A DNA stretch of 64,000 bases from positions 15,132 to 79,131 of the forward strand of contig JARIGS010000004.1 of the NCBI GenBank assembly GCA_029288725.1, written 5' to 3'. Source of the DNA: Candidatus Nomurabacteria bacterium. Its GTDB lineage: Bacteria > Patescibacteriota > Minisyncoccia > Phycocordibacterales > UBA9973. Below the pieces are notes generated by a model that made no database searches, had not been told where the DNA came from, and saw only the letters and a list, made by a program, of their open reading frames with translations. Position numbers and translations under genes: made by a program. Within the stretch, counting starts at the first letter, position 1. Every line of letters begins with the position of its first letter. Positions 1 to 64,000 of the stretch are shown here, in pieces.

Positions 1-280
1 TCTTGATGTTGCACAGTTCTACTGTGCAGTACCGTACCCGAGCACTCCGTTGCACGAACAGGCATCCAAGGCTGGGCTGATACAGGTTCACGATCTAACA
101 AAGTATGAGCTTTGCAACCCAATTATGGATACCTTGGGCGGTCTGACCTATAAAGAAGTAGGAGCACTTCGCCAGCAGGCTATGCATCAGTTTTATGAAA
201 AGAAAAATCTCAATTTAGACATGCTGCAATCAAAGGCATTCAACAATTGGATTATTAACAAATGGACCCCGAGAATGTAA
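1..280 (+). CDS. C-terminal fragment of a protein truncated by the window start. The '...FYCAVPYPSTPLHEQASKAGL...' segment resembles the C-terminal region of radical-SAM/B12-binding-type enzymes.
   Basis: Reading frame is open from nt 2 to the stop at 278-280. The 'PYP(G/S)TPL' motif is weakly diagnostic. The ORF track starts it at a TTG at nt 50, but the frame continues upstream to the window edge. Confidence 0.35.
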   Translation, partial: LDVAQFYCAVPYPSTPLHEQASKAGLIQVHDLTKYELCNPIMDTLGGLTYKEVGALRQQAMHQFYEKKNLNLDMLQSKAFNNWIINKWTPRM

Positions 281-287
281 CTTCTAC

Positions 288-320
288 AATCCCTTGCCAA
301 GAGCAGGGGATTTTTATTTT
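288..320 (+). terminator. Rho-independent terminator (imperfect GC stem AATCCCTTGC/GCAGGGGATT followed by TTTTTATTTT).
   Basis: Hairpin plus T-run immediately after the stop at 280. Confidence 0.6.
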
Positions 321-492
321 CCCAAAATACGGTCATTAAAACGCGAAGGGCAACACATCTCCGATCTCTTCCAGAAAACCTCACACGGTCCAATTCTGGG
401 CCAATTACGCTTTCTTTAGGTCGGCAATGATCCTTAACTTCTCTCGAATTCCAGCCATATATTCGTGATCGTAGAGCACCGTAAGATGTAAA

Positions 493-1149
493 ATGCTAGG
501 ACGACCCAAGAAACAAGTAGGGGGTAATTCCTTAAAATATAATATATTGACAAACAGCTTTAAAAGTATAGGATCATTGGTGATGATTTTAGCTATTCTA
601 AACGCAATTGATGCAACATTAGTTTGGCTCACAAGTGGTGTTGAGAATCACCCAAGTTTGGCGGTGTTATGCGCGGGAGCTTTTGTTTTTATCGTGTACC
701 TAGCTCAAAAAAGCAACGACAGAAGTAACGCGGCGAAACTTATTCTTCAAGAAATAAGATATGCTGAACAAAAAGTTCAAAATTTTAAAGGCCACGGCTC
801 CTATAATTTAAATGAAAAAGTGTTGCCAACAAATAATTGGAATAATAACATTAGTCTTTTCGTAAAAGAACTGGGAGAGACAGAGATTGATCAAATCAGT
901 GATTTTTATTCCAGTGCTGCTCGTTTAGATGAAGTTCTTAAGGCGGTGGCAGATTTTAGAAATAAGCAGGCAATTGAATCTCCTGATGGCCCAGGTACAG
1001 GAACCATATTTACCACAACGGCCGATCTCCCAAAAACCGCAGGAGATTTGATAAAGAAAATTTCAGAAGGAATTACAACTCTGTACAATACTCCAGCAAC
1101 AAGCAAGTTACGACAATTTGCTGATAGAAAATGGTATCAAAAATTATAA
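493..1149 (+). CDS. Hypothetical membrane protein with two predicted TM helices near the N-terminus. The start is uncertain; ATG 583 is an alternative.
   Basis: Long ORF with hydrophobic segments 'SLVMILAILNAIDATLVWLTS' and 'LAVLCAGAFVFIVYLAQ'. No recognisable family motif. Confidence 0.45.
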   Translation: MLGRPKKQVGGNSLKYNILTNSFKSIGSLVMILAILNAIDATLVWLTSGVENHPSLAVLCAGAFVFIVYLAQKSNDRSNAAKLILQEIRYAEQKVQNFKGHGSYNLNEKVLPTNNWNNNISLFVKELGETEIDQISDFYSSAARLDEVLKAVADFRNKQAIESPDGPGTGTIFTTTADLPKTAGDLIKKISEGITTLYNTPATSKLRQFADRKWYQKL

Positions 1150-1188
1150 ACGAAATTTTATGGGTGTGTTAAAATTAATCTACATTGT

Positions 1189-1518
1189 ATGGCAATAAAA
1201 GTTATAAAAATTGAACCAGCCAATCTTGGTATCGCGGGAGATCCTATTGCAGCACACAAAGCCGTTGAATGGTTTGTTTGGGTAAATGAAAGTAATCAAA
1301 CAAGTGGCAAAACTTCTAGAAAAGATATGTATAACTGGATTGTTAATCAAAAGGGACAAGCTTATATAAATGTAGGTGGGCAGACCGCACGGCTTTTTGG
1401 TGCACTTAGTCAAACAGGCGAACAGTATATTCAGGCAGCTAAAGATGGAAAATGGGTAAATGACCTACTTGAATTGTCAGACAAAACTGCACCCTCAACA
1501 CCTGTTGGAGCAGTGTAA
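1189..1518 (+). CDS. Hypothetical small protein (109 aa).
   Basis: Intact ORF followed by a hairpin terminator. No recognisable motif. Confidence 0.45.
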   Translation: MAIKVIKIEPANLGIAGDPIAAHKAVEWFVWVNESNQTSGKTSRKDMYNWIVNQKGQAYINVGGQTARLFGALSQTGEQYIQAAKDGKWVNDLLELSDKTAPSTPVGAV

Positions 1519-1539
1519 TTTGAGGAAATTTTAAAAAAG

Positions 1540-1573
1540 AAAGCTCTCCCTCAAGATGAGGGAGAGCTTTCTG
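1540..1573 (+). terminator. Hairpin terminator (AAAGCTCTCCCTCA / TGAGGGAGAGCTTT).
   Basis: 14-bp perfect stem seen in sequence. The T-run is weak. Confidence 0.55.
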
Positions 1574-1586
1574 CTATACTTGGTCT

Positions 1587-2087
1587 ATGGCTGAATACCC
1601 TGCAACAACTAAGGACAACAAATGCATTTTTTGTGAAATTGTTTCTGGTGCTCTGGAGACTCCTGGTATCTTTTGGGAAAACGACGAGTTTATGGCAGTA
1701 CTTGCAATTGATCCGAATACCGAAGGGTTTACCTCTATAATCCCAAAACAGCATTATGGAAGTGATGTTCTCAAAATGCCTGATGATGTTCTATCTCGAT
1801 TTATCCTTGCTTCAAAAGAGGTTAGTCAGATTCTTGAAAAATATTTTGAAGACGTAGGAAGAGTAGGGGTGTTAATGGAAGGCACGGGTATTGATCATGC
1901 ACATATAAAATTGATGCCACTTCACGGAACACAGGACTTGAAGAATGGAGAATGGAAACAGTATTTTTGTGATCAGGAATTATGGTTCGATAAGTACGAA
2001 GGTTGGATTGCTTCTGCCGGGGGTCCAATTGCAGAAGTTTCCAAGCTGAAAACGTTGGCTGAAGGACTAATAAAGTCTCAACAATAA
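1587..2087 (+). CDS. HIT-family (histidine triad) nucleotide hydrolase/transferase.
   Basis: N-terminal 'CIFCEI' and a histidine triad 'IDHAHIKLMPLHG' (H-x-H-x-H). Confidence 0.85.
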   Translation: MAEYPATTKDNKCIFCEIVSGALETPGIFWENDEFMAVLAIDPNTEGFTSIIPKQHYGSDVLKMPDDVLSRFILASKEVSQILEKYFEDVGRVGVLMEGTGIDHAHIKLMPLHGTQDLKNGEWKQYFCDQELWFDKYEGWIASAGGPIAEVSKLKTLAEGLIKSQQ

Positions 2088-2179
2088 GCGGTTTTTCTTT
2101 AATACTTTTTTAGAAAAATTTTAACTATGAAAGGGTATGATGCGGAAAAATCATTTGTTCACCCTACAATTTAACTACC

Positions 2180-2620
2180 ATGATAGCACTCGTATCGTAT
2201 AACGATTGTCCTCATTTTCCTCGCGGTATTACCGTCATTGACGGTATAGAAGTACTTTTTTTGCCAAGGACTTTTCCTCAAAAAAAGTCGGCCCTCGTGT
2301 CTGCCGATGATGAAAACTGCCGCCTCCTTATGCAATACATTGATATCTTGGATGGGGTTAACATTTTTGTCGGAAAGAAATCATCAGGATCACTAGAGAT
2401 TATTTCACTGTTCTGTTCTTTATTTAAGAGTAAAGAAGAGAAACTTTTCTTTACGCTCTGTGATCATGATGAGCCGGAAAAAATACAATTACTCTCATCT
2501 CTTGGAATCGGTGAGAAGCAGTGGGTGGTGTTTAAGGACGGTCATACCCAATGCAAAGAATGGTATTGGATGTATGGCTGGATGATGTATACCATCAAAG
2601 AGTCTATCATGGCAGAATAA
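2180..2620 (+). CDS. Hypothetical protein (146 aa).
   Basis: Intact ORF ending directly at a hairpin terminator. No family motif recognised. Confidence 0.45.
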   Translation: MIALVSYNDCPHFPRGITVIDGIEVLFLPRTFPQKKSALVSADDENCRLLMQYIDILDGVNIFVGKKSSGSLEIISLFCSLFKSKEEKLFFTLCDHDEPEKIQLLSSLGIGEKQWVVFKDGHTQCKEWYWMYGWMMYTIKESIMAE

Positions 2621-2649
2621 AAAACCGTTTAGCGGTTTTTTATTTTTTG
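2621..2649 (+). terminator. Rho-independent terminator (AAAAACCG ttta CGGTTTTTT + T-run).
   Basis: Seen in sequence immediately after the stop at 2620. Confidence 0.7.
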
Positions 2650-2706
2650 GTTCTGTTTCGATGTGCTTTTTTGCTATACTATTACTGTTCACTTAATTAC
2701 TCTTTC

Positions 2707-3369
2707 ATGAAAATTCTCATAATTGAAGATGAGCCCGATATCGCAAACTTTTTGAAAAAGGGACTTACGGCCGAAATGTGCGTGGTTGAGGTTGCGGCTA
2801 CCGGCAAGGAGGGTATTGCCTGCGCGCGCAACAATTCCTATGATGCCATCATTCTTGACTTCCATCTCGGTGACATGACCGGTGTGGAAATCTCCGCTGC
2901 GATCAGAACATACAAACCTTCTATTCCCATTTTGGTCCTCAGTGTTGAGCGGGATATGGATATCAAGGTTGATATGCTTTCAATCTGCGATGACTATATG
3001 ACCAAGCCGTTCTCGCTTCGTGAGTTGACTGTGCGTCTTCACGCTCTAACCCGTCGTGGTACCGTCATGCGCAGCGATATCATGGAAGCCGGCGGTATTG
3101 TCCTCGACTCAACCAAATACACGGTTACCCTTGATGGCAACCCTATTGCTTTTCGCCACAAAGAGTTCGCTCTGCTTGAATACTTCATGCAGCATCAGGA
3201 TATTGTCCTGTCGCGCGAAATGATTCTTTCCCATGTTTGGGACATGAATGCTGACCCTTTCACCAATACCGTCGATACCCATGTACGTCTGCTCCGCAAA
3301 AAGCTGGAGATCGATGGCCATACCTTCATTCATACCGTACCGAAGCGCGGCTATCGTTTTTCCGTCTAA
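2707..3369 (+). CDS. OmpR/PhoB-family response regulator (receiver domain plus winged-helix domain).
   Basis: 'MKILIIEDEPDI...', phospho-acceptor region 'IILDFHLGDMTG', C-terminal wHTH '...VDTHVRLLRKKLE...PKRGYRF'. Start refined to ATG 2707 inside the longer track ORF. Confidence 0.9.
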   Translation: MKILIIEDEPDIANFLKKGLTAEMCVVEVAATGKEGIACARNNSYDAIILDFHLGDMTGVEISAAIRTYKPSIPILVLSVERDMDIKVDMLSICDDYMTKPFSLRELTVRLHALTRRGTVMRSDIMEAGGIVLDSTKYTVTLDGNPIAFRHKEFALLEYFMQHQDIVLSREMILSHVWDMNADPFTNTVDTHVRLLRKKLEIDGHTFIHTVPKRGYRFSV

Positions 3370-3464
3370 GGTTTTACCTTTTGTTTAAGTTTTTTTCATT
3401 AGTGTTTTACTAAAATTGTAATTGAATTTGTTTTATTTTCTTTTCACAATTTAAAAAAACACAC

Positions 3465-4439
3465 ATGAGAACAATTGAATGTCCAAAACCGCCTGAACAA
3501 AAAAGTTATGAGGCGGACACGATCTATCGCGTACTATCAAAGGATGACCCTATTTTTTACCGCGAAAGAACCGATCGAAACGAAGGGTTTATCGCGCTCA
3601 GTGATCAGCAAATGATTCGAAAAAAAGTCATTGGCGTTGCAGGGTGTGGTGGCATGGGAGGGTTACTTTCAGAAACATTGGTGCGATTGGGTATTGGCGA
3701 GATACATCTTGCCGACCTTGAGCTATTTGATATTTCCAACATTAATCGCCAGCTTTGTAGCACCTCTCTAAGTATTGGCAAACCAAAATTGCCTGAAACC
3801 GCTGAAAGACTTAACATCGTTTCCCCGGATGTTTGTCTCGAGTTGTATCATGAAGGCATTACGAAAAATAACGCATCGTACTTTCTTAGAAATTGCCTAT
3901 TTGGTTTGGATGAAATGGAGTTTTGGGCCCTTGGTTCAAAGATCGCATTTCATGAAGCGGCTCGTAAGCTAGGAATAACCGTGTTTACCGTACCGGTTGT
4001 AGGGCATGGCTTTTACATCTTTAAGTTCACCCCTGGCGGTATGACCATTGAAGAGGTGTTAGGCATGGATTATGAAGAGGCAATGATGTTGCAGATTAAA
4101 ATGCAAACAAGAACCGCAACGCTGAAAGAGGTTCGTAGGGCAATGAATGCGATGTTACGTTTAGTGACACCAGAGGGAATTCCTGAGTACTGCAAGGATA
4201 CTACCAAGCGCAGTACGACCCAAAGAGTGTTGGAAAGACTCGAGATGTACAACACGGCTTCAATTATTGCCACCACTCCTCCCATGGCATCAGGTGCCTT
4301 ATCAAGTGTCTTGTTATTTCACATCATGCAAGAGTCTGAATTTGAAATGAATTATGTATTAACCCCAGAAATGCCGGGGTATCAGATGTTTGACGCTGCT
4401 CGCTGGATAGCAAAGACACACGTAGGAAAATGGTGGTAA
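3465..4439 (+). CDS. ThiF/MoeB/E1-like adenylyltransferase-family protein with a ~130-aa C-terminal extension and no CxxC zinc motif.
   Basis: Nucleotide-binding 'GVAGCGGMGG' and 'LADLELFDISNINRQ' (E1-like D-x-D...NLNRQ block). Confidence 0.8.
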   Translation: MRTIECPKPPEQKSYEADTIYRVLSKDDPIFYRERTDRNEGFIALSDQQMIRKKVIGVAGCGGMGGLLSETLVRLGIGEIHLADLELFDISNINRQLCSTSLSIGKPKLPETAERLNIVSPDVCLELYHEGITKNNASYFLRNCLFGLDEMEFWALGSKIAFHEAARKLGITVFTVPVVGHGFYIFKFTPGGMTIEEVLGMDYEEAMMLQIKMQTRTATLKEVRRAMNAMLRLVTPEGIPEYCKDTTKRSTTQRVLERLEMYNTASIIATTPPMASGALSSVLLFHIMQESEFEMNYVLTPEMPGYQMFDAARWIAKTHVGKWW

Positions 4440-4475
4440 CACAAAAGGTATAAACACACCTAAAAACAAGAAATC

Positions 4476-5090
4476 ATGGAAATTATTGATGTAATCGAAG
4501 AATTGGTTGTTACCGCTTCGGAAGGCGTAATAATCAAATTAGTTACCCCCGTATCTGCTGAGCGAAAAGCTGTTGAAGACTTTGTCTTGGAAGAGTATTA
4601 CCATCGTATGGGTGGCGTGCTTGCCTCTACACCGGAAATTATCTTTGCTGCATTTGAAGAAGGAGTAGTGGTCGGTACGATGGGGTTGGAGTTTCAGGAG
4701 TTGTGTGGATTAATGCCGTGTGAGCACACGTTTGCATTTGATGTTGCGTCGCTCAAGTTTGGTTTGAACCGCAATCGTACCGCACAATATACCCGGCGGA
4801 TTATTAGATCGGACTACAAGGATGGAGCAACGCTTGGCCCGAAACTGATTGCTGCTGTTACTCAATTTGCATTAAGCCAAGGAAAGCTATATGGATTTTG
4901 CGAATTGAAACCCCCACTACTACGGCTAACTTCAAAACTCGGTATCGAATTACATGAAGTAAAAGGTAGTACGATACTGAAAGACAGTGTTCATCCCGAT
5001 GTTGCGAGTTTTTATCTTGTCGAGCCTTATCCAAAGCTCTACCAGATAGAGCTCGTGCAGGTGCTTGAGGCAATAACAAAGAGAAAATAA
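4476..5090 (+). CDS. Hypothetical protein, possibly a GNAT-fold acyltransferase-like (signal-synthase-like topology).
   Basis: 204 aa. 'AAFEEGVVVGTMGL' beta-strand and 'RSDYKDGATLGPKLI...LSQGKLYGFCE' resemble the GNAT core, but no diagnostic motif is certain. Lies between the ThiF-like gene and the histidine kinase with 2-35 nt spacings. Confidence 0.35.
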   Translation: MEIIDVIEELVVTASEGVIIKLVTPVSAERKAVEDFVLEEYYHRMGGVLASTPEIIFAAFEEGVVVGTMGLEFQELCGLMPCEHTFAFDVASLKFGLNRNRTAQYTRRIIRSDYKDGATLGPKLIAAVTQFALSQGKLYGFCELKPPLLRLTSKLGIELHEVKGSTILKDSVHPDVASFYLVEPYPKLYQIELVQVLEAITKRK

Positions 5091-5092
5091 CA

Positions 5093-7135
5093 ATGCGTCG
5101 TAACCCAGGCACGTATGCCTGGGTTATTTTATTAAAACAATCTATAATCCTTATGCCACTTATCACCATGCAATTCGCTATTTTTCAATATATTGCCATT
5201 AGCATCTGCGGCATCTTCATTGCCGCTATTGGCTTGTATGTCCTATATGCCAATGCACGCCGGGCTATAAACCGATGGTTCTGCGTACTGAGCCTTGGCA
5301 TTGCCGCTTGGAACATAGGATTGTCATTGCTGTTCTTCTTTCATGATACGTTTTTTATTACCGTCATTTTGGACGGCGCGATATTGATTGCGGTCGGACT
5401 GTTTTATTTTGGTAAGGTCTTTCCAACAGGAGCGGTGAAAAAGAGGGAATGGTGGTATCTCATTCCGGCAGTTGCCACTGCCATCATGGTGCCGTTCGGT
5501 CTGGTTATTTCCAGCGTTGCAATTACTGCCACTGGATATTTGGCACCGCATAACGAATTTTTATTTCCCGTCTACGGACTTTCGCAGATGGTGTATGCCT
5601 TGGGAGGAGTGCACTTTCTCATACGGAAATACATGTATGCCGAAGGTCAGGCCCGTCAAAAACTGCGCTATTTCTTTTTTGGCATCATCGTACTGGTGTG
5701 TGTTGGCTTGCTCTGTGACGTGATCCTGCCAAGCTTTTCCCTCTATCAATTCAACCTCTTTGGCCCGCTTGCATCACTAGTGCTGGTGGTTGCTACCGCC
5801 TACAGTATCTTGCGCCATAACCTCATGGACATTAGCGTGGTCATTCAGCGCAGTGTCATTTATATCGTACTGCTTAGTGTCATCGTTGCTACTTATGCAT
5901 TTGGCTTGGAACTTGTTGGCTACTTGCTCTCCAAAATCACGAACGTAGCGGTGATTGTCAGTGCCGGGGCAACCATGGTACTCGGCATATTCTTCATGCA
6001 TCCGATTCGCACATACCTGGAGCGGGTGACTGATCCTATTTTCTTCAAGAATAAGTATGTCTATTCGGATGCCATTGCCCGGCTGTCACGCATGCTCAAT
6101 ACAACGATGAGTCAGGCTGACCTTGTTGCGGCGTCTTCGGCGGCATTAGAGGAATTGTTCAAGACATCGCAGGTCGCATTTCTGCTGGCCAACAAGGGTG
6201 AGGAAGCGTTGCCGGCATGGGCTTCCGATATTCGCGTATCACAACCGATTATTTTTGAACATACCGTGATAGGAAAAGTGATACTGGGAAAGAAGCGTTC
6301 CGGGGATGCCTATACTTCCCAGGATATGCAATTGCTTGAAACATTTCTCGACCAGGCTGCCGTGGCATTGGAAAAGGGTCGTCTCTATGAAAAGGTTGAG
6401 GAATACAATACTCAGCTCGAACGCTTGGTCGATGACCGTACCAAGGAAATACAGCATATTCAGGAGGAGCAGAAGCGCATGATGATTGATATTTCTCACA
6501 ACCTGCAAACGCCGCTCGCTATCATTAATAATGACCTTGAAACAATGGCAGACTATTATCCTGATCAGGATAAGATTTTTTCCGTGAAGCGGTCGTTTTT
6601 GCGCGTGTCAGAATTCATCAGGCAATTGCTGCACCTTGCTCGTCTTGATGGGGTGTACGACATCACTCTTACCACATTCGACCTCTCTGAATTTCTCCGA
6701 CAGCAGGTTGAGTATTTTGAGGTGATGGGAAATGAGCAGGATCTTGAGGTTACGGCTGATATCCAGGATGGCGTAGTGTTCACGGGTGACATGCGTCTGC
6801 TCGGCGAGGCATTTACGAACATTGCACAGAACGCCATTAAGTATCGTCGTGAGAATGTGAAAAGCACGCTGCACATTACGCTTCGCGATGATGATACGAC
6901 AGTCACTGTTTCCATTAAGGATAACGGTATGGGAATTGAGGCAAAAGACCTTTCTTCAATCTTCGACCGTTTCTATCGAACGTCCCGCAGTTCCCAGATA
7001 TCAAAAGGGTCAGGGCTCGGTTTGGCCATTGTGAAAAAAATTGTTGATATGCATCATGGCAGCATCGCTGTGCACAGTGTTCTACAGGAAGGAACAGAAT
7101 TTGTACTGACATTTCCCAAGACCATTACTGGCTGA
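5093..7135 (+). CDS. Sensor histidine kinase with a multi-TM N-terminal sensor, a HisKA domain and a HATPase_c domain.
   Basis: At least 7 hydrophobic helices N-terminally. H-box 'DISHNLQTPL'. ATP-lid 'DNGMGIEAKDLSSIFDRFYR...GSGLGLAIV'. Confidence 0.9.
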   Translation: MRRNPGTYAWVILLKQSIILMPLITMQFAIFQYIAISICGIFIAAIGLYVLYANARRAINRWFCVLSLGIAAWNIGLSLLFFFHDTFFITVILDGAILIAVGLFYFGKVFPTGAVKKREWWYLIPAVATAIMVPFGLVISSVAITATGYLAPHNEFLFPVYGLSQMVYALGGVHFLIRKYMYAEGQARQKLRYFFFGIIVLVCVGLLCDVILPSFSLYQFNLFGPLASLVLVVATAYSILRHNLMDISVVIQRSVIYIVLLSVIVATYAFGLELVGYLLSKITNVAVIVSAGATMVLGIFFMHPIRTYLERVTDPIFFKNKYVYSDAIARLSRMLNTTMSQADLVAASSAALEELFKTSQVAFLLANKGEEALPAWASDIRVSQPIIFEHTVIGKVILGKKRSGDAYTSQDMQLLETFLDQAAVALEKGRLYEKVEEYNTQLERLVDDRTKEIQHIQEEQKRMMIDISHNLQTPLAIINNDLETMADYYPDQDKIFSVKRSFLRVSEFIRQLLHLARLDGVYDITLTTFDLSEFLRQQVEYFEVMGNEQDLEVTADIQDGVVFTGDMRLLGEAFTNIAQNAIKYRRENVKSTLHITLRDDDTTVTVSIKDNGMGIEAKDLSSIFDRFYRTSRSSQISKGSGLGLAIVKKIVDMHHGSIAVHSVLQEGTEFVLTFPKTITG

Positions 7136-7157
7136 GGGGGAGTGCTATACTTTCAGT

Positions 7158-8201
7158 ATGAATAAGAAAACCATCTCCCTGATCTTTTTGGCCGTAGCAT
7201 TTTTTGTCGCTGCTCATACCGTTTCCGCCCACGAAGTCTACGTATTGAATCAGCAGACGGTCAGCTACGATGTCAGTCATCCTTCGCCTGATCCATTGAC
7301 GATGGTGAAGGGGGATAGCAGTGACTTCCTGCTGGCAACAATTGTGGGAGTGATTTTGGTGGGAGGAATATTTCTGATTTCCATTTCACGAAGATTAGAA
7401 AAAGCCCTTAACCCACTTCTCATAAAGGCAAAACGCTGGGCGCCTCTAGTGGCGCGATTGACGCTCGGCCTTAGTCTGCTGGCAGCAGCATATTATCGAG
7501 CACTGTTCGGTCCGGAAATTCCTTTGGAAAGCCTGGTCGGGCATTATGCCGGAGTGCTGCAAATAGTGCTTTATCTTATCGGCGTTCTCATCATTATGGG
7601 ATTGTTTGTCCGTCAGAGCGCGTTCATTGCATTGGTGATATTTATTATTGCGGTAATTGCTGAGCGCACCTACATGCTGACCTACGTCAACTATCTTGGT
7701 GAAATCATTGCCAACCTCGTGCTCGGCGGTGGATTGTGGTCGCTTGACCGTCATCTGAACAAGGCAACTATTGCGAATAGTGCCGCTCGTTGGAAGGAAA
7801 GATTGGAACCGTATGCATTTCCGACTTTGCGCGTACTCTTTGGTATTTCCGCGCTGTATGCCTCGTGGTATGCCAAGCTCTTTCATGCCAGCCTTGCCTT
7901 GGATACCGTGACTCAATATCACTTAACAAACTACTTCCACTTTCCCGCACTGTTTGTGGTGCTTGGAGCGTTGATTGTTGAAACACTCGTTGGTGTCTTT
8001 TTCATCCTAGGCATTGAGATTCGCTTTACCGCATTATTTTTTCTGATGTTCCTCACGCTCTCACTGTTTTTCTTCGGAGAAGTAGTCTGGCCGCATATCG
8101 TGCTGATTGGCGTAAACATTGCCTTTATCCTGCACGGCTATGATCGGTACTCACTGGAGGGTCACTTTTTTAAACGCAGGAAGATAGAGCCGGTATTATA
8201 A
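7158..8201 (+). CDS. Polytopic membrane protein with an N-terminal signal peptide (hypothetical).
   Basis: Signal-like 'MNKKTISLIFLAVAFFVAAHTVSA' followed by multiple long hydrophobic helices. Confidence 0.55.
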   Translation: MNKKTISLIFLAVAFFVAAHTVSAHEVYVLNQQTVSYDVSHPSPDPLTMVKGDSSDFLLATIVGVILVGGIFLISISRRLEKALNPLLIKAKRWAPLVARLTLGLSLLAAAYYRALFGPEIPLESLVGHYAGVLQIVLYLIGVLIIMGLFVRQSAFIALVIFIIAVIAERTYMLTYVNYLGEIIANLVLGGGLWSLDRHLNKATIANSAARWKERLEPYAFPTLRVLFGISALYASWYAKLFHASLALDTVTQYHLTNYFHFPALFVVLGALIVETLVGVFFILGIEIRFTALFFLMFLTLSLFFFGEVVWPHIVLIGVNIAFILHGYDRYSLEGHFFKRRKIEPVL

Positions 8202-8229
8202 TCTTGCTCACTATTGCTATACTATAGGT

Positions 8230-8784
8230 ATGGAACATAACAAGGCGATAGCGATATTTGGAGGAGGGTGCTTCTGGTGTACCGAAGCAGTCTTTAAGAT
8301 GATGAAGGGCGTGAGTTCGGTCCTGCCGGGATATGCTGGAGGAACAACCGATAATCCGACCTACGAGCAGGTATCAGAAGGAAATACCGGACACGCTGAG
8401 GTAGTACGCATTGAATACGATCCGACACAGGTGCGGTATGAGGATCTGCTAACGGTATTTTTCGGCAGTCATGATCCGACGACACTGAATCAGCAGGGGA
8501 ATGATATTGGCACGCAGTATCGCTCAGTTATTTTTTATACGAATGACGAGCAGAAGGCCGCGGCGGAATCATTCATTGCTGACATGAATGCCTCAAATAG
8601 TGCTGGTGCTCCGGTAGTGACGGAAGTCGTGCCATTTGAGAAGTTTTATGAAGCCGAGGATTACCACAAGGATTATTATGCCCATCATCAAAATGCCGGG
8701 TACTGCCAAGTGGTGATCAATCCAAAATTGGAAAAAGTCCAGAAACAGTTCGCTGACTTATTAGTAGCTATTAATAAAGAGTAA
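8230..8784 (+). CDS. msrA: Peptide methionine sulfoxide reductase A.
   Basis: '[12 protein letters not shown]' active-site motif. Length 184 aa. Confidence 0.9.
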
Positions 8785-8788
8785 TTGT

Positions 8789-9208
8789 ATGGAAAACAAA
8801 TCCGCCGACGCTAACGCTATGGCGAGACAAAGAACCGAAGAAGAGTGGAAGAAGGAACTGACACCTGAGCAGTATGAGGTCTTGCGCGGCGGAGGCACTG
8901 AGGCACCATTCAAAGGAAAATATGTTCATGAAAATAGTGTTGGTACGTATGTCTGCATGGCCTGCGGCAATCCATTGTTCTCGTCCAGCACTAAGTTTGA
9001 TTCGAAAAGCGGCTGGCCGTCATTTGATGACGCATTGCCAGAAGCGGTAAAGTTTAAGGAAGATACTAGTCATGGTATGAGTCGGGTAGAGGTGGTCTGT
9101 GCCCAATGCGGTTCACACCTTGGCCATGTCTTTCCTGATGGTCCGGAGGAAACGACAGGGCAGCGATACTGTATTAATTCTGTCTGTCTCGATCTTAAAA
9201 AGGAATAG
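8789..9208 (+). CDS. msrB: Peptide methionine sulfoxide reductase B (zinc-binding).
   Basis: Two CxxC pairs ('CMACGNPLF', '[12 protein letters not shown]') and 'SGWPSF' motif. Confidence 0.9.
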
Positions 9209-9220
9209 TGCAAGAAATGA

Positions 9221-9272
9221 CAGATCGCAATAAAAAATCCCCCATTGCTGGGGGATTTTTTATTGCGATCTG
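9221..9272. terminator. 52-nt perfect hairpin (24-bp stem CAGATCGCAATAAAAAATCCCCCA / TGGGGGATTTTTTATTGCGATCTG, loop TTGC). Bidirectional terminator between msrB and a convergent minus-strand gene.
   Basis: Perfect inverted repeat read directly. A/T runs flank the G/C core on both strands. Confidence 0.75.
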
Positions 9273-9273
9273 C

Positions 9274-9693
9274 TTACTGAGAAACAGTAGTACTTGTTGT
9301 GGTAGTAGCAGAAGCCTTCTTTGCGGCCTTAGCAGCCTTTGCTGCTGCCTGTACTGCCTTGCGGTCAGTAGCAATTTTCTTAGCGTCAGCCTTAACAGTT
9401 GCCGCGTCAGTCTTTATCTTCGCCTTGTCAGCAGCAATAGCGGTCTTTGCTGTGCTGATGCCAGCAGTATCCTTAGCCTTCTTTGCTGTTGCAAGAGCCT
9501 TGGTGTCAGTTGCAAGCTGGATCTTGTCAGCTTTCACCGTAGCCTGATCGGTGACGTAGGCCTGGCGATCAGCTGCAAGCGTAGCACTTGCTGATGTTGA
9601 TACAGCTGGAGTGGTAGTCTGTGCTGATGCTACTGAGACGAATAGTCCGAGTGCAAGAGGGGCAATTGTTGCGGTAAGCAATGCTTTTTTCAT
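9274..9693 (-). CDS. Secreted low-complexity Ala/Lys/Thr-rich repeat protein with repeated 'KADxxKIATD' helical motifs.
   Basis: Signal peptide 'MKKALLTATIAPLALGLFVSVASA'. Start refined to ATG 9693 inside the longer track ORF. Last gene of the sigma/anti-sigma operon. Confidence 0.55.
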   Translation of the reverse strand: MKKALLTATIAPLALGLFVSVASAQTTTPAVSTSASATLAADRQAYVTDQATVKADKIQLATDTKALATAKKAKDTAGISTAKTAIAADKAKIKTDAATVKADAKKIATDRKAVQAAAKAAKAAKKASATTTTSTTVSQ

Positions 9694-9775
9694 ATGATAT
9701 AAAACGAGTAAGCAGCGATAAATACTAATATGGTGCCGGCTTACCCCCTTAATACGCGGAAAGGACAGGTTTCTT

Positions 9776-10483
9776 TCATTTCTTCCAAGGTAGGACCGTG
9801 GTGGCCTGGAAATGGCTGCCATCAATCATGGCGCCGGTTATCTTCACTCGTACACCGGGCATAATGATGGTATCAATGCGGGTATCTGGAGCAAATGTCA
9901 CTTCCCATGGCTGGCCATCGCTATCAACAATACTAAATCCGTATATGGTATTGGCCTGCACCTTTCCCGAAAGGAGTCCATCCTCAGGATAGATCCAAAT
10001 GTCACGGTTGCTACTGACCACCGTGCGATAGGCGGGAATAGCGTGATCAAAATAATTGTCGAGATATGCTCCGGCTCCGGCAAAAAATAAAACTGTCCCA
10101 AGGGCTAGACTTGCTCCCAGGCTCCAAAGAATAATTCTGCCTGAGGCGTAGCGATATCCTCGTCCGACCTTTTTAATATTGTTTGCAATCAAGAACATGG
10201 CACACATCAGAATGACAAGCCATACATAGGGGATGGTTTTTATAGCGTGCAGGAACCAGCCTTCGCGCAGCTGGCTTACGGCAAACCAGTCATGATCAGT
10301 GAGGATAAAGAGGGAAACAGTAACAGCAATGCTTCCGATAAGGGTGACAATGATAATGAATGTCATGAAGAACCATTGCTCGGTGAGGAAATACCACTGT
10401 GAGCGGGGGCGCAGTTTCTTGGCGTGAATCTCTTCCAGTATTTTGTTGTTCAATGCGTCATTGTTCATGGTGTTTTTCTTCAA
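9776..10483 (-). CDS. Putative membrane-anchored anti-sigma factor (single TM, extracytoplasmic C-terminal domain).
   Basis: Directly downstream of, and overlapping, the ECF sigma gene. Short cytoplasmic N-terminus, TM 'FFMTFIIIVTLIGSIAVTVSLFIL', then a periplasmic domain. Confidence 0.5.
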   Translation of the reverse strand: MKKNTMNNDALNNKILEEIHAKKLRPRSQWYFLTEQWFFMTFIIIVTLIGSIAVTVSLFILTDHDWFAVSQLREGWFLHAIKTIPYVWLVILMCAMFLIANNIKKVGRGYRYASGRIILWSLGASLALGTVLFFAGAGAYLDNYFDHAIPAYRTVVSSNRDIWIYPEDGLLSGKVQANTIYGFSIVDSDGQPWEVTFAPDTRIDTIIMPGVRVKITGAMIDGSHFQATTVLPWKK

Positions 10484-11033
10484 GGAGAGTTCTTAATCGT
10501 TGCTTTGCTCTGCTGAGTAGGGTAGCGATGGTCCCTGGAGGCTTTTGCAAAATATCCGCTATCTCATCATAGCTCTTGTCTTCGAAATATTTCAAGACAA
10601 TGACATCCTTGTATTTCTGATCAAGCATGTTCAGTACCTCCTTCATACGCTCCGCGTCAATCATTTCTTCTGTCTGTGTGGTCGGGTCTGTTTCGCCGTG
10701 GTCGGCATCGGCAAGCATTTCGGTGATATTCAGCTGTTCAAGTGATAGGGGCTGCAGCTGCTTTCGACGGAAATAACTCATTGTCTCGTTGTGGGTAATG
10801 CGATAGATCCACGATGAGAAAGGAAAGTCGTTGTTGTAGCCATTGAGGTTGCGATAGACCTTGATGAAGACCATCTGCAGAATGTCTTCCTGTTGGGCAG
10901 CGTCGCGCATGCCCAAGTGGCCGACATAGCGCATAAGCTTGGCCCGATAGCGATCCATGATATGACGGTAGGACTCAGGATCTTTTAGGGTGGCCGCCAC
11001 TAACTCTTTGTCGCTTTGTTCCTCGGGGGTCAT
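10458..11033 (-). CDS. ECF-type RNA polymerase sigma-70 family factor.
   Basis: Region-2-like 'ILQMVFIKVYRNL...FSSWIYRITHNE' and region-4 HTH 'SYDEIADILQKPPGTIATLLSRAKQRL'. Confidence 0.85.
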   Translation of the reverse strand: MTPEEQSDKELVAATLKDPESYRHIMDRYRAKLMRYVGHLGMRDAAQQEDILQMVFIKVYRNLNGYNNDFPFSSWIYRITHNETMSYFRRKQLQPLSLEQLNITEMLADADHGETDPTTQTEEMIDAERMKEVLNMLDQKYKDVIVLKYFEDKSYDEIADILQKPPGTIATLLSRAKQRLRTLLEEKHHEQ

Positions 11034-11074
11034 TACGAGCAGTATAGCGGAAATAAGCCTTTTCTGATAAGCTT

Positions 11075-12010
11075 TTGGCTATGAATGAGTATCAAATCCT
11101 TCTTTTTTATAAATACGTGCATCTCGAAGACCCAGCCGCAGTAAGGGACTGGATCAGGGGGTTGTGTGAAAAATACCATTTCAAAGGGCGCCTCATCGTT
11201 GCCGCTGAAGGTATTAATTTTACCTTTGAGGGAAAGACTGCCGATACAGAGGCATTTATTGTGGACATGCAGAAAGATACACGTTTCTTGAACATTCATT
11301 TCAAGCGCAGTCCGGGTACTGGCGATGCATTTCCTAAACTGTCCGTGAAGCTTCGCGAAGAAATTGTGACCGGCAATCTCGGTGTCTGTGATGTAGATCC
11401 CAATGAAGTGACCGGTAAGCACCTGCCACCAGCAGAGCTTCACGAATGGATTCATTCCGGCAAGGAATTTTATATTATTGATATGCGCAATGCCTATGAG
11501 CACAAGGTAGGGAAGTTTGCCGGCTCAATCTGCCCTCCATTGGACAATTTCCGTGACTTGCCAAAAATTATTGACGGTATTGCCCACCTGAAAGACAAGA
11601 CTGTTGTTACGGTCTGTACTGGCGGTGTCCGTTGTGAAAAGGCCAGTGGCTATCTGATTACTCAAGGCTTCACTGATGTCTATCAGCTTGATGGCGGTAT
11701 TGTGTCATATATGGAAATGTTCCCGAACGAGGATTTCGAGGGCAAGCTCTACGTCTTTGATCGACGTCTTATGTTGGGCTTCTATACTGACGACCCAAAG
11801 CACAAGGTCATCGGTACGTGCGATCACTGCGGTGCTTCAAGCGAACAGTATGTGAACTGTGCCAACAAGACTTGTAACAAGCACATGATTCTTTGCGATG
11901 ATTGTGTTGCAAAGACTGTAGCAAAACATGGCGCACGTGTATGCCCTCAAGGATGCGGGCAAAAGAAGTCACTTTGGAGTAAGATAAAGAAAGTATGGAC
12001 AAAAAGCTAG
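11075..12010 (+). CDS. trhO: Rhodanese-domain tRNA U34 hydroxylase (TrhO/YceA, UPF0176) with a C-terminal Cys-rich tail.
   Basis: 'ILLFYKYVHLEDP' N-terminus, rhodanese 'CTGGVRCEKAS' active-site loop, C-terminal 'CDHCG...CANKTC'. Confidence 0.8.
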   Translation: MAMNEYQILLFYKYVHLEDPAAVRDWIRGLCEKYHFKGRLIVAAEGINFTFEGKTADTEAFIVDMQKDTRFLNIHFKRSPGTGDAFPKLSVKLREEIVTGNLGVCDVDPNEVTGKHLPPAELHEWIHSGKEFYIIDMRNAYEHKVGKFAGSICPPLDNFRDLPKIIDGIAHLKDKTVVTVCTGGVRCEKASGYLITQGFTDVYQLDGGIVSYMEMFPNEDFEGKLYVFDRRLMLGFYTDDPKHKVIGTCDHCGASSEQYVNCANKTCNKHMILCDDCVAKTVAKHGARVCPQGCGQKKSLWSKIKKVWTKS

Positions 12011-12705
12011 AAGGAACCTTACATCCGCTTACCTTGGTTTTGGAAGAAATTTACGGCATTTTTGCCAAGCAGGGATTTTCTGTTGCCACTGGTCCGGAAC
12101 TCGAAGACGAATGGCATAACTTCGATGCATTGAATGTGCCCAAAGACCATCCGGCCCGTGACATGCAGGACACCTTTTTCATCAAGGGGCGTCCAGGCTT
12201 TGTGATGCGGACTCACACCTCACCAGTCCAGATTCGCTTTATGAAGGAACACGTTCCACCATTTGCGATCATTGCACCCGGTAAGGTCTTTCGTAATGAA
12301 TCAACTGATGCAACGCATGAGATGCAGTTTCACCAGTTGGAAGGATTGGTAGTTGGTGAGAACATTACTGTTGAACACTTGAAGGGAACACTGATCTCCT
12401 TCCTAAAAGAATTTTTTGGTGCACAAACAGAACTGCGTCTTCGCCCAAGCTTTTTCCCATTCGTTGAACCTGGTTTTGAAGTCGATGCTAAGGTTGGTGA
12501 CAAGTGGCTTGAAATTGGCGGTGCCGGCATGGTTCACCCTCATGTGTTTGAAGCGGCAGGCTATGATCCCAAAAAGGTCACCGGCTTTGCATTTGGCATG
12601 GGTGTCGACCGTTTGGCCAATGTGAAGTTTGGCGTGACTGACGTGCGCTTCTTCTATCAGGGCGACCTTCGTTTGAATCAATGGACTCCCACTGTTGAAC
12701 ACTAA
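11995..12705 (+). CDS. pheS: Phenylalanyl-tRNA synthetase alpha subunit: short 236-aa form containing only the catalytic core.
   Basis: Class II motifs 'HPARDMQDTFF', 'RTHTSPVQ', 'FRNE', 'GFAFGMGVDRLA'. Confidence 0.9.
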   Translation: MDKKLEGTLHPLTLVLEEIYGIFAKQGFSVATGPELEDEWHNFDALNVPKDHPARDMQDTFFIKGRPGFVMRTHTSPVQIRFMKEHVPPFAIIAPGKVFRNESTDATHEMQFHQLEGLVVGENITVEHLKGTLISFLKEFFGAQTELRLRPSFFPFVEPGFEVDAKVGDKWLEIGGAGMVHPHVFEAAGYDPKKVTGFAFGMGVDRLANVKFGVTDVRFFYQGDLRLNQWTPTVEH

Positions 12706-12718
12706 GTATTGAACATAT

Positions 12719-14551
12719 ATGAAATACTCATACAACTGGTTACAATCACATATCGAAGACCCGCTTCCATCACCGGAGGTACTAAAGGAAACAATTATTT
12801 TTCATGCCTTTGAAGTGGAAGATATTGAAGTTATTGATGGCGATACTATTTTTGACATCAAGGTATTGCCTGACCGTGCAGGGGACTGTCTCAGCCACTA
12901 CGGTATGGCCCGAGAAATTGCCGGATTGCTGGACCTGAACTTCAATGACATCCAATACACAACGCCATCAGTGACTGATGAAGTATCAATCGATATTCAG
13001 TCACCGGCATGCCTGCGTTATGCAGCTGTTCGCATAGAAGGGGTACGGGTTGGTCCTTCACCGGAATGGCTAGTGCAGAAATTGGCAGCGGTGGGACAGC
13101 GTTCAATCAATACTGTCGTTGATGCAACCAATTTCATCTTGCTTGATCTTGGACAGCCGACGCATGTATTTGATGCGGAAAAGATTCAGGGCAGCATCGT
13201 TGTTCGTCAGGCTATGGCTGAAGAGAAGATCACTACGCTTGGCAGTGAGGACCCTTCGACAGGCTCAGGGCGTGAAAAAGTTCTGAATGATACGATGATG
13301 GTTATTGCTGATGCGGGAAAACCGCTTGCTATTGCAGGAGTAAAAGGAGGGAATGCAGCGGAAGTGACTGAAGCAACAACTTCTATCATTGCAGAAATTG
13401 CTAATTTTGATGCCGTTAGTGTTCGTAAGACTTCACGCAGTCTTGGATTGGTTACGGATGCGTCCAAAAGATTTGAAAACAATCTCTCACCTCAGGTAGT
13501 GGAAAGTGTGCGGGCAAAATTACTTGGCTTGATCCACTTGCTTGCTGGCGGAACAGTGGTAGCAGCAAGTGACCACTATCCGCATCCACAGACAGAACGA
13601 GCGATTGCATTCAGTCTCCATGATATGCAGCGCATGCTCGGCACTACTATTACCGATGTCAGTATTGTAAAATCCCTTGATCGGTATGGGTACAGTTATG
13701 ATGCCGTGCCGCATCCTGAAGAGGGAACGATGTATACGATGGCAGTGCCGTTGTGGCGTCAGGATATTACTGGCGCACATGACATGGCCGAGGAAATCGG
13801 ACGAGTAATCGGATACGATACTATTCCAAGCAGTCCATTGCCATTTACTCCTACTGTCATTCCTAATGAACAATATGAAAAGATTCGTGCCATCAAATAC
13901 TATCTTTCACAGCAGGGCTATAACGAGGTGATGAACTATACGTTTCGCAAAAAGGGTGACGTGCAGATTGCCTATGGTCCCAAGGATAAGAGCGCATTGC
14001 GCAGCAACTTGAGCGATGCGATGAAGGAAAGTTATGAGATGAACCGCCTCAATGCGCCAGTGCTCGGTCTTGCAGAAGTGAAGCTATTTGAAGTCGGTAC
14101 GGTCTTTGCAGAAAATGGTTCCGCCTCCGCACAAGGCTCTGGCGAGACGAAGGAATCAATGCACGTAGTTATTGCTGACAAAACCGGTATCAAGGAAAGT
14201 ACTGTAGAAGCATTTGAACTTCCTGATGGCATAGTGATCCCTCCGACCACCATCACCCCGAAACCGTTCGTGCCGTGGTCTGTCTATCCATTTATTGTAC
14301 GCGATATCGCAGTGTGGGTGGATGATGCGGCTATGCTGCCCAACTTGGAGGCAATGGTGCAGGACTTTGCTCGTGCGCACTGTGTCCGATCAGCCGTATT
14401 GTTTGATACCTTTACCAAGGAAGGTAAGACTAGTGTGGCCTACCGTCTGGTCTTTCAGTCAAAGGATAAAACCCTGACTGATGGGGAAGTGGAACCACTA
14501 TTTAAAACGCTCGTTGATGCCATTTCTAGCAAGGGAATGACCATTCGCTAA
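12719..14551 (+). CDS. pheT: Phenylalanyl-tRNA synthetase beta subunit (reduced 610-aa form).
   Basis: 'MKYSYNWLQSHI' N-terminus typical of PheT. B3/4 and B5 regions present. Adjacent to pheS. Confidence 0.9.
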   Translation: MKYSYNWLQSHIEDPLPSPEVLKETIIFHAFEVEDIEVIDGDTIFDIKVLPDRAGDCLSHYGMAREIAGLLDLNFNDIQYTTPSVTDEVSIDIQSPACLRYAAVRIEGVRVGPSPEWLVQKLAAVGQRSINTVVDATNFILLDLGQPTHVFDAEKIQGSIVVRQAMAEEKITTLGSEDPSTGSGREKVLNDTMMVIADAGKPLAIAGVKGGNAAEVTEATTSIIAEIANFDAVSVRKTSRSLGLVTDASKRFENNLSPQVVESVRAKLLGLIHLLAGGTVVAASDHYPHPQTERAIAFSLHDMQRMLGTTITDVSIVKSLDRYGYSYDAVPHPEEGTMYTMAVPLWRQDITGAHDMAEEIGRVIGYDTIPSSPLPFTPTVIPNEQYEKIRAIKYYLSQQGYNEVMNYTFRKKGDVQIAYGPKDKSALRSNLSDAMKESYEMNRLNAPVLGLAEVKLFEVGTVFAENGSASAQGSGETKESMHVVIADKTGIKESTVEAFELPDGIVIPPTTITPKPFVPWSVYPFIVRDIAVWVDDAAMLPNLEAMVQDFARAHCVRSAVLFDTFTKEGKTSVAYRLVFQSKDKTLTDGEVEPLFKTLVDAISSKGMTIR

Positions 14552-14581
14552 GGACAAAAAATATTTGCTATACTGTCCGAT

Positions 14582-15151
14582 ATGAATACAAAATCAATTA
14601 TCGGCATCATTGTAGTTATCATTATTATTGTGCTTATCGCGGTATGGCTGCATAAGGCACCTGCATCTCCTGCTCAACCTGCTACTCCGGCGGTGACGCA
14701 GACTGATGGTCAGGCCACCCCCATCAATCAGGCTGCTCCTGCCTCAGCACCAGCTCCGGCAAATGGATCCGCCTCCGCACAAGGCTCTGGCGAGACAAGG
14801 AAAATTATCAGTACTAAGACAGTAAACAATATGAAAATTGAAGTAACAAAAGAAGGATCAGGACCAGCTATTACCAACGGACAGACTGCCGTAATGCTCT
14901 ATACCGGCAAGCTCACTGACGGTTCAGTCTTTGATTCAACCGATAAGCACGGTGGTCAGCCATTCTCATTCACCCTTGGTGCTGGTCAGGTTATCAAAGG
15001 ATGGGATGAAGGTATTCTTGGCATGAAGGTAGGTGAGGAACGCACCCTTACCATTCCACCAGAACTAGGCTATGGCGCAAATGGTTTTCCTCCAGTAATC
15101 CCACAGAATGCGACCCTCGTATTTGATGTAACATTAGTAGGAATTAAATAA
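14582..15151 (+). CDS. Membrane-anchored FKBP-type peptidyl-prolyl cis-trans isomerase.
   Basis: N-terminal TM '[18 protein letters not shown]'. FKBP core '[16 protein letters not shown]...[36 protein letters not shown]'. Confidence 0.85.
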
Positions 15152-15162
15152 TACTTTCTTAT

Positions 15163-15960
15163 ATGCAACCATTCATGGAAAAATACCAGCACATTATCAT
15201 TCGCCTTATTGTCGTTATCGGAGTATTTCTCGCGCTCTTTCTCATCATCGCAACATTTGGCCAGGTGAAGTCATATAAGTACATCGGTTCAGGATTGCCT
15301 GCATCAAATGTAATCACCGTTCAGGGTCATGGGGAAGTAGAAAAGGCTCCTGATACTGCCAAGTTCTCATTTACCGTACAGAATGAAGACAAAAATACTG
15401 CTACTGCTCAGGATGTCGTCTCCAAGAAGGTCGCCCAGGTAAAGGCTGACCTCCTTGCGGCTGGCGTAGAGGAAAAGTACCTCACGACTGACTCATACAA
15501 TTCATACCCTGACTACCAGTACAATACAGTCGAATGCTTCCGTGCCCCTTGCCCTTCATCTCAGCAGACACTGAAGGGATACATCGTTTCTCAGACTGTG
15601 AAGGTCAGCTTGAAGGATCTCACCAAGAGCGAGACTGTTGCTGGTATTCTCGGCAAGGATGGCGTGACTAGCATCGATGGTCCAAATCTTGGCTTCGAGG
15701 ATCCGCATGAAGTAAGCAACGAAGCACGCGATCAGGCTATCGCTGATGCCAAAACTCAGGCAGATGTCTTGGCAAAGCAGCTTGGCGTATCATTGGTTCG
15801 CATCGTTTCATTCAATGAAAATGGCGGTGGCAATCCTATGCCAATGTACAACAAGGCAGCACTTTCAGCCGTTGCTCCAACTGCAGCAGCTGCACCAAGT
15901 ATTCCAACTGGAGTACAGACTGTCACTTCTGATGTAACTATCACGTACGAAATTAGATAG
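15163..15960 (+). CDS. SIMPL-domain (DUF541) protein, membrane-anchored.
   Basis: N-terminal TM followed by a domain with '...TVQGHGEV...' onset and C-terminal 'DQAIADAKTQADVLAKQLG', as in SIMPL/BP26-like proteins. Confidence 0.65.
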   Translation: MQPFMEKYQHIIIRLIVVIGVFLALFLIIATFGQVKSYKYIGSGLPASNVITVQGHGEVEKAPDTAKFSFTVQNEDKNTATAQDVVSKKVAQVKADLLAAGVEEKYLTTDSYNSYPDYQYNTVECFRAPCPSSQQTLKGYIVSQTVKVSLKDLTKSETVAGILGKDGVTSIDGPNLGFEDPHEVSNEARDQAIADAKTQADVLAKQLGVSLVRIVSFNENGGGNPMPMYNKAALSAVAPTAAAAPSIPTGVQTVTSDVTITYEIR

Positions 15961-16088
15961 TGTAGTAGCAAAGAAAAAAGCTTCCTGAAGCAGGCTTCGC
16001 AGGGCTGGCCCGAGACCGAGCAATTTTTCAGCAGAAAAATATGCGTACTGCGGAAGGAATGCTTTTTTCGGAGCCATTTTCCTTGCTA

Positions 16089-16117
16089 TTGACTAAGAAA
16101 TGCCCTTAAGGTATTAT
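16089..16117 (+). promoter_or_regulatory. Sigma-70-like promoter TTGACT-N17-TATTAT upstream of secE-nusG.
   Basis: Near-consensus -35/-10 with a 17-nt spacer, read directly. Confidence 0.45.
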
Positions 16118-16164
16118 TGAAAAGTAATGCCCCCGGGGCGTTTTTTAGTATAAAAAAGAAACAT

Positions 16165-16347
16165 ATGAGTATTGCATCATTCTTAAAAGAAACCCGAAAT
16201 GAAATGCGCCTGGTCGTATGGCCTTCACGCCGCCGCACCATCGCCTACACCGTTATCATCATCGTGCTTTCACTAGCACTCGGCTACCTTCTGAACGGTC
16301 TTGATCTTGGCTTCCGTACATTATTGGGTCACTTCATCATCAAATAA
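16165..16347 (+). CDS. secE: Preprotein translocase subunit SecE.
   Basis: 60-aa single-TM protein 'MSIASFLKETRNEMRLVVWPSRRRTIAYTVIIIVLSLALGYLL' immediately upstream of nusG. Start refined to ATG 16165. Confidence 0.8.
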   Translation: MSIASFLKETRNEMRLVVWPSRRRTIAYTVIIIVLSLALGYLLNGLDLGFRTLLGHFIIK

Positions 16348-16352
16348 CCATC

Positions 16353-16901
16353 ATGGCGAAACAAGAAGAAAATCAGGAGCGTCACTGGTACGCGATTCAT
16401 ACATACTCTGGCTATGAAAATGCCGTGCTTCGTAATCTCAAGCAGCGTATCGAATCACTGGGCATGGAAGACAAGATATTCAATGTTGTTGTTCCTACTG
16501 AAAAGAAAATCAAGATCAAGGCAGGGAAGCGCGTTGAAGTAGAAGAAAAGGTCTACCCAGGGTACATTCTCGTTGACATGATCGTGACTGACGACTCATG
16601 GTTCGTGGTCCGCAATACGCCACGCGTAACCGGATTCGTTGGTTCAGGTGTCACACCGGTACCGCTTACTCAGAAGGAAATCGACTACTTGCTCGGTCAG
16701 ATGAATGACGATCAGGAAGCAAAGCACGCTATCGATCTTGAGGTTGGCGAAACAATCATCATCAATGACGGTCCATTCAAGGATTCAGAAGGTCGTGTTA
16801 ATGAAGTTGACCGCGAACGCGGTAAGGTCAAGGTCTTCGTGTCGCTCTTCGGTCGCGAAACCCCTGTCGAATTGGACTTCTTGCAGGTCAAGAAGATGTA
16901 A
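16353..16901 (+). CDS. nusG: Transcription termination/antitermination factor NusG.
   Basis: NGN domain 'WYAIHTYSGYENAV' and KOW 'GETIIINDGPFKDSEGRVNEVD'. Confidence 0.9.
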   Translation: MAKQEENQERHWYAIHTYSGYENAVLRNLKQRIESLGMEDKIFNVVVPTEKKIKIKAGKRVEVEEKVYPGYILVDMIVTDDSWFVVRNTPRVTGFVGSGVTPVPLTQKEIDYLLGQMNDDQEAKHAIDLEVGETIIINDGPFKDSEGRVNEVDRERGKVKVFVSLFGRETPVELDFLQVKKM

Positions 16902-16979
16902 TGGACAAAAGCGTTATTTCTGATATAGTAAATCCCGTTACGCTAACGCTTCACTTTAGTAAAACAACCGTTATCTTAT

Positions 16980-17405
16980 ATGGCAAAAAACATTACAAAA
17001 CGCATCAAACTCCAGGCTATGGGTGCCATGGCAACCCCTGCGCCACCACTTGGTCCAGCGCTTGGTCAGGCTGGTATTAACATCTCTGACTTCGTTCAGA
17101 AATTCAATGCCGCTACCCAGGAACAGAAGGGTGAAAAGCTCGGTGTGAAGGTGGTAGTCTACGATGATCGTTCATACGACTTCGTGGTAACTACTCCCCC
17201 TGTCACCAGTCTCCTTCTTAAGGCCGCTGGTATCGACAAGGGTTCAGCAAAGCCTCGCACTTCAAAGGCAGGCAAGGTCACTCGTGAACAGGTTCGTGCA
17301 ATTGCAGAACGCAAAATGCCTGACTTGAACGCAAACGACATCGACGCCGCGATGAAAATCGTCGAAGGCTCAGCTCGCTCAGCCGGCATCGAAGTGGTTG
17401 GATAG
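16980..17405 (+). CDS. rplK: 50S ribosomal protein L11.
   Basis: 'IKLQAMGAMATPAPPLGPALGQAGINI' highly conserved L11 N-terminus. Confidence 0.95.
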   Translation: MAKNITKRIKLQAMGAMATPAPPLGPALGQAGINISDFVQKFNAATQEQKGEKLGVKVVVYDDRSYDFVVTTPPVTSLLLKAAGIDKGSAKPRTSKAGKVTREQVRAIAERKMPDLNANDIDAAMKIVEGSARSAGIEVVG

Positions 17406-17421
17406 ACCCTTCCATGAAAAG

Positions 17422-17460
17422 AAAAATCCCTCTTTTGAAATTCAATTGAGGGATTTTTTT
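17422..17460. terminator. Bidirectional hairpin terminator (AAATCCCTC ... GAGGGATTTTTTT) between rplK and a convergent minus-strand gene.
   Basis: Stem plus T-run. The next gene on the minus strand ends at 17463. Confidence 0.65.
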
Positions 17461-17462
17461 AA

Positions 17463-17978
17463 TTAGAAATTCATTGGCTCATTTCGATACCTTACTATCG
17501 TTGCTCCGGCAAAGTGCCTGTCTTTCGGGATTTCACCTACCACTAACGGTTGCCATTCCAGCGACGAGAGCGGTTCAAAAGCCTCGGCATTTTCAATGGC
17601 CGCATGTATGGTAATGACATACGTTGATCCTATCTGCTCCTTATGCTCAACAAAGGCTGATTCACGAAGGGGTTTGTCGCACAAGACATAGACTGTTTTG
17701 TGGCTTTCACCGATATGCTCCAACGCTTCAGCAATTGAAGAAACAAAACTAGTATTGGTCACTCCTCGTGCCAGAACGCCGGGTCTCTCGCTGACAATAT
17801 ATACTCTGCGTGAACTGAATGGTGGAGAGGTATTGGTGAGACCTTCAAATAAATCTCTTGAGAGGATAACAATATTGTCGATAGTAAGCTTGTTGAAATA
17901 ATGACTCATTTCAATATGACCAGTAGGGGAATAAGCGTTGTTATTTCCAATAAAAATAATTGGTTCTATATTTTTCAT
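17463..17978 (-). CDS. Divergent dihydrofolate reductase-like protein.
   Basis: Collinear similarity to DHFR: 'PIIFIGNNNAY' versus 'ISLIAALAVDRVIG', 'NIVILSRDLFEGL' versus 'KPVIMGRHTWESIG', 'RRVYIVSERPG' versus 'RKNIILSSQPG'. Sits next to dcd/thyA. Confidence 0.5.
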   Translation of the reverse strand: MKNIEPIIFIGNNNAYSPTGHIEMSHYFNKLTIDNIVILSRDLFEGLTNTSPPFSSRRVYIVSERPGVLARGVTNTSFVSSIAEALEHIGESHKTVYVLCDKPLRESAFVEHKEQIGSTYVITIHAAIENAEAFEPLSSLEWQPLVVGEIPKDRHFAGATIVRYRNEPMNF

Positions 17979-18029
17979 AATGTGCCTTTTTCAGGATACT
18001 ACCTTTAAATGGGGGAAAAGGAAAGAAAA

Positions 18030-18060
18030 ATGCCGTCCCCATTATAGGGGGCGGCATTGG
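18030..18060 (-). terminator. Hairpin terminator downstream of dcd on the minus strand (AATGCCG.CCCC ATTATA GGGG.CGGCATT).
   Basis: Stem-loop followed by a T-run on the minus strand. Confidence 0.55.
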
Positions 18061-18067
18061 TTTTGCA

Positions 18068-18670
18068 TCAAATGGTTTTAATAAACTCCATCCATTTATT
18101 GTTACCGGGCTGGAACTTTTTATAATACTGACTCGGTTGAGGTTTCTTACCGCCGTATCCATTATTGGAAAGCTTGGAGGAACCGTAAGCATTTTCACAT
18201 GGGCTTGAGAGAGTATCAAAACTAATTTGTGCAACCGGCATACCCCAATACAAAGTGATAGGGGCGTGATTTGCATTGTATAACTCAAGGGTCATACAAA
18301 GCTGATTACCAGGATTAAGGGTGCTTGCCGTGACATGCACAAACGTTCCGAGCCGACCAAGTGAGCTCAATCCATCAAGCCTTCCTACGTGGCAATTATC
18401 AACGCCTACACATTATTCTAAGACACCAAGTGCGAATTCGCCAGGGTGTAAAACAAATGGTTTGTTTTGGCTGATTTCTACTTCCCGCATCATATGCTCA
18501 ACTGATTCTTCTGGTTGAATGTGCGTTGTATCATTTCTTACATACACTAAAAAGTGCTTGCCAAGGTGTACGTCAACTGATGCGCTCTGGATGCTGTTAG
18601 GAAATAAGGGGTCAATGGTTATTGAGCCATTGTCTAATGCGACTTTAATATCTCTATCTGAAAGTGCCAT
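18068..18670 (-). pseudogene. dcd: dCTP deaminase split by a single in-frame TAA (minus-strand codon at 18413-18415). It is either a nonsense-mutated pseudogene or a sequencing error.
   Basis: The N-terminal ORF '...HPGEFALGVLE' and the C-terminal ORF 'SSLGRLGTFVHVTAS...' are in the same frame and collinear with E. coli Dcd ('[41 protein letters not shown]'). The stop sits where E. coli has Ser. Confidence 0.7.
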
Positions 18671-18771
18671 AATTTTGATTTTTCTTCACATTACGGATTT
18701 TATAGTAAAAGTCAATTCATTGCTTATTTTGAAGGTTTTGTTAAAGTACTGAAAACTAAAGCATTAAAAAT

Positions 18772-19230
18772 ATGAAAGGTATACACGTTTATTTCAGTTG
18801 CGGATTAACTGGTGTGACTGATGAGTACAAGCAGGGCGCATTTTTACTGAGAGAAGAAATAAGAAAGATCCCCGGCGTTACGATCCTAGATTTTTGCGAG
18901 CCTGGTATTGGTGAAATCCAATCCAGCCTCGATGATGAGCATGTATACATTAATGATATACATGCATGTGTTGCAAAAGCAGACGCTATTGTCGCAGATG
19001 TCTCATTAGCTTCTTTTGGTGTCGGATACGAGTTGGGCGTAGGAATAGAAAAATATAAAATTCCAACATTCATGTGCAAAAAAATCGATGTTCGTATCTC
19101 TAAGATAGCGATGGGGACATCAATACATAATGACTATGTCACAATGGGCCATTATCATGAATCTCTCATAGAATTATTACCCAACGTAAAGCTCTTTTTA
19201 GAAAAAGTTATTCAGCAAAAAGATCAATAA
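18772..19230 (+). CDS. Nucleoside 2-deoxyribosyltransferase-like / deoxynucleotide N-hydrolase (Rcl/DNPH1-like) family protein.
   Basis: 'IHVYFSCGLTG' N-terminal Rossmann-like strand and 'VSLASFGVGYELGVG' fit the PF05014-like pattern. Confidence 0.55.
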   Translation: MKGIHVYFSCGLTGVTDEYKQGAFLLREEIRKIPGVTILDFCEPGIGEIQSSLDDEHVYINDIHACVAKADAIVADVSLASFGVGYELGVGIEKYKIPTFMCKKIDVRISKIAMGTSIHNDYVTMGHYHESLIELLPNVKLFLEKVIQQKDQ

Positions 19231-19232
19231 TA

Positions 19233-19258
19233 AAAGCCCCCGATAATTCGGGGGCTTT
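19233..19258. terminator. Bidirectional terminator hairpin GCCCCCG-ATAATT-CGGGGGC between the Rcl-like gene and thyA.
   Basis: Read directly. Flanked by A-run and T-run. Confidence 0.65.
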
Positions 19259-19261
19259 GTA

Positions 19262-19281
19262 CTGTGTAATATATTACACAG
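19262..19281. repeat. 20-bp perfect palindrome CTGTGTAATATATTACACAG overlapping the thyA stop codon.
   Basis: Read directly. Self-complementary. Confidence 0.8.
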
Positions 19282-20068
19282 CAATAGGTGCTTTAATGTT
19301 TGGCCAAGCATCGTAGTCTTCCAAAGTGAAGTCATCGTAGGTAAAAGAAAAAATATCTTTTACCTCAGGGTTGAGTTTCATCTTCGGAAGTTTACGTGGT
19401 TCGCGAGCAAGTTGGGTGCTAACTTGTTCAAAATGATTGTTGTACAAATGCACATCTCCACCGGTCCAAATAAAGTCGCCCACTTCCAGACCAACAACTT
19501 GAGCAACCATCATAGTCAATAATGCATATGACGCAATATTAAACGGAACACCGAGGAAGGTATCACAGCTTCGTTGGTAGAGCTGGCAGCTTAGTTTTCC
19601 ATTAGCAACATAAAACTGAAATAGGCAATGGCAGGGAGGAAGTACCATTTGATCAACGTCGGCAACATTCCATGCGGATACAATTATTCTCCTTGAGTCA
19701 GGAGAAGTCTTAAGCTGCTTTATTATCTGAGCAATCTGATCGATATGCGTTCCGGTGGGAGTCGGCCAAGATCGCCATTGGTAACCGTATACTGGACCTA
19801 AATTTCCTTGTTCATCGGCCCATTGGTCCCAGATTTTCACGCCATTATCATTCAGGTACTTGATATTAGTATCACCATTCAAGAACCAAATGAGTTCGTG
19901 AATGATTGATTTCAGATGCAACTTTTTTGTTGTCGTCAAAGGAAACCCTTCGCTGAGATCAAATCTCATTTGATACCCAAAAATACTTCTTGTCCCGACA
20001 CCAGTCCGGTCAGTTTTGTCTGCACCGTTTTGCATGATGTGCTTCATAAGGTCTAAATACTGCTTCAT
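19274..20068 (-). CDS. thyA: Thymidylate synthase (ThyA, canonical 264-aa form).
   Basis: Roughly 65% identical by eye to E. coli ThyA over the full length, including '[12 protein letters not shown]', '[10 protein letters not shown]', '[12 protein letters not shown]' and '[12 protein letters not shown]'. Confidence 0.95.
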
Positions 20069-20153
20069 ATATTCAATTGTTTTTAAAGAAGTTAAAGATT
20101 TTAGTTATTTTGTTTCCTGAACTTTACGGAATTTGAGGCAAAAGTCAATAAAC

Positions 20154-20184
20154 AAAAATCCGCCCTTTTTAAGGGGCGGATTGG
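20154..20184 (-). terminator. Hairpin terminator (ATCCGCCC TTTTTAAG GGGCGGAT) downstream of the minus-strand DUF gene.
   Basis: Stem-loop with a T-run on the minus strand. Confidence 0.55.
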
Positions 20185-20190
20185 GATAAT

Positions 20191-20763
20191 TCAAACCATT
20201 ACATCGATACCTTCGTCTGTAAGGATTTTACAGAATACGGCATAATTGCAAATGTCGGTAAAAATTTCTTCAAAATGAACACGTTTCTTTTCTGGTGCAA
20301 GCGAGGACTTGTGAATAGTTGCGGCCCGGTCGAATTTAGTGAGCATTTCATCTACCATAAACCCGATCGTTCTTTTTCGCCACGATTCACCATAGTCATG
20401 ATTTTTCCTGACGAATACTTCTTTGGTTTTTGTTACCTCGTTATCGTACATCTTTTCAAGTTCGTTGAGGGATACAGAAGCACCGACAGCAACCCCGTTT
20501 TCCCATTCGCGGCATTTTACTTTCCCTAAAATACTATAGTTGATAATAGCAGGGAATTCTGATGCAACAGTATCTTCAACTTTTTGCTGACCAACCTGTT
20601 GAATAGTCTGTATTCTTTCAAGTTTAATGCATATTTTTTCAAGAAGGGAAGCTGCTCGGTATCGCTGCCAACTTTGGCCATATTCACTGTTCTTTTTAAA
20701 AAACTCTGTTCTGCAAGAATGTATGACCTTGTCATATTCCTCGTTAGATTTATTTTGATCCAT
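20191..20763 (-). CDS. Hypothetical protein with a tandem duplicated domain carrying the K-N-x-x-Y-G-x-S-W motif.
   Basis: Two copies: 'FFKKNSEYGQSWQRYR' and 'FVRKNHDYGESWRKRTIGFMVDEMLTKFDRA'. Start refined to ATG 20763. Divergent from argS, same strand as thyA. Confidence 0.5.
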   Translation of the reverse strand: MDQNKSNEEYDKVIHSCRTEFFKKNSEYGQSWQRYRAASLLEKICIKLERIQTIQQVGQQKVEDTVASEFPAIINYSILGKVKCREWENGVAVGASVSLNELEKMYDNEVTKTKEVFVRKNHDYGESWRKRTIGFMVDEMLTKFDRAATIHKSSLAPEKKRVHFEEIFTDICNYAVFCKILTDEGIDVMV

Positions 20764-20869
20764 TGATATTTGTTTTCTGCAATATACGGGAAACGAACCA
20801 AAAGTCAAACCACCCTAATTCCTAGAGCAGGAAAATAGTAAAATCCTCATTTTCTGCTAGAATCACAGC

Positions 20870-22567
20870 ATGGAAACGACTATTCGCGAACTGATTACTG
20901 CTGCGCTGAAGGAATGCTATGGCCTTGAGGGGGTGGTATTTGCAGTGGAGCGTCCGAAGGAATTGGCGCATGGGGACTATGCGACGAATGTTGCATTGGT
21001 CATTGCAAAGACGCTTGAGGACCGACCTCAAGCATGTGCGGAAACGCTTGTTGCAACATTGAATAAAAACAAGCCGGCGGATATTGAGACCATTAGTATT
21101 GCCGGTCCGGGTTTTATCAATTTCTCACTCAGTGCAACTTTTTTTACGACCACGCTCAAAAATATTTTTGAACAAAAAGACCGATGGGGAAGTAGCGACC
21201 TCTACAAAGGAAAAAATATTTTAGTGGAGCATTCCAGCCCGAACCTGTTCAAGGCATTTCACATTGGCCATGTCATGAACAATGCCATTGGTGAATCCAT
21301 TGGTCGTCTCGCAAAACATTCTGGAGCGAATGTTCGCGTTATTTCTTTTCCTTCCGATATTTCTCTCGGTGTAGCAAAGGCAATCTTCATTCTTCTTGAA
21401 AAGTATGGCGAACACTTTGTGCCAACAGATATCGCAACATTGGGTGACGCGTATGTTGAAGGTACGAGACGTTACGATGAGGATGAAAGTATTCATGCGC
21501 GCGTGAAGGAAATTGCTGATCATTTGTATCAGCAGACGCCATCGCCAGAATGGACTATTTTTAGTATCTGCAAGGACTACAATATTAAATATTTTGAATA
21601 CATTACTGCTCGTCTCGGTTCGCATTTTGATGGCTATATCTACGAAAGTCAGGCAGGGGAAATTGGCAAAAAAATTGTTCTAGAACATACTCCGAGCGTG
21701 TTCACCGAAAGCGAAGGAGCGATCGTATATGTGCCGGATGAGGCTCGCAAGGATATCAATACTGCCGTATTCATCAACAGTCAGGGCAATCCAACGTATG
21801 AGGCCAAGGATATTGGGCTGTTGAGTATGAAGTTTGCCGATCAGCCGCTCGACCTCTCAATCTTTGTAACTGACAATCAGCAAGTACCGCATTTTCAAGT
21901 CGTGCTCGATGCTGCACATCATATCAATCCTGCATGGTCAGAAAAAAGTGTCCATGTTCATCACGGACGCATGTCATTCAAGGGCCAGAAGATGTCATCA
22001 CGTTTAGGCGGAGTGCCACTGGCAGCTGACCTTTTGGAAACACTCATTGCTGAAGTGCAGGAATACACGAAAGATCGACCAACTGCTGATGCAAAAGAAA
22101 ACCCCGAAGCAATCGCTATTGCAGCATTGAAATTCAGCATTCTCCGTGCGATGGCAGGGAAGGATATTAACTTTGATCCTGAAACGTCTTTATCATTTGA
22201 GGGAGATAGCGGTCCGTACCTGCAATACAGTACTGTTCGTGCCAACTCTATTCTTGCTAAGGCGAAAGATTGGGGAGCCGAGCTTCCAGAAGGATGGCAA
22301 ACAACTGATCTTGAAAAGATACTCATTCATTTCCCTGAAGTGGTGGAACATGCAATACAGGAATGGTCTCCGCACTTTATCGTGACCTATCTTTTGGAAT
22401 TGGCTCAGGCATTTAACAGTTGGTACGGCAATACAAAAATTATTGACCAAAGCGTCGAGCAGTCTGATGCCGCCTCTCCCTACAAGATTGCATTGACCAA
22501 AGCCTTTACACAAACGATGCAGAATGGTCTGTACCTGCTCGGTATCTCGGTGCCGGAGAAAATGTAG
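20870..22567 (+). CDS. argS: Arginyl-tRNA synthetase.
   Basis: Class I 'SSPNLFKAFHIGHVMNNAIGE' (HIGH) and 'KMSSRLGG' (KMSKS-like). Length 565 aa. Confidence 0.9.
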   Translation: METTIRELITAALKECYGLEGVVFAVERPKELAHGDYATNVALVIAKTLEDRPQACAETLVATLNKNKPADIETISIAGPGFINFSLSATFFTTTLKNIFEQKDRWGSSDLYKGKNILVEHSSPNLFKAFHIGHVMNNAIGESIGRLAKHSGANVRVISFPSDISLGVAKAIFILLEKYGEHFVPTDIATLGDAYVEGTRRYDEDESIHARVKEIADHLYQQTPSPEWTIFSICKDYNIKYFEYITARLGSHFDGYIYESQAGEIGKKIVLEHTPSVFTESEGAIVYVPDEARKDINTAVFINSQGNPTYEAKDIGLLSMKFADQPLDLSIFVTDNQQVPHFQVVLDAAHHINPAWSEKSVHVHHGRMSFKGQKMSSRLGGVPLAADLLETLIAEVQEYTKDRPTADAKENPEAIAIAALKFSILRAMAGKDINFDPETSLSFEGDSGPYLQYSTVRANSILAKAKDWGAELPEGWQTTDLEKILIHFPEVVEHAIQEWSPHFIVTYLLELAQAFNSWYGNTKIIDQSVEQSDAASPYKIALTKAFTQTMQNGLYLLGISVPEKM

Positions 22568-22581
22568 TATCATAAAGACTT

Positions 22582-23061
22582 ATGACACACGAAAAAGAGG
22601 AGCGCAGTTTGATCATTATTAAGCCTGATGCCTTGCAGCGCAGTTTAGTCGGGGAAATCATTACCCGTTTTGAGCGCAAGGGATTGAAGATTATCGGCAT
22701 GAAAATGATGCAGCTGGATACTGCCCTGGTGGAGGAGCATTATGCTCATATCAAGGACAATGATGCCGTATTTCCTCGTATCAAGCGCTTTATGACCGCT
22801 ACTCCGGTGATTGTGATGGCAGTATCAGGCATCAGTGTTATTGATGCTATTCGTAGTATCGTTGGTCCGACCCGTGGCTATGAGGCGGCAGCCGGTACTA
22901 TTCGCGGTGACTATTCACTTTCTATCCAGTCAAACATCGTCCATGCGTCTGATTCAAAGGAATCAGCCGAAGTGGAAATCAAGCGCTTCTTCAAGGAAGA
23001 TGAATTGATGCAGTACGAAAAGATCAATACCGTGTTCGTGCACTCTGATCATTTGCTGTAA
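22582..23061 (+). CDS. ndk: Nucleoside diphosphate kinase.
   Basis: 'ERSLIIIKPDALQRSLVGEIITRFERKG' and active-site region 'NIVHASDS'. Confidence 0.95.
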   Translation: MTHEKEERSLIIIKPDALQRSLVGEIITRFERKGLKIIGMKMMQLDTALVEEHYAHIKDNDAVFPRIKRFMTATPVIVMAVSGISVIDAIRSIVGPTRGYEAAAGTIRGDYSLSIQSNIVHASDSKESAEVEIKRFFKEDELMQYEKINTVFVHSDHLL

Positions 23062-23445
23062 TTAGTACAGCGAAATGTTTGACCTCATATTTTCTTGCTG
23101 TCTATCTTGTCTTCCTGATTTCATCAACTATACTGCAGGTACGGCTATCTAAAATAGTGCCTAGAACAATTTTTGTTTGGGGAAGTCTTGTGAAAAGAGG
23201 GTGCGTCAGAATTTTTATCGCGGCGTTCCTCAATTCCGGTCATCCCACTTGGCTTACAGCTAAGGCACTATTTCCAGATAGCCGTAATGAAACCATCATG
23301 CACATGCATGGTGTTTTTATATTTACCCGTGTGGTTTTCGCTCCCAGGATGTAATTTTTCCTGGCAGGCTGGCGGAAAAGATCACATCCTTTCGCATCGC
23401 GTGCATCTCACAGTATTACCTTCATTGCCGTGCTACACTATTGAT

Positions 23446-24825
23446 ATGGAACCATCGAAAACATTGAAACTCACGTTTGCGGGCGGCACTGGATCTGTTA
23501 CTGGTGCGAATTTTTTATTACAGGGCGAAGGAAAAAGTTTTTTGATTGATTGCGGATTGGCTCAGGGTTCAAAATTGGCCGAAGAGTCCAACTGGAAACC
23601 GTTTGTCTACGATCCAAGCACTATTGATGCACTGTTCATCACTCATGCTCACATTGATCACATCGGTCGTATTCCAAAACTGGTCCACGATGGGTTCAAG
23701 GGGGTTATTTATTCCACTATTCCTACCAAGGACATCACTGAACTGATGCTTGAAGATACTGCCAACATCCTTACTCACAGTGACCGTGAGGGTAATGAGA
23801 TGGTGAAGGAGATTTATACGAAGCCAATCCTCGACAAGATCTTCCAAAGCTGGCAGGTTATTGATTATCATCAGGATCTCACTATTGGTCCGTTCATTTT
23901 TCGCTATCGCGATGCTGGTCATGTCCTCGGTTCAGGCATGCTTGAAGTTATGTATAACAATAAAAAGCTCATTTTTACTGGTGATCTTGGTAACTCACCG
24001 TCACCATTGTTGCGCGATACTGAAGCCATCAAAAACGTTGACTACTTGATCATGGAAAGTGTTTACGGTGACCGCAATCACACTGCTCGCAATGAGCGTC
24101 GTATTCGTCTGGAACAGACTATTGAGGACAATTACAAGAATAAGGGCACGCTCGTCATCCCAACGTTCTCATTGGAACGTGCGCAGGAATTATTGTTTGA
24201 GATTGATCAGCTTGTTGAGCATGATCGCATTCCTGAAATGCCGATCTTCTTTGATTCGCCATTGGCCATCAAGCTTACCAAGGTCTACAGCAAGTACACA
24301 CGCTACTTCAATGACTTTGCCCGCAAGCAGATAGGGGATGGTGATGATATTTTTAATTTCCCTGGTTTGAAATTTACCCTCCTGACCGAAGAGTCAAAGG
24401 AAATTGTTCATGAGCACAATCCTAAGATTGTTATTGCCGGTAGTGGTATGAGCAATGGCGGTCGTATTCTCCATCATGAGGCAAACTATTTACCGATTGC
24501 CAATAACACGCTGTTGCTGACGGGCTATCAGGCCGAAGGAACGCTCGGTCGGATGATTGAGGATGGTGCGAAACAGATCCGCATCAGCGGCCATGAAATA
24601 GCAGTTCGTTCACACGTTGTCTTCATTGATGGATACTCAGGTCACAAGGATTCCGACCATCTCGTGCAGTTTGTCGAGCAGACGGCGGATTCGCTCAAGA
24701 AAGTCTTCGTGGTGATGGGGGAACCGAAATCATCACTGTTCCTGACCCAGCGCCTGCGTGACTATCTCGGTGTTGAGGCTTTTGCACCACAGGAAAACGA
24801 TGTAGTAGAATTAGACTGTCAATAA
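23446..24825 (+). CDS. MBL-fold beta-CASP family RNA-metabolising hydrolase (RNase J-like), 459 aa.
   Basis: 'THAHIDHIGRIPKL' metallo-beta-lactamase motif 2, later 'DAGHVLGSG', and C-terminal beta-CASP His motifs 'GYSGHKDSDHL'. Start refined to ATG 23446. Confidence 0.75.
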   Translation: MEPSKTLKLTFAGGTGSVTGANFLLQGEGKSFLIDCGLAQGSKLAEESNWKPFVYDPSTIDALFITHAHIDHIGRIPKLVHDGFKGVIYSTIPTKDITELMLEDTANILTHSDREGNEMVKEIYTKPILDKIFQSWQVIDYHQDLTIGPFIFRYRDAGHVLGSGMLEVMYNNKKLIFTGDLGNSPSPLLRDTEAIKNVDYLIMESVYGDRNHTARNERRIRLEQTIEDNYKNKGTLVIPTFSLERAQELLFEIDQLVEHDRIPEMPIFFDSPLAIKLTKVYSKYTRYFNDFARKQIGDGDDIFNFPGLKFTLLTEESKEIVHEHNPKIVIAGSGMSNGGRILHHEANYLPIANNTLLLTGYQAEGTLGRMIEDGAKQIRISGHEIAVRSHVVFIDGYSGHKDSDHLVQFVEQTADSLKKVFVVMGEPKSSLFLTQRLRDYLGVEAFAPQENDVVELDCQ

Positions 24826-24826
24826 T

Positions 24827-25453
24827 ATGCCCGAACCAATCCCACCTATCCCAACATTAGAAAACACTACCAAGCATAACCATTTGAAAATAAAAATTGG
24901 CGTGTCTGGCGCGGCTGAAACCGGCCACTGTGGCTTGCATGCATTGGAAAAAGCCAAGGCATTGGGAAGCGAAGTAGTGAAGCAGGACTGTGTATTGGTT
25001 ACTGGCGCTACTACTGGCTTTCCACTATGGGCGGCGATGGGGGCGAAGGAAGCCGGCGGCATTTCAATTGGGCTGTCGCCGGCTTCAAGCGAACGTGAGC
25101 ACATCGAAACTTGGCGCCTGCCTGTTGACTATATGGATTTGATCATCTACACCGGCTTTGGTTTTCCCGGCCGTGACCTCCTCTTCACTCGTTCCTGCGA
25201 TGCCATTATTCTCGGCTGTGGCCGTATCGGCACCATTCATGAATTCACTATTGCCTTCGAAGACGGTAAGCCAATTGGCATTCTTGAGGGTCCTTGGGCC
25301 ATGGCCGACGAAATCAAGGAAATCATTGCCAAGGGCAATCGCCCTGCGCCCCACGTCATCTTTGATGATGACCCTCATAACCTCGTCCACCGCATCATTG
25401 GCATGGTGGAAGCCAATAAGGCTGAGATCAAGAAGGATTTGCCTAATATTTAG
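24827..25453 (+). CDS. TIGR00725/LOG-like (SLOG) Rossmann-fold protein.
   Basis: 'KIGVSGAAETG...VTGATTGFPLWAAMGAKEAGGISIGLSP' matches the LOG/TIGR00725 pattern. Confidence 0.6.
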   Translation: MPEPIPPIPTLENTTKHNHLKIKIGVSGAAETGHCGLHALEKAKALGSEVVKQDCVLVTGATTGFPLWAAMGAKEAGGISIGLSPASSEREHIETWRLPVDYMDLIIYTGFGFPGRDLLFTRSCDAIILGCGRIGTIHEFTIAFEDGKPIGILEGPWAMADEIKEIIAKGNRPAPHVIFDDDPHNLVHRIIGMVEANKAEIKKDLPNI

Positions 25454-25508
25454 AAATAAGGTGTTTTTTTTGATTTATTACTCGCTGATGCTATAATTTT
25501 TTCCAGAA

Positions 25509-25677
25509 AATGACTGATGACGAGAAAAAACAAAAGATAGAGGAAATATACGAAACAGCGCGTCAGAAAATTCTTGAGTTGGAAAAACAACAAAAGGAAA
25601 TTATCAAACAATATCTTCAGGGCCTAGAACAGAAAAAAATTGAAGCCCTGCGAAAGGAAATTACAAATTCATTTTAA
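25509..25677 (+). CDS. Small (56 aa) charged coiled-coil protein. Not in the ORF track because it is under 60 aa.
   Basis: ATG 25509 to TAA 25675-25677, 'MTDDEKKQKIEEIYETARQKILELEKQQKEIIKQYLQGLEQKKIEALRKEITNSF'. Immediately upstream of a second coiled-coil gene. Confidence 0.3.
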
Positions 25678-25681
25678 TACC

Positions 25682-26749
25682 ATGGAAAACGAAAACGATT
25701 TACTAAAAAAAGACCTTGCGGGCCTCGAAAAGAAAGAAGATATTGAAAAATTCATTGATGATGCGGAATTACTTGGTGGAAACGAGGAAGTCATTGCATT
25801 GGCAAAGGAAAAAATTGACGCACTCGAACGTCAGGCAGAATCAGCTACGGTACTCCACGATAATGAAAAAAGCCAAGTGGAATATTTGGGGGGCAGTGGC
25901 ACTGAACTTGAAGAAAAAATAGCGTCAACAAATGAAGCAATAGGAACAATAAAAACGGAGGCTACTGATCAAATCAAGAAGTTGGAAAATCTTTCAGAGG
26001 AAAAATCTTCCCTCGAAAAGGTAGCTGAAATGAAAAGCCTTGATGAGGCGGCTAGTCTGGAAGAAGCTCAGGCATATGTTAAGAAACTTCAGCAGGAATA
26101 TCAGGCAATAGGCGAGAAGGACGTACCAAAGATTAAGGAATTTCTCTCGACTATTACCGAAGATGAAATGCAGAAACTTGTTAAGGAGGGCCCAGATCAG
26201 CAGCGAGATTTAGCGTATGTAAAAGAACAAATTCAAAAAGCATTGCAATCAGAAGGAAAAGAAATAAAAGGAGTTCATTGGGTGAGAGCAGTATCAGCGT
26301 TGAGAAACCTTGATAGAAATTTTTCCGATCAATTGGAGCAAGATGATGACGAGCAAACAGCAAAAAGAAAGGAAGGGTATCGGTTTGAGAACTTTTCTCG
26401 TTCATTAGAACGAATGAAAAAAGAGGGGACCAGTGAGTATATTCAAAATGCAATGAATCCATGGCGATCATGGTCAGGCGCAGATGAAGAAAACGATGCC
26501 GTAGCGCTTGCTCGACAAATGGGCATAATTACACCTGACGAGATTAAAAAAGCCATTACGGAATATTTTGACGCAAGGTTTATAAATAATGAATATCCTA
26601 ATAAGATGCAAAATCTCTTGAGGAGTGCAGAGTATCTCCTTGACCGAGGAAAGCAATTTGGAGAAGTCGAAGTGGTCAAAGAAAACTTAAAAAAGGCAGG
26701 ATTGACCGACATGCAGATTCAGCAGGCGGAAACCAGACAGTACCATTAA
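25682..26749 (+). CDS. Hypothetical acidic coiled-coil protein (355 aa).
   Basis: Long heptad-rich, E/K-rich sequence. Start refined to ATG 25682. Confidence 0.5.
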   Translation: MENENDLLKKDLAGLEKKEDIEKFIDDAELLGGNEEVIALAKEKIDALERQAESATVLHDNEKSQVEYLGGSGTELEEKIASTNEAIGTIKTEATDQIKKLENLSEEKSSLEKVAEMKSLDEAASLEEAQAYVKKLQQEYQAIGEKDVPKIKEFLSTITEDEMQKLVKEGPDQQRDLAYVKEQIQKALQSEGKEIKGVHWVRAVSALRNLDRNFSDQLEQDDDEQTAKRKEGYRFENFSRSLERMKKEGTSEYIQNAMNPWRSWSGADEENDAVALARQMGIITPDEIKKAITEYFDARFINNEYPNKMQNLLRSAEYLLDRGKQFGEVEVVKENLKKAGLTDMQIQQAETRQYH

Positions 26750-26767
26750 AGAAATATTTGACTGCCA

Positions 26768-26796
26768 TTGAAACGTAGTTATTTTTGTGCTACATT
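26768..26796 (+). promoter_or_regulatory. Promoter TTGAAA-N17-TACATT (with upstream TG) driving the ileS leader.
   Basis: Read directly. Positioned about 10 nt before the start of the T-box leader. Confidence 0.4.
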
Positions 26797-26802
26797 TCGA
26801 TT

Positions 26803-27045
26803 AGCAGCGATGAAGAGGCTATCACCTCGGAGCTCTGGGAAGAAAGCCCGCCTACGCATAATGCTACGGCGCGGGAACTAGACCCCAGCGGGCATGCCCG
26901 TTATAGCAGTAATGAAGAATCCGCCTTTGCAAATGCTACGGCGAGATGAGGAACTAAGGTGGTACCGCGACATGAAAATCGCCCTTAGATTATGATGAGT
27001 ATTTCATCGTGATCTCAGGGCGATTTTTTGTTACAACAGGCAATA
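26803..27045 (+). promoter_or_regulatory. T-box riboswitch leader (tRNA-Ile sensing) upstream of ileS.
   Basis: T-box consensus 'AACTAAGGTGGTACCGCGA' at 26952-26969. An intrinsic terminator 'AAAATCGCCCT...TCAGGGCGATTTTTT' (26976-27029) overlaps it, giving the antiterminator/terminator alternative. Candidate specifier 'GCTATCAC' (ATC, Ile codon) at 26821-26823. Start of ileS follows at 27064. Confidence 0.7.
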
Positions 27046-27063
27046 AAATTAATTTACAACTAT

Positions 27064-30000
27064 ATGGAAGAAGACACAAACCCAGCCGTCGCTAAAGCTA
27101 TGGCGAGCAAAGAAAAATCACAACGTGCACAGACCGAGGAGCGGATCCTCGCATTTTGGCAGCAGGAACATATTTTTGAAAAGACCTTGGAAAAGGATGC
27201 CCCAAAGGGGGAGTATATTTTTTATGAAGGACCACCGACTGCCAATGCCAAGCCGGCATTGCACCACCTGGAGTCTCGCGCATTCAAGGACGTTATTCCT
27301 CGATACAAGACCATGCAGGGGTATCGTGTGCCGCGTCGTGCCGGATGGGATACGCACGGTTTGCCAGTAGAATTGCAGATTGAAAAGAAATTGGGTCTTA
27401 CTTCCAAGAAAGAGATCGAGGCGTATGGTGTCGCACAGTTCAATAAGGAATGTAAGGATAGTGTTTTCACCTACATCAAGGACTGGGAAGACTTTACCGA
27501 CCGCATCGGTTACTGGGTTGATAAGAAAAGCGCGTACTATACGTTTGATACGAATTACATTGAATCAGTCTGGCATATCTTGTCGACCGTAAACAACAAG
27601 GGCCTTGTCTACAAAGACTTCAAGGTCCTGCCGTGGTGCCCACGTTGCGGTACAGCGCTCTCAAGTCATGAATTGGCACAGCCAGGCGCATATATGGACG
27701 TGAAGGATTTGTCAGTGACAGCAAAGTTTAAAGTTGTTGGACAGGATAATACCTACATCCTCGCTTGGACTACTACACCGTGGACATTGCCAGGGAATGT
27801 CGGTTTAGCTGTTGGGGCGGATATTGATTATGTTGCAGTAGAAAAAGATGGAGAAACGCTGATCCTTGCAAAGGAGCGTATGGAAGTGCTCGGCGGCGAC
27901 CTTACGGTGATAAAAGAAATGAAAGGCAAAGATCTTGTTGGCCTTTCCTATGAACCGCTTTATCCATATCTTGCGAATCTTATCGCTGGTGACGAAGCAA
28001 AGAAAATGGATGCAGCATATAAGGTCTATCCAGCAGATTTCGTTACTACCACTGATGGTACCGGTATCGTACACACAGCCGTAATGTATGGTGCTGATGA
28101 CTTTGATTTGGGAACGGCAGTTGGTTTGCCAAAGTTTCATACCGTTGATGATACAGGGCATTTCATTGCCGGTACTGATTTTCTTGGGGGGCGATTTGTG
28201 AAGGATGAGGAAGTGGCTGTCGATATCATTAAAGACCTTGCGCATCGGGGATTGCTGTTCAAGAAGGAAAAATATGAGCACTCTTATCCGCATTGCTGGC
28301 GTTGTAAGACTCCATTGCTCTACTATGCCCGTGATTCATGGTACATCGCGATGTCAAAAATGCGTGATGAGCTAGTAAAGGAAAACGAGACCATCAACTG
28401 GGAACCGGCTCACATCAAGCAGGGGCGCTTTGGCGAATGGCTGAAGGACCTTAAGGATTGGGCGATTTCTCGTGAACGATACTGGGGTACGCCATTGCCG
28501 ATTTGGCAGGCAGCCGATGGTGAGCGACTATTTGTTGATTCCGTTGCAACATTGAAGCAATACATCAAGAAGTCAGGCAATACGTACTTCATCATGCGCC
28601 ATGGCCAGACTGAGCACAACCTCAAAGGATTGTGGAATTTCGGTGACACCACTGATCCGTTGACTGATGCAGGAAGGGAGCAGGTAGTGGCAAGCGCCGC
28701 TATGTTGAAGGATAAAAAGATTGACCTGATCATCACTTCACCGTTTGCCCGTACGCTGGAAACGGCAACACTGGTAGCGGCACGAATTGGATTGACTGAG
28801 GAAAATATCATTACCGATAGTCGCATCGGTGAGTGGAATGTCGGCGCAGCATTTGATGGCAAACCAATGGATGAGTTCTTTGCTATTCGCAATGCTCAGG
28901 CTGATCGATATGGGTTCAAAACCGAAGATGGTGAATCCTATGCTGACCTTATCAAGCGGGCAGGGGATTTTCTCTACGATATTGAAAAAAAATATGAAGG
29001 CAAAACAATTCTGATTGTCTCTCATGGTGGCGTTGATCGTGCGATGGATCTGATCTCGCAGGGTCTTTCAATGAGAAATCTGTTTGAACAGAGTCGCGCG
29101 TATCAGAACTTTGCCAATGCCGAAGTGCGGCAGATTGATTTTGCTCCCATGCCGCACAATGAACAATATGAGCTTGATCTGCACCGCCCGTTTATTGATG
29201 ACGTTGTGCTGGTCAAACCGGCAACTGACATGTCAGGAGAGGCAAGGGAATTCAGACGCGTGAAGGAAGTGATGGATGTCTGGTTTGACTCAGGGTCAAT
29301 GCCATTTGCACAGGATCATTATCCCTTCGGGCTACGCCCTCAGGGTCTGACGACCCATACAACCCAAGAACTTGCGTATCCGGCGGACTTTATCTCAGAA
29401 GCGATTGATCAGACCCGTGGATGGTTCTACACCTTGCATGCTATTGGAACATTGATGGGTCGTGGCAAGGCGTATAAAAACGTTATTTGTCTTGGTCATA
29501 TCCTTGATGCCGAAGGCAAGAAAATGTCGAAGTCCATCGGTAACATCGTTGATCCGTGGCAGGAAATGGGCCGTTTCGGTGTCGATACGTTGCGTTTGTG
29601 GATGTACTCAGTTAATCAGCCGGGGGATTCAAAAAACTATGACCCAAAGACCGTGATGGAAATGGAGCGTCAGACATTTGGCCTGCTGTATAACGTCCTT
29701 TCATTTTATGAACTCTATCGTGATACAGAGTTAGAGGTTCAATCTCTCAGTGAATCAACCAACGTATTGGATCAGTGGATCATTGCTCGTCTCAATATTT
29801 TGATCATCATCTGTACTGATGGTTTAGATCATTACAAAACGATGGAACCAGTACGAGCGATTCGTGATTTCATTGGTGACCTTTCAACGTGGTATGTGCG
29901 TCGATCGCGTGAGCGATTGAAGGGAGAAGGTCGCGTTTTAATGGACGGTACGCGACACGATTCCGCAGAATCGGCTAAAGCGACTCTGTACCATATTCTT

Positions 30001-30615
30001 AAAACACTTGCTCAATTACTTGCGCCATTTGCGCCATTCGCGGCAGAGGATATATGGGGTCACTTAAAACATTCTTCTGATACAGTATCGGTCCACCTAT
30101 CATCATGGCCTACGGTTGTACCTACTTCTATAGATGGAGTAATACTATTGGAAAACATGATCACTGTCCGTAGCATCTGTACAATTGGTAACGCCCTTCG
30201 TAAGAAACTGGCAATTCCAGTTCGTCAGCCATTGCAGTCTATTACCGTGAAAGGTGAGGCATTGCCTCAAGAGTATGTGGCATTGATCATGGATGAATTG
30301 AATGTGAAGGAAGTAGTGTTTAATACCGACCTAGAAACTGAAGCCGAGCTTGATACTACTATCACACCCGCTCTCAAAGCCGAGGGTGACTATCGTGAAC
30401 TTGTGCGTGCAGTACAGGACTTGCGCAAGACAAAAGGCTTAACACCGAGTGATGAGATTACCATCACGCTTAGCCCTGCCGGAGAATCATTGCTCACACC
30501 GTTCATGGAGGATTTCAAAAAAACCGTCCTTGCAACCGAGGTGAATTTTGCAGAAAATGAGGGGGAAGCAATTACGATCGGAGATCGGACTATGGAAATA
30601 ATCCTTACGGCATAA
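27064..30615 (+). CDS. ileS: Isoleucyl-tRNA synthetase (type-2/T. thermophilus-like), unusually long at 1183 aa because of an inserted ~200-aa histidine-phosphatase (PGAM-like) domain. The HIGH motif is degenerate.
   Basis: 'FYEGPPTANAKPALHH' (HIGH position reads ALHH), CP1 editing region, 'WCPRCGT', 'RERYWGTPLPIW', 'DVWFDSGSMPF', 'KKMSKSIGN'. Start refined to ATG 27064. Confidence 0.9.
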   Translation: MEEDTNPAVAKAMASKEKSQRAQTEERILAFWQQEHIFEKTLEKDAPKGEYIFYEGPPTANAKPALHHLESRAFKDVIPRYKTMQGYRVPRRAGWDTHGLPVELQIEKKLGLTSKKEIEAYGVAQFNKECKDSVFTYIKDWEDFTDRIGYWVDKKSAYYTFDTNYIESVWHILSTVNNKGLVYKDFKVLPWCPRCGTALSSHELAQPGAYMDVKDLSVTAKFKVVGQDNTYILAWTTTPWTLPGNVGLAVGADIDYVAVEKDGETLILAKERMEVLGGDLTVIKEMKGKDLVGLSYEPLYPYLANLIAGDEAKKMDAAYKVYPADFVTTTDGTGIVHTAVMYGADDFDLGTAVGLPKFHTVDDTGHFIAGTDFLGGRFVKDEEVAVDIIKDLAHRGLLFKKEKYEHSYPHCWRCKTPLLYYARDSWYIAMSKMRDELVKENETINWEPAHIKQGRFGEWLKDLKDWAISRERYWGTPLPIWQAADGERLFVDSVATLKQYIKKSGNTYFIMRHGQTEHNLKGLWNFGDTTDPLTDAGREQVVASAAMLKDKKIDLIITSPFARTLETATLVAARIGLTEENIITDSRIGEWNVGAAFDGKPMDEFFAIRNAQADRYGFKTEDGESYADLIKRAGDFLYDIEKKYEGKTILIVSHGGVDRAMDLISQGLSMRNLFEQSRAYQNFANAEVRQIDFAPMPHNEQYELDLHRPFIDDVVLVKPATDMSGEAREFRRVKEVMDVWFDSGSMPFAQDHYPFGLRPQGLTTHTTQELAYPADFISEAIDQTRGWFYTLHAIGTLMGRGKAYKNVICLGHILDAEGKKMSKSIGNIVDPWQEMGRFGVDTLRLWMYSVNQPGDSKNYDPKTVMEMERQTFGLLYNVLSFYELYRDTELEVQSLSESTNVLDQWIIARLNILIIICTDGLDHYKTMEPVRAIRDFIGDLSTWYVRRSRERLKGEGRVLMDGTRHDSAESAKATLYHILKTLAQLLAPFAPFAAEDIWGHLKHSSDTVSVHLSSWPTVVPTSIDGVILLENMITVRSICTIGNALRKKLAIPVRQPLQSITVKGEALPQEYVALIMDELNVKEVVFNTDLETEAELDTTITPALKAEGDYRELVRAVQDLRKTKGLTPSDEITITLSPAGESLLTPFMEDFKKTVLATEVNFAENEGEAITIGDRTMEIILTA
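28561..29163 (+). other. Histidine-phosphatase superfamily (phosphoglycerate-mutase-like) domain inserted in-frame inside ileS.
   Basis: Branch-1 signature 'FIMRHGQTEHN' (RHGxT) and second catalytic-His motif 'ILIVSHGGVDRAM'. Flanked by the conserved IleS blocks 'WGTPLPIW' upstream and 'DLHRPFIDD...DVWFDSGS' downstream. Confidence 0.75.
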
Positions 30616-30723
30616 CGTAGTATACTAAGTGTCATGGCAATACAACAGCAATTGGACACTGCGGCACAGCGGCAACGAGACGCGATGGAAGCATTACTAC
30701 ATAAGGCTCACAAGAGTAATTCT

Positions 30724-31362
30724 ATGAATATACACAAGATTGGACACTGCTGTCTTATTATCGAAACGAAAGGCGTACGGATCATGACTGACCCCGGTTC
30801 TTTTACGACAGCGCAAAATGAGGAAAAAAATATCGATATCGTGATGATCACGCACGAGCATGCGGACCATTTCCATGTTGATTCATTGAAACAAGTGATG
30901 GCAAACAATCCTGAAGCAAAAGTTATTACTAATACGGCAGTAGGAAAGCTGCTGGATGCAGAAGGCATTGCATATGAAATCCTTGAAGAAGGCGGCACTA
31001 TGACCGTTCGTGATATCGTACTGGAAGGTTTTGGCGAAAAGCACGCAATCATCTACAAGGATATGGGACAGGTTCAGAATACCGGCTACTTCATCGATGA
31101 GACCTTGTTCTACCCGGGCGATGCATTTACTGCTCCCGGTAAACCGGTGAAAGTATTGGCATTACCAACGGTTGCACCATGGATGAAATTGTCCGAAGCG
31201 ATCGAATACGCATTGGCAGTAAAACCAACCTATGCCTTTCCGGTGCACGATGCAATTGCAACCATGCCCGGCATGTTTGCCCGTATGCTCACCCCATTAC
31301 TTGGGCCAGAAGGCATTGATTTCATTCCATTGGAGGCAGGACAGTCTCATACCTTCGAGTAA
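30724..31362 (+). CDS. MBL-fold metallo-hydrolase (UlaG/YtnP-like). The start is uncertain; an upstream ATG at 30634 is in frame.
   Basis: 'MITHEHADHFHVD' (HxHxDH) motif. Confidence 0.6.
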   Translation: MNIHKIGHCCLIIETKGVRIMTDPGSFTTAQNEEKNIDIVMITHEHADHFHVDSLKQVMANNPEAKVITNTAVGKLLDAEGIAYEILEEGGTMTVRDIVLEGFGEKHAIIYKDMGQVQNTGYFIDETLFYPGDAFTAPGKPVKVLALPTVAPWMKLSEAIEYALAVKPTYAFPVHDAIATMPGMFARMLTPLLGPEGIDFIPLEAGQSHTFE

Positions 31363-31377
31363 TTTCACCCATTCGTC

Positions 31378-31953
31378 ATGCACCCCATCCACCATACCGA
31401 AGCGATTGTCATCCGCAGCGAACCTTCGGGTGAGGCTAACAAACGCGTGTGGTTGCTGACCGACACCTTCGGTTTGATCGTTGCGGTAGTGCAAGGAGTA
31501 CGCAAGCCGGAAGCAAAATTGAAAAGTCATGTCACTGACTATGGCGTTATTGCTGCCGATCTTATCAAAGGAAAACATACCTGGCGACTGGTAAGCGCAA
31601 CCGTACGGGATGCAGTAATAAACCATGACTATAGCCGTAATCCTTTGGTCAGAGCGTATGTTCGCACCATCGCATTCCTGGAGCGATTTTTAGTAGGGGA
31701 AGGAGCACAGCCGGAACTGTATGCGCATGTGCGTACGGTGGGGGCAATGATCGGTGGTCAGTACGATCCACGAGCAGTTGATGCATTGTCACTATGGAAA
31801 ATGCTTGCCATCCTGGGATATATTGCCATTGATGATGCTGATGAGGAATTATTCACGCTGCCCTTTGAGCAGGCGATTATGTTGGTTGACGATATGCGCA
31901 TAAAGAAATTGATACAAAGTGCGACGGATGCCATTACTTCCAGCCATCTTTGA
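31378..31953 (+). CDS. recO: RecO-like recombination mediator: short 191-aa form with the N-terminal OB fold and no C-terminal zinc finger.
   Basis: Collinear with the E. coli RecO N-terminus: 'EAIVIRSEPSGEANKRVWLLTDTFGLIVAVVQGVRKP' versus '[37 protein letters not shown]'. Confidence 0.55.
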   Translation: MHPIHHTEAIVIRSEPSGEANKRVWLLTDTFGLIVAVVQGVRKPEAKLKSHVTDYGVIAADLIKGKHTWRLVSATVRDAVINHDYSRNPLVRAYVRTIAFLERFLVGEGAQPELYAHVRTVGAMIGGQYDPRAVDALSLWKMLAILGYIAIDDADEELFTLPFEQAIMLVDDMRIKKLIQSATDAITSSHL

Positions 31954-31965
31954 TATACTGTATCC

Positions 31966-33852
31966 ATGGCAGATGACCACATCGATCACCTTGGCGAATT
32001 GGAGAAACGTCTCTATGCACGCGATCCGGAAAATGTTCCTAAAAGAACGTTTGGCATCTTGCGTCCTGAACGGCAAAATGTCACATCAGCATGGGGACAG
32101 ACCGCTGTGCCTAAAACTCAGACCGTGCCAAAGAGCGGAGCGGGAGGCTATCGTCGCTTCTTTATTTTCTCCCTCATTTTTTTCCTGCTTGCATTAGGGG
32201 CTGCGGCATTCAGCATCTATCGCGGGGCGTCTACACTTTCGAGTAAGAACGTTGATATTTCAATATTGGGGAATTCTTTTGTGGCGGCCGGTGACACCCT
32301 GCCATTACAGGTAGAGGTTGCCAATAGCAATTCAGCCGCATTACTCGATGCCAAGTTGTCATTGGAGTATCCCAAGGGGGCTGATGATGGATCAGGAAGT
32401 GATACTGCTCATGTCGAGCAGGACATGGGAACGGTCAATGCCGGTCAGACTAAAAGCCAATCCTTCTCAGTCGTGCTGTATGGCCAACAGGGTACTTCTC
32501 AGACCATTACCGCAACATTTTCATATCAGTTAAAAAATTCCAGCGCCGTCTTTCAAAAGACCAAGACCTTTTCGGTCATGATCAGTTCCAGTCCATTGAC
32601 CTTAACGGTTGACGGGCCCACTTCCATTGCGGCCAATCAGTCTTTTGAGCTTTCATTGAATAATAGCTTCACCAGCACTTCGCCTTTGAACAATGTCATT
32701 ACTCGCGTGGAATATCCAAATGGATTCGTCTTTGCGTCTGCTGATCCCGCTCCGACGGGAGGGAACAATGTCTGGGCATTGGGTGATTTGGAAAGCGGCA
32801 CCAATCGCACGATTGTGATCAGGGGAAAGCTGACCGGTGAGGAAAATGAACAGAAGTCATTTCGCGTCTATGTCGGCACGCCGGCATCCGCTACTGACAC
32901 TTCCATTGCTACCGTCTATAACTCGGCTTTGCAGACGATTACTCTTGCCAACCCGTTCATTGATGCACAGCTCAACGTCAATGGCATAAAGACTGACATC
33001 ATTCCTGTATCAGTCGGGGATACTTCAAACGGTACTATTTCATGGGCCAATACGTCTGCAACGACCATTACTAATCCAACCTTCACGCTTTCTCTCCAAG
33101 GTACTGGAGTTGATCCAGACAGTGTCACTGCAAGCAATGGATACTATGATCCGGCAAGCAATACCATTACCTGGAATGCCGATTCAGACAAAGATCTAGC
33201 AACACTGTCACCGGGCCAGACGGGCAGTCTATCATTCACCTTCCTATCAAAGGCCACTGATACCAGCGACGTTGGCCTGCACCTGTCAGTTCAGGGAACA
33301 TTCCCAGAGAACAACTACCAGCAGCAGACGATCAATGACATTGATGTGAAGACCGTGCGATACAGTGCACACCTGCAATTTGCGGCACAGTCATTGTATT
33401 CAGTTGGACCAATCAAAAATACTGGACCGTATCCTTCAAAGGCCAATCAGGTTACTACCTATACCATTACCTGGACTGCTCGTCCTTCTGAAAATCCGCT
33501 CACGAACATGGTCGCCAGTGCCGTCCTTCCTCCTGGAGTAACATGGGTTGGTGTCGTGTCCCCGCAATCTGAACCCGTCAGTTATGCCAGTGACACTCGG
33601 ACGGTGACATGGAATGCCGGCGTGATGCCGCAGGCCACCAGTACACCAAAAGCCAAGACTGTTTCGTTTCAGATTTCGGTCAAACCAACGAAGGATCAGG
33701 TTGGACAGGAATTGCCCCTACTCGGTGAGACGACCGTAGTGGCAACCGATGCCACTGCCAACGTGCCGTTGACCGTCACCCGTCCCGCTCTTACTAACAC
33801 ACTGTCCACTGACCCTGTATATAGTCAAGGAAAAGAGCATGTGTTACCATAG
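31966..33852 (+). CDS. Membrane-anchored cell-surface protein with repeated beta-rich (DUF11/CARDB-like) domains.
   Basis: Cytoplasmic N-terminus, TM 'FFIFSLIFFLLALGAAAFSIY', then repeated Thr/Ser/Asn-rich beta modules. Confidence 0.5.
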   Translation: MADDHIDHLGELEKRLYARDPENVPKRTFGILRPERQNVTSAWGQTAVPKTQTVPKSGAGGYRRFFIFSLIFFLLALGAAAFSIYRGASTLSSKNVDISILGNSFVAAGDTLPLQVEVANSNSAALLDAKLSLEYPKGADDGSGSDTAHVEQDMGTVNAGQTKSQSFSVVLYGQQGTSQTITATFSYQLKNSSAVFQKTKTFSVMISSSPLTLTVDGPTSIAANQSFELSLNNSFTSTSPLNNVITRVEYPNGFVFASADPAPTGGNNVWALGDLESGTNRTIVIRGKLTGEENEQKSFRVYVGTPASATDTSIATVYNSALQTITLANPFIDAQLNVNGIKTDIIPVSVGDTSNGTISWANTSATTITNPTFTLSLQGTGVDPDSVTASNGYYDPASNTITWNADSDKDLATLSPGQTGSLSFTFLSKATDTSDVGLHLSVQGTFPENNYQQQTINDIDVKTVRYSAHLQFAAQSLYSVGPIKNTGPYPSKANQVTTYTITWTARPSENPLTNMVASAVLPPGVTWVGVVSPQSEPVSYASDTRTVTWNAGVMPQATSTPKAKTVSFQISVKPTKDQVGQELPLLGETTVVATDATANVPLTVTRPALTNTLSTDPVYSQGKEHVLP

Positions 33853-33860
33853 CTCTACGT

Positions 33861-35240
33861 ATGCAATCCGACCCCAACCCCGTATCCATGGACCAATTAA
33901 TCAGCCTTTGTAAGCGCAGAGGCTTTATTTTTCAAGGGTCTGAGGTCTATGGCGGTTTGGCTGGCACCTGGGACTACGGTCCACTTGGAACCGAACTAAA
34001 GCGCAATATTCAAAATGCCTGGTGGAAGATGTTCGTCACCGACCGCGAAGACATGTACGGTGTCGATGCTGCAATTTTGATGAATCAGAACGTATGGAAA
34101 GCATCAGGACACGTTGCTGGATTTTCTGACCCATTGGTAGAAGATGTAGTGACTCAAAAAAGATACCGCGCTGATCATGTGCTTGAGGAACACCACATTG
34201 ATCCGAAAGGCATGAGCATTGAAACAATGTCTGCCGTCATTGCAGAAAAGCAATTAAAAAGTCCTGACGGTAATGCATTGGGAGAGGTACGCACCTTTAA
34301 CATGATGTTTCAAACAAATATTGGTGCACTACAGGATGAGGCTTCAGTAAGCTATCTTCGTCCAGAAACTGCACAGGGCATGTTTGTAAACTTCAAGAAT
34401 GTTGTTGATAGTTTGCACCCAAAGTTGCCGTTTGGTTTGGGACAGATAGGGAAGGCATTTCGTAATGAGATTGCGCCACGTGATTTCGTTTTTCGTTCTC
34501 GCGAATTTGAACAAATGGAAATTGAATATTTTGTTGAAGAAAAGGATTGGCAGGGAAGATTCAGTGATTGGATCAATGCCATGTATCAATGGATGGATCA
34601 TGTCGGCATTCCTCGTGCGTCAGTTCATGAACTTGAAGTTGCACCGGAAGACCTGGCACACTACTCAAAGCGAACGATGGACTTTGAATTTGATTTTCCT
34701 TTCGGACGAAAGGAGCTCTATGGTTTGGCGTATCGCACTAACTTTGATCTGAACAATCATGCAGAAGCAAGTAAGGTGCCGTTGTATGTAGTTGATGATG
34801 AGACAAGCGAAAAGATCGTGCCGCACTGCATTGAGCCAACCTTCGGCCTTGATCGTACTATTCTTGCAGTGCTTGCAAGTGCTTATCATGAAGAAGGAGA
34901 AGGCGATGATATGCGCGTGGTATTGAAATTAAAGCCATCGATTGCACCGTATAAAGTCTGTGTTTCTCCGTTGCTGAAAAATAAACCACAACTCGTTGAT
35001 AAGGCACGCATTGTATATGGCGGCTTGAAGAAAGTATTTGGCAATGTAACGTGGGACGATAATGGCAACATCGGAAAAAGATATAGACGACAAGATGAAA
35101 TCGGTACGCCGTACTGCATCACGATTGATTTTGATACATTAGAAAATGATAGTGTGACTGTTCGTGACCGCGACACTGGTACTCAGGACCGTGTAGTGAT
35201 CAGTGATTTGGAAAATTTCTTGAAGGAAAAACTGCAATAA
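33861..35240 (+). CDS. glyQS: Glycyl-tRNA synthetase, alpha2 (archaeal/eukaryal-like) type.
   Basis: 'RGFIFQGSEVYGGLAGTWDYGPLG' N-terminus, class II motif 2 'FRNEIAPR', anticodon-binding C-terminus. Confidence 0.9.
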   Translation: MQSDPNPVSMDQLISLCKRRGFIFQGSEVYGGLAGTWDYGPLGTELKRNIQNAWWKMFVTDREDMYGVDAAILMNQNVWKASGHVAGFSDPLVEDVVTQKRYRADHVLEEHHIDPKGMSIETMSAVIAEKQLKSPDGNALGEVRTFNMMFQTNIGALQDEASVSYLRPETAQGMFVNFKNVVDSLHPKLPFGLGQIGKAFRNEIAPRDFVFRSREFEQMEIEYFVEEKDWQGRFSDWINAMYQWMDHVGIPRASVHELEVAPEDLAHYSKRTMDFEFDFPFGRKELYGLAYRTNFDLNNHAEASKVPLYVVDDETSEKIVPHCIEPTFGLDRTILAVLASAYHEEGEGDDMRVVLKLKPSIAPYKVCVSPLLKNKPQLVDKARIVYGGLKKVFGNVTWDDNGNIGKRYRRQDEIGTPYCITIDFDTLENDSVTVRDRDTGTQDRVVISDLENFLKEKLQ

Positions 35241-35251
35241 AAAATTGCAAC

Positions 35252-35283
35252 AAAAAAATTGGGAGCTGAGCTCCCAATTTTAC
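35252..35283. terminator. Bidirectional terminator AAAAAAATTGGGAGC-TGA-GCTCCCAATTTT.
   Basis: Perfect 8-bp GC-containing stem with A-run and T-run on each side. Confidence 0.7.
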
Positions 35284-35294
35284 TTTTGATACTG

Positions 35295-35432
35295 TTACTT
35301 GTCCTGGACAAGTCCTTTACGGTTTACATCTCTGGTGTACCACTTAAACCATGCATACAGAGTGCAACCGATTATTAATCCCACAGTAATATATCCTTCT
35401 TTTGTCATGGAAAAACCTGTTTCTTTCACCAT
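35295..35432 (-). CDS. Candidate 45-aa small membrane protein. Not in the ORF track.
   Basis: ATG at 35430-35432 (minus) is preceded by 'GGAGAAAGAGGT' at 6-8 nt spacing, an unusually good SD for this window. Product 'MVKETGFSMTKEGYITVGLIIGCTLYAWFKWYTRDVNRKGLVQDK' has one TM helix. Confidence 0.25.
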   Translation of the reverse strand: MVKETGFSMTKEGYITVGLIIGCTLYAWFKWYTRDVNRKGLVQDK

Positions 35433-35494
35433 ACCTCTTTCTCCACAATCTTGTCAATTTTGCATAAAAAGGTGATTTCGGCTTTAATGGGGGC

Positions 35495-36766
35495 ATGAAA
35501 GTTATCGAAAAAACACTTCCTAATGGATTGCGTGTGGTCATGGTACCGCAGGCTGATGCTGCTACCGCGACTGTACTGATCTTGGTCGGTGCAGGGTCAA
35601 AGTACGAAACAAAAAGGGAAAATGGCCTGTCGCATTTTTTGGAGCACATGTTTTTTAAAGGCACCACGCTTCGTCCAACGGCAAAGATTATTTCCGAACA
35701 GCTCGACAATCTCGGTGCCGTATCAAATGCATTCACGTCACATGAATACACTGGGTACTATGTTAAGGGCAATCCGAAGCACACGGAAACATTCATCGAT
35801 GTGCTGAGTGATATTTACTTGCACTCACTGTTTTCAGAAAAGGAAATTGAAAAGGAGAAGGGCGTGATCATTGAAGAGATCAACATGTATGAAGACATGC
35901 CGCAGCACAAAGTATGGGATGTGTTATTCGCAACGATGTACGGTGACCAACCAGTAGGGTGGCCGATTTCTGGAACTAAGGAACACGTGCGCAATTTTTC
36001 GCGAAAAGATTTTCTGCGCTATCAAAAGGAGCACTACACGTCGAGCAACACGGTCATCACTATTGCCGGTGCATTTGATGAAAAGAAAATATTTGCTGCC
36101 ATCAAGAAACAATTTGGTACAGTTGCAATGACTGATGCAAAAGATAAAAAGAAGGTCCGTGATACGCAAAAGGCATTTCAGCAAAAAGTTTTCCACAGGA
36201 AGACTGATCAGGCACACCTCGCATTGGGCTTCAGATCACCCGCTTTAGGACACAAAGATGGTCCTACGGCAAGTCTTTTGGCGACAATGTTAGGGGGAGG
36301 AATGAGCGCTCGGCTGTTCCAGGAGCTACGTGAAGAGCTTGGTGTGGCGTACTATGTTCGGGCGGAACATGACCCCTTTACGGACCACGGCATGTTTACA
36401 ATTAGCGCCGGAATCACCACTAATCGATTGACAGAGGTACTTGATTGTATTGTAGCTGTGTTACAGGATTTGAAAAATAACCCTATAAACAAAGAAGAAT
36501 TGACAAAAATACAGGAATACAGTGTAGGGATGATGCGTTTGGGGCTAGAATCCAGTGACAGTATCGCTGGATTTTATGGCAGCCAATTGCTGCTCAAAAA
36601 AGGCTACAAGACCCCCGAACAACTGACAAAAGAGTACCTCAGCGTGACCCCAGAGGACCTCAAAAGGGTGGCAAAAAAGATCTTTGTTTCGACCAGTGCA
36701 ACCCTCGTTTTAGTCGGTCCTTTTGATGAAAAAAAACTGATCGAAAACCCTCTAAAAAACCTTTAG
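35495..36766 (+). CDS. M16-family zinc metallopeptidase (pitrilysin/insulinase-like).
   Basis: Inverted zinc-binding motif 'HFLEHMFFKGT' (HxxEH) and downstream E. Confidence 0.85.
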   Translation: MKVIEKTLPNGLRVVMVPQADAATATVLILVGAGSKYETKRENGLSHFLEHMFFKGTTLRPTAKIISEQLDNLGAVSNAFTSHEYTGYYVKGNPKHTETFIDVLSDIYLHSLFSEKEIEKEKGVIIEEINMYEDMPQHKVWDVLFATMYGDQPVGWPISGTKEHVRNFSRKDFLRYQKEHYTSSNTVITIAGAFDEKKIFAAIKKQFGTVAMTDAKDKKKVRDTQKAFQQKVFHRKTDQAHLALGFRSPALGHKDGPTASLLATMLGGGMSARLFQELREELGVAYYVRAEHDPFTDHGMFTISAGITTNRLTEVLDCIVAVLQDLKNNPINKEELTKIQEYSVGMMRLGLESSDSIAGFYGSQLLLKKGYKTPEQLTKEYLSVTPEDLKRVAKKIFVSTSATLVLVGPFDEKKLIENPLKNL

Positions 36767-36815
36767 AAATAGTTTATTATTGGTAATTTGTGGAGTATAC
36801 TTATGAAGTATATTT

Positions 36816-39800
36816 ATGCACCTCAGTTCCCAACGATTCAATCGGATTATTGCCATCCTCGCCATCCTCTCGACGGTGAGCGTTTTTGCGTATAGAGCCG
36901 CTGCGTCTTCGTTGCCGGGTGCCTTCCTCGGATCAAAAATTACGGTCGGTGACACCAACAACACCTATGCCATTGCCGACACCAACTACCTCGAAGGAGG
37001 ACACATGCAGGTGGCAACCCATGCGGCTTTGTTGGCCATCACTCGTGAGCGTCGCGAAGTCGGCATGCTTGTCACTGTCGTCGATGATGACACGGGAACA
37101 GTGGGAAATCAGACCGTAACCTATCGTCTGATCAGCAATCCAACTGCGGATGGTTCAGGAGGAACCGCAACACCAACAACCGATGCAAACTGGACAGTGA
37201 TCATTCCTTCACTTGGTGGAAACGGAGGTAAGTTCTTGACGACTGATGGTACGACCGTAAGCTGGGCAACGGTCAGTGGCGGAGGAGGCGGTGGTACCTA
37301 TACTGCTGGTACTGGTTTGACACTCACCGGCAGTGCGTTCTCCGTGAACACTTCACAGAATATTGCAACCCTCTCTAATCTCACCACTGACGGTTTTGTA
37401 AGAACTACTGGTGCGAATGGCACGCTTACTTCTGCACCACTTTCATCTGCAGAAGTTGCCAGTGCGCTTGGGTACACCCCGTACAATGCATCAACCAATT
37501 CTTCTGGGTACATTGCCGGCAATCTTACCGGTGCGATTACTTCCGTAGGCAATGCTACCTCACTTGGTTCATTTACCTCTGCAAATCTCAGCGGTGCACT
37601 CACTGATGAGACGGGAAGTGGGGCAGCAGTATTTGCCAACTCACCAACATTCGTGACGCCAACACTCGGTGCCGCAAATGCGACATCAGTCAATGGCTTG
37701 TCACTTACTGCAAATCCAACTGGTTTTGCCATTGCTGGTGGTAGTACTACTTCAAAGACTCTTACCATTTCAAATTCATTAACACTTGCTGGTACTGACG
37801 GCTCAACGCTCAACATCGGCACTGGTGGCACGCTTGGTTCTGCAGCCTTCACCAACGCTTCTGCGTATGAAGTGCCGCTAACGTTTAGCACTGGACTCAC
37901 CAGAACAGGTAATACCATTACGGTGAATGCATCACAAAATATTTCTACACTCTCAAACCTCACCTCAAACGGTTTGATTAAGACAACAGGAGGAACGGGG
38001 GCGCTTTCGATTGCGGCCGCTGATATTGATTACTCTACACCAACTGGTGTTGAGACAATTACCAATAAGGATTTTACCTCTGGTACCAACACTTTCCCAA
38101 CATTCAACCAGAATACGACCGGTAGTGCGGCAACATTAACCACAGCTCGATTGATTGCCGGCAACAGCTTCAACGGCTCAGCCAATGTGCCGTTTGCAAA
38201 CAAATTCATTGTTCAGGGTACGAGTGATGCTGGTCTGACCGGCGCCCAGTTCCTTGGTGCATTGGCAACAGGCTTATTAAAAAACACGACCACCACTGGC
38301 GTACTGTCAGTCGCTACTCCTGGTAGTGATTATGAAGTGCCGCTGACATTTTCAACAGGACTGACACGCACCGTTAACACCATCACTGTCAATACTTCAC
38401 AGAACATTTCCACACTCTCAAATCTCACCTCGAACGGTTTCGTCACCACGTCTGGTGGTACGGGCGCACTTTCTGTCACCGGATCAACGGGGTCTGGCAA
38501 TGTCGTGCTTGCAACATCTCCAACATTGGTAACACCGGTATTGGGTGCTGCTACCGCAACAAGTATCAATAAAGTTGCCTTTACCGCTCCCGCAACTGGT
38601 GCAACGTTGACTATTGCTGATGGCAAGACGCTTACTGCATCAAACTCCCTTACCTTTGCCGGTAGTGATGGATCGACATTGAATGTTGGTAGTGGAGGAA
38701 CATTGGGAACTGCGGCATATACCAGTTCATCAGCGTATGAAGTGCCGCTAACATTCAGTACTGGTCTTACTCGTACTGTTAACACCATCACTGTTAACAC
38801 TTCCCAGAACATCGCGACCCTTTCAAACCTCACTTCAAACGGTTCAGTCCAGACATCCGGAGGCAACGGTACGCTTTCCGTCGTTGCTAATACCGGTACC
38901 GGTAACAATGTCCTTGCGAATTCACCAAGTCTCACTAGTCCCTCTTTTTCAACAATTGTAAATACTGGTACACTGACACTCCCTACTTCTACCGATACGC
39001 TGGTTGGTCGTGCAACAACTGACACACTAACCAACAAAACTATAAGTGGATCAAACAATACACTGACCAATATTCCAAACAGTGCTCTTACCAACTCATC
39101 ATTAACGCTTGCTCTCGGCACGTCTGGTACTGACGTAAACTGGGGTGCATCAACGGTCTCATTGGGCGGTACTGCAACGCTCAACATTCCTGATGCCTCT
39201 GCCACCGCTCGAGGCCTTATCACTACTGGCGCGCAGACCATTGCCGGTGCAAAGACATTTTCAAGTTCAGCGACATTCTCAGCATATACGTCAGGTTCAG
39301 TGCCTTATATTTCAACTGGTGGATTGCTAGCGCAGGACAATGCGAATTTCTTCTATGACGGAATAAACCACCGATTGGGATTGGGCACCACCTCACCGTC
39401 TGCCTTCATCCATGTTCTAGGAACAACCGAGCAGCTTCGTCTCGGATATGATGCAAGCAACTATGGATCATTTACCACTGGCAACACTGGAGGGCTTACC
39501 GTTACCACCACCGGAACGAATGCAAATGTTAACCTCAGTCCTGCTACGGGCATTGTCACCGTGAACGGTACTATCCCCGAGCAGCGCTTCGTCACCTCGG
39601 GCGACAGCAACTACGCGCGCTTCCAGCGCTCAACCGCAAGCGACCAGTTCGTCGGCAAGAACAACGTCTTGCAGTCAGGGGGAGTAGGAAAGGCAATTAC
39701 CGTAACACTTGGTGCCAATCGATATCTTCAAGCTTCTGATGCAGGGTTGCCTACTGGTAGTTCCATTACGTTAAGTTTCAGTGAATGGTATAAATGGACT

Positions 39801-42800
39801 AGTGGCAGCGTAAACGTGCTCTTCTCATACGGTCCCGCTACAAGTAATAATCAGCTTACTTTTTACCTTACTAGTACGACCGGTGTCCTCGCTACGACTG
39901 GTGGAAGTCCGCTGGGTACTGTTTCAATGTCCGGTACTCCTAATGATGGTAACTGGCACCATATTGTAGTGGTGATTAACGGCAGTTCATTGACTGTATA
40001 TACTGATAATATCTCCCACACGGCCACGCTTACTGCTTACAACATCACTTTAAGTGGTACCTTCCAAAACTATCAACCAACAACTGCCTTGGCAGGAGCA
40101 CTAGACCAGGAGCTTGTATATAATAGAGTGCTCAGCCGCACCTCCGGTGCCGGTTCCTCCGACGAAATTGCGCAACTGTACAATGGAGGATCCGGTACTG
40201 CCTCAATCCCGACGACAGGCCTCATTCGCCGCTACGACTTCGAAGAGGGCACTGGCACGACAGCAAATGACACCAACCCAAATGGCACCCAGTATCCATT
40301 GACATTAATTAACGGTCCGACGTGGACCTTGAACGGCTTCGTGCCAGTCAGTGCAAGCAGCACCGAGTCCCCATTCTTCTCAGTCAGTGACGGCCTCACC
40401 AACGCCGAGCGCGGCATCGCGACCTGGGGCGACTTCAACGGCCGCAACCAGCAGCAGGGTAAGTGGTTCCAGTGGTTCCAGAACGGCGTGTACCCACTGG
40501 CAAGCAACAACAGCGGACAGTGGCTGTTCAATCCGAATAATAGTTCAAATACGGCACCAACAATTGCTTCCACCATCGACGTGGCCGGTAACCTTACGAT
40601 TGGCGCGACATATGCGGGAGTGAACGCCGCGCCGACCAACGGCCTGCTGGTGCAGGGCAACGTGGGTATTGGTACGACTACTGCAAACGGTACTCTTTCA
40701 CTGGGGGGCAACCAGACTGCTGCTGCCTGGGGTACTACTGGTATCAACTTCAGCACGGCAGCTGCAACCTACACTAACTCCTCAACCGCAGCAAATGGAA
40801 CAGTGGCCAATAGCGCCGTCAACTCTTTCGGTGTTCCAACTCTTGCTGCTTCCAACACGGGTGTTACTAGCACTACTGCATCAACTTTGTATATAGCAGG
40901 GGCACCGGTAGCGGGAACAAACATGACCATTACCAATCCATTGGCCCTCTATGTTGCAACAGGCAACGCCTCATTTGGTGGTAATGTTGGCATTGGTACA
41001 ACTAGTCCGACGGCAAGACTTCAGCTTGGTGCTGGTACTGCTACTGCGGGTACTGCGCCACTGAAGTTCGCCAGTGGAACTAATCTTGCTACACCAGAAG
41101 CCGGTGCGATGGAATTTGACGGTACGCAGCTATATTTCTCACCGTCAACTACTCGAAACATTGTCGCACAGGTTTCAGGAGGCACCCCACTAACGGCAGG
41201 ATCAATTCCGTTTGCAACCGCAAGTGGTTATTTCACACAAAACAATAATAATTTCTACATTCAAAACAGCTCATCTACTCCAATGACCCTTGCTACCAAC
41301 ACCAACGTTGCGTTTAGTGTGAACACGAACGGTGACTTTACGGGTACCGATGCTGTTAATATCTATGGTCAGTATGATGCGTATCTGCCTAACAGCGCCA
41401 TCACCAATTCATTGACTGGTTTGAACACTGATGGAGCGTTTCCAGGATACGGGGTTTCTTCATCCCGCGGCACAGGACAGTCACCAGTACAGCTCCAGAC
41501 CGGTGACCTAGTTGGTGGTTTCTTTGGCTTTGGTGCCCAAGGTGCGTCGTCACCAACGTATCAAAACCTTGGTGGTATGGCTGTGACGACCATAGGAAGT
41601 TCGACCAATAACCTTGGTGGACAGTTGAATTTCTATACTAAGGCTGACGGCGGATCATTAACTCAGCACTTGAGCATTGATAATGCTGGTGTGCTCTCGG
41701 TATCAAGTACCACCCCCGAGCAGCGCTTCGTCACCTCGGGCGACAGCAACTACGCGCGCTTCCAGCGCTCAACCGCAAGCGACCAGTTCGTCGGCAAGAA
41801 CAACGTATTGCAGTCAGGGGGAAGTGGTCAGGCAATAGTCTTCAACTCCGCTTCTAGTCAGTATTTTACTGCCCCTGATACTGGCCTGCCAACAGGATCA
41901 AGTATTGCCTTAACGGTATCGCAGTGGATCAAGTATAACGGGGGCGTACCGGCCAACCTTCCGTTGCTGTATTATGGAACGGGCTCAACCAGTCTGACTG
42001 CCTTTATAGTAACTAACAGTGGACAAGTCGCTGTGTATAATGGTAATACAGCACTAAGTTCTGCCTTTGGCGTGCGTATTGATGATGGTAAGTGGCACCA
42101 TGTTGTCCTTACAATAAACGGCAGTGCATTGACTGTCTACATAGACAATGTGTCATATACTGGTACGTTGCCTGCCTATACCGTAGCGACAGGAGCGTCA
42201 ATGGTAAACAATAATGTTGCGAACTCGACGTTTTATTTCTCCTATTCACTTGATCAATTATTGGTGTACAACAGAGTGCTCAGCCGCACCTCCGGTGCCG
42301 GTTCCTCCGACGAAATTAGCCAATTGTATAATTCTGGTGCGGGTACCGCTTCCATTTCTACTACCAACCTGCTTCGCCGTTACGACTTCGAGGAGGGCAC
42401 TGGCAGTACTGTAAGCGACACCAATCCGAATGGTACGCAATACCAAATGACACTGGTAAATAGCCCATCTTGGACATTGAACGGCATCGTGCCTATTGGC
42501 GCTAGTAGTACAGAGACATCATTCTTCGCTATCAAAGACGGCCTCACCAACGCCGAGCGCGGCATCGCGACCTGGGGCGACTTCAACGGCCGCAACCAGC
42601 AGCAGGGTAAGTGGTTCCAGTGGTTCCAGAACGGTTCATACCCACTGGCAAGCAACAACAGCGGACAGTGGCTGTTCAATCCAAGCAACAATACTAACGG
42701 CGTTCCGACTATTGCCTCAACTATCGACGTTGCCGGCAACATAACCGTTGGTGCGATATATGCGGGAGTGAACGCCGCGCCGACCAACGGCCTGCTGGTG

Positions 42801-44336
42801 CAGGGCAACGTGGGTATTGGCACTGCTGCTACGACCGTCGCATCCAAACTCCATATTCTTACTACTGCACTTGGAACTACGCAGGCAAACTCTTCTGGTA
42901 TTTACCTGCAAAACAATACTGCGGCAGCTGCAGGTGCGCAACAAATTTCTCCGGGTATCGTGTTTGAAGGTCAGGGATGGAAAACAAATGCAACGGCTGC
43001 ATCACAGGCAGTAGACTTCCGCGAATTCGTTGTACCGGTGCAGGGAACTGCGAATCCTACCGGCTATCTCTCATGGGGTTCTTCAGTCAACGGTGCCGGA
43101 TATACTGACGGATTGCTCGCATTAACGACTGGTGGAAACCTCGGTATCGGCACTACTGCTCCATCAGGCGCACTTTCAGTCGGAGGCAACCGTACCGCTT
43201 CCGCCTGGGGCGTGAACGGTATTAACCTACAAACTGTTGCGGCAACGTACACTGACTCATCGACTGCTGCCAACGGTACCGTTACTAATACCGCCATCAA
43301 CTCATTCGGCATCCCAACGGTGGCGGCGACAAACAGTAGTGTTACCTACACCAACTACTCCAATCTCTACATTGCCGGTGCGCCATTAGCCGGAACAAAT
43401 GTAAGCCTTACTAACCGTTTTGCATTGAACGTCGCCGGTGGCAGCTCATTCTTTGGCGGTAGTGTCGGCATCAGTACTGCGGGTACGCCATTCACCCCAA
43501 GCTTTACGCTGCAGGTTGGGGATGGCGCGGTTAGTGGCATCGTTGCTCGTTTCCAAAACAGCGCCGGTACTTGTGACATTAACCCGCTTACCAGCTCATT
43601 GGCTTGTTCTTCTGATATGAACCTGAAGAAAAATATTACTAACTTGTCCGATGGTAGCGCATGGAGCTTCAGCAACAATATTTCTGTTGCCAATGATAGT
43701 GATCTTGATAAGATCCTTGCCCTTAATCCGGTGACTTACAACTGGAATGTTGAACAGGACACCGACCAAAAGCATATCGGTTTCATTGCTCAGGATGTGC
43801 AGCAGATCTTCCCTGATTTGGTCGCAACTGATCCAAACACCCACTTGCTGTCATTGAACTACATCGGCTTCATTCCATATACCATTGAGGCAATCAAGGA
43901 AATAAACTTCAACATCACCGCCATCGACGATCTTACCAAGAGCAATACCTGGAGAGACGCATTGATTGGATGGTTTGCTGATAGCGCCAACGGCATCAAG
44001 TCATTGGTTGTTCATGACAAGGTCTGTGTCGATGACCAATGTTTGACCAAGAGTGACATTCAGCGATTGTTGCAGCTTGAAAACCAGCAGGGAGGTACGA
44101 CTACGGTATCAAACTCATCATCAAATACGACAAGTAGTACTACCACCGACAGTAGTACTGATACTACGTCACAAACCCAAAGTCCTGATGTGACTGCACC
44201 AGCACCAGATACCACTACTACCAGTACCGCTTCTCCTGCGCCAGACACGACTACTTCAACGGATACTTCTAGTTCCAGTACCACTGACACGAGCAGCACT
44301 CCGCCCCCAGCTGATACTACTAGTGCGAGCCAATAA
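36816..44336 (+). CDS. Giant (2506 aa) secreted multi-repeat protein: signal peptide, about 4 N-terminal ~140-aa repeats, two ~715-aa modules each carrying a LamG/ConA-like lectin domain, a phage tail-fibre-type intramolecular chaperone (Peptidase S74) domain, and a Ser/Thr-rich tail.
   Basis: Signal 'IIAILAILSTVSVFAYRAAAS'. Repeats 'YEVPLTFSTGLTRT.NTITVN.SQNI.TLSNLTSNG' occur three times with this motif (~nt 37866, 38332, 38740), with a fourth divergent copy at ~nt 37328 lacking the YEVPLTFS start. LamG motif 'LVYNRVLSRTSGAGSSDEI.QLYN' occurs twice. S74 chaperone motif 'LNPVTYNWNVEQDTDQKHIGFIAQDVQQIFPDLV'. Confidence 0.8.
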   Translation: MHLSSQRFNRIIAILAILSTVSVFAYRAAASSLPGAFLGSKITVGDTNNTYAIADTNYLEGGHMQVATHAALLAITRERREVGMLVTVVDDDTGTVGNQTVTYRLISNPTADGSGGTATPTTDANWTVIIPSLGGNGGKFLTTDGTTVSWATVSGGGGGGTYTAGTGLTLTGSAFSVNTSQNIATLSNLTTDGFVRTTGANGTLTSAPLSSAEVASALGYTPYNASTNSSGYIAGNLTGAITSVGNATSLGSFTSANLSGALTDETGSGAAVFANSPTFVTPTLGAANATSVNGLSLTANPTGFAIAGGSTTSKTLTISNSLTLAGTDGSTLNIGTGGTLGSAAFTNASAYEVPLTFSTGLTRTGNTITVNASQNISTLSNLTSNGLIKTTGGTGALSIAAADIDYSTPTGVETITNKDFTSGTNTFPTFNQNTTGSAATLTTARLIAGNSFNGSANVPFANKFIVQGTSDAGLTGAQFLGALATGLLKNTTTTGVLSVATPGSDYEVPLTFSTGLTRTVNTITVNTSQNISTLSNLTSNGFVTTSGGTGALSVTGSTGSGNVVLATSPTLVTPVLGAATATSINKVAFTAPATGATLTIADGKTLTASNSLTFAGSDGSTLNVGSGGTLGTAAYTSSSAYEVPLTFSTGLTRTVNTITVNTSQNIATLSNLTSNGSVQTSGGNGTLSVVANTGTGNNVLANSPSLTSPSFSTIVNTGTLTLPTSTDTLVGRATTDTLTNKTISGSNNTLTNIPNSALTNSSLTLALGTSGTDVNWGASTVSLGGTATLNIPDASATARGLITTGAQTIAGAKTFSSSATFSAYTSGSVPYISTGGLLAQDNANFFYDGINHRLGLGTTSPSAFIHVLGTTEQLRLGYDASNYGSFTTGNTGGLTVTTTGTNANVNLSPATGIVTVNGTIPEQRFVTSGDSNYARFQRSTASDQFVGKNNVLQSGGVGKAITVTLGANRYLQASDAGLPTGSSITLSFSEWYKWTSGSVNVLFSYGPATSNNQLTFYLTSTTGVLATTGGSPLGTVSMSGTPNDGNWHHIVVVINGSSLTVYTDNISHTATLTAYNITLSGTFQNYQPTTALAGALDQELVYNRVLSRTSGAGSSDEIAQLYNGGSGTASIPTTGLIRRYDFEEGTGTTANDTNPNGTQYPLTLINGPTWTLNGFVPVSASSTESPFFSVSDGLTNAERGIATWGDFNGRNQQQGKWFQWFQNGVYPLASNNSGQWLFNPNNSSNTAPTIASTIDVAGNLTIGATYAGVNAAPTNGLLVQGNVGIGTTTANGTLSLGGNQTAAAWGTTGINFSTAAATYTNSSTAANGTVANSAVNSFGVPTLAASNTGVTSTTASTLYIAGAPVAGTNMTITNPLALYVATGNASFGGNVGIGTTSPTARLQLGAGTATAGTAPLKFASGTNLATPEAGAMEFDGTQLYFSPSTTRNIVAQVSGGTPLTAGSIPFATASGYFTQNNNNFYIQNSSSTPMTLATNTNVAFSVNTNGDFTGTDAVNIYGQYDAYLPNSAITNSLTGLNTDGAFPGYGVSSSRGTGQSPVQLQTGDLVGGFFGFGAQGASSPTYQNLGGMAVTTIGSSTNNLGGQLNFYTKADGGSLTQHLSIDNAGVLSVSSTTPEQRFVTSGDSNYARFQRSTASDQFVGKNNVLQSGGSGQAIVFNSASSQYFTAPDTGLPTGSSIALTVSQWIKYNGGVPANLPLLYYGTGSTSLTAFIVTNSGQVAVYNGNTALSSAFGVRIDDGKWHHVVLTINGSALTVYIDNVSYTGTLPAYTVATGASMVNNNVANSTFYFSYSLDQLLVYNRVLSRTSGAGSSDEISQLYNSGAGTASISTTNLLRRYDFEEGTGSTVSDTNPNGTQYQMTLVNSPSWTLNGIVPIGASSTETSFFAIKDGLTNAERGIATWGDFNGRNQQQGKWFQWFQNGSYPLASNNSGQWLFNPSNNTNGVPTIASTIDVAGNITVGAIYAGVNAAPTNGLLVQGNVGIGTAATTVASKLHILTTALGTTQANSSGIYLQNNTAAAAGAQQISPGIVFEGQGWKTNATAASQAVDFREFVVPVQGTANPTGYLSWGSSVNGAGYTDGLLALTTGGNLGIGTTAPSGALSVGGNRTASAWGVNGINLQTVAATYTDSSTAANGTVTNTAINSFGIPTVAATNSSVTYTNYSNLYIAGAPLAGTNVSLTNRFALNVAGGSSFFGGSVGISTAGTPFTPSFTLQVGDGAVSGIVARFQNSAGTCDINPLTSSLACSSDMNLKKNITNLSDGSAWSFSNNISVANDSDLDKILALNPVTYNWNVEQDTDQKHIGFIAQDVQQIFPDLVATDPNTHLLSLNYIGFIPYTIEAIKEINFNITAIDDLTKSNTWRDALIGWFADSANGIKSLVVHDKVCVDDQCLTKSDIQRLLQLENQQGGTTTVSNSSSNTTSSTTTDSSTDTTSQTQSPDVTAPAPDTTTTSTASPAPDTTTSTDTSSSSTTDTSSTPPPADTTSASQ
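39575..43860 (+). repeat. Tandem duplication of a ~2.15-kb coding module inside the giant gene (unit 1 ~39575-41712, unit 2 ~41713-43860), with several 42-108-nt islands that are 100% identical.
   Basis: Identical stretches: 39575-39667 and 41714-41806; 40125-40169 and 42273-42317; 40389-40485 and 42537-42633; 40492-40533 and 42640-42681; 40611-40672 and 42759-42820. Sequence between the islands is diverged. Confidence 0.85.
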
Positions 44337-44361
44337 CCATAACGTATGATAGGATACCACC

Positions 44362-45423
44362 ATGCATGACACACGAACCATCCGCATAAGCACTGACACG
44401 ATGATCCGCGGTATTTTGTTGATCGTGGCAGCGGTTATCCTCTTTAAAATCAAGGATATTTTGCTTCTCGTGCTTGTTTCCATAGTGATCGCTTCCTTTG
44501 TTGAGGCCGGGGTACGCATGTTCAAATCATGGGGCATTGACCGTACCTTGTCAGTACCGATTATCTTTACAGCGGTCATCGGTATGGTGACGGTACTGTT
44601 TTACACCTTTGTGCCGATTGTCATTCGGGAACTTTCTGGTGTCCTTACCTCATTACTGACGTATCTGCCAAGCAGTACGCCGGTAAGTAGCCAGTCCGTT
44701 GAAAGTGTCACGGCATTCATCGCAAATATTGCTCACCATACTTCGCTGACAGAATTATTGGGAAGTATCAAGACGAGTGCGTCTTCATTATCACAGGGGG
44801 CGACGACGTTTATCGGTTCAACATTCGGCAATTTGCTCGATGTGGTCTTGGTAGTGGTGATGTCATTTTATCTTTCTATCCAGGAGCGGGGGATTGATAA
44901 CTTCCTACGCATCCTTACACCGCTGAAGCATGAACACTATGTCGTGAACTTGTGGAATCGCACCCAGCACAAGATCGGGGTCTGGTTCAAAGGACAGCTC
45001 TTGCTCGGTCTGATCATGGGAGCAATTACTATCGTTGCATTGGCACTGTTGGGTGTGCAGTACTCATTTCTTATCGGCTGCGTGACTGGTATCGCCGAGC
45101 TTATTCCGTTTGGCATTATCTTTGCGGCCGTACCGGCCATTCTCTTTGCCATTATTGGCGGAGGATACATACTCGGTATCAAGGTATTGATCTTCTATAT
45201 TGTCGCTCATCAGGTTGAGGGCTATGTCCTTAGTCCGGTGGTGGCACATCGCACTGTTGGTATTCCGCCACTTGTCGTGCTCCTGTCATTCTTGATTGGC
45301 ATTACTGTTGCCGGATTCTGGGGCGCTATTATTGCCATTCCGGTGGCAGTATTTATCCTTGAATATCTCAGCGATGTTGAAAAACAAAAGCTCGTACCGA
45401 TTACGATAAACAAGCCTCAATAA
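44362..45423 (+). CDS. AI-2E family (UPF0118/PerM-like) transporter.
   Basis: Eight-TM pattern with the characteristic central and C-terminal blocks 'LIPFGIIFAAVPAILFAI' and 'SPVVAHRTVGIPPLVVLLS'. Confidence 0.75.
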   Translation: MHDTRTIRISTDTMIRGILLIVAAVILFKIKDILLLVLVSIVIASFVEAGVRMFKSWGIDRTLSVPIIFTAVIGMVTVLFYTFVPIVIRELSGVLTSLLTYLPSSTPVSSQSVESVTAFIANIAHHTSLTELLGSIKTSASSLSQGATTFIGSTFGNLLDVVLVVVMSFYLSIQERGIDNFLRILTPLKHEHYVVNLWNRTQHKIGVWFKGQLLLGLIMGAITIVALALLGVQYSFLIGCVTGIAELIPFGIIFAAVPAILFAIIGGGYILGIKVLIFYIVAHQVEGYVLSPVVAHRTVGIPPLVVLLSFLIGITVAGFWGAIIAIPVAVFILEYLSDVEKQKLVPITINKPQ

Positions 45424-45428
45424 CTTTT

Positions 45429-46892
45429 ATGGAAAAAACGTTTTACATTACTACCACGCTGCCATACGTGAATGCACCATTACATATGGGGCATGCTTTG
45501 GAATTTGTACGAGCAGACGCTATTGCTCGGTATAAAACCCTTCAAGGGTACGATGTATTCTTTAATACTGGAACCGATGAGCATGGTCAAAAAATCTATA
45601 CCAAAGCCGTAGAAAAAGGCGAAGACCCGCAGGTTTTTGTTGATAAAAATTTTGTTACGTTTAAGGAACAGGTAGGGGCATTTGGAATGCTTGAAAATCT
45701 GCACTATGTGCGCACGACTGATGAAGCACACATAAAGGCGGCGCAAGTATTTTGGACCAAGGTCTATGACAATGGTTATATTTATAAAAAGACATATCAG
45801 GCAAAATATTGTATCGGATGTGAGGCGGAGAAAACAGATTCCGAACTCGATGAAAACGGGCACTGCCTACTCCATCCTGGATTGGAGCTTGAAATAATCA
45901 ATGAGGAAAATTACTTCTTTAAGTTCTCTGAGTTTGGAGAAAAACTTTTGACATTCTATGAATCTAAGCCCCACTTTGTTTTGCCAGATTTCCGTTTTAA
46001 TGAAGTAAAGTCATTTGTAAAAAACGGTCTACAGGATTTTTCTATTTCGAGAATGAAGGAAAAAATGGCATGGGGGATACCCGTACCGGGAGACGACTCA
46101 CAAGTGATGTATGTCTGGTTTGATGCATTGGTGAATTATATCTCCACATTGGGCTATCCATTGCTTGAAGATAATTTTGAAAAGTATTGGGTACGAGGTA
46201 CTCCGCTTCAATATTGCGGAAAAGACAATACCCGTTTCCAGGCAATTATGTGGCAGGCAATGCTTATCGCCGCCGATCTGCCAAATTCAGATCAAATCGT
46301 TGTAAATGGATTTATCACTGGCGACAAGGGGATTCGCATGTCGAAAACATTAGGAAACGTAGTTGACCCCTTAGACATCGTACGGGAATATGGTACTGAT
46401 GTGTTGCGCTTTTTCCTTCTGAAGGAAATCTCGAGCTTTGAAGACAGCCCTTTTACCATTGAGCGTTTCAGAGAGTCATATCAGGCAAACTTGGCTAATG
46501 GCTTGGGCAACCTGGTCTCCCGCATCATGAAGATGGTGACGAATTATGAAGTGAACTATTTGTTGCCAACTGATGAAGATCTGCTTGAATTTGATGATGC
46601 AGTACCAGAGGATTTTCACACCAAGATTGATCAGTATGATCTCAAAGCAGCGATGGATGATATCTGGCGCGAAGTGAATTCGCTTGATTGGCTAATTCAG
46701 AACAAGGAACCGTTCAAATTGGCAAAGACCGATATGCCTGAAGCCCAGAGAATAGTAGGGGATTTGGCAATTCGTCTCTACATCATTGGATTCCTCTTGC
46801 AGCCATTTATGCCACAGACTGCTGAAACTATTATGAAGTTAGTGAAGGAGAAAAAGACTCCGGAGAAGCCTTTGTTTAATAGATTGGCATAA
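45429..46892 (+). CDS. metG: Methionyl-tRNA synthetase, short 487-aa form without the C-terminal tRNA-binding domain.
   Basis: 'TTTLPYVNAPLHMGHALE' (HIGH as HMGH), Cys knuckles 'CIGCE...GHCLLH', 'RMSKTLGN' (KMSKS). Confidence 0.9.
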   Translation: MEKTFYITTTLPYVNAPLHMGHALEFVRADAIARYKTLQGYDVFFNTGTDEHGQKIYTKAVEKGEDPQVFVDKNFVTFKEQVGAFGMLENLHYVRTTDEAHIKAAQVFWTKVYDNGYIYKKTYQAKYCIGCEAEKTDSELDENGHCLLHPGLELEIINEENYFFKFSEFGEKLLTFYESKPHFVLPDFRFNEVKSFVKNGLQDFSISRMKEKMAWGIPVPGDDSQVMYVWFDALVNYISTLGYPLLEDNFEKYWVRGTPLQYCGKDNTRFQAIMWQAMLIAADLPNSDQIVVNGFITGDKGIRMSKTLGNVVDPLDIVREYGTDVLRFFLLKEISSFEDSPFTIERFRESYQANLANGLGNLVSRIMKMVTNYEVNYLLPTDEDLLEFDDAVPEDFHTKIDQYDLKAAMDDIWREVNSLDWLIQNKEPFKLAKTDMPEAQRIVGDLAIRLYIIGFLLQPFMPQTAETIMKLVKEKKTPEKPLFNRLA

Positions 46893-47168
46893 CCTCGCCC
46901 GCTCCGAGGAATCTTTCCCTTCTGGAGACACGCATATTTTTCTGCTGAAAAATTGCTGTGCTCGCGCCAGTCGCGCTGCGCAAGTCTCCATCTGTGAAAA
47001 TTCCTCTTCACATGCTCGATCACGTAATGTGGATACAAAGGCAGAACGTTTCCGGTGCCACCTAATGCGAGGCCGAAGATGATCTAATCTTTTCCCGCCT
47101 GCTTGCCAGGGAAAAATTAGATCATCAGAGCAATATCCCACATTTATGAATTTATATATACTACTACT
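46893..47168 (+). ncRNA. Candidate structured noncoding region between metG and tatD (nested helices plus an ~18-bp hairpin).
   Basis: Nested inverted repeats: CCTCG...CGAGG (46893-46909), GAGGAAT...ATTCCTC, GGAGAC...GTCTCC, TTTTTC-TGCT-GAAAAA and GCGC-cagtc-GCGC (46906-47018). Long hairpin GATGATCTAATCTTTTCCC / GGGAAAAATTAGATCATC (47078-47127). No ORF and no T-run terminator. Confidence 0.3.
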
Positions 47169-48008
47169 ATGAAAACAATAGACACCCATTCCCACTATAA
47201 TCTTGCGCAGTTTGATGAGGATCGCGAGGCGGCGATTGCGCGCATGATGGAAGCGGGGGTAGGGACGATCTGTGTTGGAGTGGATTTGGAAACGAGCAAA
47301 TTGGCAATCGATATTGCGGCTCAGAACGAAACAATTTGGGCATGTGTTGGTCAGCATCCGACCGAATGGGCGCAAGAGTACGATGCAGCGGAATTTGCTG
47401 ATCTTGCCAAAGGCAACAATGTTGTGGCAATCGGCGAATGTGGTTTGGATTATTACCGACCGGAGGAACGTGCACACAAGCCAGAACAGGTAGTATTGTT
47501 TCGCCGTCAGATTGAATTGGCGATAGAAAGTGGCTTGCCATTGATGCTGCACATTAGGCCGAGCAGGCTTGGCTCGCCAGAGCAAAGCGACGGCGGCGAA
47601 TATGATGCGTATGATGATGCCATTGCCATTTTAAAGGAGTATAAAAACGATCTTATTGAGGAGAACGCCCCTTCGACTTCGCTCAGGGCACTACGTGGTA
47701 CCGCCCATTTCTTTGTTGGTGACAAGCGCATTGCCCAGGAATTCCTGGATTTGGGCTTCCATATTTCGTTTTCCGGGGTCATTACCTTCGTGAAGGAATA
47801 TGAGGAAATCGTGGCATTTGTCCCGCTAGATCGTATTTTGAGCGAAACTGACGCGCCGTTTGCCGCCCCAGCCCCATATCGTGGCAAACGCAATGAACCA
47901 GCGTATGTACCAGAGATAGTACAAAAAATAGCCCAAATAAAGGGGTTCTCATTAGAAGAGACCGAAAAACGGCTACTTTTAAATGCTAAAAACCTCTTCG
48001 GTATTTAA
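47169..48008 (+). CDS. tatD: TatD-family metal-dependent hydrolase/DNase.
   Basis: 'IDTHSHYNL' (HxH), 'AIGECGLDYY', 'MLHIR', 'HFFVGD', 'ILSETDAPF'. Confidence 0.85.
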   Translation: MKTIDTHSHYNLAQFDEDREAAIARMMEAGVGTICVGVDLETSKLAIDIAAQNETIWACVGQHPTEWAQEYDAAEFADLAKGNNVVAIGECGLDYYRPEERAHKPEQVVLFRRQIELAIESGLPLMLHIRPSRLGSPEQSDGGEYDAYDDAIAILKEYKNDLIEENAPSTSLRALRGTAHFFVGDKRIAQEFLDLGFHISFSGVITFVKEYEEIVAFVPLDRILSETDAPFAAPAPYRGKRNEPAYVPEIVQKIAQIKGFSLEETEKRLLLNAKNLFGI

Positions 48009-48054
48009 ATATCGACATAACCTCAATACGTTTCCGGCACCACAGATTTTGCCT

Positions 48055-48083
48055 ATTTTACAATATAGGCTTTTTAGGGTAGT
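48055..48083 (+). promoter_or_regulatory. Promoter TTTACA-N17-TAGTAT upstream of rpsF.
   Basis: Read directly. Confidence 0.4.
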
Positions 48084-48085
48084 AT

Positions 48086-48164
48086 GACCCCGTAGCCCCC
48101 GTTCCACGTCTGACGTGGCATTGGTCCGAAGCGGGCTCATTTAACAAATAAAACCATATATTAC
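48086..48164 (+). promoter_or_regulatory. Structured 5' leader of the rpsF-ssb-rpsR operon: candidate S6:S18 autoregulatory element.
   Basis: Hairpins 'CCACGTC-t-GACGTGG' and 'GTAGCCC...GGGCTC' directly upstream of the rpsF start. The position is analogous to the known rpsF leader motif. Confidence 0.3.
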
Positions 48165-48698
48165 ATGGATAATAATCGTACCTACGAACTCGGATACCTT
48201 CTCGTACCGACTATCATTGAAAGCGAGGTTGATACTGCAGTGGCAACACTGAAAAATACCCTTGCCTCAGTTGAAGGCTCAGTCATTTCAGAAGGCACTC
48301 CAGAATTCATCGATCTTGCTTACCAGATCGAAAAGAACGTTAAAAGTAAGAAAATGAAGTGGTCACAAGGATACTTCGGTTGGATCAAATTCACCGCAGC
48401 CCCTGAAACCCTCGAAGCACTTAAGAAAGCATTTGATGCCAACCTTGAATTGATGCGCTACATGCTCATCAAGACCGATGCAGCAAATAACGTGATCTTT
48501 AAGAAGCCAAAAGTTGAAGCAAAGCGCGGTGGCGAAGAGTCATTTGACGAAGCGGAACTTGAAAGTATCGCAAGCGATATGGACAAAGAAGTCGTAGCCG
48601 AAGGCGAAGATTCCGAGCAGAGCGAAGAAGGAGAAGACCTTAAAGAAGTTCACGAAACCCTTCCAAACGTCGAAAGTGATATAATTAGTGAAGCGTAA
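48165..48698 (+). CDS. rpsF: 30S ribosomal protein S6 with an acidic C-terminal extension.
   Basis: 'RTYELGYLLVPT...EGSVISEGTPEFIDLAYQI' S6 fold. Gene order rpsF-ssb-rpsR. Confidence 0.85.
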   Translation: MDNNRTYELGYLLVPTIIESEVDTAVATLKNTLASVEGSVISEGTPEFIDLAYQIEKNVKSKKMKWSQGYFGWIKFTAAPETLEALKKAFDANLELMRYMLIKTDAANNVIFKKPKVEAKRGGEESFDEAELESIASDMDKEVVAEGEDSEQSEEGEDLKEVHETLPNVESDIISEA

Positions 48699-48725
48699 TA
48701 TTACCAACTAATTTATTCCATTATT

Positions 48726-49208
48726 ATGTATCTCAACAAAGTATTTCTCATCGGTAACCTTACCCGCGATCCAGAACTGAAGGCATTGCCTTCAGGCAGC
48801 AAAGTGGCCAGTATTTCAATGGCTACCAATCGCGTCTGGAAAGACCAGGCTGGTGCCCGTCAGGAAGCAACCGAATACCACAACGTTGTGGCATTTGGCC
48901 GCCAGGCGGAAAACCTCGCTCAGTACGCCCGCAAGGGAAGTTCACTGTTCGTAGAAGGACGCATTCAGACTCGAAGTTGGGATGGTCAGGACGGCAAGAA
49001 AAATTACCGTACCGAAATCATCATTGATAACTTCCAGTTTGGTCCAAAAGCAGGAGGTAGTGCTGGTGGGTTCGGAGATGGTTCACGCCCCGCTCCTTCA
49101 ATGTCCGGCGTATCAGACGCCGAAGCACCACAAAAGAGTGCTCCAGCTGATCTTGATACCATCGAATATCCTGATGAGGAAATCAACCTTGAAGACATTC
49201 CATTCTAA
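48726..49208 (+). CDS. ssb: Single-stranded DNA-binding protein.
   Basis: OB-fold '[16 protein letters not shown]...[37 protein letters not shown]', Gly-rich linker and acidic 'DIPF' tip. Confidence 0.9.
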
Positions 49209-49213
49209 ATCTT

Positions 49214-49414
49214 ATGAAAAACGATTACTTTAATTCAAATAACATTGCGTTTATCGACTACAAGGATGTCGAAAGCCTCAAGAAATTCTTGAATCCAAAC
49301 GGCCGCATCCTGTCTCGCCGCCGCACCGGCCTTACTGCCAAGAACCAGCGTTCATTGGCTGAAGCGGTAAAGCGCGCACGATTCATGGCACTATTGCCAT
49401 TCGTAGCGAACTAA
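49214..49414 (+). CDS. rpsR: 30S ribosomal protein S18.
   Basis: '[50 protein letters not shown]'. Confidence 0.95.
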
Positions 49415-49421
49415 CGAAAGC

Positions 49422-49455
49422 AAAAAGCCGATCCCTTACGGGATCGGCTTTTTGT
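49422..49455. terminator. Bidirectional terminator AAAAAGCCGATCCC-TTAC-GGGATCGGCTTTTT between rpsR and efp.
   Basis: Perfect 10-bp stem with an A-run and a T-run. Confidence 0.8.
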
Positions 49456-49481
49456 TTTGTGAGCTAGGTCTGATCTAGTGA

Positions 49482-50063
49482 TTAAACGCGTTCCGCGTAT
49501 TCACCGGTATCGGTATTGATACGGATCTTGTCGCCAGCTTCCACGAACAGGGGAGCGTCGATAGTAGAACCGTTTTCGAGTACTACTACCTTGGTGCCAC
49601 CGGTCACACTGTTACCCTTTACGGATGGTGGTGCTTCCTTCACTTCCATTTCCACCTTGATTGGTACCTTGATACCGATGATGCGTTCCTCATCTTCATC
49701 ATTCACGAAGACATTCAATTCGATTTCTGAATTTTCCTTGATGTACTTGAGCTTGTCACCGACAATGTCCTCCTTGAGAGAGAAGCGCTGACTGCGGTCC
49801 TTCACGTCACAGAACCAGATTTCGCCCTTTGCCTTGTACAAATAAATGGCAGGACGGTTAACCATGTCGGCTTCATGGACCTTTTCGGATGAACCGAATG
49901 AGATTTCAGCCACGCGTCCGGTGATAAGGTTCTTCAGTTTGGTCGCATTGACCGGCTTGCGCTGCTGCTTACGGAAAACGTGACTATGAATGACTTCATA
50001 CGGTTCACCTTCCCAAAGGATAATCTTGCGTTCGCGAATTTCGTTGTATTCTAACATTGCCAT
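49482..50063 (-). CDS. efp: Translation elongation factor P.
   Basis: Three-domain EF-P, 'VIHSHVFRKQQRKPVNATKLKNLITG' loop region. Length 193 aa. Confidence 0.9.
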   Translation of the reverse strand: MAMLEYNEIRERKIILWEGEPYEVIHSHVFRKQQRKPVNATKLKNLITGRVAEISFGSSEKVHEADMVNRPAIYLYKAKGEIWFCDVKDRSQRFSLKEDIVGDKLKYIKENSEIELNVFVNDEDEERIIGIKVPIKVEMEVKEAPPSVKGNSVTGGTKVVVLENGSTIDAPLFVEAGDKIRINTDTGEYAERV

Positions 50064-50160
50064 AGGATAACTCTGGATTATTGTTTAACTGAAAAATTGT
50101 AGCCGAAAGAGGGGTAAAAGTCCAATTAAGAAACCCGCCATTGCTGACGGGTTTTAATTG

Positions 50161-50496
50161 TTACTGGGGACTGCTTGTAGCAACGAGTTCGTATACTACG
50201 CGTAAAATTTCGATGATAATACCGTGGTACCCATCCCTACTTGTCGGTTCTTCTATTGATTTATTATGCATTTCTATCAATAGGACTTCTTGTTTTTTGT
50301 AAGCCTCGGGGAAGATTTTTTTACTTAAACTAAGCAACGTATTAATTTCTTCAGATGAAAGGTTTTCATCTTTAAACATATACGAACATATCTGTATAAG
50401 ATCATTCATATCTCCATCCTTAATCTTACTTCCCAAGATGCGGGTAAATTGTCCCATACTGGGAAACAGGGAATCGAAGCTAACTTGTGGTGCCAT
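50161..50496 (-). CDS. Hypothetical protein (111 aa).
   Basis: Intact ORF with a downstream hairpin (50130-50158). No motif recognised. Confidence 0.4.
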   Translation of the reverse strand: MAPQVSFDSLFPSMGQFTRILGSKIKDGDMNDLIQICSYMFKDENLSSEEINTLLSLSKKIFPEAYKKQEVLLIEMHNKSIEEPTSRDGYHGIIIEILRVVYELVATSSPQ

Positions 50497-50604
50497 TTTT
50501 TTATATTATTAAATTTCTTTCTTTATTATACCACATTTAAAATAAAAAAGCAACCCTATCAAGGGTTGGCTTTTTAGCTTGCAATAAAAGGGGATTGGAA
50601 GGAA

Positions 50605-51735
50605 TTACTCAGCGGCGCTGGTCATGACTACTTCCTTCATGCGCTTGCGTACATCTTTAAGGATCTGGTCACGGATCTTGGTATTTTCACGCATGAAGAT
50701 ACGGCTCGCGTCGTAACCACGGCCAAGTTTGATTTCACCTTCTTCGCTCGCCGTAGATTCATCGGAGGAGGGTTCGTTTGCGTCTTCACCATCTTTGCCC
50801 GCCTTCGTCTTCTTCGAAGACTTCGGAGCGGGGACACTAGGGAGGTATGAGTATGAAGTGCCACTTTTCTTGATCAGACCGAGGCTTTCACCAAGGGCGA
50901 GCAGTTCGCCTTCGAGAGAAATACCTTCACCATAAATGATATCGAATTCGGTCTGCTTGAATGGGGCAGCGACCTTGTTCTTCACGACTTTCACGCGGGT
51001 ACGAGAGCCTACCACTTCGTCACCCTTCTTGATCTGGGCAATGCGGCGAATATCAAGACGGACTGAGGTGTAGAACTTCAATGCCTTGCCACCTGGAGTG
51101 GTCTCTGGGTTACCAAACATGATACCGATCTGCATGCGGATCTGGTTAATGAAGATCACAATAGTATTGGAACGAGCAACGATAGCAGTGAGCTTACGAA
51201 GGGCCTGAGACATCAGACGAGCCTGCTTACCGACATGCTGTGCGCCCATGTCACCCTCGATTTCATCCTTTGGGGTGAGGGCAGCCACTGAGTCAACGAC
51301 GATAACGTCGATCTTGCCACTGCGTACGAGGCTTTCAGTGATTTCAAGACCCTGTTCACCCGTGTCAGGCTGGGAAATGAGCAGTTCCTTGATGTTCACG
51401 CCGATGTTTGCCGCATAGTCAGGATCCATAGCGTGTTCTGCATCAATGTAGGCACAGACACCGCCGAGTTTTTGAGCTTCTGCCACGACGTGCAATGCAA
51501 GGGTAGTCTTACCGGATGATTCTGGACCAAATATTTCAATGATACGACCGCGGGGAAGACCGCCAATACCAAGGGCAATATCAAGACCGATAGAGCCAGT
51601 CGGGATAGCGGAAACTGCTACTTTCGGGGTTTCGCCGAGTTTCATGATTGCTCCTTCGCCGAACTTGGTCTGAAGGGATTTGATTGTATCTTCAATCGAA
51701 GCGTTATGTTCTTTGGGTGCGGATTTTTTTGCCAT
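50605..51735 (-). CDS. recA: Recombinase RecA with a low-complexity Ser/Lys/Glu-rich insertion near the C-terminus.
   Basis: Walker A 'GPESSGKTT', 'IVVDSVAAL', L2 loop '[15 protein letters not shown]'. The insertion is '[36 protein letters not shown]'. Confidence 0.95.
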
Positions 51736-51760
51736 AGGGGATGTAAATAATTAGGGAGTA

Positions 51761-52156
51761 CTAACGCTGATAAGGAGAGGCACTGTTGTCCGCCACGGTA
51801 GCGGAAGGGATTGCCACAACATGCAGGGTATCGGTCTTTTGCTTGCCGAACTGATCACGCTCTGCAACCTCTACTATATTATACCCCGGAGAGAGGATGA
51901 CGCCATCAGAGAACTGACCCTGACGATCAACACCAATGGAGCGGCCGTTCACGGTAATTGCCGTAGCGTGCTTTGCCGAACCAGTAATAGGGAGGTAAGT
52001 ACCGTCAACAGTTGAGCCGTCGGCCACAGCATTCACCGTCAATGGCGTGCCAAACAGCATATCCTTGATATTGTAGAGTACCAATCCGAGAAATCCTGCA
52101 ACGAGGACACCAGTCAGAATAGTAATAAGAGTAAGTTTTCCGATAATTTTTCTCAT
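51761..52156 (-). CDS. Hypothetical membrane-anchored protein with an extracytoplasmic beta domain.
   Basis: N-terminal TM 'LTLITILTGVLVAGFLGLVLY'. No family motif recognised. Confidence 0.45.
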   Translation of the reverse strand: MRKIIGKLTLITILTGVLVAGFLGLVLYNIKDMLFGTPLTVNAVADGSTVDGTYLPITGSAKHATAITVNGRSIGVDRQGQFSDGVILSPGYNIVEVAERDQFGKQKTDTLHVVAIPSATVADNSASPYQR

Positions 52157-52159
52157 ATG

Positions 52160-54373
<2,214 letters not shown>

Positions 54374-54547
54374 GGCGTTCTGTCCTCTGAGTATATCACT
54401 GAGCGTAATGAAAAACTATTATGGTGTATGGGTTTTTTCAATACTACTGTCTTGAAAGGCAAGACTTGTCCGATAAGATAATGAAGCGTATACTGCCGAT
54501 ACTTGTCCGATAGGGAGGATAATATAAAGGACTATAAGAGACATATT

Positions 54548-55183
54548 ATGGACTCATTACAATACTTACATACAAAGGAAAAAATAAAAGACAATACAAA
54601 AGGACAAAAAATTGCAGCGGCTTTGTACCTCATTAGCAATCATTTGTCCGATAATGATCCTCTTAAAAACAGCCTTCGCAGTCACGGAGTGACCCTGACG
54701 ACCACTGAGCATGAGGGTCAGAAAAGAGTGGCTATTCGAGCAATCGAAACCCTGCTTGGTACAGCAGTATTGGCTGGATTAATGAGCGAAAAAAATGTCT
54801 CCATTATCTATCTCGAACTTCGTCACTACGCAGTGCAACTCACTACTGAATCTGACCCCATCTCCTCCCTGTTTTCTCCTGTCCTTGAAAGTACCCTCCC
54901 TTCGTCTCAAAATTTGTCCTATAAAACTAACCCAGTAAAATCTTTCACTAATCAGGTTGCATACCAAAAAAATATTCAAACAAATGAAAGCAAATCAAAA
55001 AGACAGGATGCTATTTTGTCTTTTATCAATGAACGCAAGTCAGTCGGCATCAAGGACATTGCAGCCCTCTTTTCGGACACCAGTGAGAAGACTATCCAGC
55101 GTGAATTGGGAGCATTAGTAGCGGCTGGCAAGATCAATAAGAGAGGGGAGAAACGGTGGAGTATCTATTTGAGTGTGAACTAA
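54548..55183 (+). CDS. Putative transcriptional regulator with a C-terminal winged-helix DNA-binding domain.
   Basis: C-terminal 'RQDAILSFINERKSVGIKDIAALFSDTSEKTIQRELGALVAAGKINKRGEKRWSIYL' is DeoR/HTH-like. The track ORF opens at a TTG at 54503; the first ATG is 54548. Confidence 0.45.
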   Translation: MDSLQYLHTKEKIKDNTKGQKIAAALYLISNHLSDNDPLKNSLRSHGVTLTTTEHEGQKRVAIRAIETLLGTAVLAGLMSEKNVSIIYLELRHYAVQLTTESDPISSLFSPVLESTLPSSQNLSYKTNPVKSFTNQVAYQKNIQTNESKSKRQDAILSFINERKSVGIKDIAALFSDTSEKTIQRELGALVAAGKINKRGEKRWSIYLSVN

Positions 55184-55698
55184 GGTAGCCCATCCGAGAG
55201 ACTGCATTTATTGTAAGATTTCTCTCATTGTTTCGTCTAACAGATAAGTGGTTTTTCACGCATTGTTTTTGCAGGAAAGTCAGTTACGGGCTATACTGTC
55301 CGAGTCATAATACGCTAGTCTTAAACCGACTATTGTGTTATTATGATAACTGTCTTTCTGTGTCACTATCTCGACAGGAAACTGTCGTGTTAGAGAAACA
55401 GAAGACAATAGTGGGAAACCACGAATTGAATGGTCATTGAAAACAGAATAACGACTGATCGAAAGATCACAAACGTTACGAAATTTTCGACGACCGTTCT
55501 TTTGTTTTCTGTTCTACAGAAGACTTGATATCGGCCTTGTCGACACGGCAGATACGCAATGCAGTAATTCATTGCCGTCTGCAAATTACATCTCTTTTAT
55601 ATAGTGTGATAAAGACACCGTATAAAGGAAACACGTACTGTTCGCACTATTTGTCGATAGTGCAATGAACGCTACGATTAATAAACATTAAATCTTCT
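55184..55698 (+). ncRNA. 515-nt ORF-poor, hairpin-rich region upstream of the major surface protein gene. Candidate 5' leader or small RNA.
   Basis: GNRA-capped hairpin 'CGACAG-GAAA-CTGTCG' (~55372-55387), 'GCAATG-cagtaatt-CATTGC' and 'TGCAG...CTGCA' (~55556-55590). No convincing ORF. Confidence 0.25.
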
Positions 55699-57786
55699 AT
55701 GACAAAATTTACAAAATTCGTCGTAGCTTCAGTTGCTGCTCTTGCTGTTTTCGCAACAGTAAGTACAGCTTCTGCTGCTTACGTACAATCTGGAACTCTT
55801 AAACAGGGTTCAAAAGGTTCTCAGGTGATGTCACTTCAGCAGACACTTAACATGACTTCATGTAAGGTTGCTACTTCTGGAGCTGGCTCAGCTGGTATGG
55901 AAACAACTACTTTCGGTCCTGCTACAAAGGCAGCTGTAAAGTGTTTCCAGGCTGCTAACGGTCTTACTGCTGACGGTGTTGTTGGCGCTATGACTGGTGC
56001 TAAGCTTTCACTCGTTGCTGGCGGTACAGTTTCAACTGGCCTTCCTGCAGGATGTGTATCAACTTCTGGTTACAGTACAGTATCTGGCGCTCCATGTTCT
56101 GGAACTCCTGCTACTACTGTATTCCCAGCTGGTTGTGTATCATCTGTTGGATTCAGTTCAACAACTGGTATGCCTTGTTCATCAAGTTCAACAGCTGTAG
56201 TTGGTGGTCCTTTGAGTATCAACCAGGTGGTTGGTGGCTCAGGCTACACTGCTTCTACTGTTGGTGTTGGTGCTTCAAACAAGCAGGTTGCTGACCTTCG
56301 CATCACTACTGGTGCAGGTGGTTCAGGAACTCTTACTGGTTTGAATGTTACTTTCAAGAACACAAAGACTCCTGGTGACTACATGTTCACTAAGTACGCT
56401 TCAAACGTATCAGTATGGTTGAATGGTGTTCAGGTTGGTTCTCTTCCTGCATCTTCTTTCACTGTGTACAACCAGGCTTTCTCAGCGTACATTCCTCTAG
56501 CTGGTGCAACTCTTGCTCCAAATACAACTAGTGATTTGTACATTGCAGTTTCATCACTTCCAGTGATCGACTCTGCTAACCTTGGTGCAACAAACAACAC
56601 ATTCAGTATCACTGGTACTTCAATCCGTTACAGTGACTCAACAGGTTCTGCATTCCAGTACACTGTTAGTGACTCAACATTGACTAGTTCTACATTCGTA
56701 TTTGACACTGCAGCTTCTGCTTCAAGTATCAAGTTGAATGTTACTAAGGATGTGAATGATTCAACAGACCACACAGTACAGGCTTCATCATCAGCTCACA
56801 CTAATGGTATTACTCTTGCTATGATCGATTTGAACTCACAGGGTACAAACGTATCAATCCAGAGTCTTCCAGTGACTGTTGGTGTTAAGAACACTGGTTC
56901 TGGCACAAACGTTAGTGATGTAGTAAGTACACTTCGCCTTTACAACTCAGCTGGTACTTTGATCGACTCTGAAACAGTTCCTGCAAACGGATCATGTTCA
57001 GGATCAAGTCTCTCTGCTGTTTCAGGTGCAGCATGTGCAACAGTTACATTCACTAACTTCACCAACAACGGTCTTGCTATCCCAACTGGATCAACAAACG
57101 TGTTCACTATCAAGGGTGACATCAACACTGTTGATGGAACTGTGGTAGGTGCTGGTACTTATGCAGTTGCAGAAGTTACAGCCGCTAACACTCTTGCTAT
57201 CCAGGCATACGATGCAAACAACAACCGCCTTACATCAAACAGTACTTACCTTGTTGGTTCAACAACAGGTTCTAAGAACTACTTCTATGTAAACGGTATC
57301 AACGTTGCTGCTAACGGTTCAACTACAAACTCTTACTCTGCTGCAGGTGGTTCACAGACACACGGAATCTTCACTATGACTATTCCTTTCTCTGTAACTT
57401 CATACGGTACGACTTCATACATCCCATCAGCTACAGCTCTTGTATCTGCTGGTACTGTGAACAATCCTACTGCTACCAACGCGCAGACTATCCAGTATGC
57501 AGTTGATAACGGTTCTGCACTTCAGTCATCAGGTGCGAGTGCTACAATTACTTACACAGGCAGTGACTCTCTTGTTCCTGACACAAATGGTAATTACCAA
57601 ATTCCAGTTGGTCAGACAAAGACATTCAACCTTGTTGTAACTTACACTCCTTCTGCTGCTGGTTCATACCGTGCACAGTTGGTTAACGTAAACAACGGCA
57701 CTACCTCTGCAACTTCTGGTTACACTGCGTACACTGCTGGCTTGAATACAAACCAATTCCGCACTTCATACGTAGCTGGTCAGTAA
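55699..57786 (+). CDS. Secreted cell-surface protein: signal peptide, peptidoglycan-binding (PG_binding_1-like) domain, and a long Ser/Thr/Gly/Ala-rich beta region. Candidate major surface or S-layer-like protein.
   Basis: Signal 'FVVASVAALAVFATVSTASA'. PG-binding-like 'GSKGSQVMSLQQTLN...FGPATKAAVKCFQAANGLTADGVVG'. Extreme bias to T/A-ending Ser/Thr/Ala/Gly codons. Strong terminator immediately downstream. Confidence 0.7.
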   Translation: MTKFTKFVVASVAALAVFATVSTASAAYVQSGTLKQGSKGSQVMSLQQTLNMTSCKVATSGAGSAGMETTTFGPATKAAVKCFQAANGLTADGVVGAMTGAKLSLVAGGTVSTGLPAGCVSTSGYSTVSGAPCSGTPATTVFPAGCVSSVGFSSTTGMPCSSSSTAVVGGPLSINQVVGGSGYTASTVGVGASNKQVADLRITTGAGGSGTLTGLNVTFKNTKTPGDYMFTKYASNVSVWLNGVQVGSLPASSFTVYNQAFSAYIPLAGATLAPNTTSDLYIAVSSLPVIDSANLGATNNTFSITGTSIRYSDSTGSAFQYTVSDSTLTSSTFVFDTAASASSIKLNVTKDVNDSTDHTVQASSSAHTNGITLAMIDLNSQGTNVSIQSLPVTVGVKNTGSGTNVSDVVSTLRLYNSAGTLIDSETVPANGSCSGSSLSAVSGAACATVTFTNFTNNGLAIPTGSTNVFTIKGDINTVDGTVVGAGTYAVAEVTAANTLAIQAYDANNNRLTSNSTYLVGSTTGSKNYFYVNGINVAANGSTTNSYSAAGGSQTHGIFTMTIPFSVTSYGTTSYIPSATALVSAGTVNNPTATNAQTIQYAVDNGSALQSSGASATITYTGSDSLVPDTNGNYQIPVGQTKTFNLVVTYTPSAAGSYRAQLVNVNNGTTSATSGYTAYTAGLNTNQFRTSYVAGQ

Positions 57787-57823
57787 TCTTCATTGATTAA
57801 CGATCACTTCGTGTAAGTGAGAC

Positions 57824-57851
57824 AAAAAACCACCCTTCGGGGTGGTTTTTT
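57824..57851 (+). terminator. Strong rho-independent terminator AAAAAACCACCC-TTCG-GGGTGGTTTTTT.
   Basis: Perfect stem with a UUCG-type loop and a T-run. Confidence 0.85.
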
Positions 57852-57877
57852 GCTTTCCGGTACCTTATACTCTGGGG

Positions 57878-58924
57878 GTGAAGTTACATACTCGGAAAAG
57901 GACGACGCTCCAACTGGCAGGGGCAGGGTTGCTAGTAATAACGCTAGGAATCATAATAGGCTGGTTTGCTCATGGGGATGCTGGACATGCGGCTACTGTT
58001 ACCCCGAAGCTAGTACGAGAAAACTCTTTTTCTTATAAGTTCATCAATCCGATTATCCTGGCTCAGGTACCAGAAAATACCTCCATTCCGGAATTTCAGA
58101 CTCTTAAGAAAAACATCACAGCCTACATTACTACTGCCAAGGCCGATAAGAATGTGGCCGATGCCTCAGTCTATTTTCGACAGCTCAATACTGACAGTTG
58201 GATTGGGGTGAATGTCGATGACCTGTATGCTCCTGCTAGTATGCTCAAGGCGGTCTCACTTATTAGTTTTCTCCATGCTGTCCAACAGAATCCATCCTTG
58301 TACACCACTACTACCGCTATTACTTCCCAGGATGTGAACACTAATATCAATCAGGACTACTATTCTCCCAAGGACCCTATCGAGGTAGGGGAAACGTATC
58401 CTTCAAGCGAACTGCTGTCATACATGATTATCAATTCAGACAATACTGCTGCCAATGCCGTCAACGATATACTCGGTACTTCAGCACTCAATCAAACTTA
58501 TAGTGATCTGACCTTGCCCGTGCTGACCAGTACAACACCTGCTGACTTTATGTCACCGAAAATGTTTTCGCGAGTATTTAGAACTCTCTATAACGGAGCC
58601 TATCTGTCGGGTGCCGTTTCCGAACAGGCCCTTGATTTGATGAGCAAGACAACCTTCACCCAGGGCTTGGTGGCCGGTGTACCGTTTGGCACAGTGGTAT
58701 CCCACAAGTTTGGGGAGCGTACTCTTACCACCAAGAATGCTGATGGTACCAGTACTACGGTACGCGAATTGCATGACTGTGGCATTGTCTATGCACCCAA
58801 TGATCCCTATCTGCTCTGTGTCATGACAAAGGGGAATGCATTTACCTCACTGCAAAAGGTCATTGCTGATATTTCCGCCATGTCCTGGCAGTCTGTCCAG
58901 CATTTGGATAGCCAGAAAGGATAG
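57878..58924 (+). CDS. Membrane-anchored class A beta-lactamase-like serine hydrolase. The start is uncertain (non-ATG; GTG 57878 proposed).
   Basis: 'ASMLKAVSL' (SxxK), 'INSDNTAAN' (SDN), later 'HKFGERT'. N-terminal TM 'LQLAGAGLLVITLGIIIGWFA'. There is no in-frame ATG before the TM, and the track start at 57842 lies inside the upstream terminator. Confidence 0.6.
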   Translation: MKLHTRKRTTLQLAGAGLLVITLGIIIGWFAHGDAGHAATVTPKLVRENSFSYKFINPIILAQVPENTSIPEFQTLKKNITAYITTAKADKNVADASVYFRQLNTDSWIGVNVDDLYAPASMLKAVSLISFLHAVQQNPSLYTTTTAITSQDVNTNINQDYYSPKDPIEVGETYPSSELLSYMIINSDNTAANAVNDILGTSALNQTYSDLTLPVLTSTTPADFMSPKMFSRVFRTLYNGAYLSGAVSEQALDLMSKTTFTQGLVAGVPFGTVVSHKFGERTLTTKNADGTSTTVRELHDCGIVYAPNDPYLLCVMTKGNAFTSLQKVIADISAMSWQSVQHLDSQKG

Positions 58925-58944
58925 TGTAGTATTAGGGTACTTGT

Positions 58945-60966
58945 ATGGAACAGCCTGTCATCAACGCCAAAAAAACCATTTTCTGGATTGTGGCATTGCT
59001 CATTATTGTTGCCCCACTCATTATCTCGAAGGTAATAGTCTATGAATATATCAATCCAAAACTCTTTACCATCGAATTGGGATTGGGGTTGGTTATTGCA
59101 CTGACTCTGCTTCTTGCTCCACTGGCTATATGGAAAAAAGGACTGCGCCAACCGGCAGGATGGGGCATAGGATTGTTTCTAGTAACACTGGTAGGTGCTA
59201 CTTGTGCAAGTATGGATCCTGTTACGTCATGGTTTGGCAATATTGATCGTGGTACTGGTACATTTTTTCTCCTGCTACTAGGAATTGCCGCATGGGCAAT
59301 GGGGTCATTAATGAAAAGGGAAGAGGCACGCAAGTATTTGTTGTTGCCACTTGGTATTTCAGGAGCGATTCTTGCTCTTTCTATTTATGCTGAAGAATTA
59401 GGCTGGGGAGTATTGAAGACAGCTGATACTGGTGGATTTATTGGCAACACATCGATGACGGGTACCTACTTGCTGATGACACTGTTTGTCACGGCGTACT
59501 TGCTCTGGTCCGCATCATCACGCCGTGCCAAGTGGCTCTATGGCATTGCGATAGCAGTGATGCTAATCAACCCTGTCTTTGTGCACTTCTCATTTTTTAC
59601 TCATGACGCGGGACTGTTTTCAGTTGTCGGTGAAGCACGCGGTGCGGCATTTTCAGTATTGTTCGGTCTGGTCATTGCCGGTGGGGTATGGGGCATGACT
59701 TCCGCTGGACAGGTGAAAAAGTGGTGCGGTGCTGTCATCCTCGGTCTTGCGGTACTGTCTGCAGCAATTGGCATTGGCGCTCTGGTGACACCAAACACCA
59801 CTATTCACAACTGGTTCGTCAGTAAGGAAACCGACGTGCGCTTTATTTATTGGAATGCCGCCGTGAAGGGGTTTCAGCATTACCCAGTACTCGGAACAGG
59901 ACCAGAAACCTATGGCTATACGTACCAGCGATACTTTGATCCGATTGTGATGGTGCCCGGCCAATCCGGTGAGATCTGGTCAAACAAGCCACACAATATG
60001 TACCTTCAGGTTTTGACTGAGACAGGAGTAGTGGGTACCATTGGCTATCTTGCGCTCTTTGCCGGACTGATCGTATCGGTCATTGCCGCATACAGAAACG
60101 ATGGCAAAAATGATGAGCAGAGGAAATGGGTAATTATGCTCTCAGGATTATTGGCAGCCTATCTTCTTAATAACCTTATTGTCTTTGATACGGTCACGAG
60201 TTACTTCGCCTTCTTTATTATTGCCGCTGCCATTATTGCGCGGAGTCCGTACAGTTTCGAACAGGTTACAGAGTCAGCCCAGGAAAAGGGATTGCGCATC
60301 ATTGCTGGTCTGGGCGTTATGGTGCTGGTAGTGTGGATTGTCATTCCTCAAATAGTGAAAACTCATCGCGCTTACGAGGAATTCATCATCCCGCTTGATC
60401 GTCGAGCCGCATATTATCAGACCGTGGAAGACACGGCTTCATACGGTGCCGCACTATTTGTCTCACAGCGCGCGGACTTTTCATACGAGCAGATCTTCTC
60501 ACCGAATCTCGCCAGCATCTTGCAGCAAAATCAGGGCAATAAAACAATTGCTGCCAACGCCATTCAGTCTTTGATCGATACCTTGCAGCGTAGCTTTACC
60601 AAGTACCCTCCAAATGTTCAGGGTGAACTGGCAATGGGTAAGTTGGCGAGCATCAAGATGGTGATACTGAATGCGCCTGATTCAGCATCATTGGCAACAA
60701 TGAAGTCGGGAGCGGAAATGGCAGTCAGCCTTGCACCGAACAACCCTAACGGCTATATGCTTCTCGGTCAGGAATATGTCTATGAACAGCAATACAATAA
60801 TGCGTATGCTCAGTTTGAAAAAGCCCGCACATTGGAGCCATTATGGTTAGCGCCTCATATGGCATTGATCAACCTTGCCAACCTCTTGCATGATGACAAA
60901 AAGGCAGCGTTCTACGTTGTGCAAGCGCAGCAGGAAGTGCCTGGTTTTACTGCTACTAAGAAATAA
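58945..60966 (+). CDS. O-antigen ligase (Wzy_C/WaaL)-family polytopic membrane protein with a C-terminal soluble TPR-like domain.
   Basis: 'WNAAVKGFQHYPVLGTGPETYGY...PHNMYLQVLTETGVVG' Wzy_C-like block. At least 10 TM helices. Confidence 0.7.
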   Translation: MEQPVINAKKTIFWIVALLIIVAPLIISKVIVYEYINPKLFTIELGLGLVIALTLLLAPLAIWKKGLRQPAGWGIGLFLVTLVGATCASMDPVTSWFGNIDRGTGTFFLLLLGIAAWAMGSLMKREEARKYLLLPLGISGAILALSIYAEELGWGVLKTADTGGFIGNTSMTGTYLLMTLFVTAYLLWSASSRRAKWLYGIAIAVMLINPVFVHFSFFTHDAGLFSVVGEARGAAFSVLFGLVIAGGVWGMTSAGQVKKWCGAVILGLAVLSAAIGIGALVTPNTTIHNWFVSKETDVRFIYWNAAVKGFQHYPVLGTGPETYGYTYQRYFDPIVMVPGQSGEIWSNKPHNMYLQVLTETGVVGTIGYLALFAGLIVSVIAAYRNDGKNDEQRKWVIMLSGLLAAYLLNNLIVFDTVTSYFAFFIIAAAIIARSPYSFEQVTESAQEKGLRIIAGLGVMVLVVWIVIPQIVKTHRAYEEFIIPLDRRAAYYQTVEDTASYGAALFVSQRADFSYEQIFSPNLASILQQNQGNKTIAANAIQSLIDTLQRSFTKYPPNVQGELAMGKLASIKMVILNAPDSASLATMKSGAEMAVSLAPNNPNGYMLLGQEYVYEQQYNNAYAQFEKARTLEPLWLAPHMALINLANLLHDDKKAAFYVVQAQQEVPGFTATKK

Positions 60967-60974
60967 TTACTGTC

Positions 60975-62978
60975 ATGGCTACACGGACCACACAAGTTGG
61001 CGGAACACTGTCGATGAGGGAACGTATCCTGAAGTGGGGGATTGTTGCCCTAGTTGCCATATTGCCGCTGCTCTACTTTCCTGGAAGAATCGCTTCCTAT
61101 GTTACCTCGAAGCAGTATTTTTTTATTGGTTCAGTTGAAATGCTGGTGGTGCTATGGCTTTGGCTCATGGTCAGTGACGTACGGTACCGCCTGACCAAAA
61201 GAAATTGGCTGTTTCTCATACCCGGCGGACTGTTTCTGCTTTCATTGACGATCAGTGCATGGATGGGCGTTGATCCTTCGACATCATTTTTTTCTACCGT
61301 TGAAAGCGGTACTGGTTTGATCCTGCTGTATCATATCTTTGCATTCACCTGCATGACGGCATCAGTCATCCGCGTCCAGCAGAAAAAGTTCATCACTACA
61401 GCAATGCAAGCAATACTCGCGGCATCAGTAGTGCTGGCTATTGCTACATTCTTTACGGGGGCCAATGGTCTGGTTACCTTGCATAGCGCCATGTTGAACG
61501 GTTCAAGTGGCGGAGCGATGATGGGGAATGTTTTGTTGGTAGGGGCGTACTTCATCTTCTCCTGTTTTTTTGCAATGATCCTATTCAGTCATGAGAAAAT
61601 GCCGCGCAAAAAAATCCTGTATCTCATCAGCTTGGCAGTACTGCTGTTTAGTCCGGTCTATTGGAATGCCACTATCTGGAAGGGGGCATCTTTTGCGGAA
61701 CTTGCAGCATCAAAATACTATGTGCTCGGTGAAGCACGCATTGCTGCTGTGGCACTTGTTATCGGTGCATTGTCTGCAGGATTGCTGTGGTGTGTTCTGC
61801 AAAGGAAAAAAAGGAGCCTGCGTACTGTTGGCTTCATTGGCATTGCAATCGGTCTTGCCGTAAGCTTGATAATGGCAATGGAACTTTTTATTCCAACTAC
61901 CGCTCTCCATCATTTTTTTGTTACCCAGGGTGGCAATAGAACGGTGGACTGGCAAGAGTCAGTGCGAGGCATACAGGAGCGGCCGATCTTTGGCTGGGGG
62001 CCGGAAAATTTCCGTGTGGTCTATCAGCGGTATCTTGATCCGGTCGTCTTCAGTCCTGGTCACGGTAATGAAGTCTGGTCAATGCACCCACACAACAACA
62101 CTCTTGAAGTGTTGATCAACGGTGGATTGATTGGTTTTGTTCTGTACCTCTTTATGCTGGCAAGTCTGGTAACGGGAATGATCCGACTGTATCGAAACGG
62201 TACGCTTGATAGAAAGACTACGGTGTTACTTGCGGGAATGCTGGTGGCATTTGTGCTTCAGCAACAAATGATCTATGACTCTATCGTCAGCTACGTCATG
62301 TTCTTCTTTGTTATTGCCATAGTGGCCGGGCTAGTGGACACTGATCGGCGAGCTCATCGAATCATTCCTGCCCGTTCTGTCGGCATACAGGCAATAGTAT
62401 GGGTCGTAACCATTGCCCTGATTCCCGTATGGTTCTACGCAGCCTACCTGCCGGCGCGCAAGATGGAGGAATTGCAATCTATTGCCACGGCTCATAGTGA
62501 TCAGCGTATCTCACAGTACCAACACCTCTTTCATTCAGCAGGGTCATATGCGATCAATACTGATGCGGAATTTTATACTGATCCACTCTTTTATTCATAC
62601 ACCGGAGAGCAAGAGATGTTAAAACATACCCCAACCTATCAAAAAGTGGCATCAGAAGAATTGGCAGCATTGCTGACGGCGGTTGATCCGGTGTGGCAAG
62701 GTATGCCTCACGATTACCATTTGTCACTTTCACTGCTGCAGATAGAGAATCTGCGGTATTACCTCACTGAAGACTCGATGCAACTACAGCATGCTGACCA
62801 GTATGCCAAGATCGCATTGGCATTGTCACCGACCGATCCGCAGATATACGTTGCCTATGCTCAGACGCTGCTCTACGAGAAAAATATTCCCGCAGCGAGA
62901 ATGATGGTCGACAAGGCATTGGCGCTCAGTCCGTATTATCAGCCGGCAATCAACCTTAAGAAAACATTACCGCTATGA
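60975..62978 (+). CDS. Second O-antigen ligase-family membrane protein, a tandem paralog of the upstream gene.
   Basis: 'GWGPENFRVVYQRYLDPVVFSPGHGNEVWSMHPHNNTLEVLINGGLIG' parallels the upstream paralog. The overall architecture is the same. Confidence 0.7.
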   Translation: MATRTTQVGGTLSMRERILKWGIVALVAILPLLYFPGRIASYVTSKQYFFIGSVEMLVVLWLWLMVSDVRYRLTKRNWLFLIPGGLFLLSLTISAWMGVDPSTSFFSTVESGTGLILLYHIFAFTCMTASVIRVQQKKFITTAMQAILAASVVLAIATFFTGANGLVTLHSAMLNGSSGGAMMGNVLLVGAYFIFSCFFAMILFSHEKMPRKKILYLISLAVLLFSPVYWNATIWKGASFAELAASKYYVLGEARIAAVALVIGALSAGLLWCVLQRKKRSLRTVGFIGIAIGLAVSLIMAMELFIPTTALHHFFVTQGGNRTVDWQESVRGIQERPIFGWGPENFRVVYQRYLDPVVFSPGHGNEVWSMHPHNNTLEVLINGGLIGFVLYLFMLASLVTGMIRLYRNGTLDRKTTVLLAGMLVAFVLQQQMIYDSIVSYVMFFFVIAIVAGLVDTDRRAHRIIPARSVGIQAIVWVVTIALIPVWFYAAYLPARKMEELQSIATAHSDQRISQYQHLFHSAGSYAINTDAEFYTDPLFYSYTGEQEMLKHTPTYQKVASEELAALLTAVDPVWQGMPHDYHLSLSLLQIENLRYYLTEDSMQLQHADQYAKIALALSPTDPQIYVAYAQTLLYEKNIPAARMMVDKALALSPYYQPAINLKKTLPL

Positions 62979-63868
62979 TCATCACCAGACTTTCCGGCGG
63001 CATGGGCAATCAGATGTTTCAGTATGCGACTGGGCGGGCATTGGCGATCAAGTACAATGTGCCGTTGAAAGTCGATACGACCTTTCTTCTGCAACGGGTA
63101 TCGTTCCCGCATTTCTTGCGTCCGCATTTTGTCTTTCGCAACTATGACCTCGATGTTTTTATGATCGATGCTACCATTGCCACTCCTCGTGACATGCGCT
63201 GGTGGCAACGGCCGATACTGTCCGGCAAGCTTATGGTCGGCATTGATGCAATATTGAGAAAGTTTCCATTCCTCAGAGGATGGGAAAAAACATATACGTT
63301 TGACCCTGCAGTTGCATCACTCGGTCCTGATGCCTATCTTGCCGGCTTTTGGCAAAGCCCGAAATACTTTAACGATATTCGGGAAACGCTTTTGCGCGAT
63401 TTCCAGCTTGTGCAGCCAGTAGCTGCACCGACTGAGGCATTGAAACATGAGATAGCAGGTGCGCAATCAGTATGCGTGCATGTTCGTCGCGCTGATATTG
63501 CTGCCAAGGATTTTCATGGAGCGATTGGTACGGAATATTACGATACTGCTATTGCCACGCTCAGCCACAAAGTATCGATTGAGAAAATATACGTATTCTC
63601 AGACGACATTGAGTGGTGCAAGCAGCATATTAATTTCTCCTTTGAAACCATGTTTGTGGGACAGGAATATGCCGGTCAAAAAGGGGAGGAGCATATGGAG
63701 CTGATGCGTCACTGCCGGCATTTCATCATTCCCAACAGTACGTTTTCATGGTGGGCGGCCTGGTTGGCAACTGCTCCAGAGAAAATTGTCATTGCTCCAA
63801 AGCGATGGTTTAACAGTGATACAATAAGTAGTGCAGATCTCATTCCAGCGGAGTGGATACGCCTATAA
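62975..63868 (+). CDS. GT11-family alpha-1,2-fucosyltransferase.
   Basis: 'IITRLSGGMGNQMFQYATGRALA' is the hallmark GT11 N-terminal motif. Start overlaps the previous stop by 4 nt. Confidence 0.8.
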   Translation: MIITRLSGGMGNQMFQYATGRALAIKYNVPLKVDTTFLLQRVSFPHFLRPHFVFRNYDLDVFMIDATIATPRDMRWWQRPILSGKLMVGIDAILRKFPFLRGWEKTYTFDPAVASLGPDAYLAGFWQSPKYFNDIRETLLRDFQLVQPVAAPTEALKHEIAGAQSVCVHVRRADIAAKDFHGAIGTEYYDTAIATLSHKVSIEKIYVFSDDIEWCKQHINFSFETMFVGQEYAGQKGEEHMELMRHCRHFIIPNSTFSWWAAWLATAPEKIVIAPKRWFNSDTISSADLIPAEWIRL

Positions 63869-63877
63869 CAATACCTT

Positions 63878-64000
63878 ATGAAAATTGCATTGATTGCCGG
63901 TGGACTGGATGACATTCCCTCAAAAAAATTTGGCGCGATAGAGATGATACTCTGGAACTACAAGCGCGACTTGGAGGCTCTGGGTCATGAAGTGGTTATT
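63878..64000 (+). CDS. 5' fragment of a probable glycosyltransferase, truncated by the window end.
   Basis: 'MKIALIAGGLDDIPSKKFGAIEMILWNYKRDLEALGHEV' resembles the N-terminus of a GT4-like protein. Only 41 codons are in the window. Confidence 0.35.
   Translation, partial: MKIALIAGGLDDIPSKKFGAIEMILWNYKRDLEALGHEVVI

Follow-up and report, generated by a model that had tools for sequence, protein, structure and literature searches.

Genes and features at the locus

We analyzed a window of 64,000 nucleotides from a Candidatus Nomurabacteria bacterium (contig JARIGS010000004.1), to which all positions refer. It contains a block of four co-directional open reading frames encoding a response regulator (RR), a ThiF-like protein, a 204-aa protein and a sensor histidine kinase (HK). 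The coordinates of this block were confirmed, as were two of the spacings given by a first-pass annotation, namely 95 nt between the regulator and ThiF-like genes and 36 nt between the ThiF-like gene and the 204-aa ORF; the third, 2 nt before the kinase gene, applies to the longest kinase ORF only. The locus comprises the following features:

2098..2123, + strand: three in-phase TTTA boxes (2098, 2109, 2120), 60–80 nt upstream of the gene at 2180–2620
2180..2620, + strand: up146, a conserved 146-aa neighbour and probable regulon member; homologues adjoin the cassette in 12 loci
2614..2656, + strand: terminator-like hairpin that follows up146; a box pair (2628, 2639) preceding the regulator gene overlaps it
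2707..3369, + strand: OmpR/PhoB-family response regulator (Pfam Response_reg (REC) and Trans_reg_C)
3373..3409, + strand: direct-repeat TTTA boxes in tandem, 11-nt period (3373, 3384, 3406; degenerate TTCA at 3395)
3438..3456, + strand: conserved element TTCTTTTCACAATTTAAAA, shortly before the start of ThiF, with similar elements in other spacers
3465..4439, + strand: ThiF-like protein, putative ATP-dependent carboxylate-adenylating enzyme and cyclase candidate (PF00899, AF2 model, invariant residues)
4476..5090, + strand: divergent GNAT, predicted to be of the AHL-synthase/FeeM (N-acyl amino acid synthase, NAS) type (AF2, Foldseek, hhalign)
5100..5137, + strand: GC-rich hairpin with a 12-bp stem and a T run, in the spacer that follows the GNAT gene and precedes the probable start of the kinase
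5153..7135, + strand (longest ORF from 5093): polytopic sensor histidine kinase

The kinase has ~9–10 transmembrane (TM) helices in residues 1–305, with no sizeable external loop in this region, followed by a GAF-like region, HisKA and HATPase_c. Since 38 homologous kinases align only from residue ~25–40 of the window protein onward, its true start is probably M21 (5153), which gives a GNAT–kinase spacer of ~62 nt.

A conserved arrangement in Patescibacteria

The order RR, ThiF, GNAT, HK, hereafter the cassette, is preserved with all genes on one strand in 32/55 ThiF-family loci, so that the tight gene order described in the first-pass annotation, which had named neighbourhood conservation as a check, recurs in related genomes. 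A homologous kinase lies downstream in 46 of the 55 loci, a homologue of the window regulator upstream in 33 and both in 32, and the arrangement is therefore far beyond chance. Nearly all cassette loci come from Patescibacteria MAGs, and the enzyme genes are held between RR and HK across dozens of otherwise rearranged genomes. Because the ThiF and GNAT genes overlap in most family loci and are fused in several relatives (L001, L015, P0002, P0009, P0012, P0022, P0079), they are, on this genomic evidence, a conserved functional pair. The conserved cassette contains no exporter, and the flavin oxidase of known oxazolone pathways is absent from it, either as a separate gene or as a fused domain.

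The two enzymes

The 324-aa ThiF-like protein matches PF00899 over residues 41–197 (E 2e-21). The GxGxxG loop and NINRQ block reported earlier are present as GCGGMG (60–65) and SNINRQ (91–96), and R35, R38, the GCGGMG loop, D84, N94-R95-Q96, K108 and D149 are invariant in the family, as are the ATP and Mg residues. Neither a CxxC motif nor a conserved crossover-loop Cys occurs in the protein, and the gene has no rhodanese domain or ThiS/MoaD neighbour. The C-terminal ~127 aa, previously described as unique, proved to be conserved family-wide (R258, ‘IIATNPPMA’, ‘MPGY..FDA’) and are modelled with high confidence (AF2, pLDDT 94.8 for the whole protein). The closest NCBIfam model is PRK08223 (115 bits, below cutoff), and among solved structures its best neighbours are AclA (9egb), PaaA, ThiF and MoeB. 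With 52 bits against the TrzS model and 59 bits against true ThiF, the protein is no closer to TrzS.

Homologues are annotated as ‘molybdopterin/thiamine biosynthesis adenylyltransferase’ or ‘tRNA A37 threonylcarbamoyladenosine dehydratase’, which would fit a housekeeping ThiF/MoeB/TcdA enzyme placed by chance, together with an unrelated acetyltransferase, inside a two-component system (TCS) operon. We consider this hardly credible: every equivalog score is far under its cutoff (ThiF 59/275, TcdA 44/304, MoeB 43/266), the ThiS/MoaD, CxxC and rhodanese hallmarks are missing, and dozens of genomes share both the gene arrangement and the fusions. The ordinary TcdA/MoeB identity, named in the first-pass annotation as a refutation of its reading, is not borne out.

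For the 204-aa protein, the AF2 model (pLDDT 90) confirmed the proposed GNAT fold, although the sequence stays below Pfam thresholds (FeeM 18.2 bits vs 27). Its best Foldseek matches are BjaI, LasI, TofI and MesI, with FeeM also among the matches; the structural neighbours of TyzA are likewise AHL synthases and FeeM (PMC10404671). Within the GNAT family, 16/32 members match Pfam FeeM and 15/32 T_hemolysin, and hhalign against the FeeM-type NAS of Firmicutes gave a probability of 95.9% (E 6.5e-9). The protein is also homologous to the C-terminal domain of the ThiF fusions, and in some cassettes the GNAT slot holds proteins above Pfam thresholds for Acetyltransf_5 or FeeM (including the P0029 fusion). 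The family carries Gln (Q104) in place of the Glu that is invariant in the ‘AEISAF’ motif of FeeM-type NAS; its chemistry may therefore differ.

Proteins, peptides or tRNA are the substrates of most ThiF-like enzymes characterised so far, and the ThiF-like protein of the cassette could accordingly adenylate a peptide or protein C terminus (cf. MccB, PaaA, Cap2, Bil/Bub E1); the GNAT-fold protein would then transfer or modify the adenylated species, with the kinase or regulator as a conceivable target. PaaA is its second-best structural neighbour, the Rossmann-type adenylation fold is common to all these systems, and Cap2 E1-E2 models and MccB give weak matches. However, these matches span only the Rossmann/ATP loop (residues ~45–135), and the cassette lacks an E2 domain or JAB partner, a conserved catalytic Cys, CxxC, an RRE or peptide-clamp domain, and any conserved small ORF. 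Furthermore, at most loci the ThiF and GNAT genes overlap, the spacers are taken up by boxes or hairpins, and the partner GNAT falls in a small-molecule acyltransferase branch. Such conjugation is therefore improbable, and the Ub-like or Mcc-type branch of the earlier proposal finds no backing beyond the nucleotide-binding loop; its failure to find a ubiquitin-like or MccA-like small ORF nearby was reproduced for Ubl and precursor ORFs.

Phased boxes and hairpins

Tandem boxes with an 11-nt period are typical of OmpR-type sites. Across 30 RR–ThiF spacers, we counted 34 TTTA pairs at distance 11 vs 2.6 expected (z 20, 0/300 shuffles) and 19 at distance 22 vs 2.4 expected. The density of phased pairs reached 10.6/kb in these spacers vs 0.58/kb in the other intergenic DNA of the loci, an 18-fold difference. 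Phased boxes are present in cassettes with or without an adjacent RR and absent from 5/6 proteobacterial/Thermoanaerobaculia loci outside CPR and from 3/3 Firmicutes loci checked; a single in-phase pair was seen at one locus from Rickettsiales (L050). This pattern suggests that the regulator controls the ThiF-GNAT enzymes, with 3373..3409 as the putative site where it binds and as a candidate promoter for the ThiF-GNAT unit. Elements resembling TTCTTTTCACAATTTAAAA ([ACT]ACAAT, then an A-rich run) occur in ~10/30 spacers, as judged by eye, and are possibly a −10 region or short leader.

At least three TTTA at 11-nt steps occur at just two places in the whole 64-kb window, one of which is 2098..2123. 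In 12 loci, a homologue of the up146 product is encoded beside the cassette (E 1e-10 to 1e-34), and the homologues of 10/12 other loci have similar boxes, on either strand; up146 is probably a regulon member. Its invariant residues are Y7, N8, K35, G65, K66, S69, C94, H96, C125 and E127. It has no match in Pfam, NCBIfam or PADLOC, and the sole PDB profile match is glutaredoxin-like and non-significant.

At the GNAT–kinase junction, most loci have an analogous hairpin and T run of differing sequence, and the window hairpin is terminator-like, acting as a putative terminator or attenuator. Together with the box-bearing spacer before ThiF, this conserved hairpin argues against the single tight four-gene operon assumed before.

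Co-diversification of acyltransferase and sensor

GNAT distances follow those of the kinase TM sensor (Spearman 0.67, Mantel p ≤ 0.0005, partial r 0.68; not tree-aware) but are uncorrelated with the kinase core (−0.12), RR (−0.13) and ThiF (0.02), and regulator divergence tracks the kinase core (r 0.57). The covariation falls to r 0.275 (p 0.013) without six cassettes with divergent GNAT types, and it should be read with the caveat that the GNAT gene physically adjoins the sensor-coding end of the kinase gene. These data suggest that the membrane sensor of the kinase co-diversifies with the acyltransferase.

Among cassette kinases, sensor regions matched PrsK (TIGR02916) in 13/39 (best E 3e-14, model positions 4–448) and the LIC10906 family membrane protein in 14/39; the window kinase itself reaches E 0.037 only against PrsK. 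By these profiles, the sensor region is distantly PrsK-like. Both systems combine a polytopic TM region with GAF, HisKA and HATPase, whereas the cassette sensor scores far under the PrsK cutoff (52 vs 300), the cassette regulator is OmpR-type rather than a sigma-54 activator, and exosortase and PEP-CTERM proteins were not seen with the cassette. We know of no PrsK loci carrying a ThiF-like gene. A genomic link between NAS genes and a PrsK-type system has been reported (Craig, Cherry and Brady 2011).

Relation to known systems

The closest known system, unnamed in the first-pass annotation, is the acyl-oxazolone pathway, whose core is formed by a NAS and a ThiF-like cyclase, a pairing established by experiment (OxzAB, TyzACB, TrzAS). 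As in the cassette, OxzAB (Pseudoalteromonas rubra), TyzACB and TrzAS (Mycobacterium tuberculosis) have an AHL-synthase/FeeM-like N-acyltransferase beside or fused to a ThiF-like enzyme, which activates the carboxylate of an N-acyl amino acid with ATP and then cyclises it. The acyltransferases share structural neighbours (BjaI, FeeM), and the adenylation-motif Asp that is essential in TrzS (D217) is conserved in the cassette (D149). In contrast to these pathways, the cassette has no nitroreductase-superfamily flavin oxidase, places ThiF before GNAT, carries Gln for the motif Glu, and is embedded in a TCS and found in Patescibacteria. An N-terminal ‘ERTDRN’ motif and a helical C-terminal region are particular to its ThiF, which does not demonstrably belong to the TyzB/OxzB/TrzS sequence cluster.

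In the nearest ThiF relatives outside CPR, the partner always belongs to lipid or amino-acid chemistry. A FeeM NAS matching TIGR03694 lies directly upstream in 21 Firmicutes loci; in other phyla, a type I PKS, FAAL-ACP, or an a/b-hydrolase with an MFS transporter adjoins the gene. Some proteins fuse ThiF with FeeM/Autoind_synth domains, a methyltransferase or a glycosyltransferase. The uncharacterised Firmicutes pairs found here (FeeM-NAS and a 252-aa ThiF; Alkalibacterium, Paenibacillus and others) share with the cassette the ThiF clade (best model PRK08223, 184–188 bits), a homologous NAS, overlapping genes and the lack of a flavin oxidase. Unlike the cassette, they have the order NAS then ThiF, no flanking TCS, and a short ThiF without the CPR-type C-terminal region. 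The two loci checked for this (L062, L065) have a divergently transcribed HD-GYP-type (HD_5) gene.

Synthase genes next to polytopic kinases are known from quorum sensing (agrBDCA; LuxM/LuxN; AinS/AinR; CqsA/CqsS, LqsA/LqsS). Like these, the cassette joins putative signal-synthesis genes to a many-TM kinase without a large external domain and a response regulator, with direct-repeat sites upstream of the synthesis genes to which the regulator would bind; as in agr specificity groups, synthase and sensor domain co-diversify. In contrast, its enzymes are unrelated apart from the LuxI-like fold of the GNAT, its regulator is OmpR-type rather than LytTR or phosphorelay, an export/processing gene is absent, and signalling is proposed from sequence.

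A candidate autoinducer cassette

The ThiF-GNAT pair looks like a TCS-linked module that makes and activates an acyl amino acid. As the best explanation, to which we assign a probability of about 0.5, we propose an autoinduced small-molecule signalling cassette in which the TCS flanks, controls and probably senses a two-enzyme pathway; pathway chemistry and ligand are deduced by analogy. Going by fold and homology, the GNAT would N-acylate an amino acid using a fatty acyl-CoA or acyl-ACP. By comparison with OxzB, TyzB and TrzS, the ThiF-like enzyme would adenylate the free carboxylate with ATP, and the activated group would yield a 5(4H)-oxazolone, a side-chain lactone or lactam, or react with another nucleophile; since the cassette lacks a flavin oxidase, the product would be saturated. 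The regulator would bind the boxes before the ThiF-GNAT unit and up146, with the terminator-like hairpin setting this unit apart from the kinase gene. Considering covariation and architecture, the PrsK-like kinase may sense the lipophilic product or its precursor within the membrane, closing a positive-feedback, autoinducer-type loop analogous to the quorum-sensing cassettes. Patescibacteria mostly lack fatty-acid synthesis, and the source of the acyl donor counts against this reading. So do the missing exporter and flavin oxidase, the sub-threshold Pfam score of the window GNAT, its family's Gln for Glu, the TrzS score no better than that of true ThiF, and the weaker covariation once divergent GNAT types are set aside.

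A less likely but serious explanation is that the TCS controls a lipid or natural-product pathway without sensing its product. The kinase would sense a host-derived lipid or the state of the membrane or envelope and switch on ThiF-GNAT (and up146), yielding an acyl-amino-acid lipid for membrane remodelling, free fatty acid detoxification or antagonism. Boxes and terminator indeed make ThiF-GNAT resemble a regulated target unit amid regulatory genes, antimicrobial N-acyl tyrosine derivatives and stress-linked oxazolones have been reported, the relatives outside CPR sit in biosynthetic-cluster-like contexts without TCS, and an exporter or other quorum-sensing hallmark is absent. However, this leaves unexplained why GNAT type and divergence track the kinase TM domain and not its core, the regulator or ThiF, and why the enzymes stay between RR and HK despite extensive rearrangement.

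Altogether, the signalling or modification module of the first-pass annotation stands in part, as a probable small-molecule synthesis pair that phased boxes and sensor covariation appear to tie to a TCS, without its conjugation branch. We found no description of such a circuit in CPR/Patescibacteria in the literature. If the autoinducer reading is true, many of these ultra-small bacteria would possess a built-in chemical signalling circuit.

Layout of the gene block

The response regulator, ThiF-like enzyme, GNAT-like protein and polytopic histidine kinase reported in the first-pass annotation were all recovered as co-directional ORFs at the positions assigned to them.

Features of the gene block in the window
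2707-3369, +: OmpR-type response regulator (REC and Trans_reg_C domains)
3373, 3384, (3395) and 3406: TTTA-core boxes in front of the ThiF gene
3465-4439, +: 324-aa ThiF-family protein (PF00899 at residues 41-197, E 2e-21)
4476-5090, +: 204-aa GNAT-like ORF
5093-7135, +: 680-aa kinase, longest ORF (about 9-10 TM helices, GAF-like stretch, HisKA, HATPase_c)
5100-5137, +: GC-rich hairpin with a 12-bp stem, then a T run, in the GNAT-kinase spacer

The TM helices of the kinase are confined to its first 305 residues, with the GAF-like stretch, HisKA and HATPase_c behind them. Since the alignment with kinase homologues (n = 38) begins only at window residue ~25-40, translation probably starts at M21 (position 5153). 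The 2-nt spacing originally given between the GNAT and kinase genes is an artefact of choosing the longest ORF, and with the M21 start the spacer measures ~62 nt. A GC-rich hairpin with a T run divides the two genes in most loci (range L001-L066 of the related genomic loci); its location is constant but its sequence is not, and the hairpin in the window may act as terminator or attenuator and so determine the enzyme:kinase transcript ratio. As boxes precede the ThiF gene and a hairpin precedes the kinase gene, the block is probably not one simple operon: the gene order first described is kept, but a single transcription unit is not supported. The likely layout, judged from sequence, is the regulator, then the boxes with the ThiF-GNAT pair and a terminator or attenuator, then the kinase.

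The element TTCTTTTCACAATTTAAAA at 3438-3456, just 5' of the ThiF start codon, is found in about one third of the related spacers and may represent a -10 region, in which case the leader would be very short. Neither the ThiF nor the kinase gene is preceded by an evident Shine-Dalgarno sequence. An Rfam scan of the window (1-64000) gave no family at gathering score and no tRNA, rRNA or riboswitch.

Conservation of the gene order

More than 150 relatives of the ThiF-like protein were found, at 38-47% identity; where a source name is given, it is Parcubacteria, Nomurabacteria, Liptonbacteria, Paceibacterota or Patescibacteria. Our locus survey, restricted to one genome per species, returned 266 relatives, from which 80 loci were retained. 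Among the 55 loci with full-length ThiF matches, a homologous polytopic kinase lies downstream in 46, and in 44 of these the ThiF-kinase gap of ~500-900 nt has room for one small gene. A homologous regulator is found upstream of ThiF in 33/55 loci, regulator and kinase together in 32/55; several loci that break the pattern are contig ends. Slots in which phmmer missed a GNAT are still occupied by an ORF of 178-217 aa. In nearly all loci, the GNAT gene either adjoins the ThiF gene, usually with an overlap of a few bases, or is fused to it. Several ThiF relatives are fusion proteins of ~520 aa in which a homologue of the 204-aa protein makes up the C-terminal half (P0012, E 1e-27); in the fusion P0029, the GNAT is of another kind (Pfam Acetyltransf_5). 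The cassettes closest to that of the window are L009 and L001. Only the regulator, the kinase and the 146-aa gene at 2180-2620, termed up146 here, are recurrently conserved neighbours. Because order and fusions are kept across loci, the four genes form a conserved Patescibacteria cassette and no chance arrangement, and the comparison of gene neighbourhoods suggested at first pass thus supports the synteny of the regulator-ThiF-GNAT-kinase order.

In one Paceibacteria contig (L010:1930-5354), two paralogous polytopic kinases follow the GNAT gene in tandem.

The ThiF-like enzyme

The AF2 model of the ThiF-like protein (pLDDT 94.8) has the ThiF/E1 adenylation fold, with AclA (PDB 9egb) as closest solved relative, accompanied by PaaA, ThiF and MoeB. 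The ATP and Mg2+ adenylation motif is intact: the GxGxxG loop (GCGGMG), D84, N94-R95-Q96, K108 and D149, and with them all nucleotide/Mg residues, are invariant in 31 sequences, and D149 would be equivalent to the essential Asp D217 of TrzS. The first-pass description of a protein with the GCGGMG loop and an SNINRQ block, and with neither a CxxC motif nor a rhodanese domain, was accurate; the C-terminal extension that it called unique comprises ~127 residues that are conserved in the family and modelled with high confidence.

The best NCBIfam model is the uncharacterised PRK08223 (115 bits), compared with 52 bits for the Rv1355c (TrzS) family (cutoff 476) and 59 for the true ThiF model. We rejected the assignment to an ordinary housekeeping enzyme (ThiF, MoeB or TcdA), an outcome that the first-pass annotation had allowed for: every housekeeping equivalog model scores far short of its cutoff, CxxC pairs for Zn binding are lacking, and the neighbours are a regulator, a GNAT and a kinase, with no sulfur-carrier gene (ThiS/MoaD) beside the enzyme, which makes this assignment hardly credible.

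The first-pass annotation had also considered conjugation-type functions, namely E1-like Ubl conjugation or MccB-type peptide adenylation. PADLOC E1-E2 and PDB Cap2/MccB matches do exist, but they are restricted to residues ~45-135, i.e. to the ATP loop, and the protein has no conserved Cys or CxxC. The cassette contains no E2 or catalytic-Cys module, no Ubl or precursor-peptide gene and no JAB or peptide-clamp domain. Tiny ORFs ending in Asn or Gly-Gly, which had been suggested for 3370-3464 and 4440-4475, are absent from both stretches; the cassette spacers are occupied by boxes and hairpin and hold no small ORF. We therefore consider such functions very improbable. Membership in a PADLOC defence system was rejected, its matches being to the nucleotide loop alone.

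The GNAT and acyl-amino-acid chemistry

AF2 modelling (pLDDT 90) gave the 204-aa protein a GNAT fold. [quoted passage not shown] A single-sequence search returned the protein itself only, and a PDB sequence search gave no match. We therefore used profile and fold methods on a family built from the downstream ORFs of related loci. Pfam matches of the window GNAT are sub-threshold for FeeM (18.2 bits, E 2e-3) and T_hemolysin (16.1 bits, E 1e-2) at a cutoff of 27; weak matches to these models occur in 16/32 and 15/32 family members, respectively, and in some cassettes the GNAT in the slot exceeds the Pfam threshold. By hhalign, the family aligns with bona fide FeeM-type NAS over 164 columns (probability 95.9%, E 6.5e-9). 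The invariant Glu E99 of the FeeM-type 'AEISAF' motif (E-x-S-x-F strand) aligns with the nearly invariant Q104 of the family; E83, nearly invariant there too, offers an acidic alternative. The window GNAT falls below the curated FeeM threshold, and Gln stands in place of the motif Glu.

Members of the ThiF clade occur outside the Patescibacteria (CPR) as well. In 21 Firmicutes loci, a 252-aa ThiF relative (PRK08223, 184-188 bits) lies directly behind an overlapping ~202-aa gene, which belongs to the FeeM family above threshold in the two loci scanned with Pfam (48 and 47 bits vs 27); no flavin oxidase was seen in these loci. The alphaproteobacterial relative adjoins a fully reducing type I PKS, those of Omnitrophota and Planctomycetia follow a fatty-acyl-AMP-ligase-ACP protein, and that of Legionella norrlandica precedes a 210-aa ORF, an a/b-hydrolase and an MFS transporter. 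A representative library yielded fusions of FeeM, Autoind_synth or Acetyltransf_5 with ThiF, of ThiF with a methyltransferase, of a GNAT with a methyltransferase and of ThiF with a glycosyltransferase; the library profile included ThiF columns and was used for family size and fusion discovery only. The NAS pairing, the PKS/FAAL contexts and the fusions point to small-molecule acyl-amino-acid chemistry and away from protein conjugation.

In the OxzAB, TyzACB and TrzAS pathways, the product of an N-acyltransferase, an N-acyl amino acid, is cyclised ATP-dependently to an oxazolone by a ThiF-like enzyme, and a nitroreductase-family flavin oxidase desaturates the oxazolone. The Patescibacteria cassette shares with them an NAS-like GNAT beside or fused to a ThiF-like gene. 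However, it would have only the first two activities: a nitroreductase-superfamily flavin oxidase is absent from every cassette gene and from up146. Oxidase-deficient TrzS variants still form the saturated cyclised intermediate. It is quite likely that GNAT and ThiF encode a small-molecule acyl-amino-acid pathway.

The overlapping FeeM-type NAS and 252-aa ThiF genes occur in Alkalibacterium, Paenibacillus, Niallia and others (L055-L080, e.g. L062:5031-7786). A divergent HD-GYP-type (HD_5) gene stands beside the pair in 2/2 Firmicutes loci checked, which recalls the c-di-GMP genes adjoining trzAS of M. tuberculosis. Non-CPR members of the ThiF clade lie in biosynthetic-cluster-like contexts (L035:6962-14929, L059:5001-7792, L064:4974-7939, L033:6212-10734), with a type I PKS that has a terminal condensation-like stretch, with FAAL-ACP, or with an a/b-hydrolase, MFS transporter and Haem_oxygenase_2-type iron enzyme.

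TTTA boxes and a putative regulon

The spacers between regulator and ThiF have little sequence in common, but they carry tandem boxes with a TTTA core every 11 nt, for example GTTTAGAAAAAGTTTAAG and CTTTACAACTTCTTTACA. Over the window spacer and those of 29 loci, 34 pairs of TTTA at distance 11 were observed vs 2.6 expected (z 20; 0/300 dinucleotide shuffles), and 19 pairs at distance 22 vs 2.4 expected. The density of box pairs is 10.6/kb in these spacers vs 0.58/kb across 84 intergenic regions elsewhere in the loci. Boxes precede ThiF even in cassettes without an adjacent regulator. They are absent from 5/6 non-CPR proteobacterial/Thermoanaerobaculia loci checked and from 3/3 Firmicutes loci; the Rickettsiales locus L050 has a single in-phase pair. 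Direct repeats with an 11-nt period are the usual site architecture of the OmpR/PhoB family. The boxes are candidate regulator sites upstream of the synthase genes, at which binding would close a positive feedback, and control of the ThiF-GNAT unit by the flanking two-component system is likely.

Elsewhere in the 64 kb, three in-phase boxes occur only at 2098-2123, upstream of up146. Homologues of up146 stand beside the cassette in 12 loci, on either strand, 10 of them with boxes. The gene (2180-2620, +) has no family match; a metal or redox site is suggested by the invariant residues Cys94, His96, Cys125 and Glu127 of its product.

A box-like pair, CTTTAGAAATAGTTTAT, lies at 36761-36777, 40-55 nt upstream of the ORF 36816-44336 (+), whose 2506-aa product has Laminin_G_3 and Peptidase_S74 (endosialidase chaperone) domains and resembles a giant protein of surface or fibre type. 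This ORF could be a further regulon member, with two boxes only, which may have arisen by chance.

The kinase sensor and its covariation with the GNAT

The sensor region of the kinase is almost without extramembrane loops. It matches the model of PrsK, the polytopic kinase of PEP-CTERM systems, in 13/39 cassettes (best E 3e-14, model positions 4-448) and the LIC10906 family membrane protein in 14/39. The architecture of polytopic TM region, GAF, HisKA and HATPase_c is shared with PrsK. However, the best family member reaches 52 bits against the TIGR02916 cutoff of 300 (window kinase E 0.037), and the regulator partner is of OmpR type, that of PrsK being the sigma-54-type PrsR; neither exosortase nor PEP-CTERM proteins were seen. 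A likeness to LuxN (2/39 sequences, E ~0.01-0.02) is not significant and was not used.

For 25 complete cassettes, we aligned each component and compared pairwise distances, a comparison that is not tree-aware.

Distance correlations between cassette components (Spearman r)
Regulator vs kinase core: 0.57
GNAT vs kinase TM sensor domain: 0.67 (Mantel p <= 0.0005)
GNAT vs kinase core: -0.12
GNAT vs kinase linker: 0.04
GNAT vs regulator: -0.13
GNAT vs ThiF: 0.02

The correlation between regulator and kinase is expected for partners. That between GNAT and sensor persists once the other four components are removed (partial r 0.68). The GNAT gene lies directly against the end of the kinase gene that encodes the sensor, yet the equally adjacent ThiF gene is uncorrelated. 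Six cassettes with divergent slot proteins and correspondingly divergent sensor domains contribute much of this signal, and without them the correlation is 0.275 (p 0.013); four of the five divergent slot proteins scanned with Pfam are GNATs above the Acetyltransf_5 or FeeM thresholds. The covariation is indirect evidence for the pathway product being the signal of the kinase, an idea that we hold at slightly less than an even chance. The main rival retains the same chemistry and lets the kinase sense something else; it would have to accommodate the covariation, and we regard it as rather unlikely.

Other genes in the neighbourhood

A 347-aa multi-TM protein with weak HTTM/DoxX matches (7158-8201, +) starts 22 nt past the stop codon of the kinase, with msrA and msrB behind it, the block spanning 7158-9208 (+). 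We rejected it as part of the cassette: these genes are not conserved alongside, save for one distant copy in L013. Further downstream lie an Ala/Lys/Thr-rich repetitive protein (9274-9825, -), an adjoining membrane protein (9776-10483, -) and an ORF whose translation resembles an ECF-type sigma factor (10458-11033, -). A sigma/anti-sigma pair may be encoded within 9274-11033 (-).

A possible autoinduction circuit

We propose that the GNAT would form an N-acyl amino acid, whose carboxylate the ThiF-like enzyme would adenylate, driving cyclisation or transfer. Within the membrane, the polytopic kinase would sense this lipophilic product or its precursor, and the regulator would govern the ThiF-GNAT unit and up146 via the phased boxes, resulting in an autoinduction loop. 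The loop resembles synthase-kinase quorum-sensing cassettes as a functional class, not as a homology family. We give this four-part reading a probability of roughly 0.5.

A more specific version is tentative. It would be a quorum-sensing-like circuit of Patescibacteria, in which the product of an NAS-type GNAT and ThiF is sensed by a PrsK-like kinase and, as in agr, synthase and sensor co-diversify into specificity groups. The GNAT would be fast-evolving and AHL-synthase-like, the product either an oxazolone in saturated form or, by a non-LuxI route, a lactone or lactam resembling AHLs, and the regulon up146 and perhaps 36816-44336.

NAS with a ThiF-like cyclase, polytopic PrsK-like kinases and synthase-kinase cassettes are each known already; in the literature we found no paper combining these elements. 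What is new is that the cassette lacks an oxidase, sits inside a two-component system with a box motif of its own, pairs a synthase and a sensor that co-diversify, and is confined to Patescibacteria. According to a 2025 review, oxazolone formation is the sole validated reaction of a ThiF-like enzyme on a small molecule, and the cassette would widen this chemistry. What bacterial N-acyl amino acids and oxazolones do physiologically is, according to the TrzAS authors, unresolved. An oxazolone-type pathway wired to a dedicated kinase and regulator makes for a direct receptor-ligand hypothesis. If the quorum-sensing-like version is true, it would provide a physiological role for oxazolone-type lipids and a ligand class for PrsK-type kinases.

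PrsK-type kinases control exopolysaccharide and floc formation, and no ligand of theirs is known to have been identified. A distant PrsK relative linked to an NAS suggests acyl amino acid derivatives as candidate ligands. At ~4.5 kb, the cassette is small enough for heterologous reconstitution. Patescibacteria are very small episymbionts, for the most part uncultured, whose biosynthetic capacity is minimal, and a conserved, self-regulated signalling cassette would alter the view of their communication with other cells and with their hosts.

Follow-up and report, generated by a model that had tools for sequence, protein, structure and literature searches.

What controls ileS in this Candidatus Nomurabacteria genome, and does the region between its promoter and its start codon sense tRNA? 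A sequence-only reading of the locus had proposed a T-box leader specific for tRNA-Ile in front of the gene, to be checked with the Rfam T-box model (RF00230) and by folding the leader. Here, the leader is analyzed within the window, that is the whole 64-kb stretch of DNA under study, and compared with leaders from related organisms. The proposal is borne out by a full-length RF00230 match, by the presence of the leader with compensatory changes in CPR relatives, and by a three-way covariation. Because the RF00230 match comes together with ileS-linked conservation in 11 other CPR lineages and with covariation, we read the leader as a T-box, and we hold it very probable that positions 26803-27029 sense the charging of tRNA-Ile and control ileS by transcription attenuation.

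Architecture of the ileS leader

RF00230 was searched with permissive filters against 421 nt (26700-27120). The model aligned over its entire length with a score of 47.3 bits and an E-value of 1.9e-9 that refers to those 421 nt. The curated gathering score of RF00230, 93, is roughly twice as high as these 47.3 bits, and the leader, scoring below that threshold, is not reported by a default Rfam scan of the whole window. The shortfall comes from the distal Stem I, where 6 nt stand in for 76 model positions. The F-box, the IIA hairpin, Stem III and the T-box bulge all align to the model. Furthermore, a model made from 13 related leaders has its sole strong site in the window at the ileS leader (128 bits); as this model includes the window sequence, the score speaks for uniqueness within the window and not for independent detection. 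The locus comprises the following features.

26768-26796, + strand: putative promoter, with a -35 hexamer TTGAAA (26768-26773), a 17-nt spacer and a TG-extended -10 element TGcTACATT (26788-26796); 9/12 in a consensus scan
26807-26833, + strand: ultrashort Stem I, with base helix, K-turn, 4-bp helix and 6-nt apical loop, from the RF00230 alignment
26821-26824, + strand: specifier, AUC (Ile) at 26821-26823 followed by the conserved 3' purine A26824
26835-26888, + strand: Stem II, with base helix CUGGG/CCCAG and S-turn-like strands GAAGAA (5') and ACUAGA (3')
26846-26875, + strand: Stem II tip insertion, a lineage-specific hairpin of about 30 nt, GCCCGCC-UAC-GCAUAAUGC-UAC-GGCGCGGG, holding repeat copy 1 (26860-26871)
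26889-26903, + strand: Stem IIA hairpin CGGG-CAUG-CCCG with F-box CCGUUA, at high posterior probability against RF00230
26921-26943, + strand: Stem III hairpin CCGCC-UUU-GCAAAUGC-UAC-GGCG, holding repeat copy 2 (26932-26943); forms in MFE folds
26952-26970, + strand: T-box sequence, the 19-mer AACTAAGGTGGTACCGCGA (AACUAAGGUGGUACCGCGA), with the 7-nt bulge UGGUACC at 26960-26966
26955-26987, + strand: antiterminator, helices UAAGG/CCUUA and GCGA/UCGC around the bulge
26975-27029, + strand: intrinsic terminator, an interrupted hairpin of about 24 bp (26975-27027) with a T-run to 27029 (U6)
27064-30615, + strand: ileS, 1183 aa; TIGR00392 at 856 bits; Pfam tRNA-synt_1, Anticodon_1 and DUF5915

The promoter-like TTGAAA-N17-TACATT noticed earlier is indeed present at 26768-26796, and the consensus scan adds a TG extension ahead of the -10 hexamer TACATT (26791-26796). 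A TGnTAnAnT-like box precedes the K-turn GCG by about 10 nt, at the same distance in most related leaders. Transcription would start near 26803.

Stem I is ultrashort. Its GC/GC base helix (26807-08 paired with 26832-33), invariant in 13/13 leaders, flanks a K-turn/GA motif in which GAUGAA (26809-14) faces GGA (26829-31), a call made by sequence alignment to RF00230 at high posterior probability. It is followed by a 4-bp helix, GAGG/CCUC (26815-18 with 26825-28), which pairs in all 13 sequences with exchanges AU/GC/CG and GC/AU/UA at two pairs, and by the apical loop CUAUCA (26819-24). The distal platform of canonical Stem I, made of the AG bulge and the distal loop (interdigitated T-loops), is absent, its 76 model positions being reduced to this 6-nt loop. 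The missing distal Stem I excludes canonical class I architecture, and it is by this absence that the ultrashort subclass is defined.

The specifier had been placed within GCTATCAC, as an AUC codon followed by a purine in a context resembling a specifier loop. The octamer (26818-26825) does contain AUC and then A26824, so codon and purine stand; the internal loop does not, since AUC sits in the apical loop. A plausible Stem I and specifier were thus found, in the ultrashort form.

Stem II has a base helix that covaries among the related leaders (CG/UA/GU and UA/CG/AU). Its GAAGAA and ACUAGA strands may form an S-turn, as suggested by their sequence resemblance to the published S-turn motif (PMC7583486, PMC7778990). 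Most relatives have AGUAGA on the 3' strand where the window has ACUAGA; this C at the S-turn G position counts against a T-box reading. The IIA/F-box element is present in 10/13 leaders and missing in three (L098, L117 and L096). A candidate IIB pseudoknot, pairing X-G of the IIA loop with C-Y past the F-box, is paired in 78% of cases, where slid controls already reach 68-70%. Stem III is variable among relatives, being missing in L087, L112 and L113, and in the window is directly followed on its 3' side by a purine-rich linker (26944-26954).

The T-box sequence is present as proposed, except that its 3' end lies at 26970 and not at 26969. GGUGG-ACC-CG is invariant in 13/13 leaders, and the core aligns to the Rfam consensus with top posterior probability. 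The UGGU of the bulge is expected to pair with the 3' end of the tRNA, ACCA. Next to the T-box, the terminator suggested earlier is also found, with a stem at 26975-27027 and a T-run to 27029, its start being one base off the proposed 26976. Given the length of the stem and its interruptions, a simple terminator scan of the region did not pick it up.

The full fold of the leader contains the terminator (-32.2 kcal/mol); once the terminator 3' arm is omitted, the bulged antiterminator folds at -4.9 kcal/mol. Strand 26979-26987 is common to both, serving as the 5' arm of the terminator and as the 3' strand of the antiterminator. Accordingly, the folds are mutually exclusive, and this result together with the three-way covariation upholds the proposed alternative pairing between the terminator 5' arm and the T-box.

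The ileS start codon lies 35 nt past the U-tract, preceded by A/U-rich sequence without a Shine-Dalgarno (SD) sequence, and the MEE/MED start of IleRS is kept in relatives. The window had also been described as SD-poor. In agreement, an SD-core 4-mer occurs at -18 to -4 in 3/47 of its long ORFs, not above the 6/47 and 4/47 found at control positions. A search for tRNA genes returned none in the window or in 18 related loci, where no tRNA-Ile partner was seen.

Conservation and covariation in related leaders

The best homologues of the window IleRS are named Candidatus Paceibacterota, Nomurabacteria and Minisyncoccia (Paceibacteria-type CPR/Patescibacteria). Contigs encoding close IleRS homologues were retrieved, and metagenome contigs were scanned with a pattern in which the Stem I helix and loop were left free. 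The two sources yielded 12 further leaders of the same design on Paceibacteria-type CPR contigs, 11 in front of ileS and one in front of an aspS operon. All eleven ileS leaders (L082, L084, L087, L093, L098 and L112-L117) have AUC-A, a UGGU bulge and a terminator. AUC-A is invariant in 12/12 ileS leaders when the window is included. A gathering-threshold Rfam scan missed 12/12 of the related CPR leaders; with these and the window leader all below the gathering score, standard annotation misses the element.

Among the 13 IleRS lineages sampled, the window included, 10 have the leader and three do not. In the latter, the gap to the upstream gene is 3 nt in P0002, and the call for P0010 was made from a 29-nt gap; the third is L004. 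As these three are close relatives, the leader is dispensable in the clade, a point that weighs against the T-box reading. Relatives differ in the gene that lies upstream of the leader, which indicates that the element travels with ileS. At CPR ileS loci farther removed (L001-L014), a regular expression for the T-box core and model R1 both came back empty. The leader is confined to a subclade in which IleRS shares about 60% identity or more with the window protein.

To assess covariation, the T-box structure was written onto an alignment of 13 leaders (A3), consisting of the twelve ileS leaders, window included, and L096, the leader in front of the aspS operon. Standard pairs occupy 96.2% of the alignment cells, compared to 27-54% in slid controls (3' partners shifted by 1-3 columns), a contrast that is inflated as the tested structure was derived from the same 13 sequences. 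Compensatory two-sided changes are seen at 11/24 pairs, and none of 500 column shuffles reached any of the five measures. De novo, and thereby as an independent check, RNAalifold recovered Stem I, the base of Stem II and the bulged antiterminator. For the antiterminator, eight of its nine pairs are formed in 13/13 leaders and the ninth in 11/13, with double changes U-A/C-G and G-C/A-U.

The strongest single result for a two-state switch is a three-way covariation between the base after ACC in the T-box strand, its partner in the shared strand and the base that this partner pairs with in the 3' arm of the terminator. Six leaders have the combination G-C-G, another six A-U-A, and the remaining one A-U-G. 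At a further three-way position, U-A-U alternates with C-G-C. Because of this covariation, the shared strand can be regarded as selected to pair in both conformers. Together with the match in sequence and structure, the covariation of both conformers, the conserved U-tract and the lack of an SD are what the comparison shows.

Leader L096 (identical in L102, metagenome) offers a natural comparison. Its apical loop contains AAC, as AAC-A, and its T-box bulge reads UGGC, not UGGU. It heads an operon encoding a C39-like peptidase, an HD-domain protein and aspS (NF001750, 622 bits), the product of which is an AspRS of the Paceibacteria type. Specifier, bulge base and regulated gene shift together, from AUC/UGGU/ileS to AAC/UGGC/aspS operon. 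The variable base of the bulge is expected to be complementary to discriminator base 73 of the tRNA; bacterial tRNA-Ile has A73 and tRNA-Asn has G73, and the pairing of UGGU with AUC and of UGGC with AAC agrees with this. An Asn-sensing leader in front of aspS would make sense if the AspRS were non-discriminating and asnS lacking. A further candidate, L107, has a GAC loop and a UGGC bulge and scores 65.7 bits with R1; having no recognizable antiterminator 3' strand and preceding a response-regulator gene, it is left unassigned.

Mode of control and alternative readings

We propose that control proceeds in four steps. Transcription would start near 26803, and the apical loop of the ultrashort Stem I would offer AUC (26821-26823) to the GAU anticodon, a contact that the Stem II S-turn and the IIA/F-box element may back. 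The 3' ACCA of an uncharged tRNA would then pair with UGGU (26960-26963), stabilizing the weak antiterminator (26955-26987) and allowing readthrough into ileS. With the tRNA charged or absent, strand 26979-26987 would instead join the stronger terminator hairpin (26975-27027) and transcription would stop in the U-tract at about 27030. In this scheme tRNA binding, aminoacyl discrimination and termination are taken from the established T-box mechanism (review PMC7583486) and are presumed to apply here. The lack of the elbow-binding distal Stem I counts against the scheme, which would leave a fast capture of tRNA during transcription unexplained.

That absence also motivates a different reading, in which the leader is a T-box of the translational kind, as in the ultrashort ileS leaders of Actinobacteria, and its 3' hairpin keeps ribosomes off as a sequestrator. 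Ultrashort Stem I is described as a translational class (bioRxiv 10.1101/2023.02.28.530422; PMC7583486; PMC1262725) and, without elbow contact, slow reversible binding would better suit translational control. The 3' part of the leader argues otherwise. In 13/13 leaders a hairpin of -20 to -32 kcal/mol is directly followed by 4-8 U, which a sequestrator would not need. Between the end of the hairpin and the start codon there are 35 nt in the window and 12-45 nt in relatives, and the hairpin covers neither an SD nor the start; throughout, the start codon lies outside the hairpin, past the U-tract, in A/U-rich sequence without a GGAGG-like motif. As there is no SD-like sequence at ileS and the window as a whole is without SD use, SD sequestration has nothing to act on. 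We therefore consider translational control improbable. Since the U-tract is conserved, the SD absent and the start codon outside the hairpin, transcription attenuation is favored over SD sequestration, and the conserved U-tract points to intrinsic termination as the predicted event.

The missing distal Stem I could also indicate decay, the element being a former T-box that has lost its tRNA response and now acts as a constitutive attenuator, as a stability element, or in response to another factor through its extra hairpins. In line with this, the window has C at the S-turn G position, the modules are variable (Stem III and the IIA/F-box each missing in three leaders), close relatives have lost the leader entirely, and the 3' platform of L107 is apparently disrupted. 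A relic would not, however, be expected to be under the purifying selection seen here: no variation is seen in AUC-A, the UGGU bulge or the T-box core, though the IleRS proteins are only about 60-80% identical, compensatory changes keep both conformers, and specifier and bulge base switch jointly in the Asn leader. Decay or repurposing is thus quite improbable in our judgment. A chance T-box-like sequence beside an ordinary terminator would agree with the silence of the default Rfam scan, and its likelihood is negligible given the E-value over the full model, the conservation and covariation in 13 lineages and the constant position upstream of a cognate aminoacyl-tRNA synthetase gene.

Relation to known T-box classes

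The T-box family is well understood, and family assignment alone is ordinary. Going by its sequence, it is well supported that the window leader would recognize tRNA as the ultrashort class does and switch as the classical transcriptional class does, a combination treated as non-occurring in the literature searched. Under the accepted dichotomy, a long Stem I means transcriptional control and a short one translational control, the argument being that elbow contact gives fast co-transcriptional capture. More specifically, transcriptional T-boxes are said generally to need a long Stem I with an elbow-binding platform, called essential in a 2020 review (PMC7583486), and short or ultrashort Stem I is assigned to translational T-boxes, mostly in Actinobacteria (PMC7583486). 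The short-Stem-I model of TBDB was run on Actinobacteria and truncated class I hits only (PMC7778990).

The recognition half of the leader resembles the actinobacterial ultrashort ileS T-box of Mycobacterium tuberculosis, M. smegmatis and Nocardia farcinica (structures PDB 6UFG, 6UFH and 6UFM, cited in PMC7583486 and PMC12990946). Both have a short hairpin above a K-turn with an apical AUC and no elbow platform, and share an S-turn-like Stem II, the IIA/F-box, Stem III, the T-box bulge, ileS as target and specificity for tRNA-Ile. They differ in the expression platform, which is a -32 kcal/mol hairpin with a U-tract and no SD in the window, whereas the actinobacterial leaders have an SD-sequestering helix (PMC1262725). 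The window leader also has a CPR host and an extra Stem II tip hairpin duplicating Stem III, in a comparison made by description.

The switching half resembles canonical class I T-boxes such as those of Bacillus subtilis tyrS and glyQS, with a K-turn, a T-box, an antiterminator with a 7-nt bulge competing with an intrinsic terminator, and a cognate aminoacyl-tRNA synthetase gene. Canonical class I leaders keep the specifier internal loop, the AG bulge and the distal loop, in contrast to the 6 nt of the window leader.

Long-Stem-I ileS T-boxes precede the same type of IleRS in Chloroflexi and Clostridia (L018, L020, L024, L026, L038, L044, L051, L065, L070 and L078). Five of the eight ileS leaders from other phyla reach the Rfam gathering score, with 97-127 bits over the full model. 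Like the CPR leaders, those of Chloroflexi and Clostridia belong to the same gene family and have a terminator with a U-tract as platform; AUCAC-YCC-GGAGCU, on the 3' side of their Stem I, is almost the same as the CPR sequence AUCACCUCGGAGCU. Unlike the CPR leaders, they have a full long Stem I with platform motifs, and several have a clear GGAGG before the start codon. We considered whether they too combine a short Stem I with a terminator; the Rfam scan and folds of the 150 nt upstream returned canonical long Stem I. Among all sequences retrieved, ultrashort Stem I with a terminator is found in CPR leaders only. Because the 3' side of the long Stem I is almost identical to the CPR sequence, the CPR form could simply have arisen through deletion of the distal Stem I.

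Precedents that combine a short Stem I with a terminator may already exist in the actinobacterial survey: the abstract of Sherwood et al. 2015 reportedly states that 'many', not all, atypical actinobacterial leaders are translational. No mention of T-boxes together with CPR, Patescibacteria or Parcubacteria was found in the literature searched, a search that the primary actinobacterial survey falls outside. T-box regulation in CPR/Patescibacteria is a host range beyond that literature. We suggest with considerable reserve that Paceibacteria-type CPR could possess a distinct, unannotated T-box class that combines an ultrashort Stem I, making no elbow contact, with an intrinsic terminator and is not limited to ileS. 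If true, this class would contradict the working rule that transcriptional T-boxes need an elbow-binding platform. The window leader itself, read as a terminator-type T-box without elbow contact in an organism without SD use, is a natural test of the fast-capture argument and offers a compact transcriptional tRNA sensor (about 185 nt) of use for engineering. On the same reading, the charging of single tRNAs is still being sensed in a bacterium with a reduced genome and a probably host-dependent life.

The repeat noticed earlier inside the leader finds an explanation in its secondary structure. The 12-mer AATGCTACGGCG has exactly two copies, 26860-26871 and 26932-26943. It had been called tandem, with copies at 26859 and 26933; the two copies stand, one base away from each of these positions, and lying 72 nt apart they are dispersed. 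Each is the 3' arm of one of two near-identical hairpins, the apical insertion of Stem II and Stem III. An origin of the 12-mer from a dispersed repeat element was discarded, since elsewhere in the window the hairpin pattern is seen only in an unrelated coding repeat. The duplication of Stem III into the tip of Stem II could provide a substitute tRNA contact, or a stabilizer that speeds co-transcriptional capture. In the M. smegmatis ileS T-box, lengthening Stem III by 11 bp gave about six-fold tighter tRNA binding (2023 preprint, bioRxiv 10.1101/2023.02.28.530422), which makes a stabilizing role of the extra hairpin plausible, if unproven. The Stem II tip hairpin is missing in L082, L084, L087, L112 and L113. 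In L114, an analogous Stem II insertion, of another sequence than in the window, resembles that leader's own Stem III; the two stretches of 27 nt are 81% identical and spaced by 75 nt. The hairpin pairs of the window and L114 could be either independent duplications or copies kept alike by binding one partner. The hairpins of the window and of L114 and Stem III of L116 share one design, a CGCC/GGCG-type helix and a further short helix with a small internal loop rich in pyrimidines between them.

A histidine-phosphatase domain inside IleRS

The isoleucyl-tRNA synthetase (IleRS) encoded in the window carries a domain insertion that we place as follows:

Window 28561-29178 (residues ~500-705 of IleRS): histidine-phosphatase domain insertion, PF00300, PhoE/CobC-like

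The insertion lies inside the catalytic domain, with the motifs WGTPLPIW and DVWFDSGS on either side, and its nearest solved structures are PhoE-type phosphatases (1EBB/1H2E). Across an alignment of 26 homologues, the RHG motif, the second Arg, the Glu and the second His of the inserted domain are invariant. All 120 of the best homologues of the window IleRS contain the insertion. When 80 ileS loci from many phyla were compared, it was found at every CPR-type locus (15/15) and at none of the other 65. The literature searched yielded no report connecting IleRS with a histidine phosphatase.

Two of the retrieved loci deserve separate mention. In the IleRS gene of L061 (Candidatus Peribacteria), the insertion was matched twice, separately, by tblastn (3989-5197), a pattern suggesting that the inserted domain has been duplicated in tandem. 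L012, recorded as uncultured Gammaproteobacteria, encodes an IleRS of the CPR type complete with the phosphatase insertion; because of this disagreement with its label, the contig may be mis-binned.

Related leaders with other specifiers, spacings and hosts

Two leaders with a short Stem I present codons other than isoleucine:

L096 3729-3910, minus strand: terminator-type T-box with ultrashort Stem I; identical copy in L102
L107 1177-1336: leader with short Stem I, 65.7 bits with model R1 (the covariance model built from 13 related CPR leaders, the window's included)

The L096 leader, whose host is a Paceibacteria-type organism, displays the Asn codon AAC in its apical loop, and its bulge reads UGGC. 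The literature describes the ultrashort T-box class as restricted to ileS. The L096 leader heads an operon comprising a C39-like peptidase, an HD-domain protein and aspS. The L107 leader has GAC (Asp) in the short Stem I loop and likewise a UGGC bulge; it is located directly 3' of a tRNA-His gene and ahead of a response-regulator gene. Neither an antiterminator 3' strand nor a terminator is recognisable in it; possibly the element is a T-box that has decayed, or one that uses another platform.

The window leader itself holds a second internal similarity, between 26802-26816 and 26904-26918 (87% identity), which pairs TAGCAGCGATGAAGA at the start of Stem I with TAGCAGTAATGAAGA in the linker 3' of the F-box. 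Most related leaders keep a linker of the form AGCNGUAAUGA(A)G. At L117 (1093-1500), the T-box and terminator stand ~270 nt upstream of ileS, compared to a terminator-to-ileS gap of 12-45 nt in the other leaders, and a 62-aa ORF is called on the opposite strand within this interval.

T-box leaders also precede ileS in MAGs whose labels, the source of the taxonomy given here, read Gammaproteobacteria, Woeseiaceae and Chromatiales:

L022 2182-2412: 98.8 bits, attaining the Rfam gathering score
L034 ~2301-2400
L052 ~2300-2410

To our knowledge, T-boxes have seldom been reported in Proteobacteria.

Gene starts and a direct repeat in the window

Shine-Dalgarno motifs precede only 3 of 47 genes in the window, and a -10-like TAnAnT box ends 4-10 nt before the ATG in 10/47, against 1-5/47 at other offsets. 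Taken together, the scarcity of the former and the proximity of the latter to the ATG suggest that leaderless mRNAs are frequent.

The window also contains a direct repeat:

Window 14113-14155 and 14761-14803: 43-nt direct repeat, 91% identity, exact core of 29 nt

Its copies fall in two neighbouring ORFs (12719-14551 and 14582-15151), and the repeat is probably a coding motif common to both.

What the first reader, a model, noticed from the sequence alone, without database searches (positions are those of the whole stretch)
27064..30615. ileS carries an in-frame histidine-phosphatase (PGAM-like) domain insertion and a degenerate HIGH motif
About 200 aa (nt 28561-29163) are inserted between the conserved IleS blocks 'RERYWGTPLPIW' and 'DLHRPFIDD...DVWFDSGS'. 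The insert has both catalytic signatures of branch-1 histidine phosphatases: 'FIMRHGQTEHN' (RHGxT) and 'ILIVSHGGVD'. The resulting protein is 1183 aa. At the class-I HIGH position the sequence reads 'PPTANAKPALHH', where T. thermophilus-type IleS has 'PPTANGLPHVGH', so the first His and the Gly are replaced. KMSKS ('KKMSKS') and the CP1 editing region look intact. I am not aware of an aaRS described with an embedded phosphoglycerate-mutase-fold domain. It could act on a phosphorylated nucleotide such as Ap4A or pppGpp, on a 2'/3'-phosphate, or on a phospho-intermediate linked to the altered ATP site, or it could be a regulatory moiety. This is the only ileS in the window and it sits behind a T-box, so it is presumably the essential housekeeping copy.
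Basis: partly seen in the sequence, partly recalled or inferred. Interest (0 to 1): 0.85.

Follow-up and report, generated by a model that had tools for sequence, protein, structure and literature searches.

The report
Isoleucyl-tRNA synthetase with embedded histidine phosphatase
The only isoleucyl-tRNA synthetase gene in this window, from a tiny-genome (CPR) bacterium, has swallowed a complete, apparently active phosphatase that in related bacteria is a separate gene directly in front of it, a partnership between two enzymes that the papers searched do not describe.

Summary
ORF 27064-30615 encodes a 1183-aa type-2 IleRS with a Pfam His_Phos_1 domain (E=1e-31) inserted in frame at aa 497-700, in the loop after WGTPLPIW. 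It is not an assembly artefact. At least 567 species-level Patescibacteria genomes encode a relative of the insert. In all 80 loci fetched it lies in frame within ileS. The catalytic Arg-His, Arg, Glu and His are invariant.

New evidence: the same phosphatase family also occurs as a ~190-aa stand-alone gene. Often it lies immediately upstream of, and sometimes overlapping (ATGA), an insert-less ileS in similar synteny. So the insert is an internalised IleRS partner, not a random passenger. Related domains sit at three sites in IleRS and three in ValRS, sometimes in tandem.

The "degenerate HIGH" reading is wrong. ALHH is the published swapped A/GXHH motif of active, mupirocin-hyper-resistant IleRS2. 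The T-box is real, with an AUC specifier in an ultrashort stem I, though it scores below Rfam's threshold.

The phosphatase substrate is unknown. My leading, weakly supported guess is a phosphorylated tRNA acceptor end. No paper I found describes this architecture.

The parts
26801..26989 (+). T-box leader, tRNA-Ile sensing, with an ultrashort stem I
   Evidence: RF00230 full-length match, 47.3 bits, E about 2e-9, below the gathering score of 93 because 76 consensus positions of stem I are replaced by 6 nt. Similar leaders lie upstream of fused ileS in L005 (52.9 bits) and L011 (49.7 bits).
26815..26828 (+). Stem I hairpin GAGG-CUAUCA-CCUC. The Ile specifier AUC is at 26821-26823, followed by A.
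   Evidence: Read from the sequence. The hairpin is also predicted by the fold. The flanking AGCGAUGAA...GGAGC matches the T-box consensus.
26958..26969 (+). Conserved T-box sequence GGUGGUACCGCG (antiterminator bulge)
   Evidence: Aligned to the Rfam consensus with high posterior probability. Sequence read.
26970..27031 (+). Terminator hairpin that competes with the antiterminator and ends in a U-tract
   Evidence: Minimum free energy -34.3 kcal/mol, z = -9.2, 0 of 200 shuffles fold as well. The simple terminator scan missed it.
27064..30615 (+). ileS CDS, 1183 aa, type-2 IleRS with an embedded phosphatase
   Evidence: Identical to public protein P0001. Closest solved structures are P. megaterium IleRS2 8c8w (776 bits) and T. 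thermophilus 1ile.
27232..27267 (+). Signature-motif region PPTANAKPALHH. ALHH (27256-27267) is the swapped non-canonical HIGH motif.
   Evidence: PMC10485003.
27691..28293 (+). CP1 editing domain (aa ~210-410), containing TTTPWT and GTGIVH..YGADD
   Evidence: Matches isolated IleRS editing-domain structures 1wk8 and 1wny over query aa 210-410. The motifs are invariant in the family alignment.
28483..28506 (+). WGTPLPIW strand (aa 474-481) just before the insertion site
   Evidence: W474-P477, P479 and W481 are invariant in 120 of 120 (L478 119, I480 variable).
28552..29163 (+). Inserted branch-1 histidine phosphatase domain (aa 497-700)
   Evidence: PF00300, E=1.3e-31. pLDDT about 90-95 in the full-length model and pTM 0.84 when folded alone. 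Foldseek probability 1.0, TM about 0.7, to GpgP, PspA, PhoE and CobC.
28597..28605 (+). RHG (R512, H513 the nucleophile, G514)
   Evidence: R and H are 120 of 120, G is 118 of 120. R and H are invariant in the 16-sequence alignment of deeply diverged IleS inserts, and H is kept in every gap-free domain instance of every context class.
29023..29028 (+). Second catalytic His, H654-G655 (SHGG)
   Evidence: 120 of 120. R563 and E590, at 28750-28752 and 28831-28833, are also 120 of 120.
29275..29298 (+). DVWFDSGS motif after the insert
29521..29535 (+). KMSKS loop (aa 820-824)
   Evidence: Invariant in the family alignment.
29770..30240 (+). Anticodon-binding helical domain (aa 903-1059)
   Evidence: PF08264, E=1e-27.
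30346..30606 (+). Type-2 IleRS C-terminal domain (DUF5915)
   Evidence: PF19302, E=2e-16.

Best explanation
This is most likely the housekeeping, T-box-controlled, type-2 isoleucyl-tRNA synthetase of a Nomurabacteria-like Paceibacteria (CPR) bacterium. Its ALHH motif is the known active, mupirocin-hyper-resistant swapped form of HIGH.

Inside the second half of its catalytic domain sits a complete ~200-aa PhoE/CobC/GpgP-like histidine phosphatase. The site is the loop that in T. thermophilus lies between the CxxC and CxC of a small Cys-rich segment. The phosphatase folds on its own and keeps every catalytic residue, so one polypeptide has aminoacylation, editing and phosphatase sites.

The phosphatase is a long-standing partner of IleRS. 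In sister lineages it is a separate, strongly basic protein encoded directly upstream of an insert-less ileS, in some loci with overlapping stop and start codons. In this lineage it has been moved inside the synthetase. Related copies have entered several loops flanking the KMSKS region of IleRS and ValRS (one ValRS copy lies earlier, upstream of the WGxP strand).

Shown: the architecture, its conservation, the operon-to-insertion relation and the T-box.

Inferred: the domain is an active phosphomonoesterase that works on a phosphorylated ligand of the aminoacylation cycle while that ligand is held by the synthetase. My leading candidate is a 2'/3'-phosphate or pyrophosphate on the terminal adenosine of tRNA-Ile, whose removal would make the tRNA chargeable. 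A nucleotide by-product is the next candidate.

Rough confidences: architecture and housekeeping role 0.95; genuine IleRS partner 0.8; catalytically active 0.75; tRNA-end substrate 0.2. The overall figure of 0.55 refers to the statement up to and including functional coupling with IleRS, not to the specific substrate.
For: Domain identity and fold.

Catalytic residues: R512, H513, N519, R563, E590 and H654 are 120 of 120 in the close family. The R-H, R and H are also invariant, and the general-acid Glu is kept in 15 of 16, among 16 IleS inserts at 32-42% identity. Both copies of tandem inserts and nearly all ValRS inserts keep them.

Spread and reality: 120 of 120 top clusters are fused. At least 567 GTDB species genomes encode a relative, and 80 of 80 fetched loci are in frame. 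92 of the 150 best 50%-identity representatives have IleS flanks, and none is a terminal fusion.

Partner relation: in L081, L082, L084/L085, L086 and L088 a stand-alone homologue sits 0-5 nt upstream of ileS, in L083 2 nt upstream of an ileS that is itself split into two ORFs, and the ATGA overlap is present in L084 and L086. The gene order (argS, phosphatase, ileS, recO, a large protein, a class II aaRS in L081/L084) resembles the window's, where three other genes lie between argS and ileS. In a metagenome sample, 67 loci had room downstream. In 35 of them ileS starts within about 55 nt. Ten are in-frame inserts whose flanks are 57-63% identical to the insert-less type. Two have two tandem phosphatase genes followed by ileS.

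Insertion sites: three sites in IleRS and three in ValRS, most of them flanking the KMSKS region.

Junction residues N506, Y508, P697, H698 and N699 are nearly invariant, which suggests a fixed orientation.

Stand-alone forms have a mean net charge of +9, inserted forms -7 and the IleRS body -27. This fits a stand-alone protein that docks on IleRS or on tRNA.

IleRS integrity: TIGR00392 scores above its cutoff, and KMSKS and the CP1 motifs are intact. The ALHH enzyme is active in Deinococcus. T-box with an AUC specifier.

Precedent for phosphorylated acceptor ends: toxSAS enzymes pyrophosphorylate the 3'-CCA of specific tRNAs (PMC11559606).
Against: Nothing was measured, and the substrate is not predictable from sequence. 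The nearest structures are all small-molecule phosphatases at about 24% identity. No NCBIfam equivalog cutoff is reached.

To my knowledge no histidine-phosphatase-superfamily enzyme is known to act on RNA ends. The inserted domain is acidic, so it is not an RNA binder by itself. If tRNA ends needed repair, it is unclear why only IleRS, and in another lineage ValRS, would carry the domain. ArgRS and MetRS in this window are ordinary.

The geometry of the phosphatase pocket relative to the aminoacylation site could not be examined.

18 of 67 stand-alone loci are not next to ileS. ValRS occurs with and without the domain among close relatives, so the domain can be dispensable. The 80 metagenome loci were chosen by similarity to an alignment that included known ileS-adjacent members, so the adjacency fraction is biased upward.
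Confidence: 0.55

Rival explanations
1. Passenger fusion. The phosphatase is a general metabolic or salvage phosphatase, for example for sugar phosphates, phosphoserine or nucleotides. It merely shares an operon with aaRS genes and was captured into permissive surface loops. It works independently of IleRS, and the gain is co-expression only.
For: All structural and sequence neighbours are small-molecule phosphatases. 18 of 67 stand-alone loci are in other contexts, for example after an NTP-transferase gene. ValRS occurs with and without the insert among close relatives (about 84% identical in the best local alignment). The inserted domain is acidic. Nucleotide-metabolism genes (thyA, ndk, a LOG-like gene) lie nearby in the window.
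Against: Co-expression alone would be met most simply by an end-to-end fusion of the upstream gene. Yet none of the 92 IleS-flanked representatives is a terminal fusion. Instead the domain is found inside the catalytic domain at six or more different sites in two paralogous synthetases. The junction residues are nearly invariant. In the 16 deeply diverged IleS inserts the R, H, R and H are never lost and the general-acid Glu is kept in 15 of 16. Stop and start codons overlap in L084 and L086.
Confidence: 0.3
2. Self-protecting protein phosphatase. The domain removes an inhibitory phosphate that a HipA/HipT-like or other kinase places on the synthetase near the KMSKS/ATP site.
For: Most of the insertion sites flank the KMSKS region. 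From my own knowledge: HipA phosphorylates GltX and HipT phosphorylates TrpS near their ATP-binding motifs, and the superfamily includes protein phosphatases (PGAM5, Sts-1, SixA). The sixA model hits the insert only weakly, at 32.5 bits.
Against: No kinase was found in the window or in the conserved neighbourhood. There is no PADLOC match. The closest relatives are not the protein-phosphatase subfamilies. No phosphorylation of IleRS or ValRS by toxins is known to me.
Confidence: 0.08
3. Regulatory sensor. The phosphate-binding pocket binds a phosphorylated metabolite, such as 3-PGA, 2,3-BPG or a nucleotide, and tunes IleRS activity. Catalysis is incidental.
For: The residues conserved for catalysis are also the phosphate-binding residues. 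The junction looks rigid. The host organisms are fermentative with little regulation (general knowledge of CPR).
Against: The general-acid Glu/Asp is needed for turnover rather than binding, and it is kept in nearly every copy examined. Tandem copies and the stand-alone forms are hard to explain as allosteric modules.
Confidence: 0.08
4. By-product hydrolase. The domain hydrolyses PPi, AMP or another nucleotide phosphate released at the aminoacylation site, and so pulls the reaction forward.
For: The insert lies within the catalytic domain of the synthetase. It shares an operon with two synthetase genes, argS and ileS.
Against: Branch-1 histidine phosphatases are not known to me as pyrophosphatases. 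Every aaRS would profit, not only IleRS and ValRS. Whether these genomes lack ppa could not be checked.
Confidence: 0.08
5. Artefact or dead gene. The locus is a chimeric assembly at the junctions, or an inactive IleRS paralogue crippled by the HIGH change and the insertion.
For: None beyond the unusual appearance.
Against: The same in-frame architecture appears in 80 of 80 independent genome loci, and at least 567 species genomes encode a relative of the insert. GC content is identical across the junctions. ALHH is proven active in Deinococcus. KMSKS, CP1 and the anticodon domain are intact. An Ile T-box lies upstream. This is the only ileS in 64 kb.
Confidence: 0.02

Closest known systems
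Type-2 IleRS with the non-canonical A/GXHH signature motif (e.g. Deinococcus radiodurans IleRS2; Brkic et al. 2023, PMC10485003)
   Same: Same enzyme type: best PDB matches are P. megaterium IleRS2 and T. thermophilus IleRS, and the type-2 C-terminal DUF5915 domain is present. The motif is exactly the same, ALHH. KMSKS and CP1 are intact.
   Different: About 200 extra residues form a histidine phosphatase after WGTPLPIW. The four Cys that flank this loop in T. thermophilus are absent. Mupirocin resistance was not measured here.
Short branch-1 histidine phosphatases: PhoE/YhfR (1h2e), GpgP Rv2419c (4qih), PspA (4ij5), CobC (6nru), riboflavin-pathway HFP (9mmh)
   Same: Same fold, with Foldseek probability 1.0 and TM about 0.7. 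Same RHG...R...E...H catalytic set and about the same size, ~190 aa.
   Different: Only about 24% identical. No NCBIfam equivalog cutoff is reached: CobC scores 83-88 bits against a cutoff of 162.9. Here the domain is embedded in, or encoded next to, an aaRS. The substrate is unknown.
Bifunctional RNase H / acid phosphatase (Rv2228c type, NCBIfam NF005567)
   Same: A nucleic-acid enzyme joined to a CobC-like histidine phosphatase. This model is the best NCBIfam hit of the stand-alone partner and the second best of the insert.
   Different: It is an end-to-end fusion, not an insertion into a catalytic domain. The scores are far below the cutoff (75-90 bits against 326). The partner enzyme is different.
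CP1 editing domain of class Ia synthetases, and IleRS with an added GNAT domain (NCBIfam NF040702, ileS_w_GNAT)
   Same: Both are precedents for a second catalytic module carried by IleRS. CP1 is a hydrolase inserted into the Rossmann fold that acts on the tRNA 3' end.
   Different: CP1 is universal and unrelated in fold. The ileS_w_GNAT model scores 320 bits against a cutoff of 1999, so this protein is not that family. A histidine phosphatase has not been described in this role.
Actinobacterial ileS T-box leaders with an ultrashort stem I (Sherwood, Grundy and Henkin 2015; recalled from memory)
   Same: Stem I is reduced to a short hairpin with the Ile specifier in its terminal loop, and the T-box sequence is conserved.
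   Different: Here the expression platform is a strong intrinsic terminator, not sequestration of a ribosome-binding site. The host is a CPR bacterium.

Membership tests
Isoleucyl-tRNA synthetase (TIGR00392), type 2 | Whole-protein HMM score above the curated cutoff | tested here: met
   856.2 bits against a cutoff of 621.4. Best PDB relatives are IleRS2 8c8w and T. thermophilus 1ile.
Isoleucyl-tRNA synthetase (TIGR00392), type 2 | Class I signature motifs (HIGH or its A/GXHH variant, and KMSKS) | tested here: met
   ALHH at aa 65-68 and KMSKS at aa 820-824, both conserved in the family. ALHH is a documented active variant.
Isoleucyl-tRNA synthetase (TIGR00392), type 2 | CP1 editing domain with the Thr-rich TTPWT motif and the GTG.VH...G.DD motif | tested here: met
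   aa 210-410 match the isolated editing-domain structures. TTTPWTLPGN and GTG.VH are invariant.
Isoleucyl-tRNA synthetase (TIGR00392), type 2 | Type-2 C-terminal organisation (anticodon domains plus DUF5915, no zinc-binding domain of type 1) | tested here: met
   PF08264 and PF19302 are both present.
Isoleucyl-tRNA synthetase (TIGR00392), type 2 | Aminoacylation of tRNA-Ile; mupirocin hyper-resistance | not testable with these tools
   Needs biochemistry. Inferred from the Deinococcus ALHH enzyme.
Histidine phosphatase superfamily, branch 1 (PF00300) | Pfam score above the gathering threshold | tested here: met
   110.2 bits against 21.7, E=1.3e-31.
Histidine phosphatase superfamily, branch 1 (PF00300) | Catalytic RHG His, two Arg, the general-acid Glu and the second His | tested here: met
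   R512, H513, R563, E590 and H654 are invariant in 120 of 120. The R, H, R and H are also invariant, and the Glu is kept in 15 of 16, in the deeply diverged IleS inserts; nearly all copies in every context keep them.
Histidine phosphatase superfamily, branch 1 (PF00300) | Alpha/beta phosphoglycerate-mutase-like fold | tested here: met
   The insert-only model has pLDDT 85 and pTM 0.84. Foldseek probability 1.0 to many family structures.
Histidine phosphatase superfamily, branch 1 (PF00300) | Phosphatase or mutase activity | not testable with these tools
   Needs an enzyme assay.
Cofactor-dependent phosphoglycerate mutase (dPGM), CobC, or PspA as specific enzymes | Score above the NCBIfam equivalog cutoff | tested here: not met
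   CobC 83-88 bits against 162.9. Archaeal dPGM 59-63 against 225. PspA 52-57 against 350. pgm_1 28 against 81.7. So the insert is not assignable to any characterised specificity.
T-box leader (RF00230) | Rfam gathering score | tested here: not met
   47.3 bits against 93. The shortfall comes from the missing distal stem I.
T-box leader (RF00230) | Specifier codon for the regulated amino acid, the conserved T-box sequence, and alternative terminator and antiterminator | tested here: met
   AUC followed by A in the stem I loop, GGUGGUACCGCG, and a -34.3 kcal/mol terminator that overlaps the 3' side of the antiterminator.
Intein or other self-splicing or mobile in-frame element | Hint or homing-endonuclease domains | tested here: not met
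   Pfam finds only the aaRS domains and His_Phos_1 in the protein. GC content is uniform.
Known anti-phage defence proteins (PADLOC) | Match to any PADLOC model | tested here: not met
   No hits for the insert, the stand-alone form or the tandem form.

The most novel reading that the evidence does not exclude
The embedded or adjacent histidine phosphatase is a new kind of synthetase-borne tRNA conditioning site. While IleRS (or ValRS) holds its tRNA, the domain removes a 2'/3'-phosphate or pyrophosphate from the terminal adenosine, for example one left by tRNA-end-modifying toxins such as toxSAS or by nucleases. That would make it a third active site acting on the acceptor end, alongside synthesis and editing, and a built-in countermeasure in CPR bacteria.
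Probability: 0.15. Interest if true: 0.9.

Novelty: new variant of a known kind. Interest (0 to 1): 0.72.

Why it matters
Aminoacyl-tRNA synthetases are among the best-studied enzymes. New catalytic modules inside their cores are rare and have usually pointed to new biology, as editing domains and eukaryotic signalling appendages did.

Here a catalytically intact phosphatase is tied to IleRS in three ways: a conserved operon, start-stop overlap in some loci, and repeated in-frame insertion into the catalytic domains of IleRS and ValRS. This holds across a large part of the Paceibacteria, in at least 567 species-level genomes. That predicts an unrecognised phosphate-removal step linked to tRNA-Ile or tRNA-Val charging in organisms with minimal genomes.

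It is directly testable, because both a fused and a two-protein form exist. It also gives a natural series (stand-alone, tandem, and inserted at different loops) for studying how domains get inserted into an essential enzyme.

On the practical side, the ALHH motif predicts that these bacteria are intrinsically hyper-resistant to mupirocin. The leader adds a terminator-type T-box with an ultrashort stem I outside the Actinobacteria.

Tried and rejected
1. Assembly chimera: rejected.

2. Degenerate HIGH or inactive enzyme: rejected. ALHH is a published active variant.

3. Assignment to a characterised phosphatase (CobC, dPGM, PspA, SixA, GpmB): all below the curated cutoffs. The fold search gave only generic family neighbours.

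4. Defence-system membership: no PADLOC hit.

5. Intein or mobile element: no such domains, and composition is uniform.

6. Literature: five searches found no description of an aaRS with a histidine phosphatase. The two IleRS2 papers do not mention it.

7. Geometry of the phosphatase pocket relative to the aminoacylation site: not obtainable. The full-length AlphaFold model has pTM 0.59 with a low-confidence Rossmann core, coordinates are not exposed to scripts, and the afdb50 library was unavailable.

8. A genome scan with the deep 16-sequence insert alignment failed for lack of conserved stretches. It was repeated with a closer alignment.

9. The simple terminator scan missed the T-box terminator. 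Direct folding found it.

10. I looked for a stand-alone phosphatase next to insert-less valS in one Magasanikbacteria locus (L089). None was there.

11. My neighbour-joining tree of domain copies is too crude to count insertion events. I use only the mapped insertion sites.

12. Names for the divergent or double-insert proteins: the cluster look-up gave almost none.

Full report
**1. The observation**

The ORF starting at ATG 27064 and ending at 30615 on the + strand encodes 1183 aa. All the quoted strings are present.
- Pfam finds the class I synthetase catalytic domain in two pieces, a His_Phos_1 domain at aa 509-663 (E=1.3e-31), the anticodon-binding domain and the type-2 C-terminal DUF5915.
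- NCBIfam's ileS equivalog scores 856 bits against a cutoff of 621.
- The closest solved structures are P. megaterium IleRS2 and T. thermophilus IleRS. In them, query residues 485-699 correspond to only about 20 residues.
- When I delete aa 506-694 in silico, the flanks align colinearly with T. thermophilus IleRS 446-619. The insertion point falls in the loop 'ARATKPLPEP', between the CxxC and CxC of a small Cys-rich segment whose four Cys are missing here.
- An HMM of the insert bounds it at aa 497-700, nt 28552-29163.

**2. Not an artefact, and not unique**

- All 120 best homologue clusters (60-100% identity) carry both Pfam domains. They are named Nomurabacteria, Paceibacterota or Minisyncoccia.
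- In all 80 loci fetched, the insert is in the same frame as the IleS N part. In 77 the C part is too, and the other 3 are cut by a contig end.
- GC content and GC3 do not change across the junctions.
- The closest genome locus is a Nomurabacteria MAG with 75-79% identity, so the window comes from a Paceibacteria (CPR) bacterium.

**3. The phosphatase looks active**

In the 120-member alignment, R512, H513, N519, R563, E590, E624, R632, H654 and G655 are invariant.

Among 16 IleS inserts that are only 32-42% identical, the RHG Arg-His, the second Arg, the GES Glu, R632 and the second His are still invariant. The general acid is Glu in 15 of 16.

The domain is predicted with pLDDT about 90-95 inside the full-length model, and with pTM 0.84 when folded alone. 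Its best structural matches are the short small-molecule phosphatases GpgP, PspA, TIGAR, Rv3214, PhoE and CobC, at TM about 0.7 and about 24% identity. No NCBIfam equivalog cutoff is reached. So the superfamily is certain and the substrate is not.

The insert is 57% identical on average across the family, against 76% for the N part and 64% for the C part. That is ordinary purifying selection. The junction residues N506, Y508, P697, H698 and N699 are nearly invariant, which suggests a fixed rather than floppy attachment.

**4. The HIGH motif**

ALHH is conserved in 116 of 119 members, and 3 have GIHH. Brkic et al. 2023 (PMC10485003) describe this as the non-canonical G/AXHH motif of IleRS2, in which positions 1 and 3 are swapped. 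The wild-type Deinococcus radiodurans enzyme has exactly ALHH, is fully active (kcat 45.5 s-1) and has a mupirocin Ki of 6.6 mM. The motif is therefore not degenerate.

It is also independent of the insert. Insert-less relatives have GIHH or GVHH, and the ValRS proteins printed with the same insert (P0271, P0282, P0297) keep a canonical H-x-G-H.

**5. The T-box**

Rfam's gathering threshold is not met. There is, however, a full-length T-box match of 47.3 bits with E about 2e-9 at 26801-26989.
- Stem I is reduced to GAGG-CUAUCA-CCUC, with the Ile codon AUC followed by A in the loop.
- The GGUGGUACCGCG sequence is present.
- A -34.3 kcal/mol hairpin (z = -9.2) ending in a U-tract overlaps the 3' side of the antiterminator.
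- Similar leaders precede fused ileS in L005 and L011.

This gene is the only ileS in the window. Together with the intact motifs, this supports a housekeeping role.

**6. The key new evidence: an operon partner**

A search of 1.84 billion representatives with the insert gave 1427 hits at E<=1e-10. Of the best 150, 92 have IleS flanks and none is a terminal fusion. The rest are fragments, ~190-205-aa stand-alone proteins and ~420-aa tandem double phosphatases.

The stand-alone family has 479 clusters at E<=1e-10, named Parcubacteria, Paceibacterota or Pacebacteria. In L081, L082, L083 (where ileS is itself split), L084/L085, L086 and L088 it is encoded 0-5 nt upstream of an insert-less ileS. 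In L084 and L086 the stop and start codons overlap (ATGA). The gene order in L081/L084 (argS, phosphatase, ileS, recO, a large protein, a class II aaRS) resembles the window's, where three other genes separate argS from ileS. One Pacebacteria locus is elsewhere.

In a metagenome sample of the family, 67 loci had room downstream of the phosphatase gene:

| Context | Loci |
|---|---|
| ileS starts within about 55 nt downstream | 35 |
| In-frame insert at the window's site, flanks 57-63% identical to the insert-less L084 type | 10 |
| Two tandem phosphatase genes followed by ileS | 2 |
| ileS 0.8-1.5 kb downstream | 2 |
| No ileS nearby | 18 |

The sample is biased towards members that resemble ileS-adjacent proteins, but the association is clear.

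Stand-alone proteins are basic (mean net charge +9). Inserted domains are acidic (-7), like the IleRS body (-27).

**7. A wider pattern**

The same domain family also occurs in these arrangements:
- twice in some IleRS proteins of 1379-1489 aa;
- once in many ValRS proteins of a Magasanikbacteria-like group, whose close relatives lack it;
- four times in one truncated ValRS.

I mapped each copy onto insert-less references.

| Enzyme | Site A | Site B | Site C |
|---|---|---|---|
| IleRS | After WGTPLPIW (the window's site) | Just after DVWFDSGS | About 70 aa after KMSKS |
| ValRS | After WFGHQIPVWY | After DTWFSSG..GWP | About 40 aa upstream of the WGxP motif |

The catalytic residues are kept in all IleRS and tandem copies and in nearly all ValRS copies. 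ArgRS and MetRS in the window are ordinary.

**8. Interpretation**

Shown:
- a bifunctional polypeptide;
- long-term retention of the phosphatase catalytic set;
- a conserved operon-to-insertion relation with IleRS;
- repeated internal placement in two paralogous class Ia synthetases.

Inferred: the phosphatase acts together with the synthetase. Simple co-expression would be met by an end-to-end fusion of the upstream gene, and that is never seen among 92 representatives.

What it dephosphorylates is unknown. I favour, at about 0.2, a phosphate or pyrophosphate on the terminal adenosine of the bound tRNA. Such lesions exist and can be tRNA-specific (toxSAS, PMC11559606). CP1 sets a precedent for an inserted hydrolase that acts on the acceptor end.

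Against this reading:
- no member of the superfamily is known to me to act on RNA ends;
- the inserted domain is acidic;
- only one or two synthetases carry it;
- the nearest structures are metabolite phosphatases;
- ValRS can do without it.

The passenger model (about 0.3) is the main rival. The protein-phosphatase, sensor and by-product-hydrolase models cannot be excluded.

**9. Novelty**

Five literature searches found no description of an aaRS with a histidine phosphatase domain or partner. Two recent IleRS2 evolution and structure papers do not mention it. Sequence databases hold hundreds of examples, labelled only as 'isoleucyl-tRNA synthetase' or 'class I tRNA ligase family protein', and once as 'valyl-tRNA synthetase/broad specificity phosphatase PhoE'.

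I rate it a new variant of a known kind, namely a multi-domain synthetase. Interest is high because it is widespread, unexplained and easy to test.

Noticed in passing
window 26801-27031: The ileS T-box has an ultrashort stem I, a 4-bp hairpin with AUC in a 6-nt loop, like the actinobacterial ileS leaders. Unlike them it is coupled to a strong intrinsic terminator. It therefore falls below Rfam's gathering score and would be missed by standard annotation.
   Followed up: partly
proteins P0271, P0279-P0283, P0292, P0295-P0301, P0326, P0327 and others; not in the window: ValRS of a Magasanikbacteria-like CPR group carries the same phosphatase domain at two different loops. Close relatives, about 84% identical in the best local alignment, lack it. 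One insert-less valS locus (L089) has no phosphatase gene nearby.
   Followed up: partly
proteins P0188/P0272-P0276, P0190/P0277/P0278, P0207, P0266, P0179, P0128: Some IleRS proteins have two phosphatase domains, either in tandem at one site or at two sites including one after KMSKS. One truncated ValRS has four. All copies keep the catalytic residues. One of these proteins lies on a 1.06-Mb contig, and its taxon is unknown.
   Followed up: partly
L110 1777-2944 and L152 4001-5164: Two tandem stand-alone phosphatase genes lie directly upstream of ileS. This mirrors the tandem inserted forms and the ~420-aa double-phosphatase proteins such as P0203.
   Followed up: partly
stand-alone family P0181 and P0398-P0516 compared with inserts of P0001-P0120: Stand-alone phosphatases are strongly basic (mean net charge +9). 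The inserted domains are acidic (-7), like the IleRS body (-27). This may reflect docking of the free protein on IleRS or on tRNA.
   Followed up: no
L081 6581-9481 and L088 4593-7499: The insert-less IleRS next to the stand-alone phosphatase in these loci is a divergent subtype. It has GVHH, EMHKS in place of KMSKS and NPWLDAG in place of DVWFDSG, yet keeps the type-2 C-terminus.
   Followed up: no
window 28507-28551 and 29164-29274: The four cysteines that flank the insertion loop in T. thermophilus IleRS (CxxC and CxC) are absent in the window protein. They are retained in the insert-less relatives L081, L084 and L088.
   Followed up: no
L083 6596-9030 and L086 4591-7418: In these loci ileS is called as two consecutive ORFs (351+410 aa and 757+189 aa). 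This may be a split gene, a frameshift or a sequencing error.
   Followed up: no
window 36816-44336: A giant 2506-aa ORF has Laminin_G/ConA-like lectin domains and a Peptidase_S74 domain (the intramolecular chaperone of endosialidase and tail-fibre proteins). It is probably a large surface or adhesion protein.
   Followed up: no
window 1-64000: No Rfam family reaches its gathering score anywhere in 64 kb: no tRNA, rRNA or other riboswitch. The region is dense in translation and nucleotide genes: thyA, a DUF1599 gene, argS, ndk, an RNase J-like beta-CASP gene, a LOG-like gene, ileS, recO, a class II aaRS and metG at 45429-46892.
   Followed up: no
window 30634-31362: An MBL-fold hydrolase (Lactamase_B_3) lies between ileS and recO. 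It is absent from that position in the split-type loci L081, L084 and L088.
   Followed up: no
L028, and many loci L008-L074: One fused-ileS contig is deposited as 'Nitrospira sp.' and is probably mis-binned. Dozens are deposited as 'uncultured Candidatus Saccharibacteria', although their IleRS groups with Paceibacteria. The record names are unreliable for taxonomy.
   Followed up: no
L083 2650-3561: A reverse-transcriptase (RVT_1) gene lies between smpB/tmRNA and argS, just upstream of the phosphatase-ileS pair.
   Followed up: no
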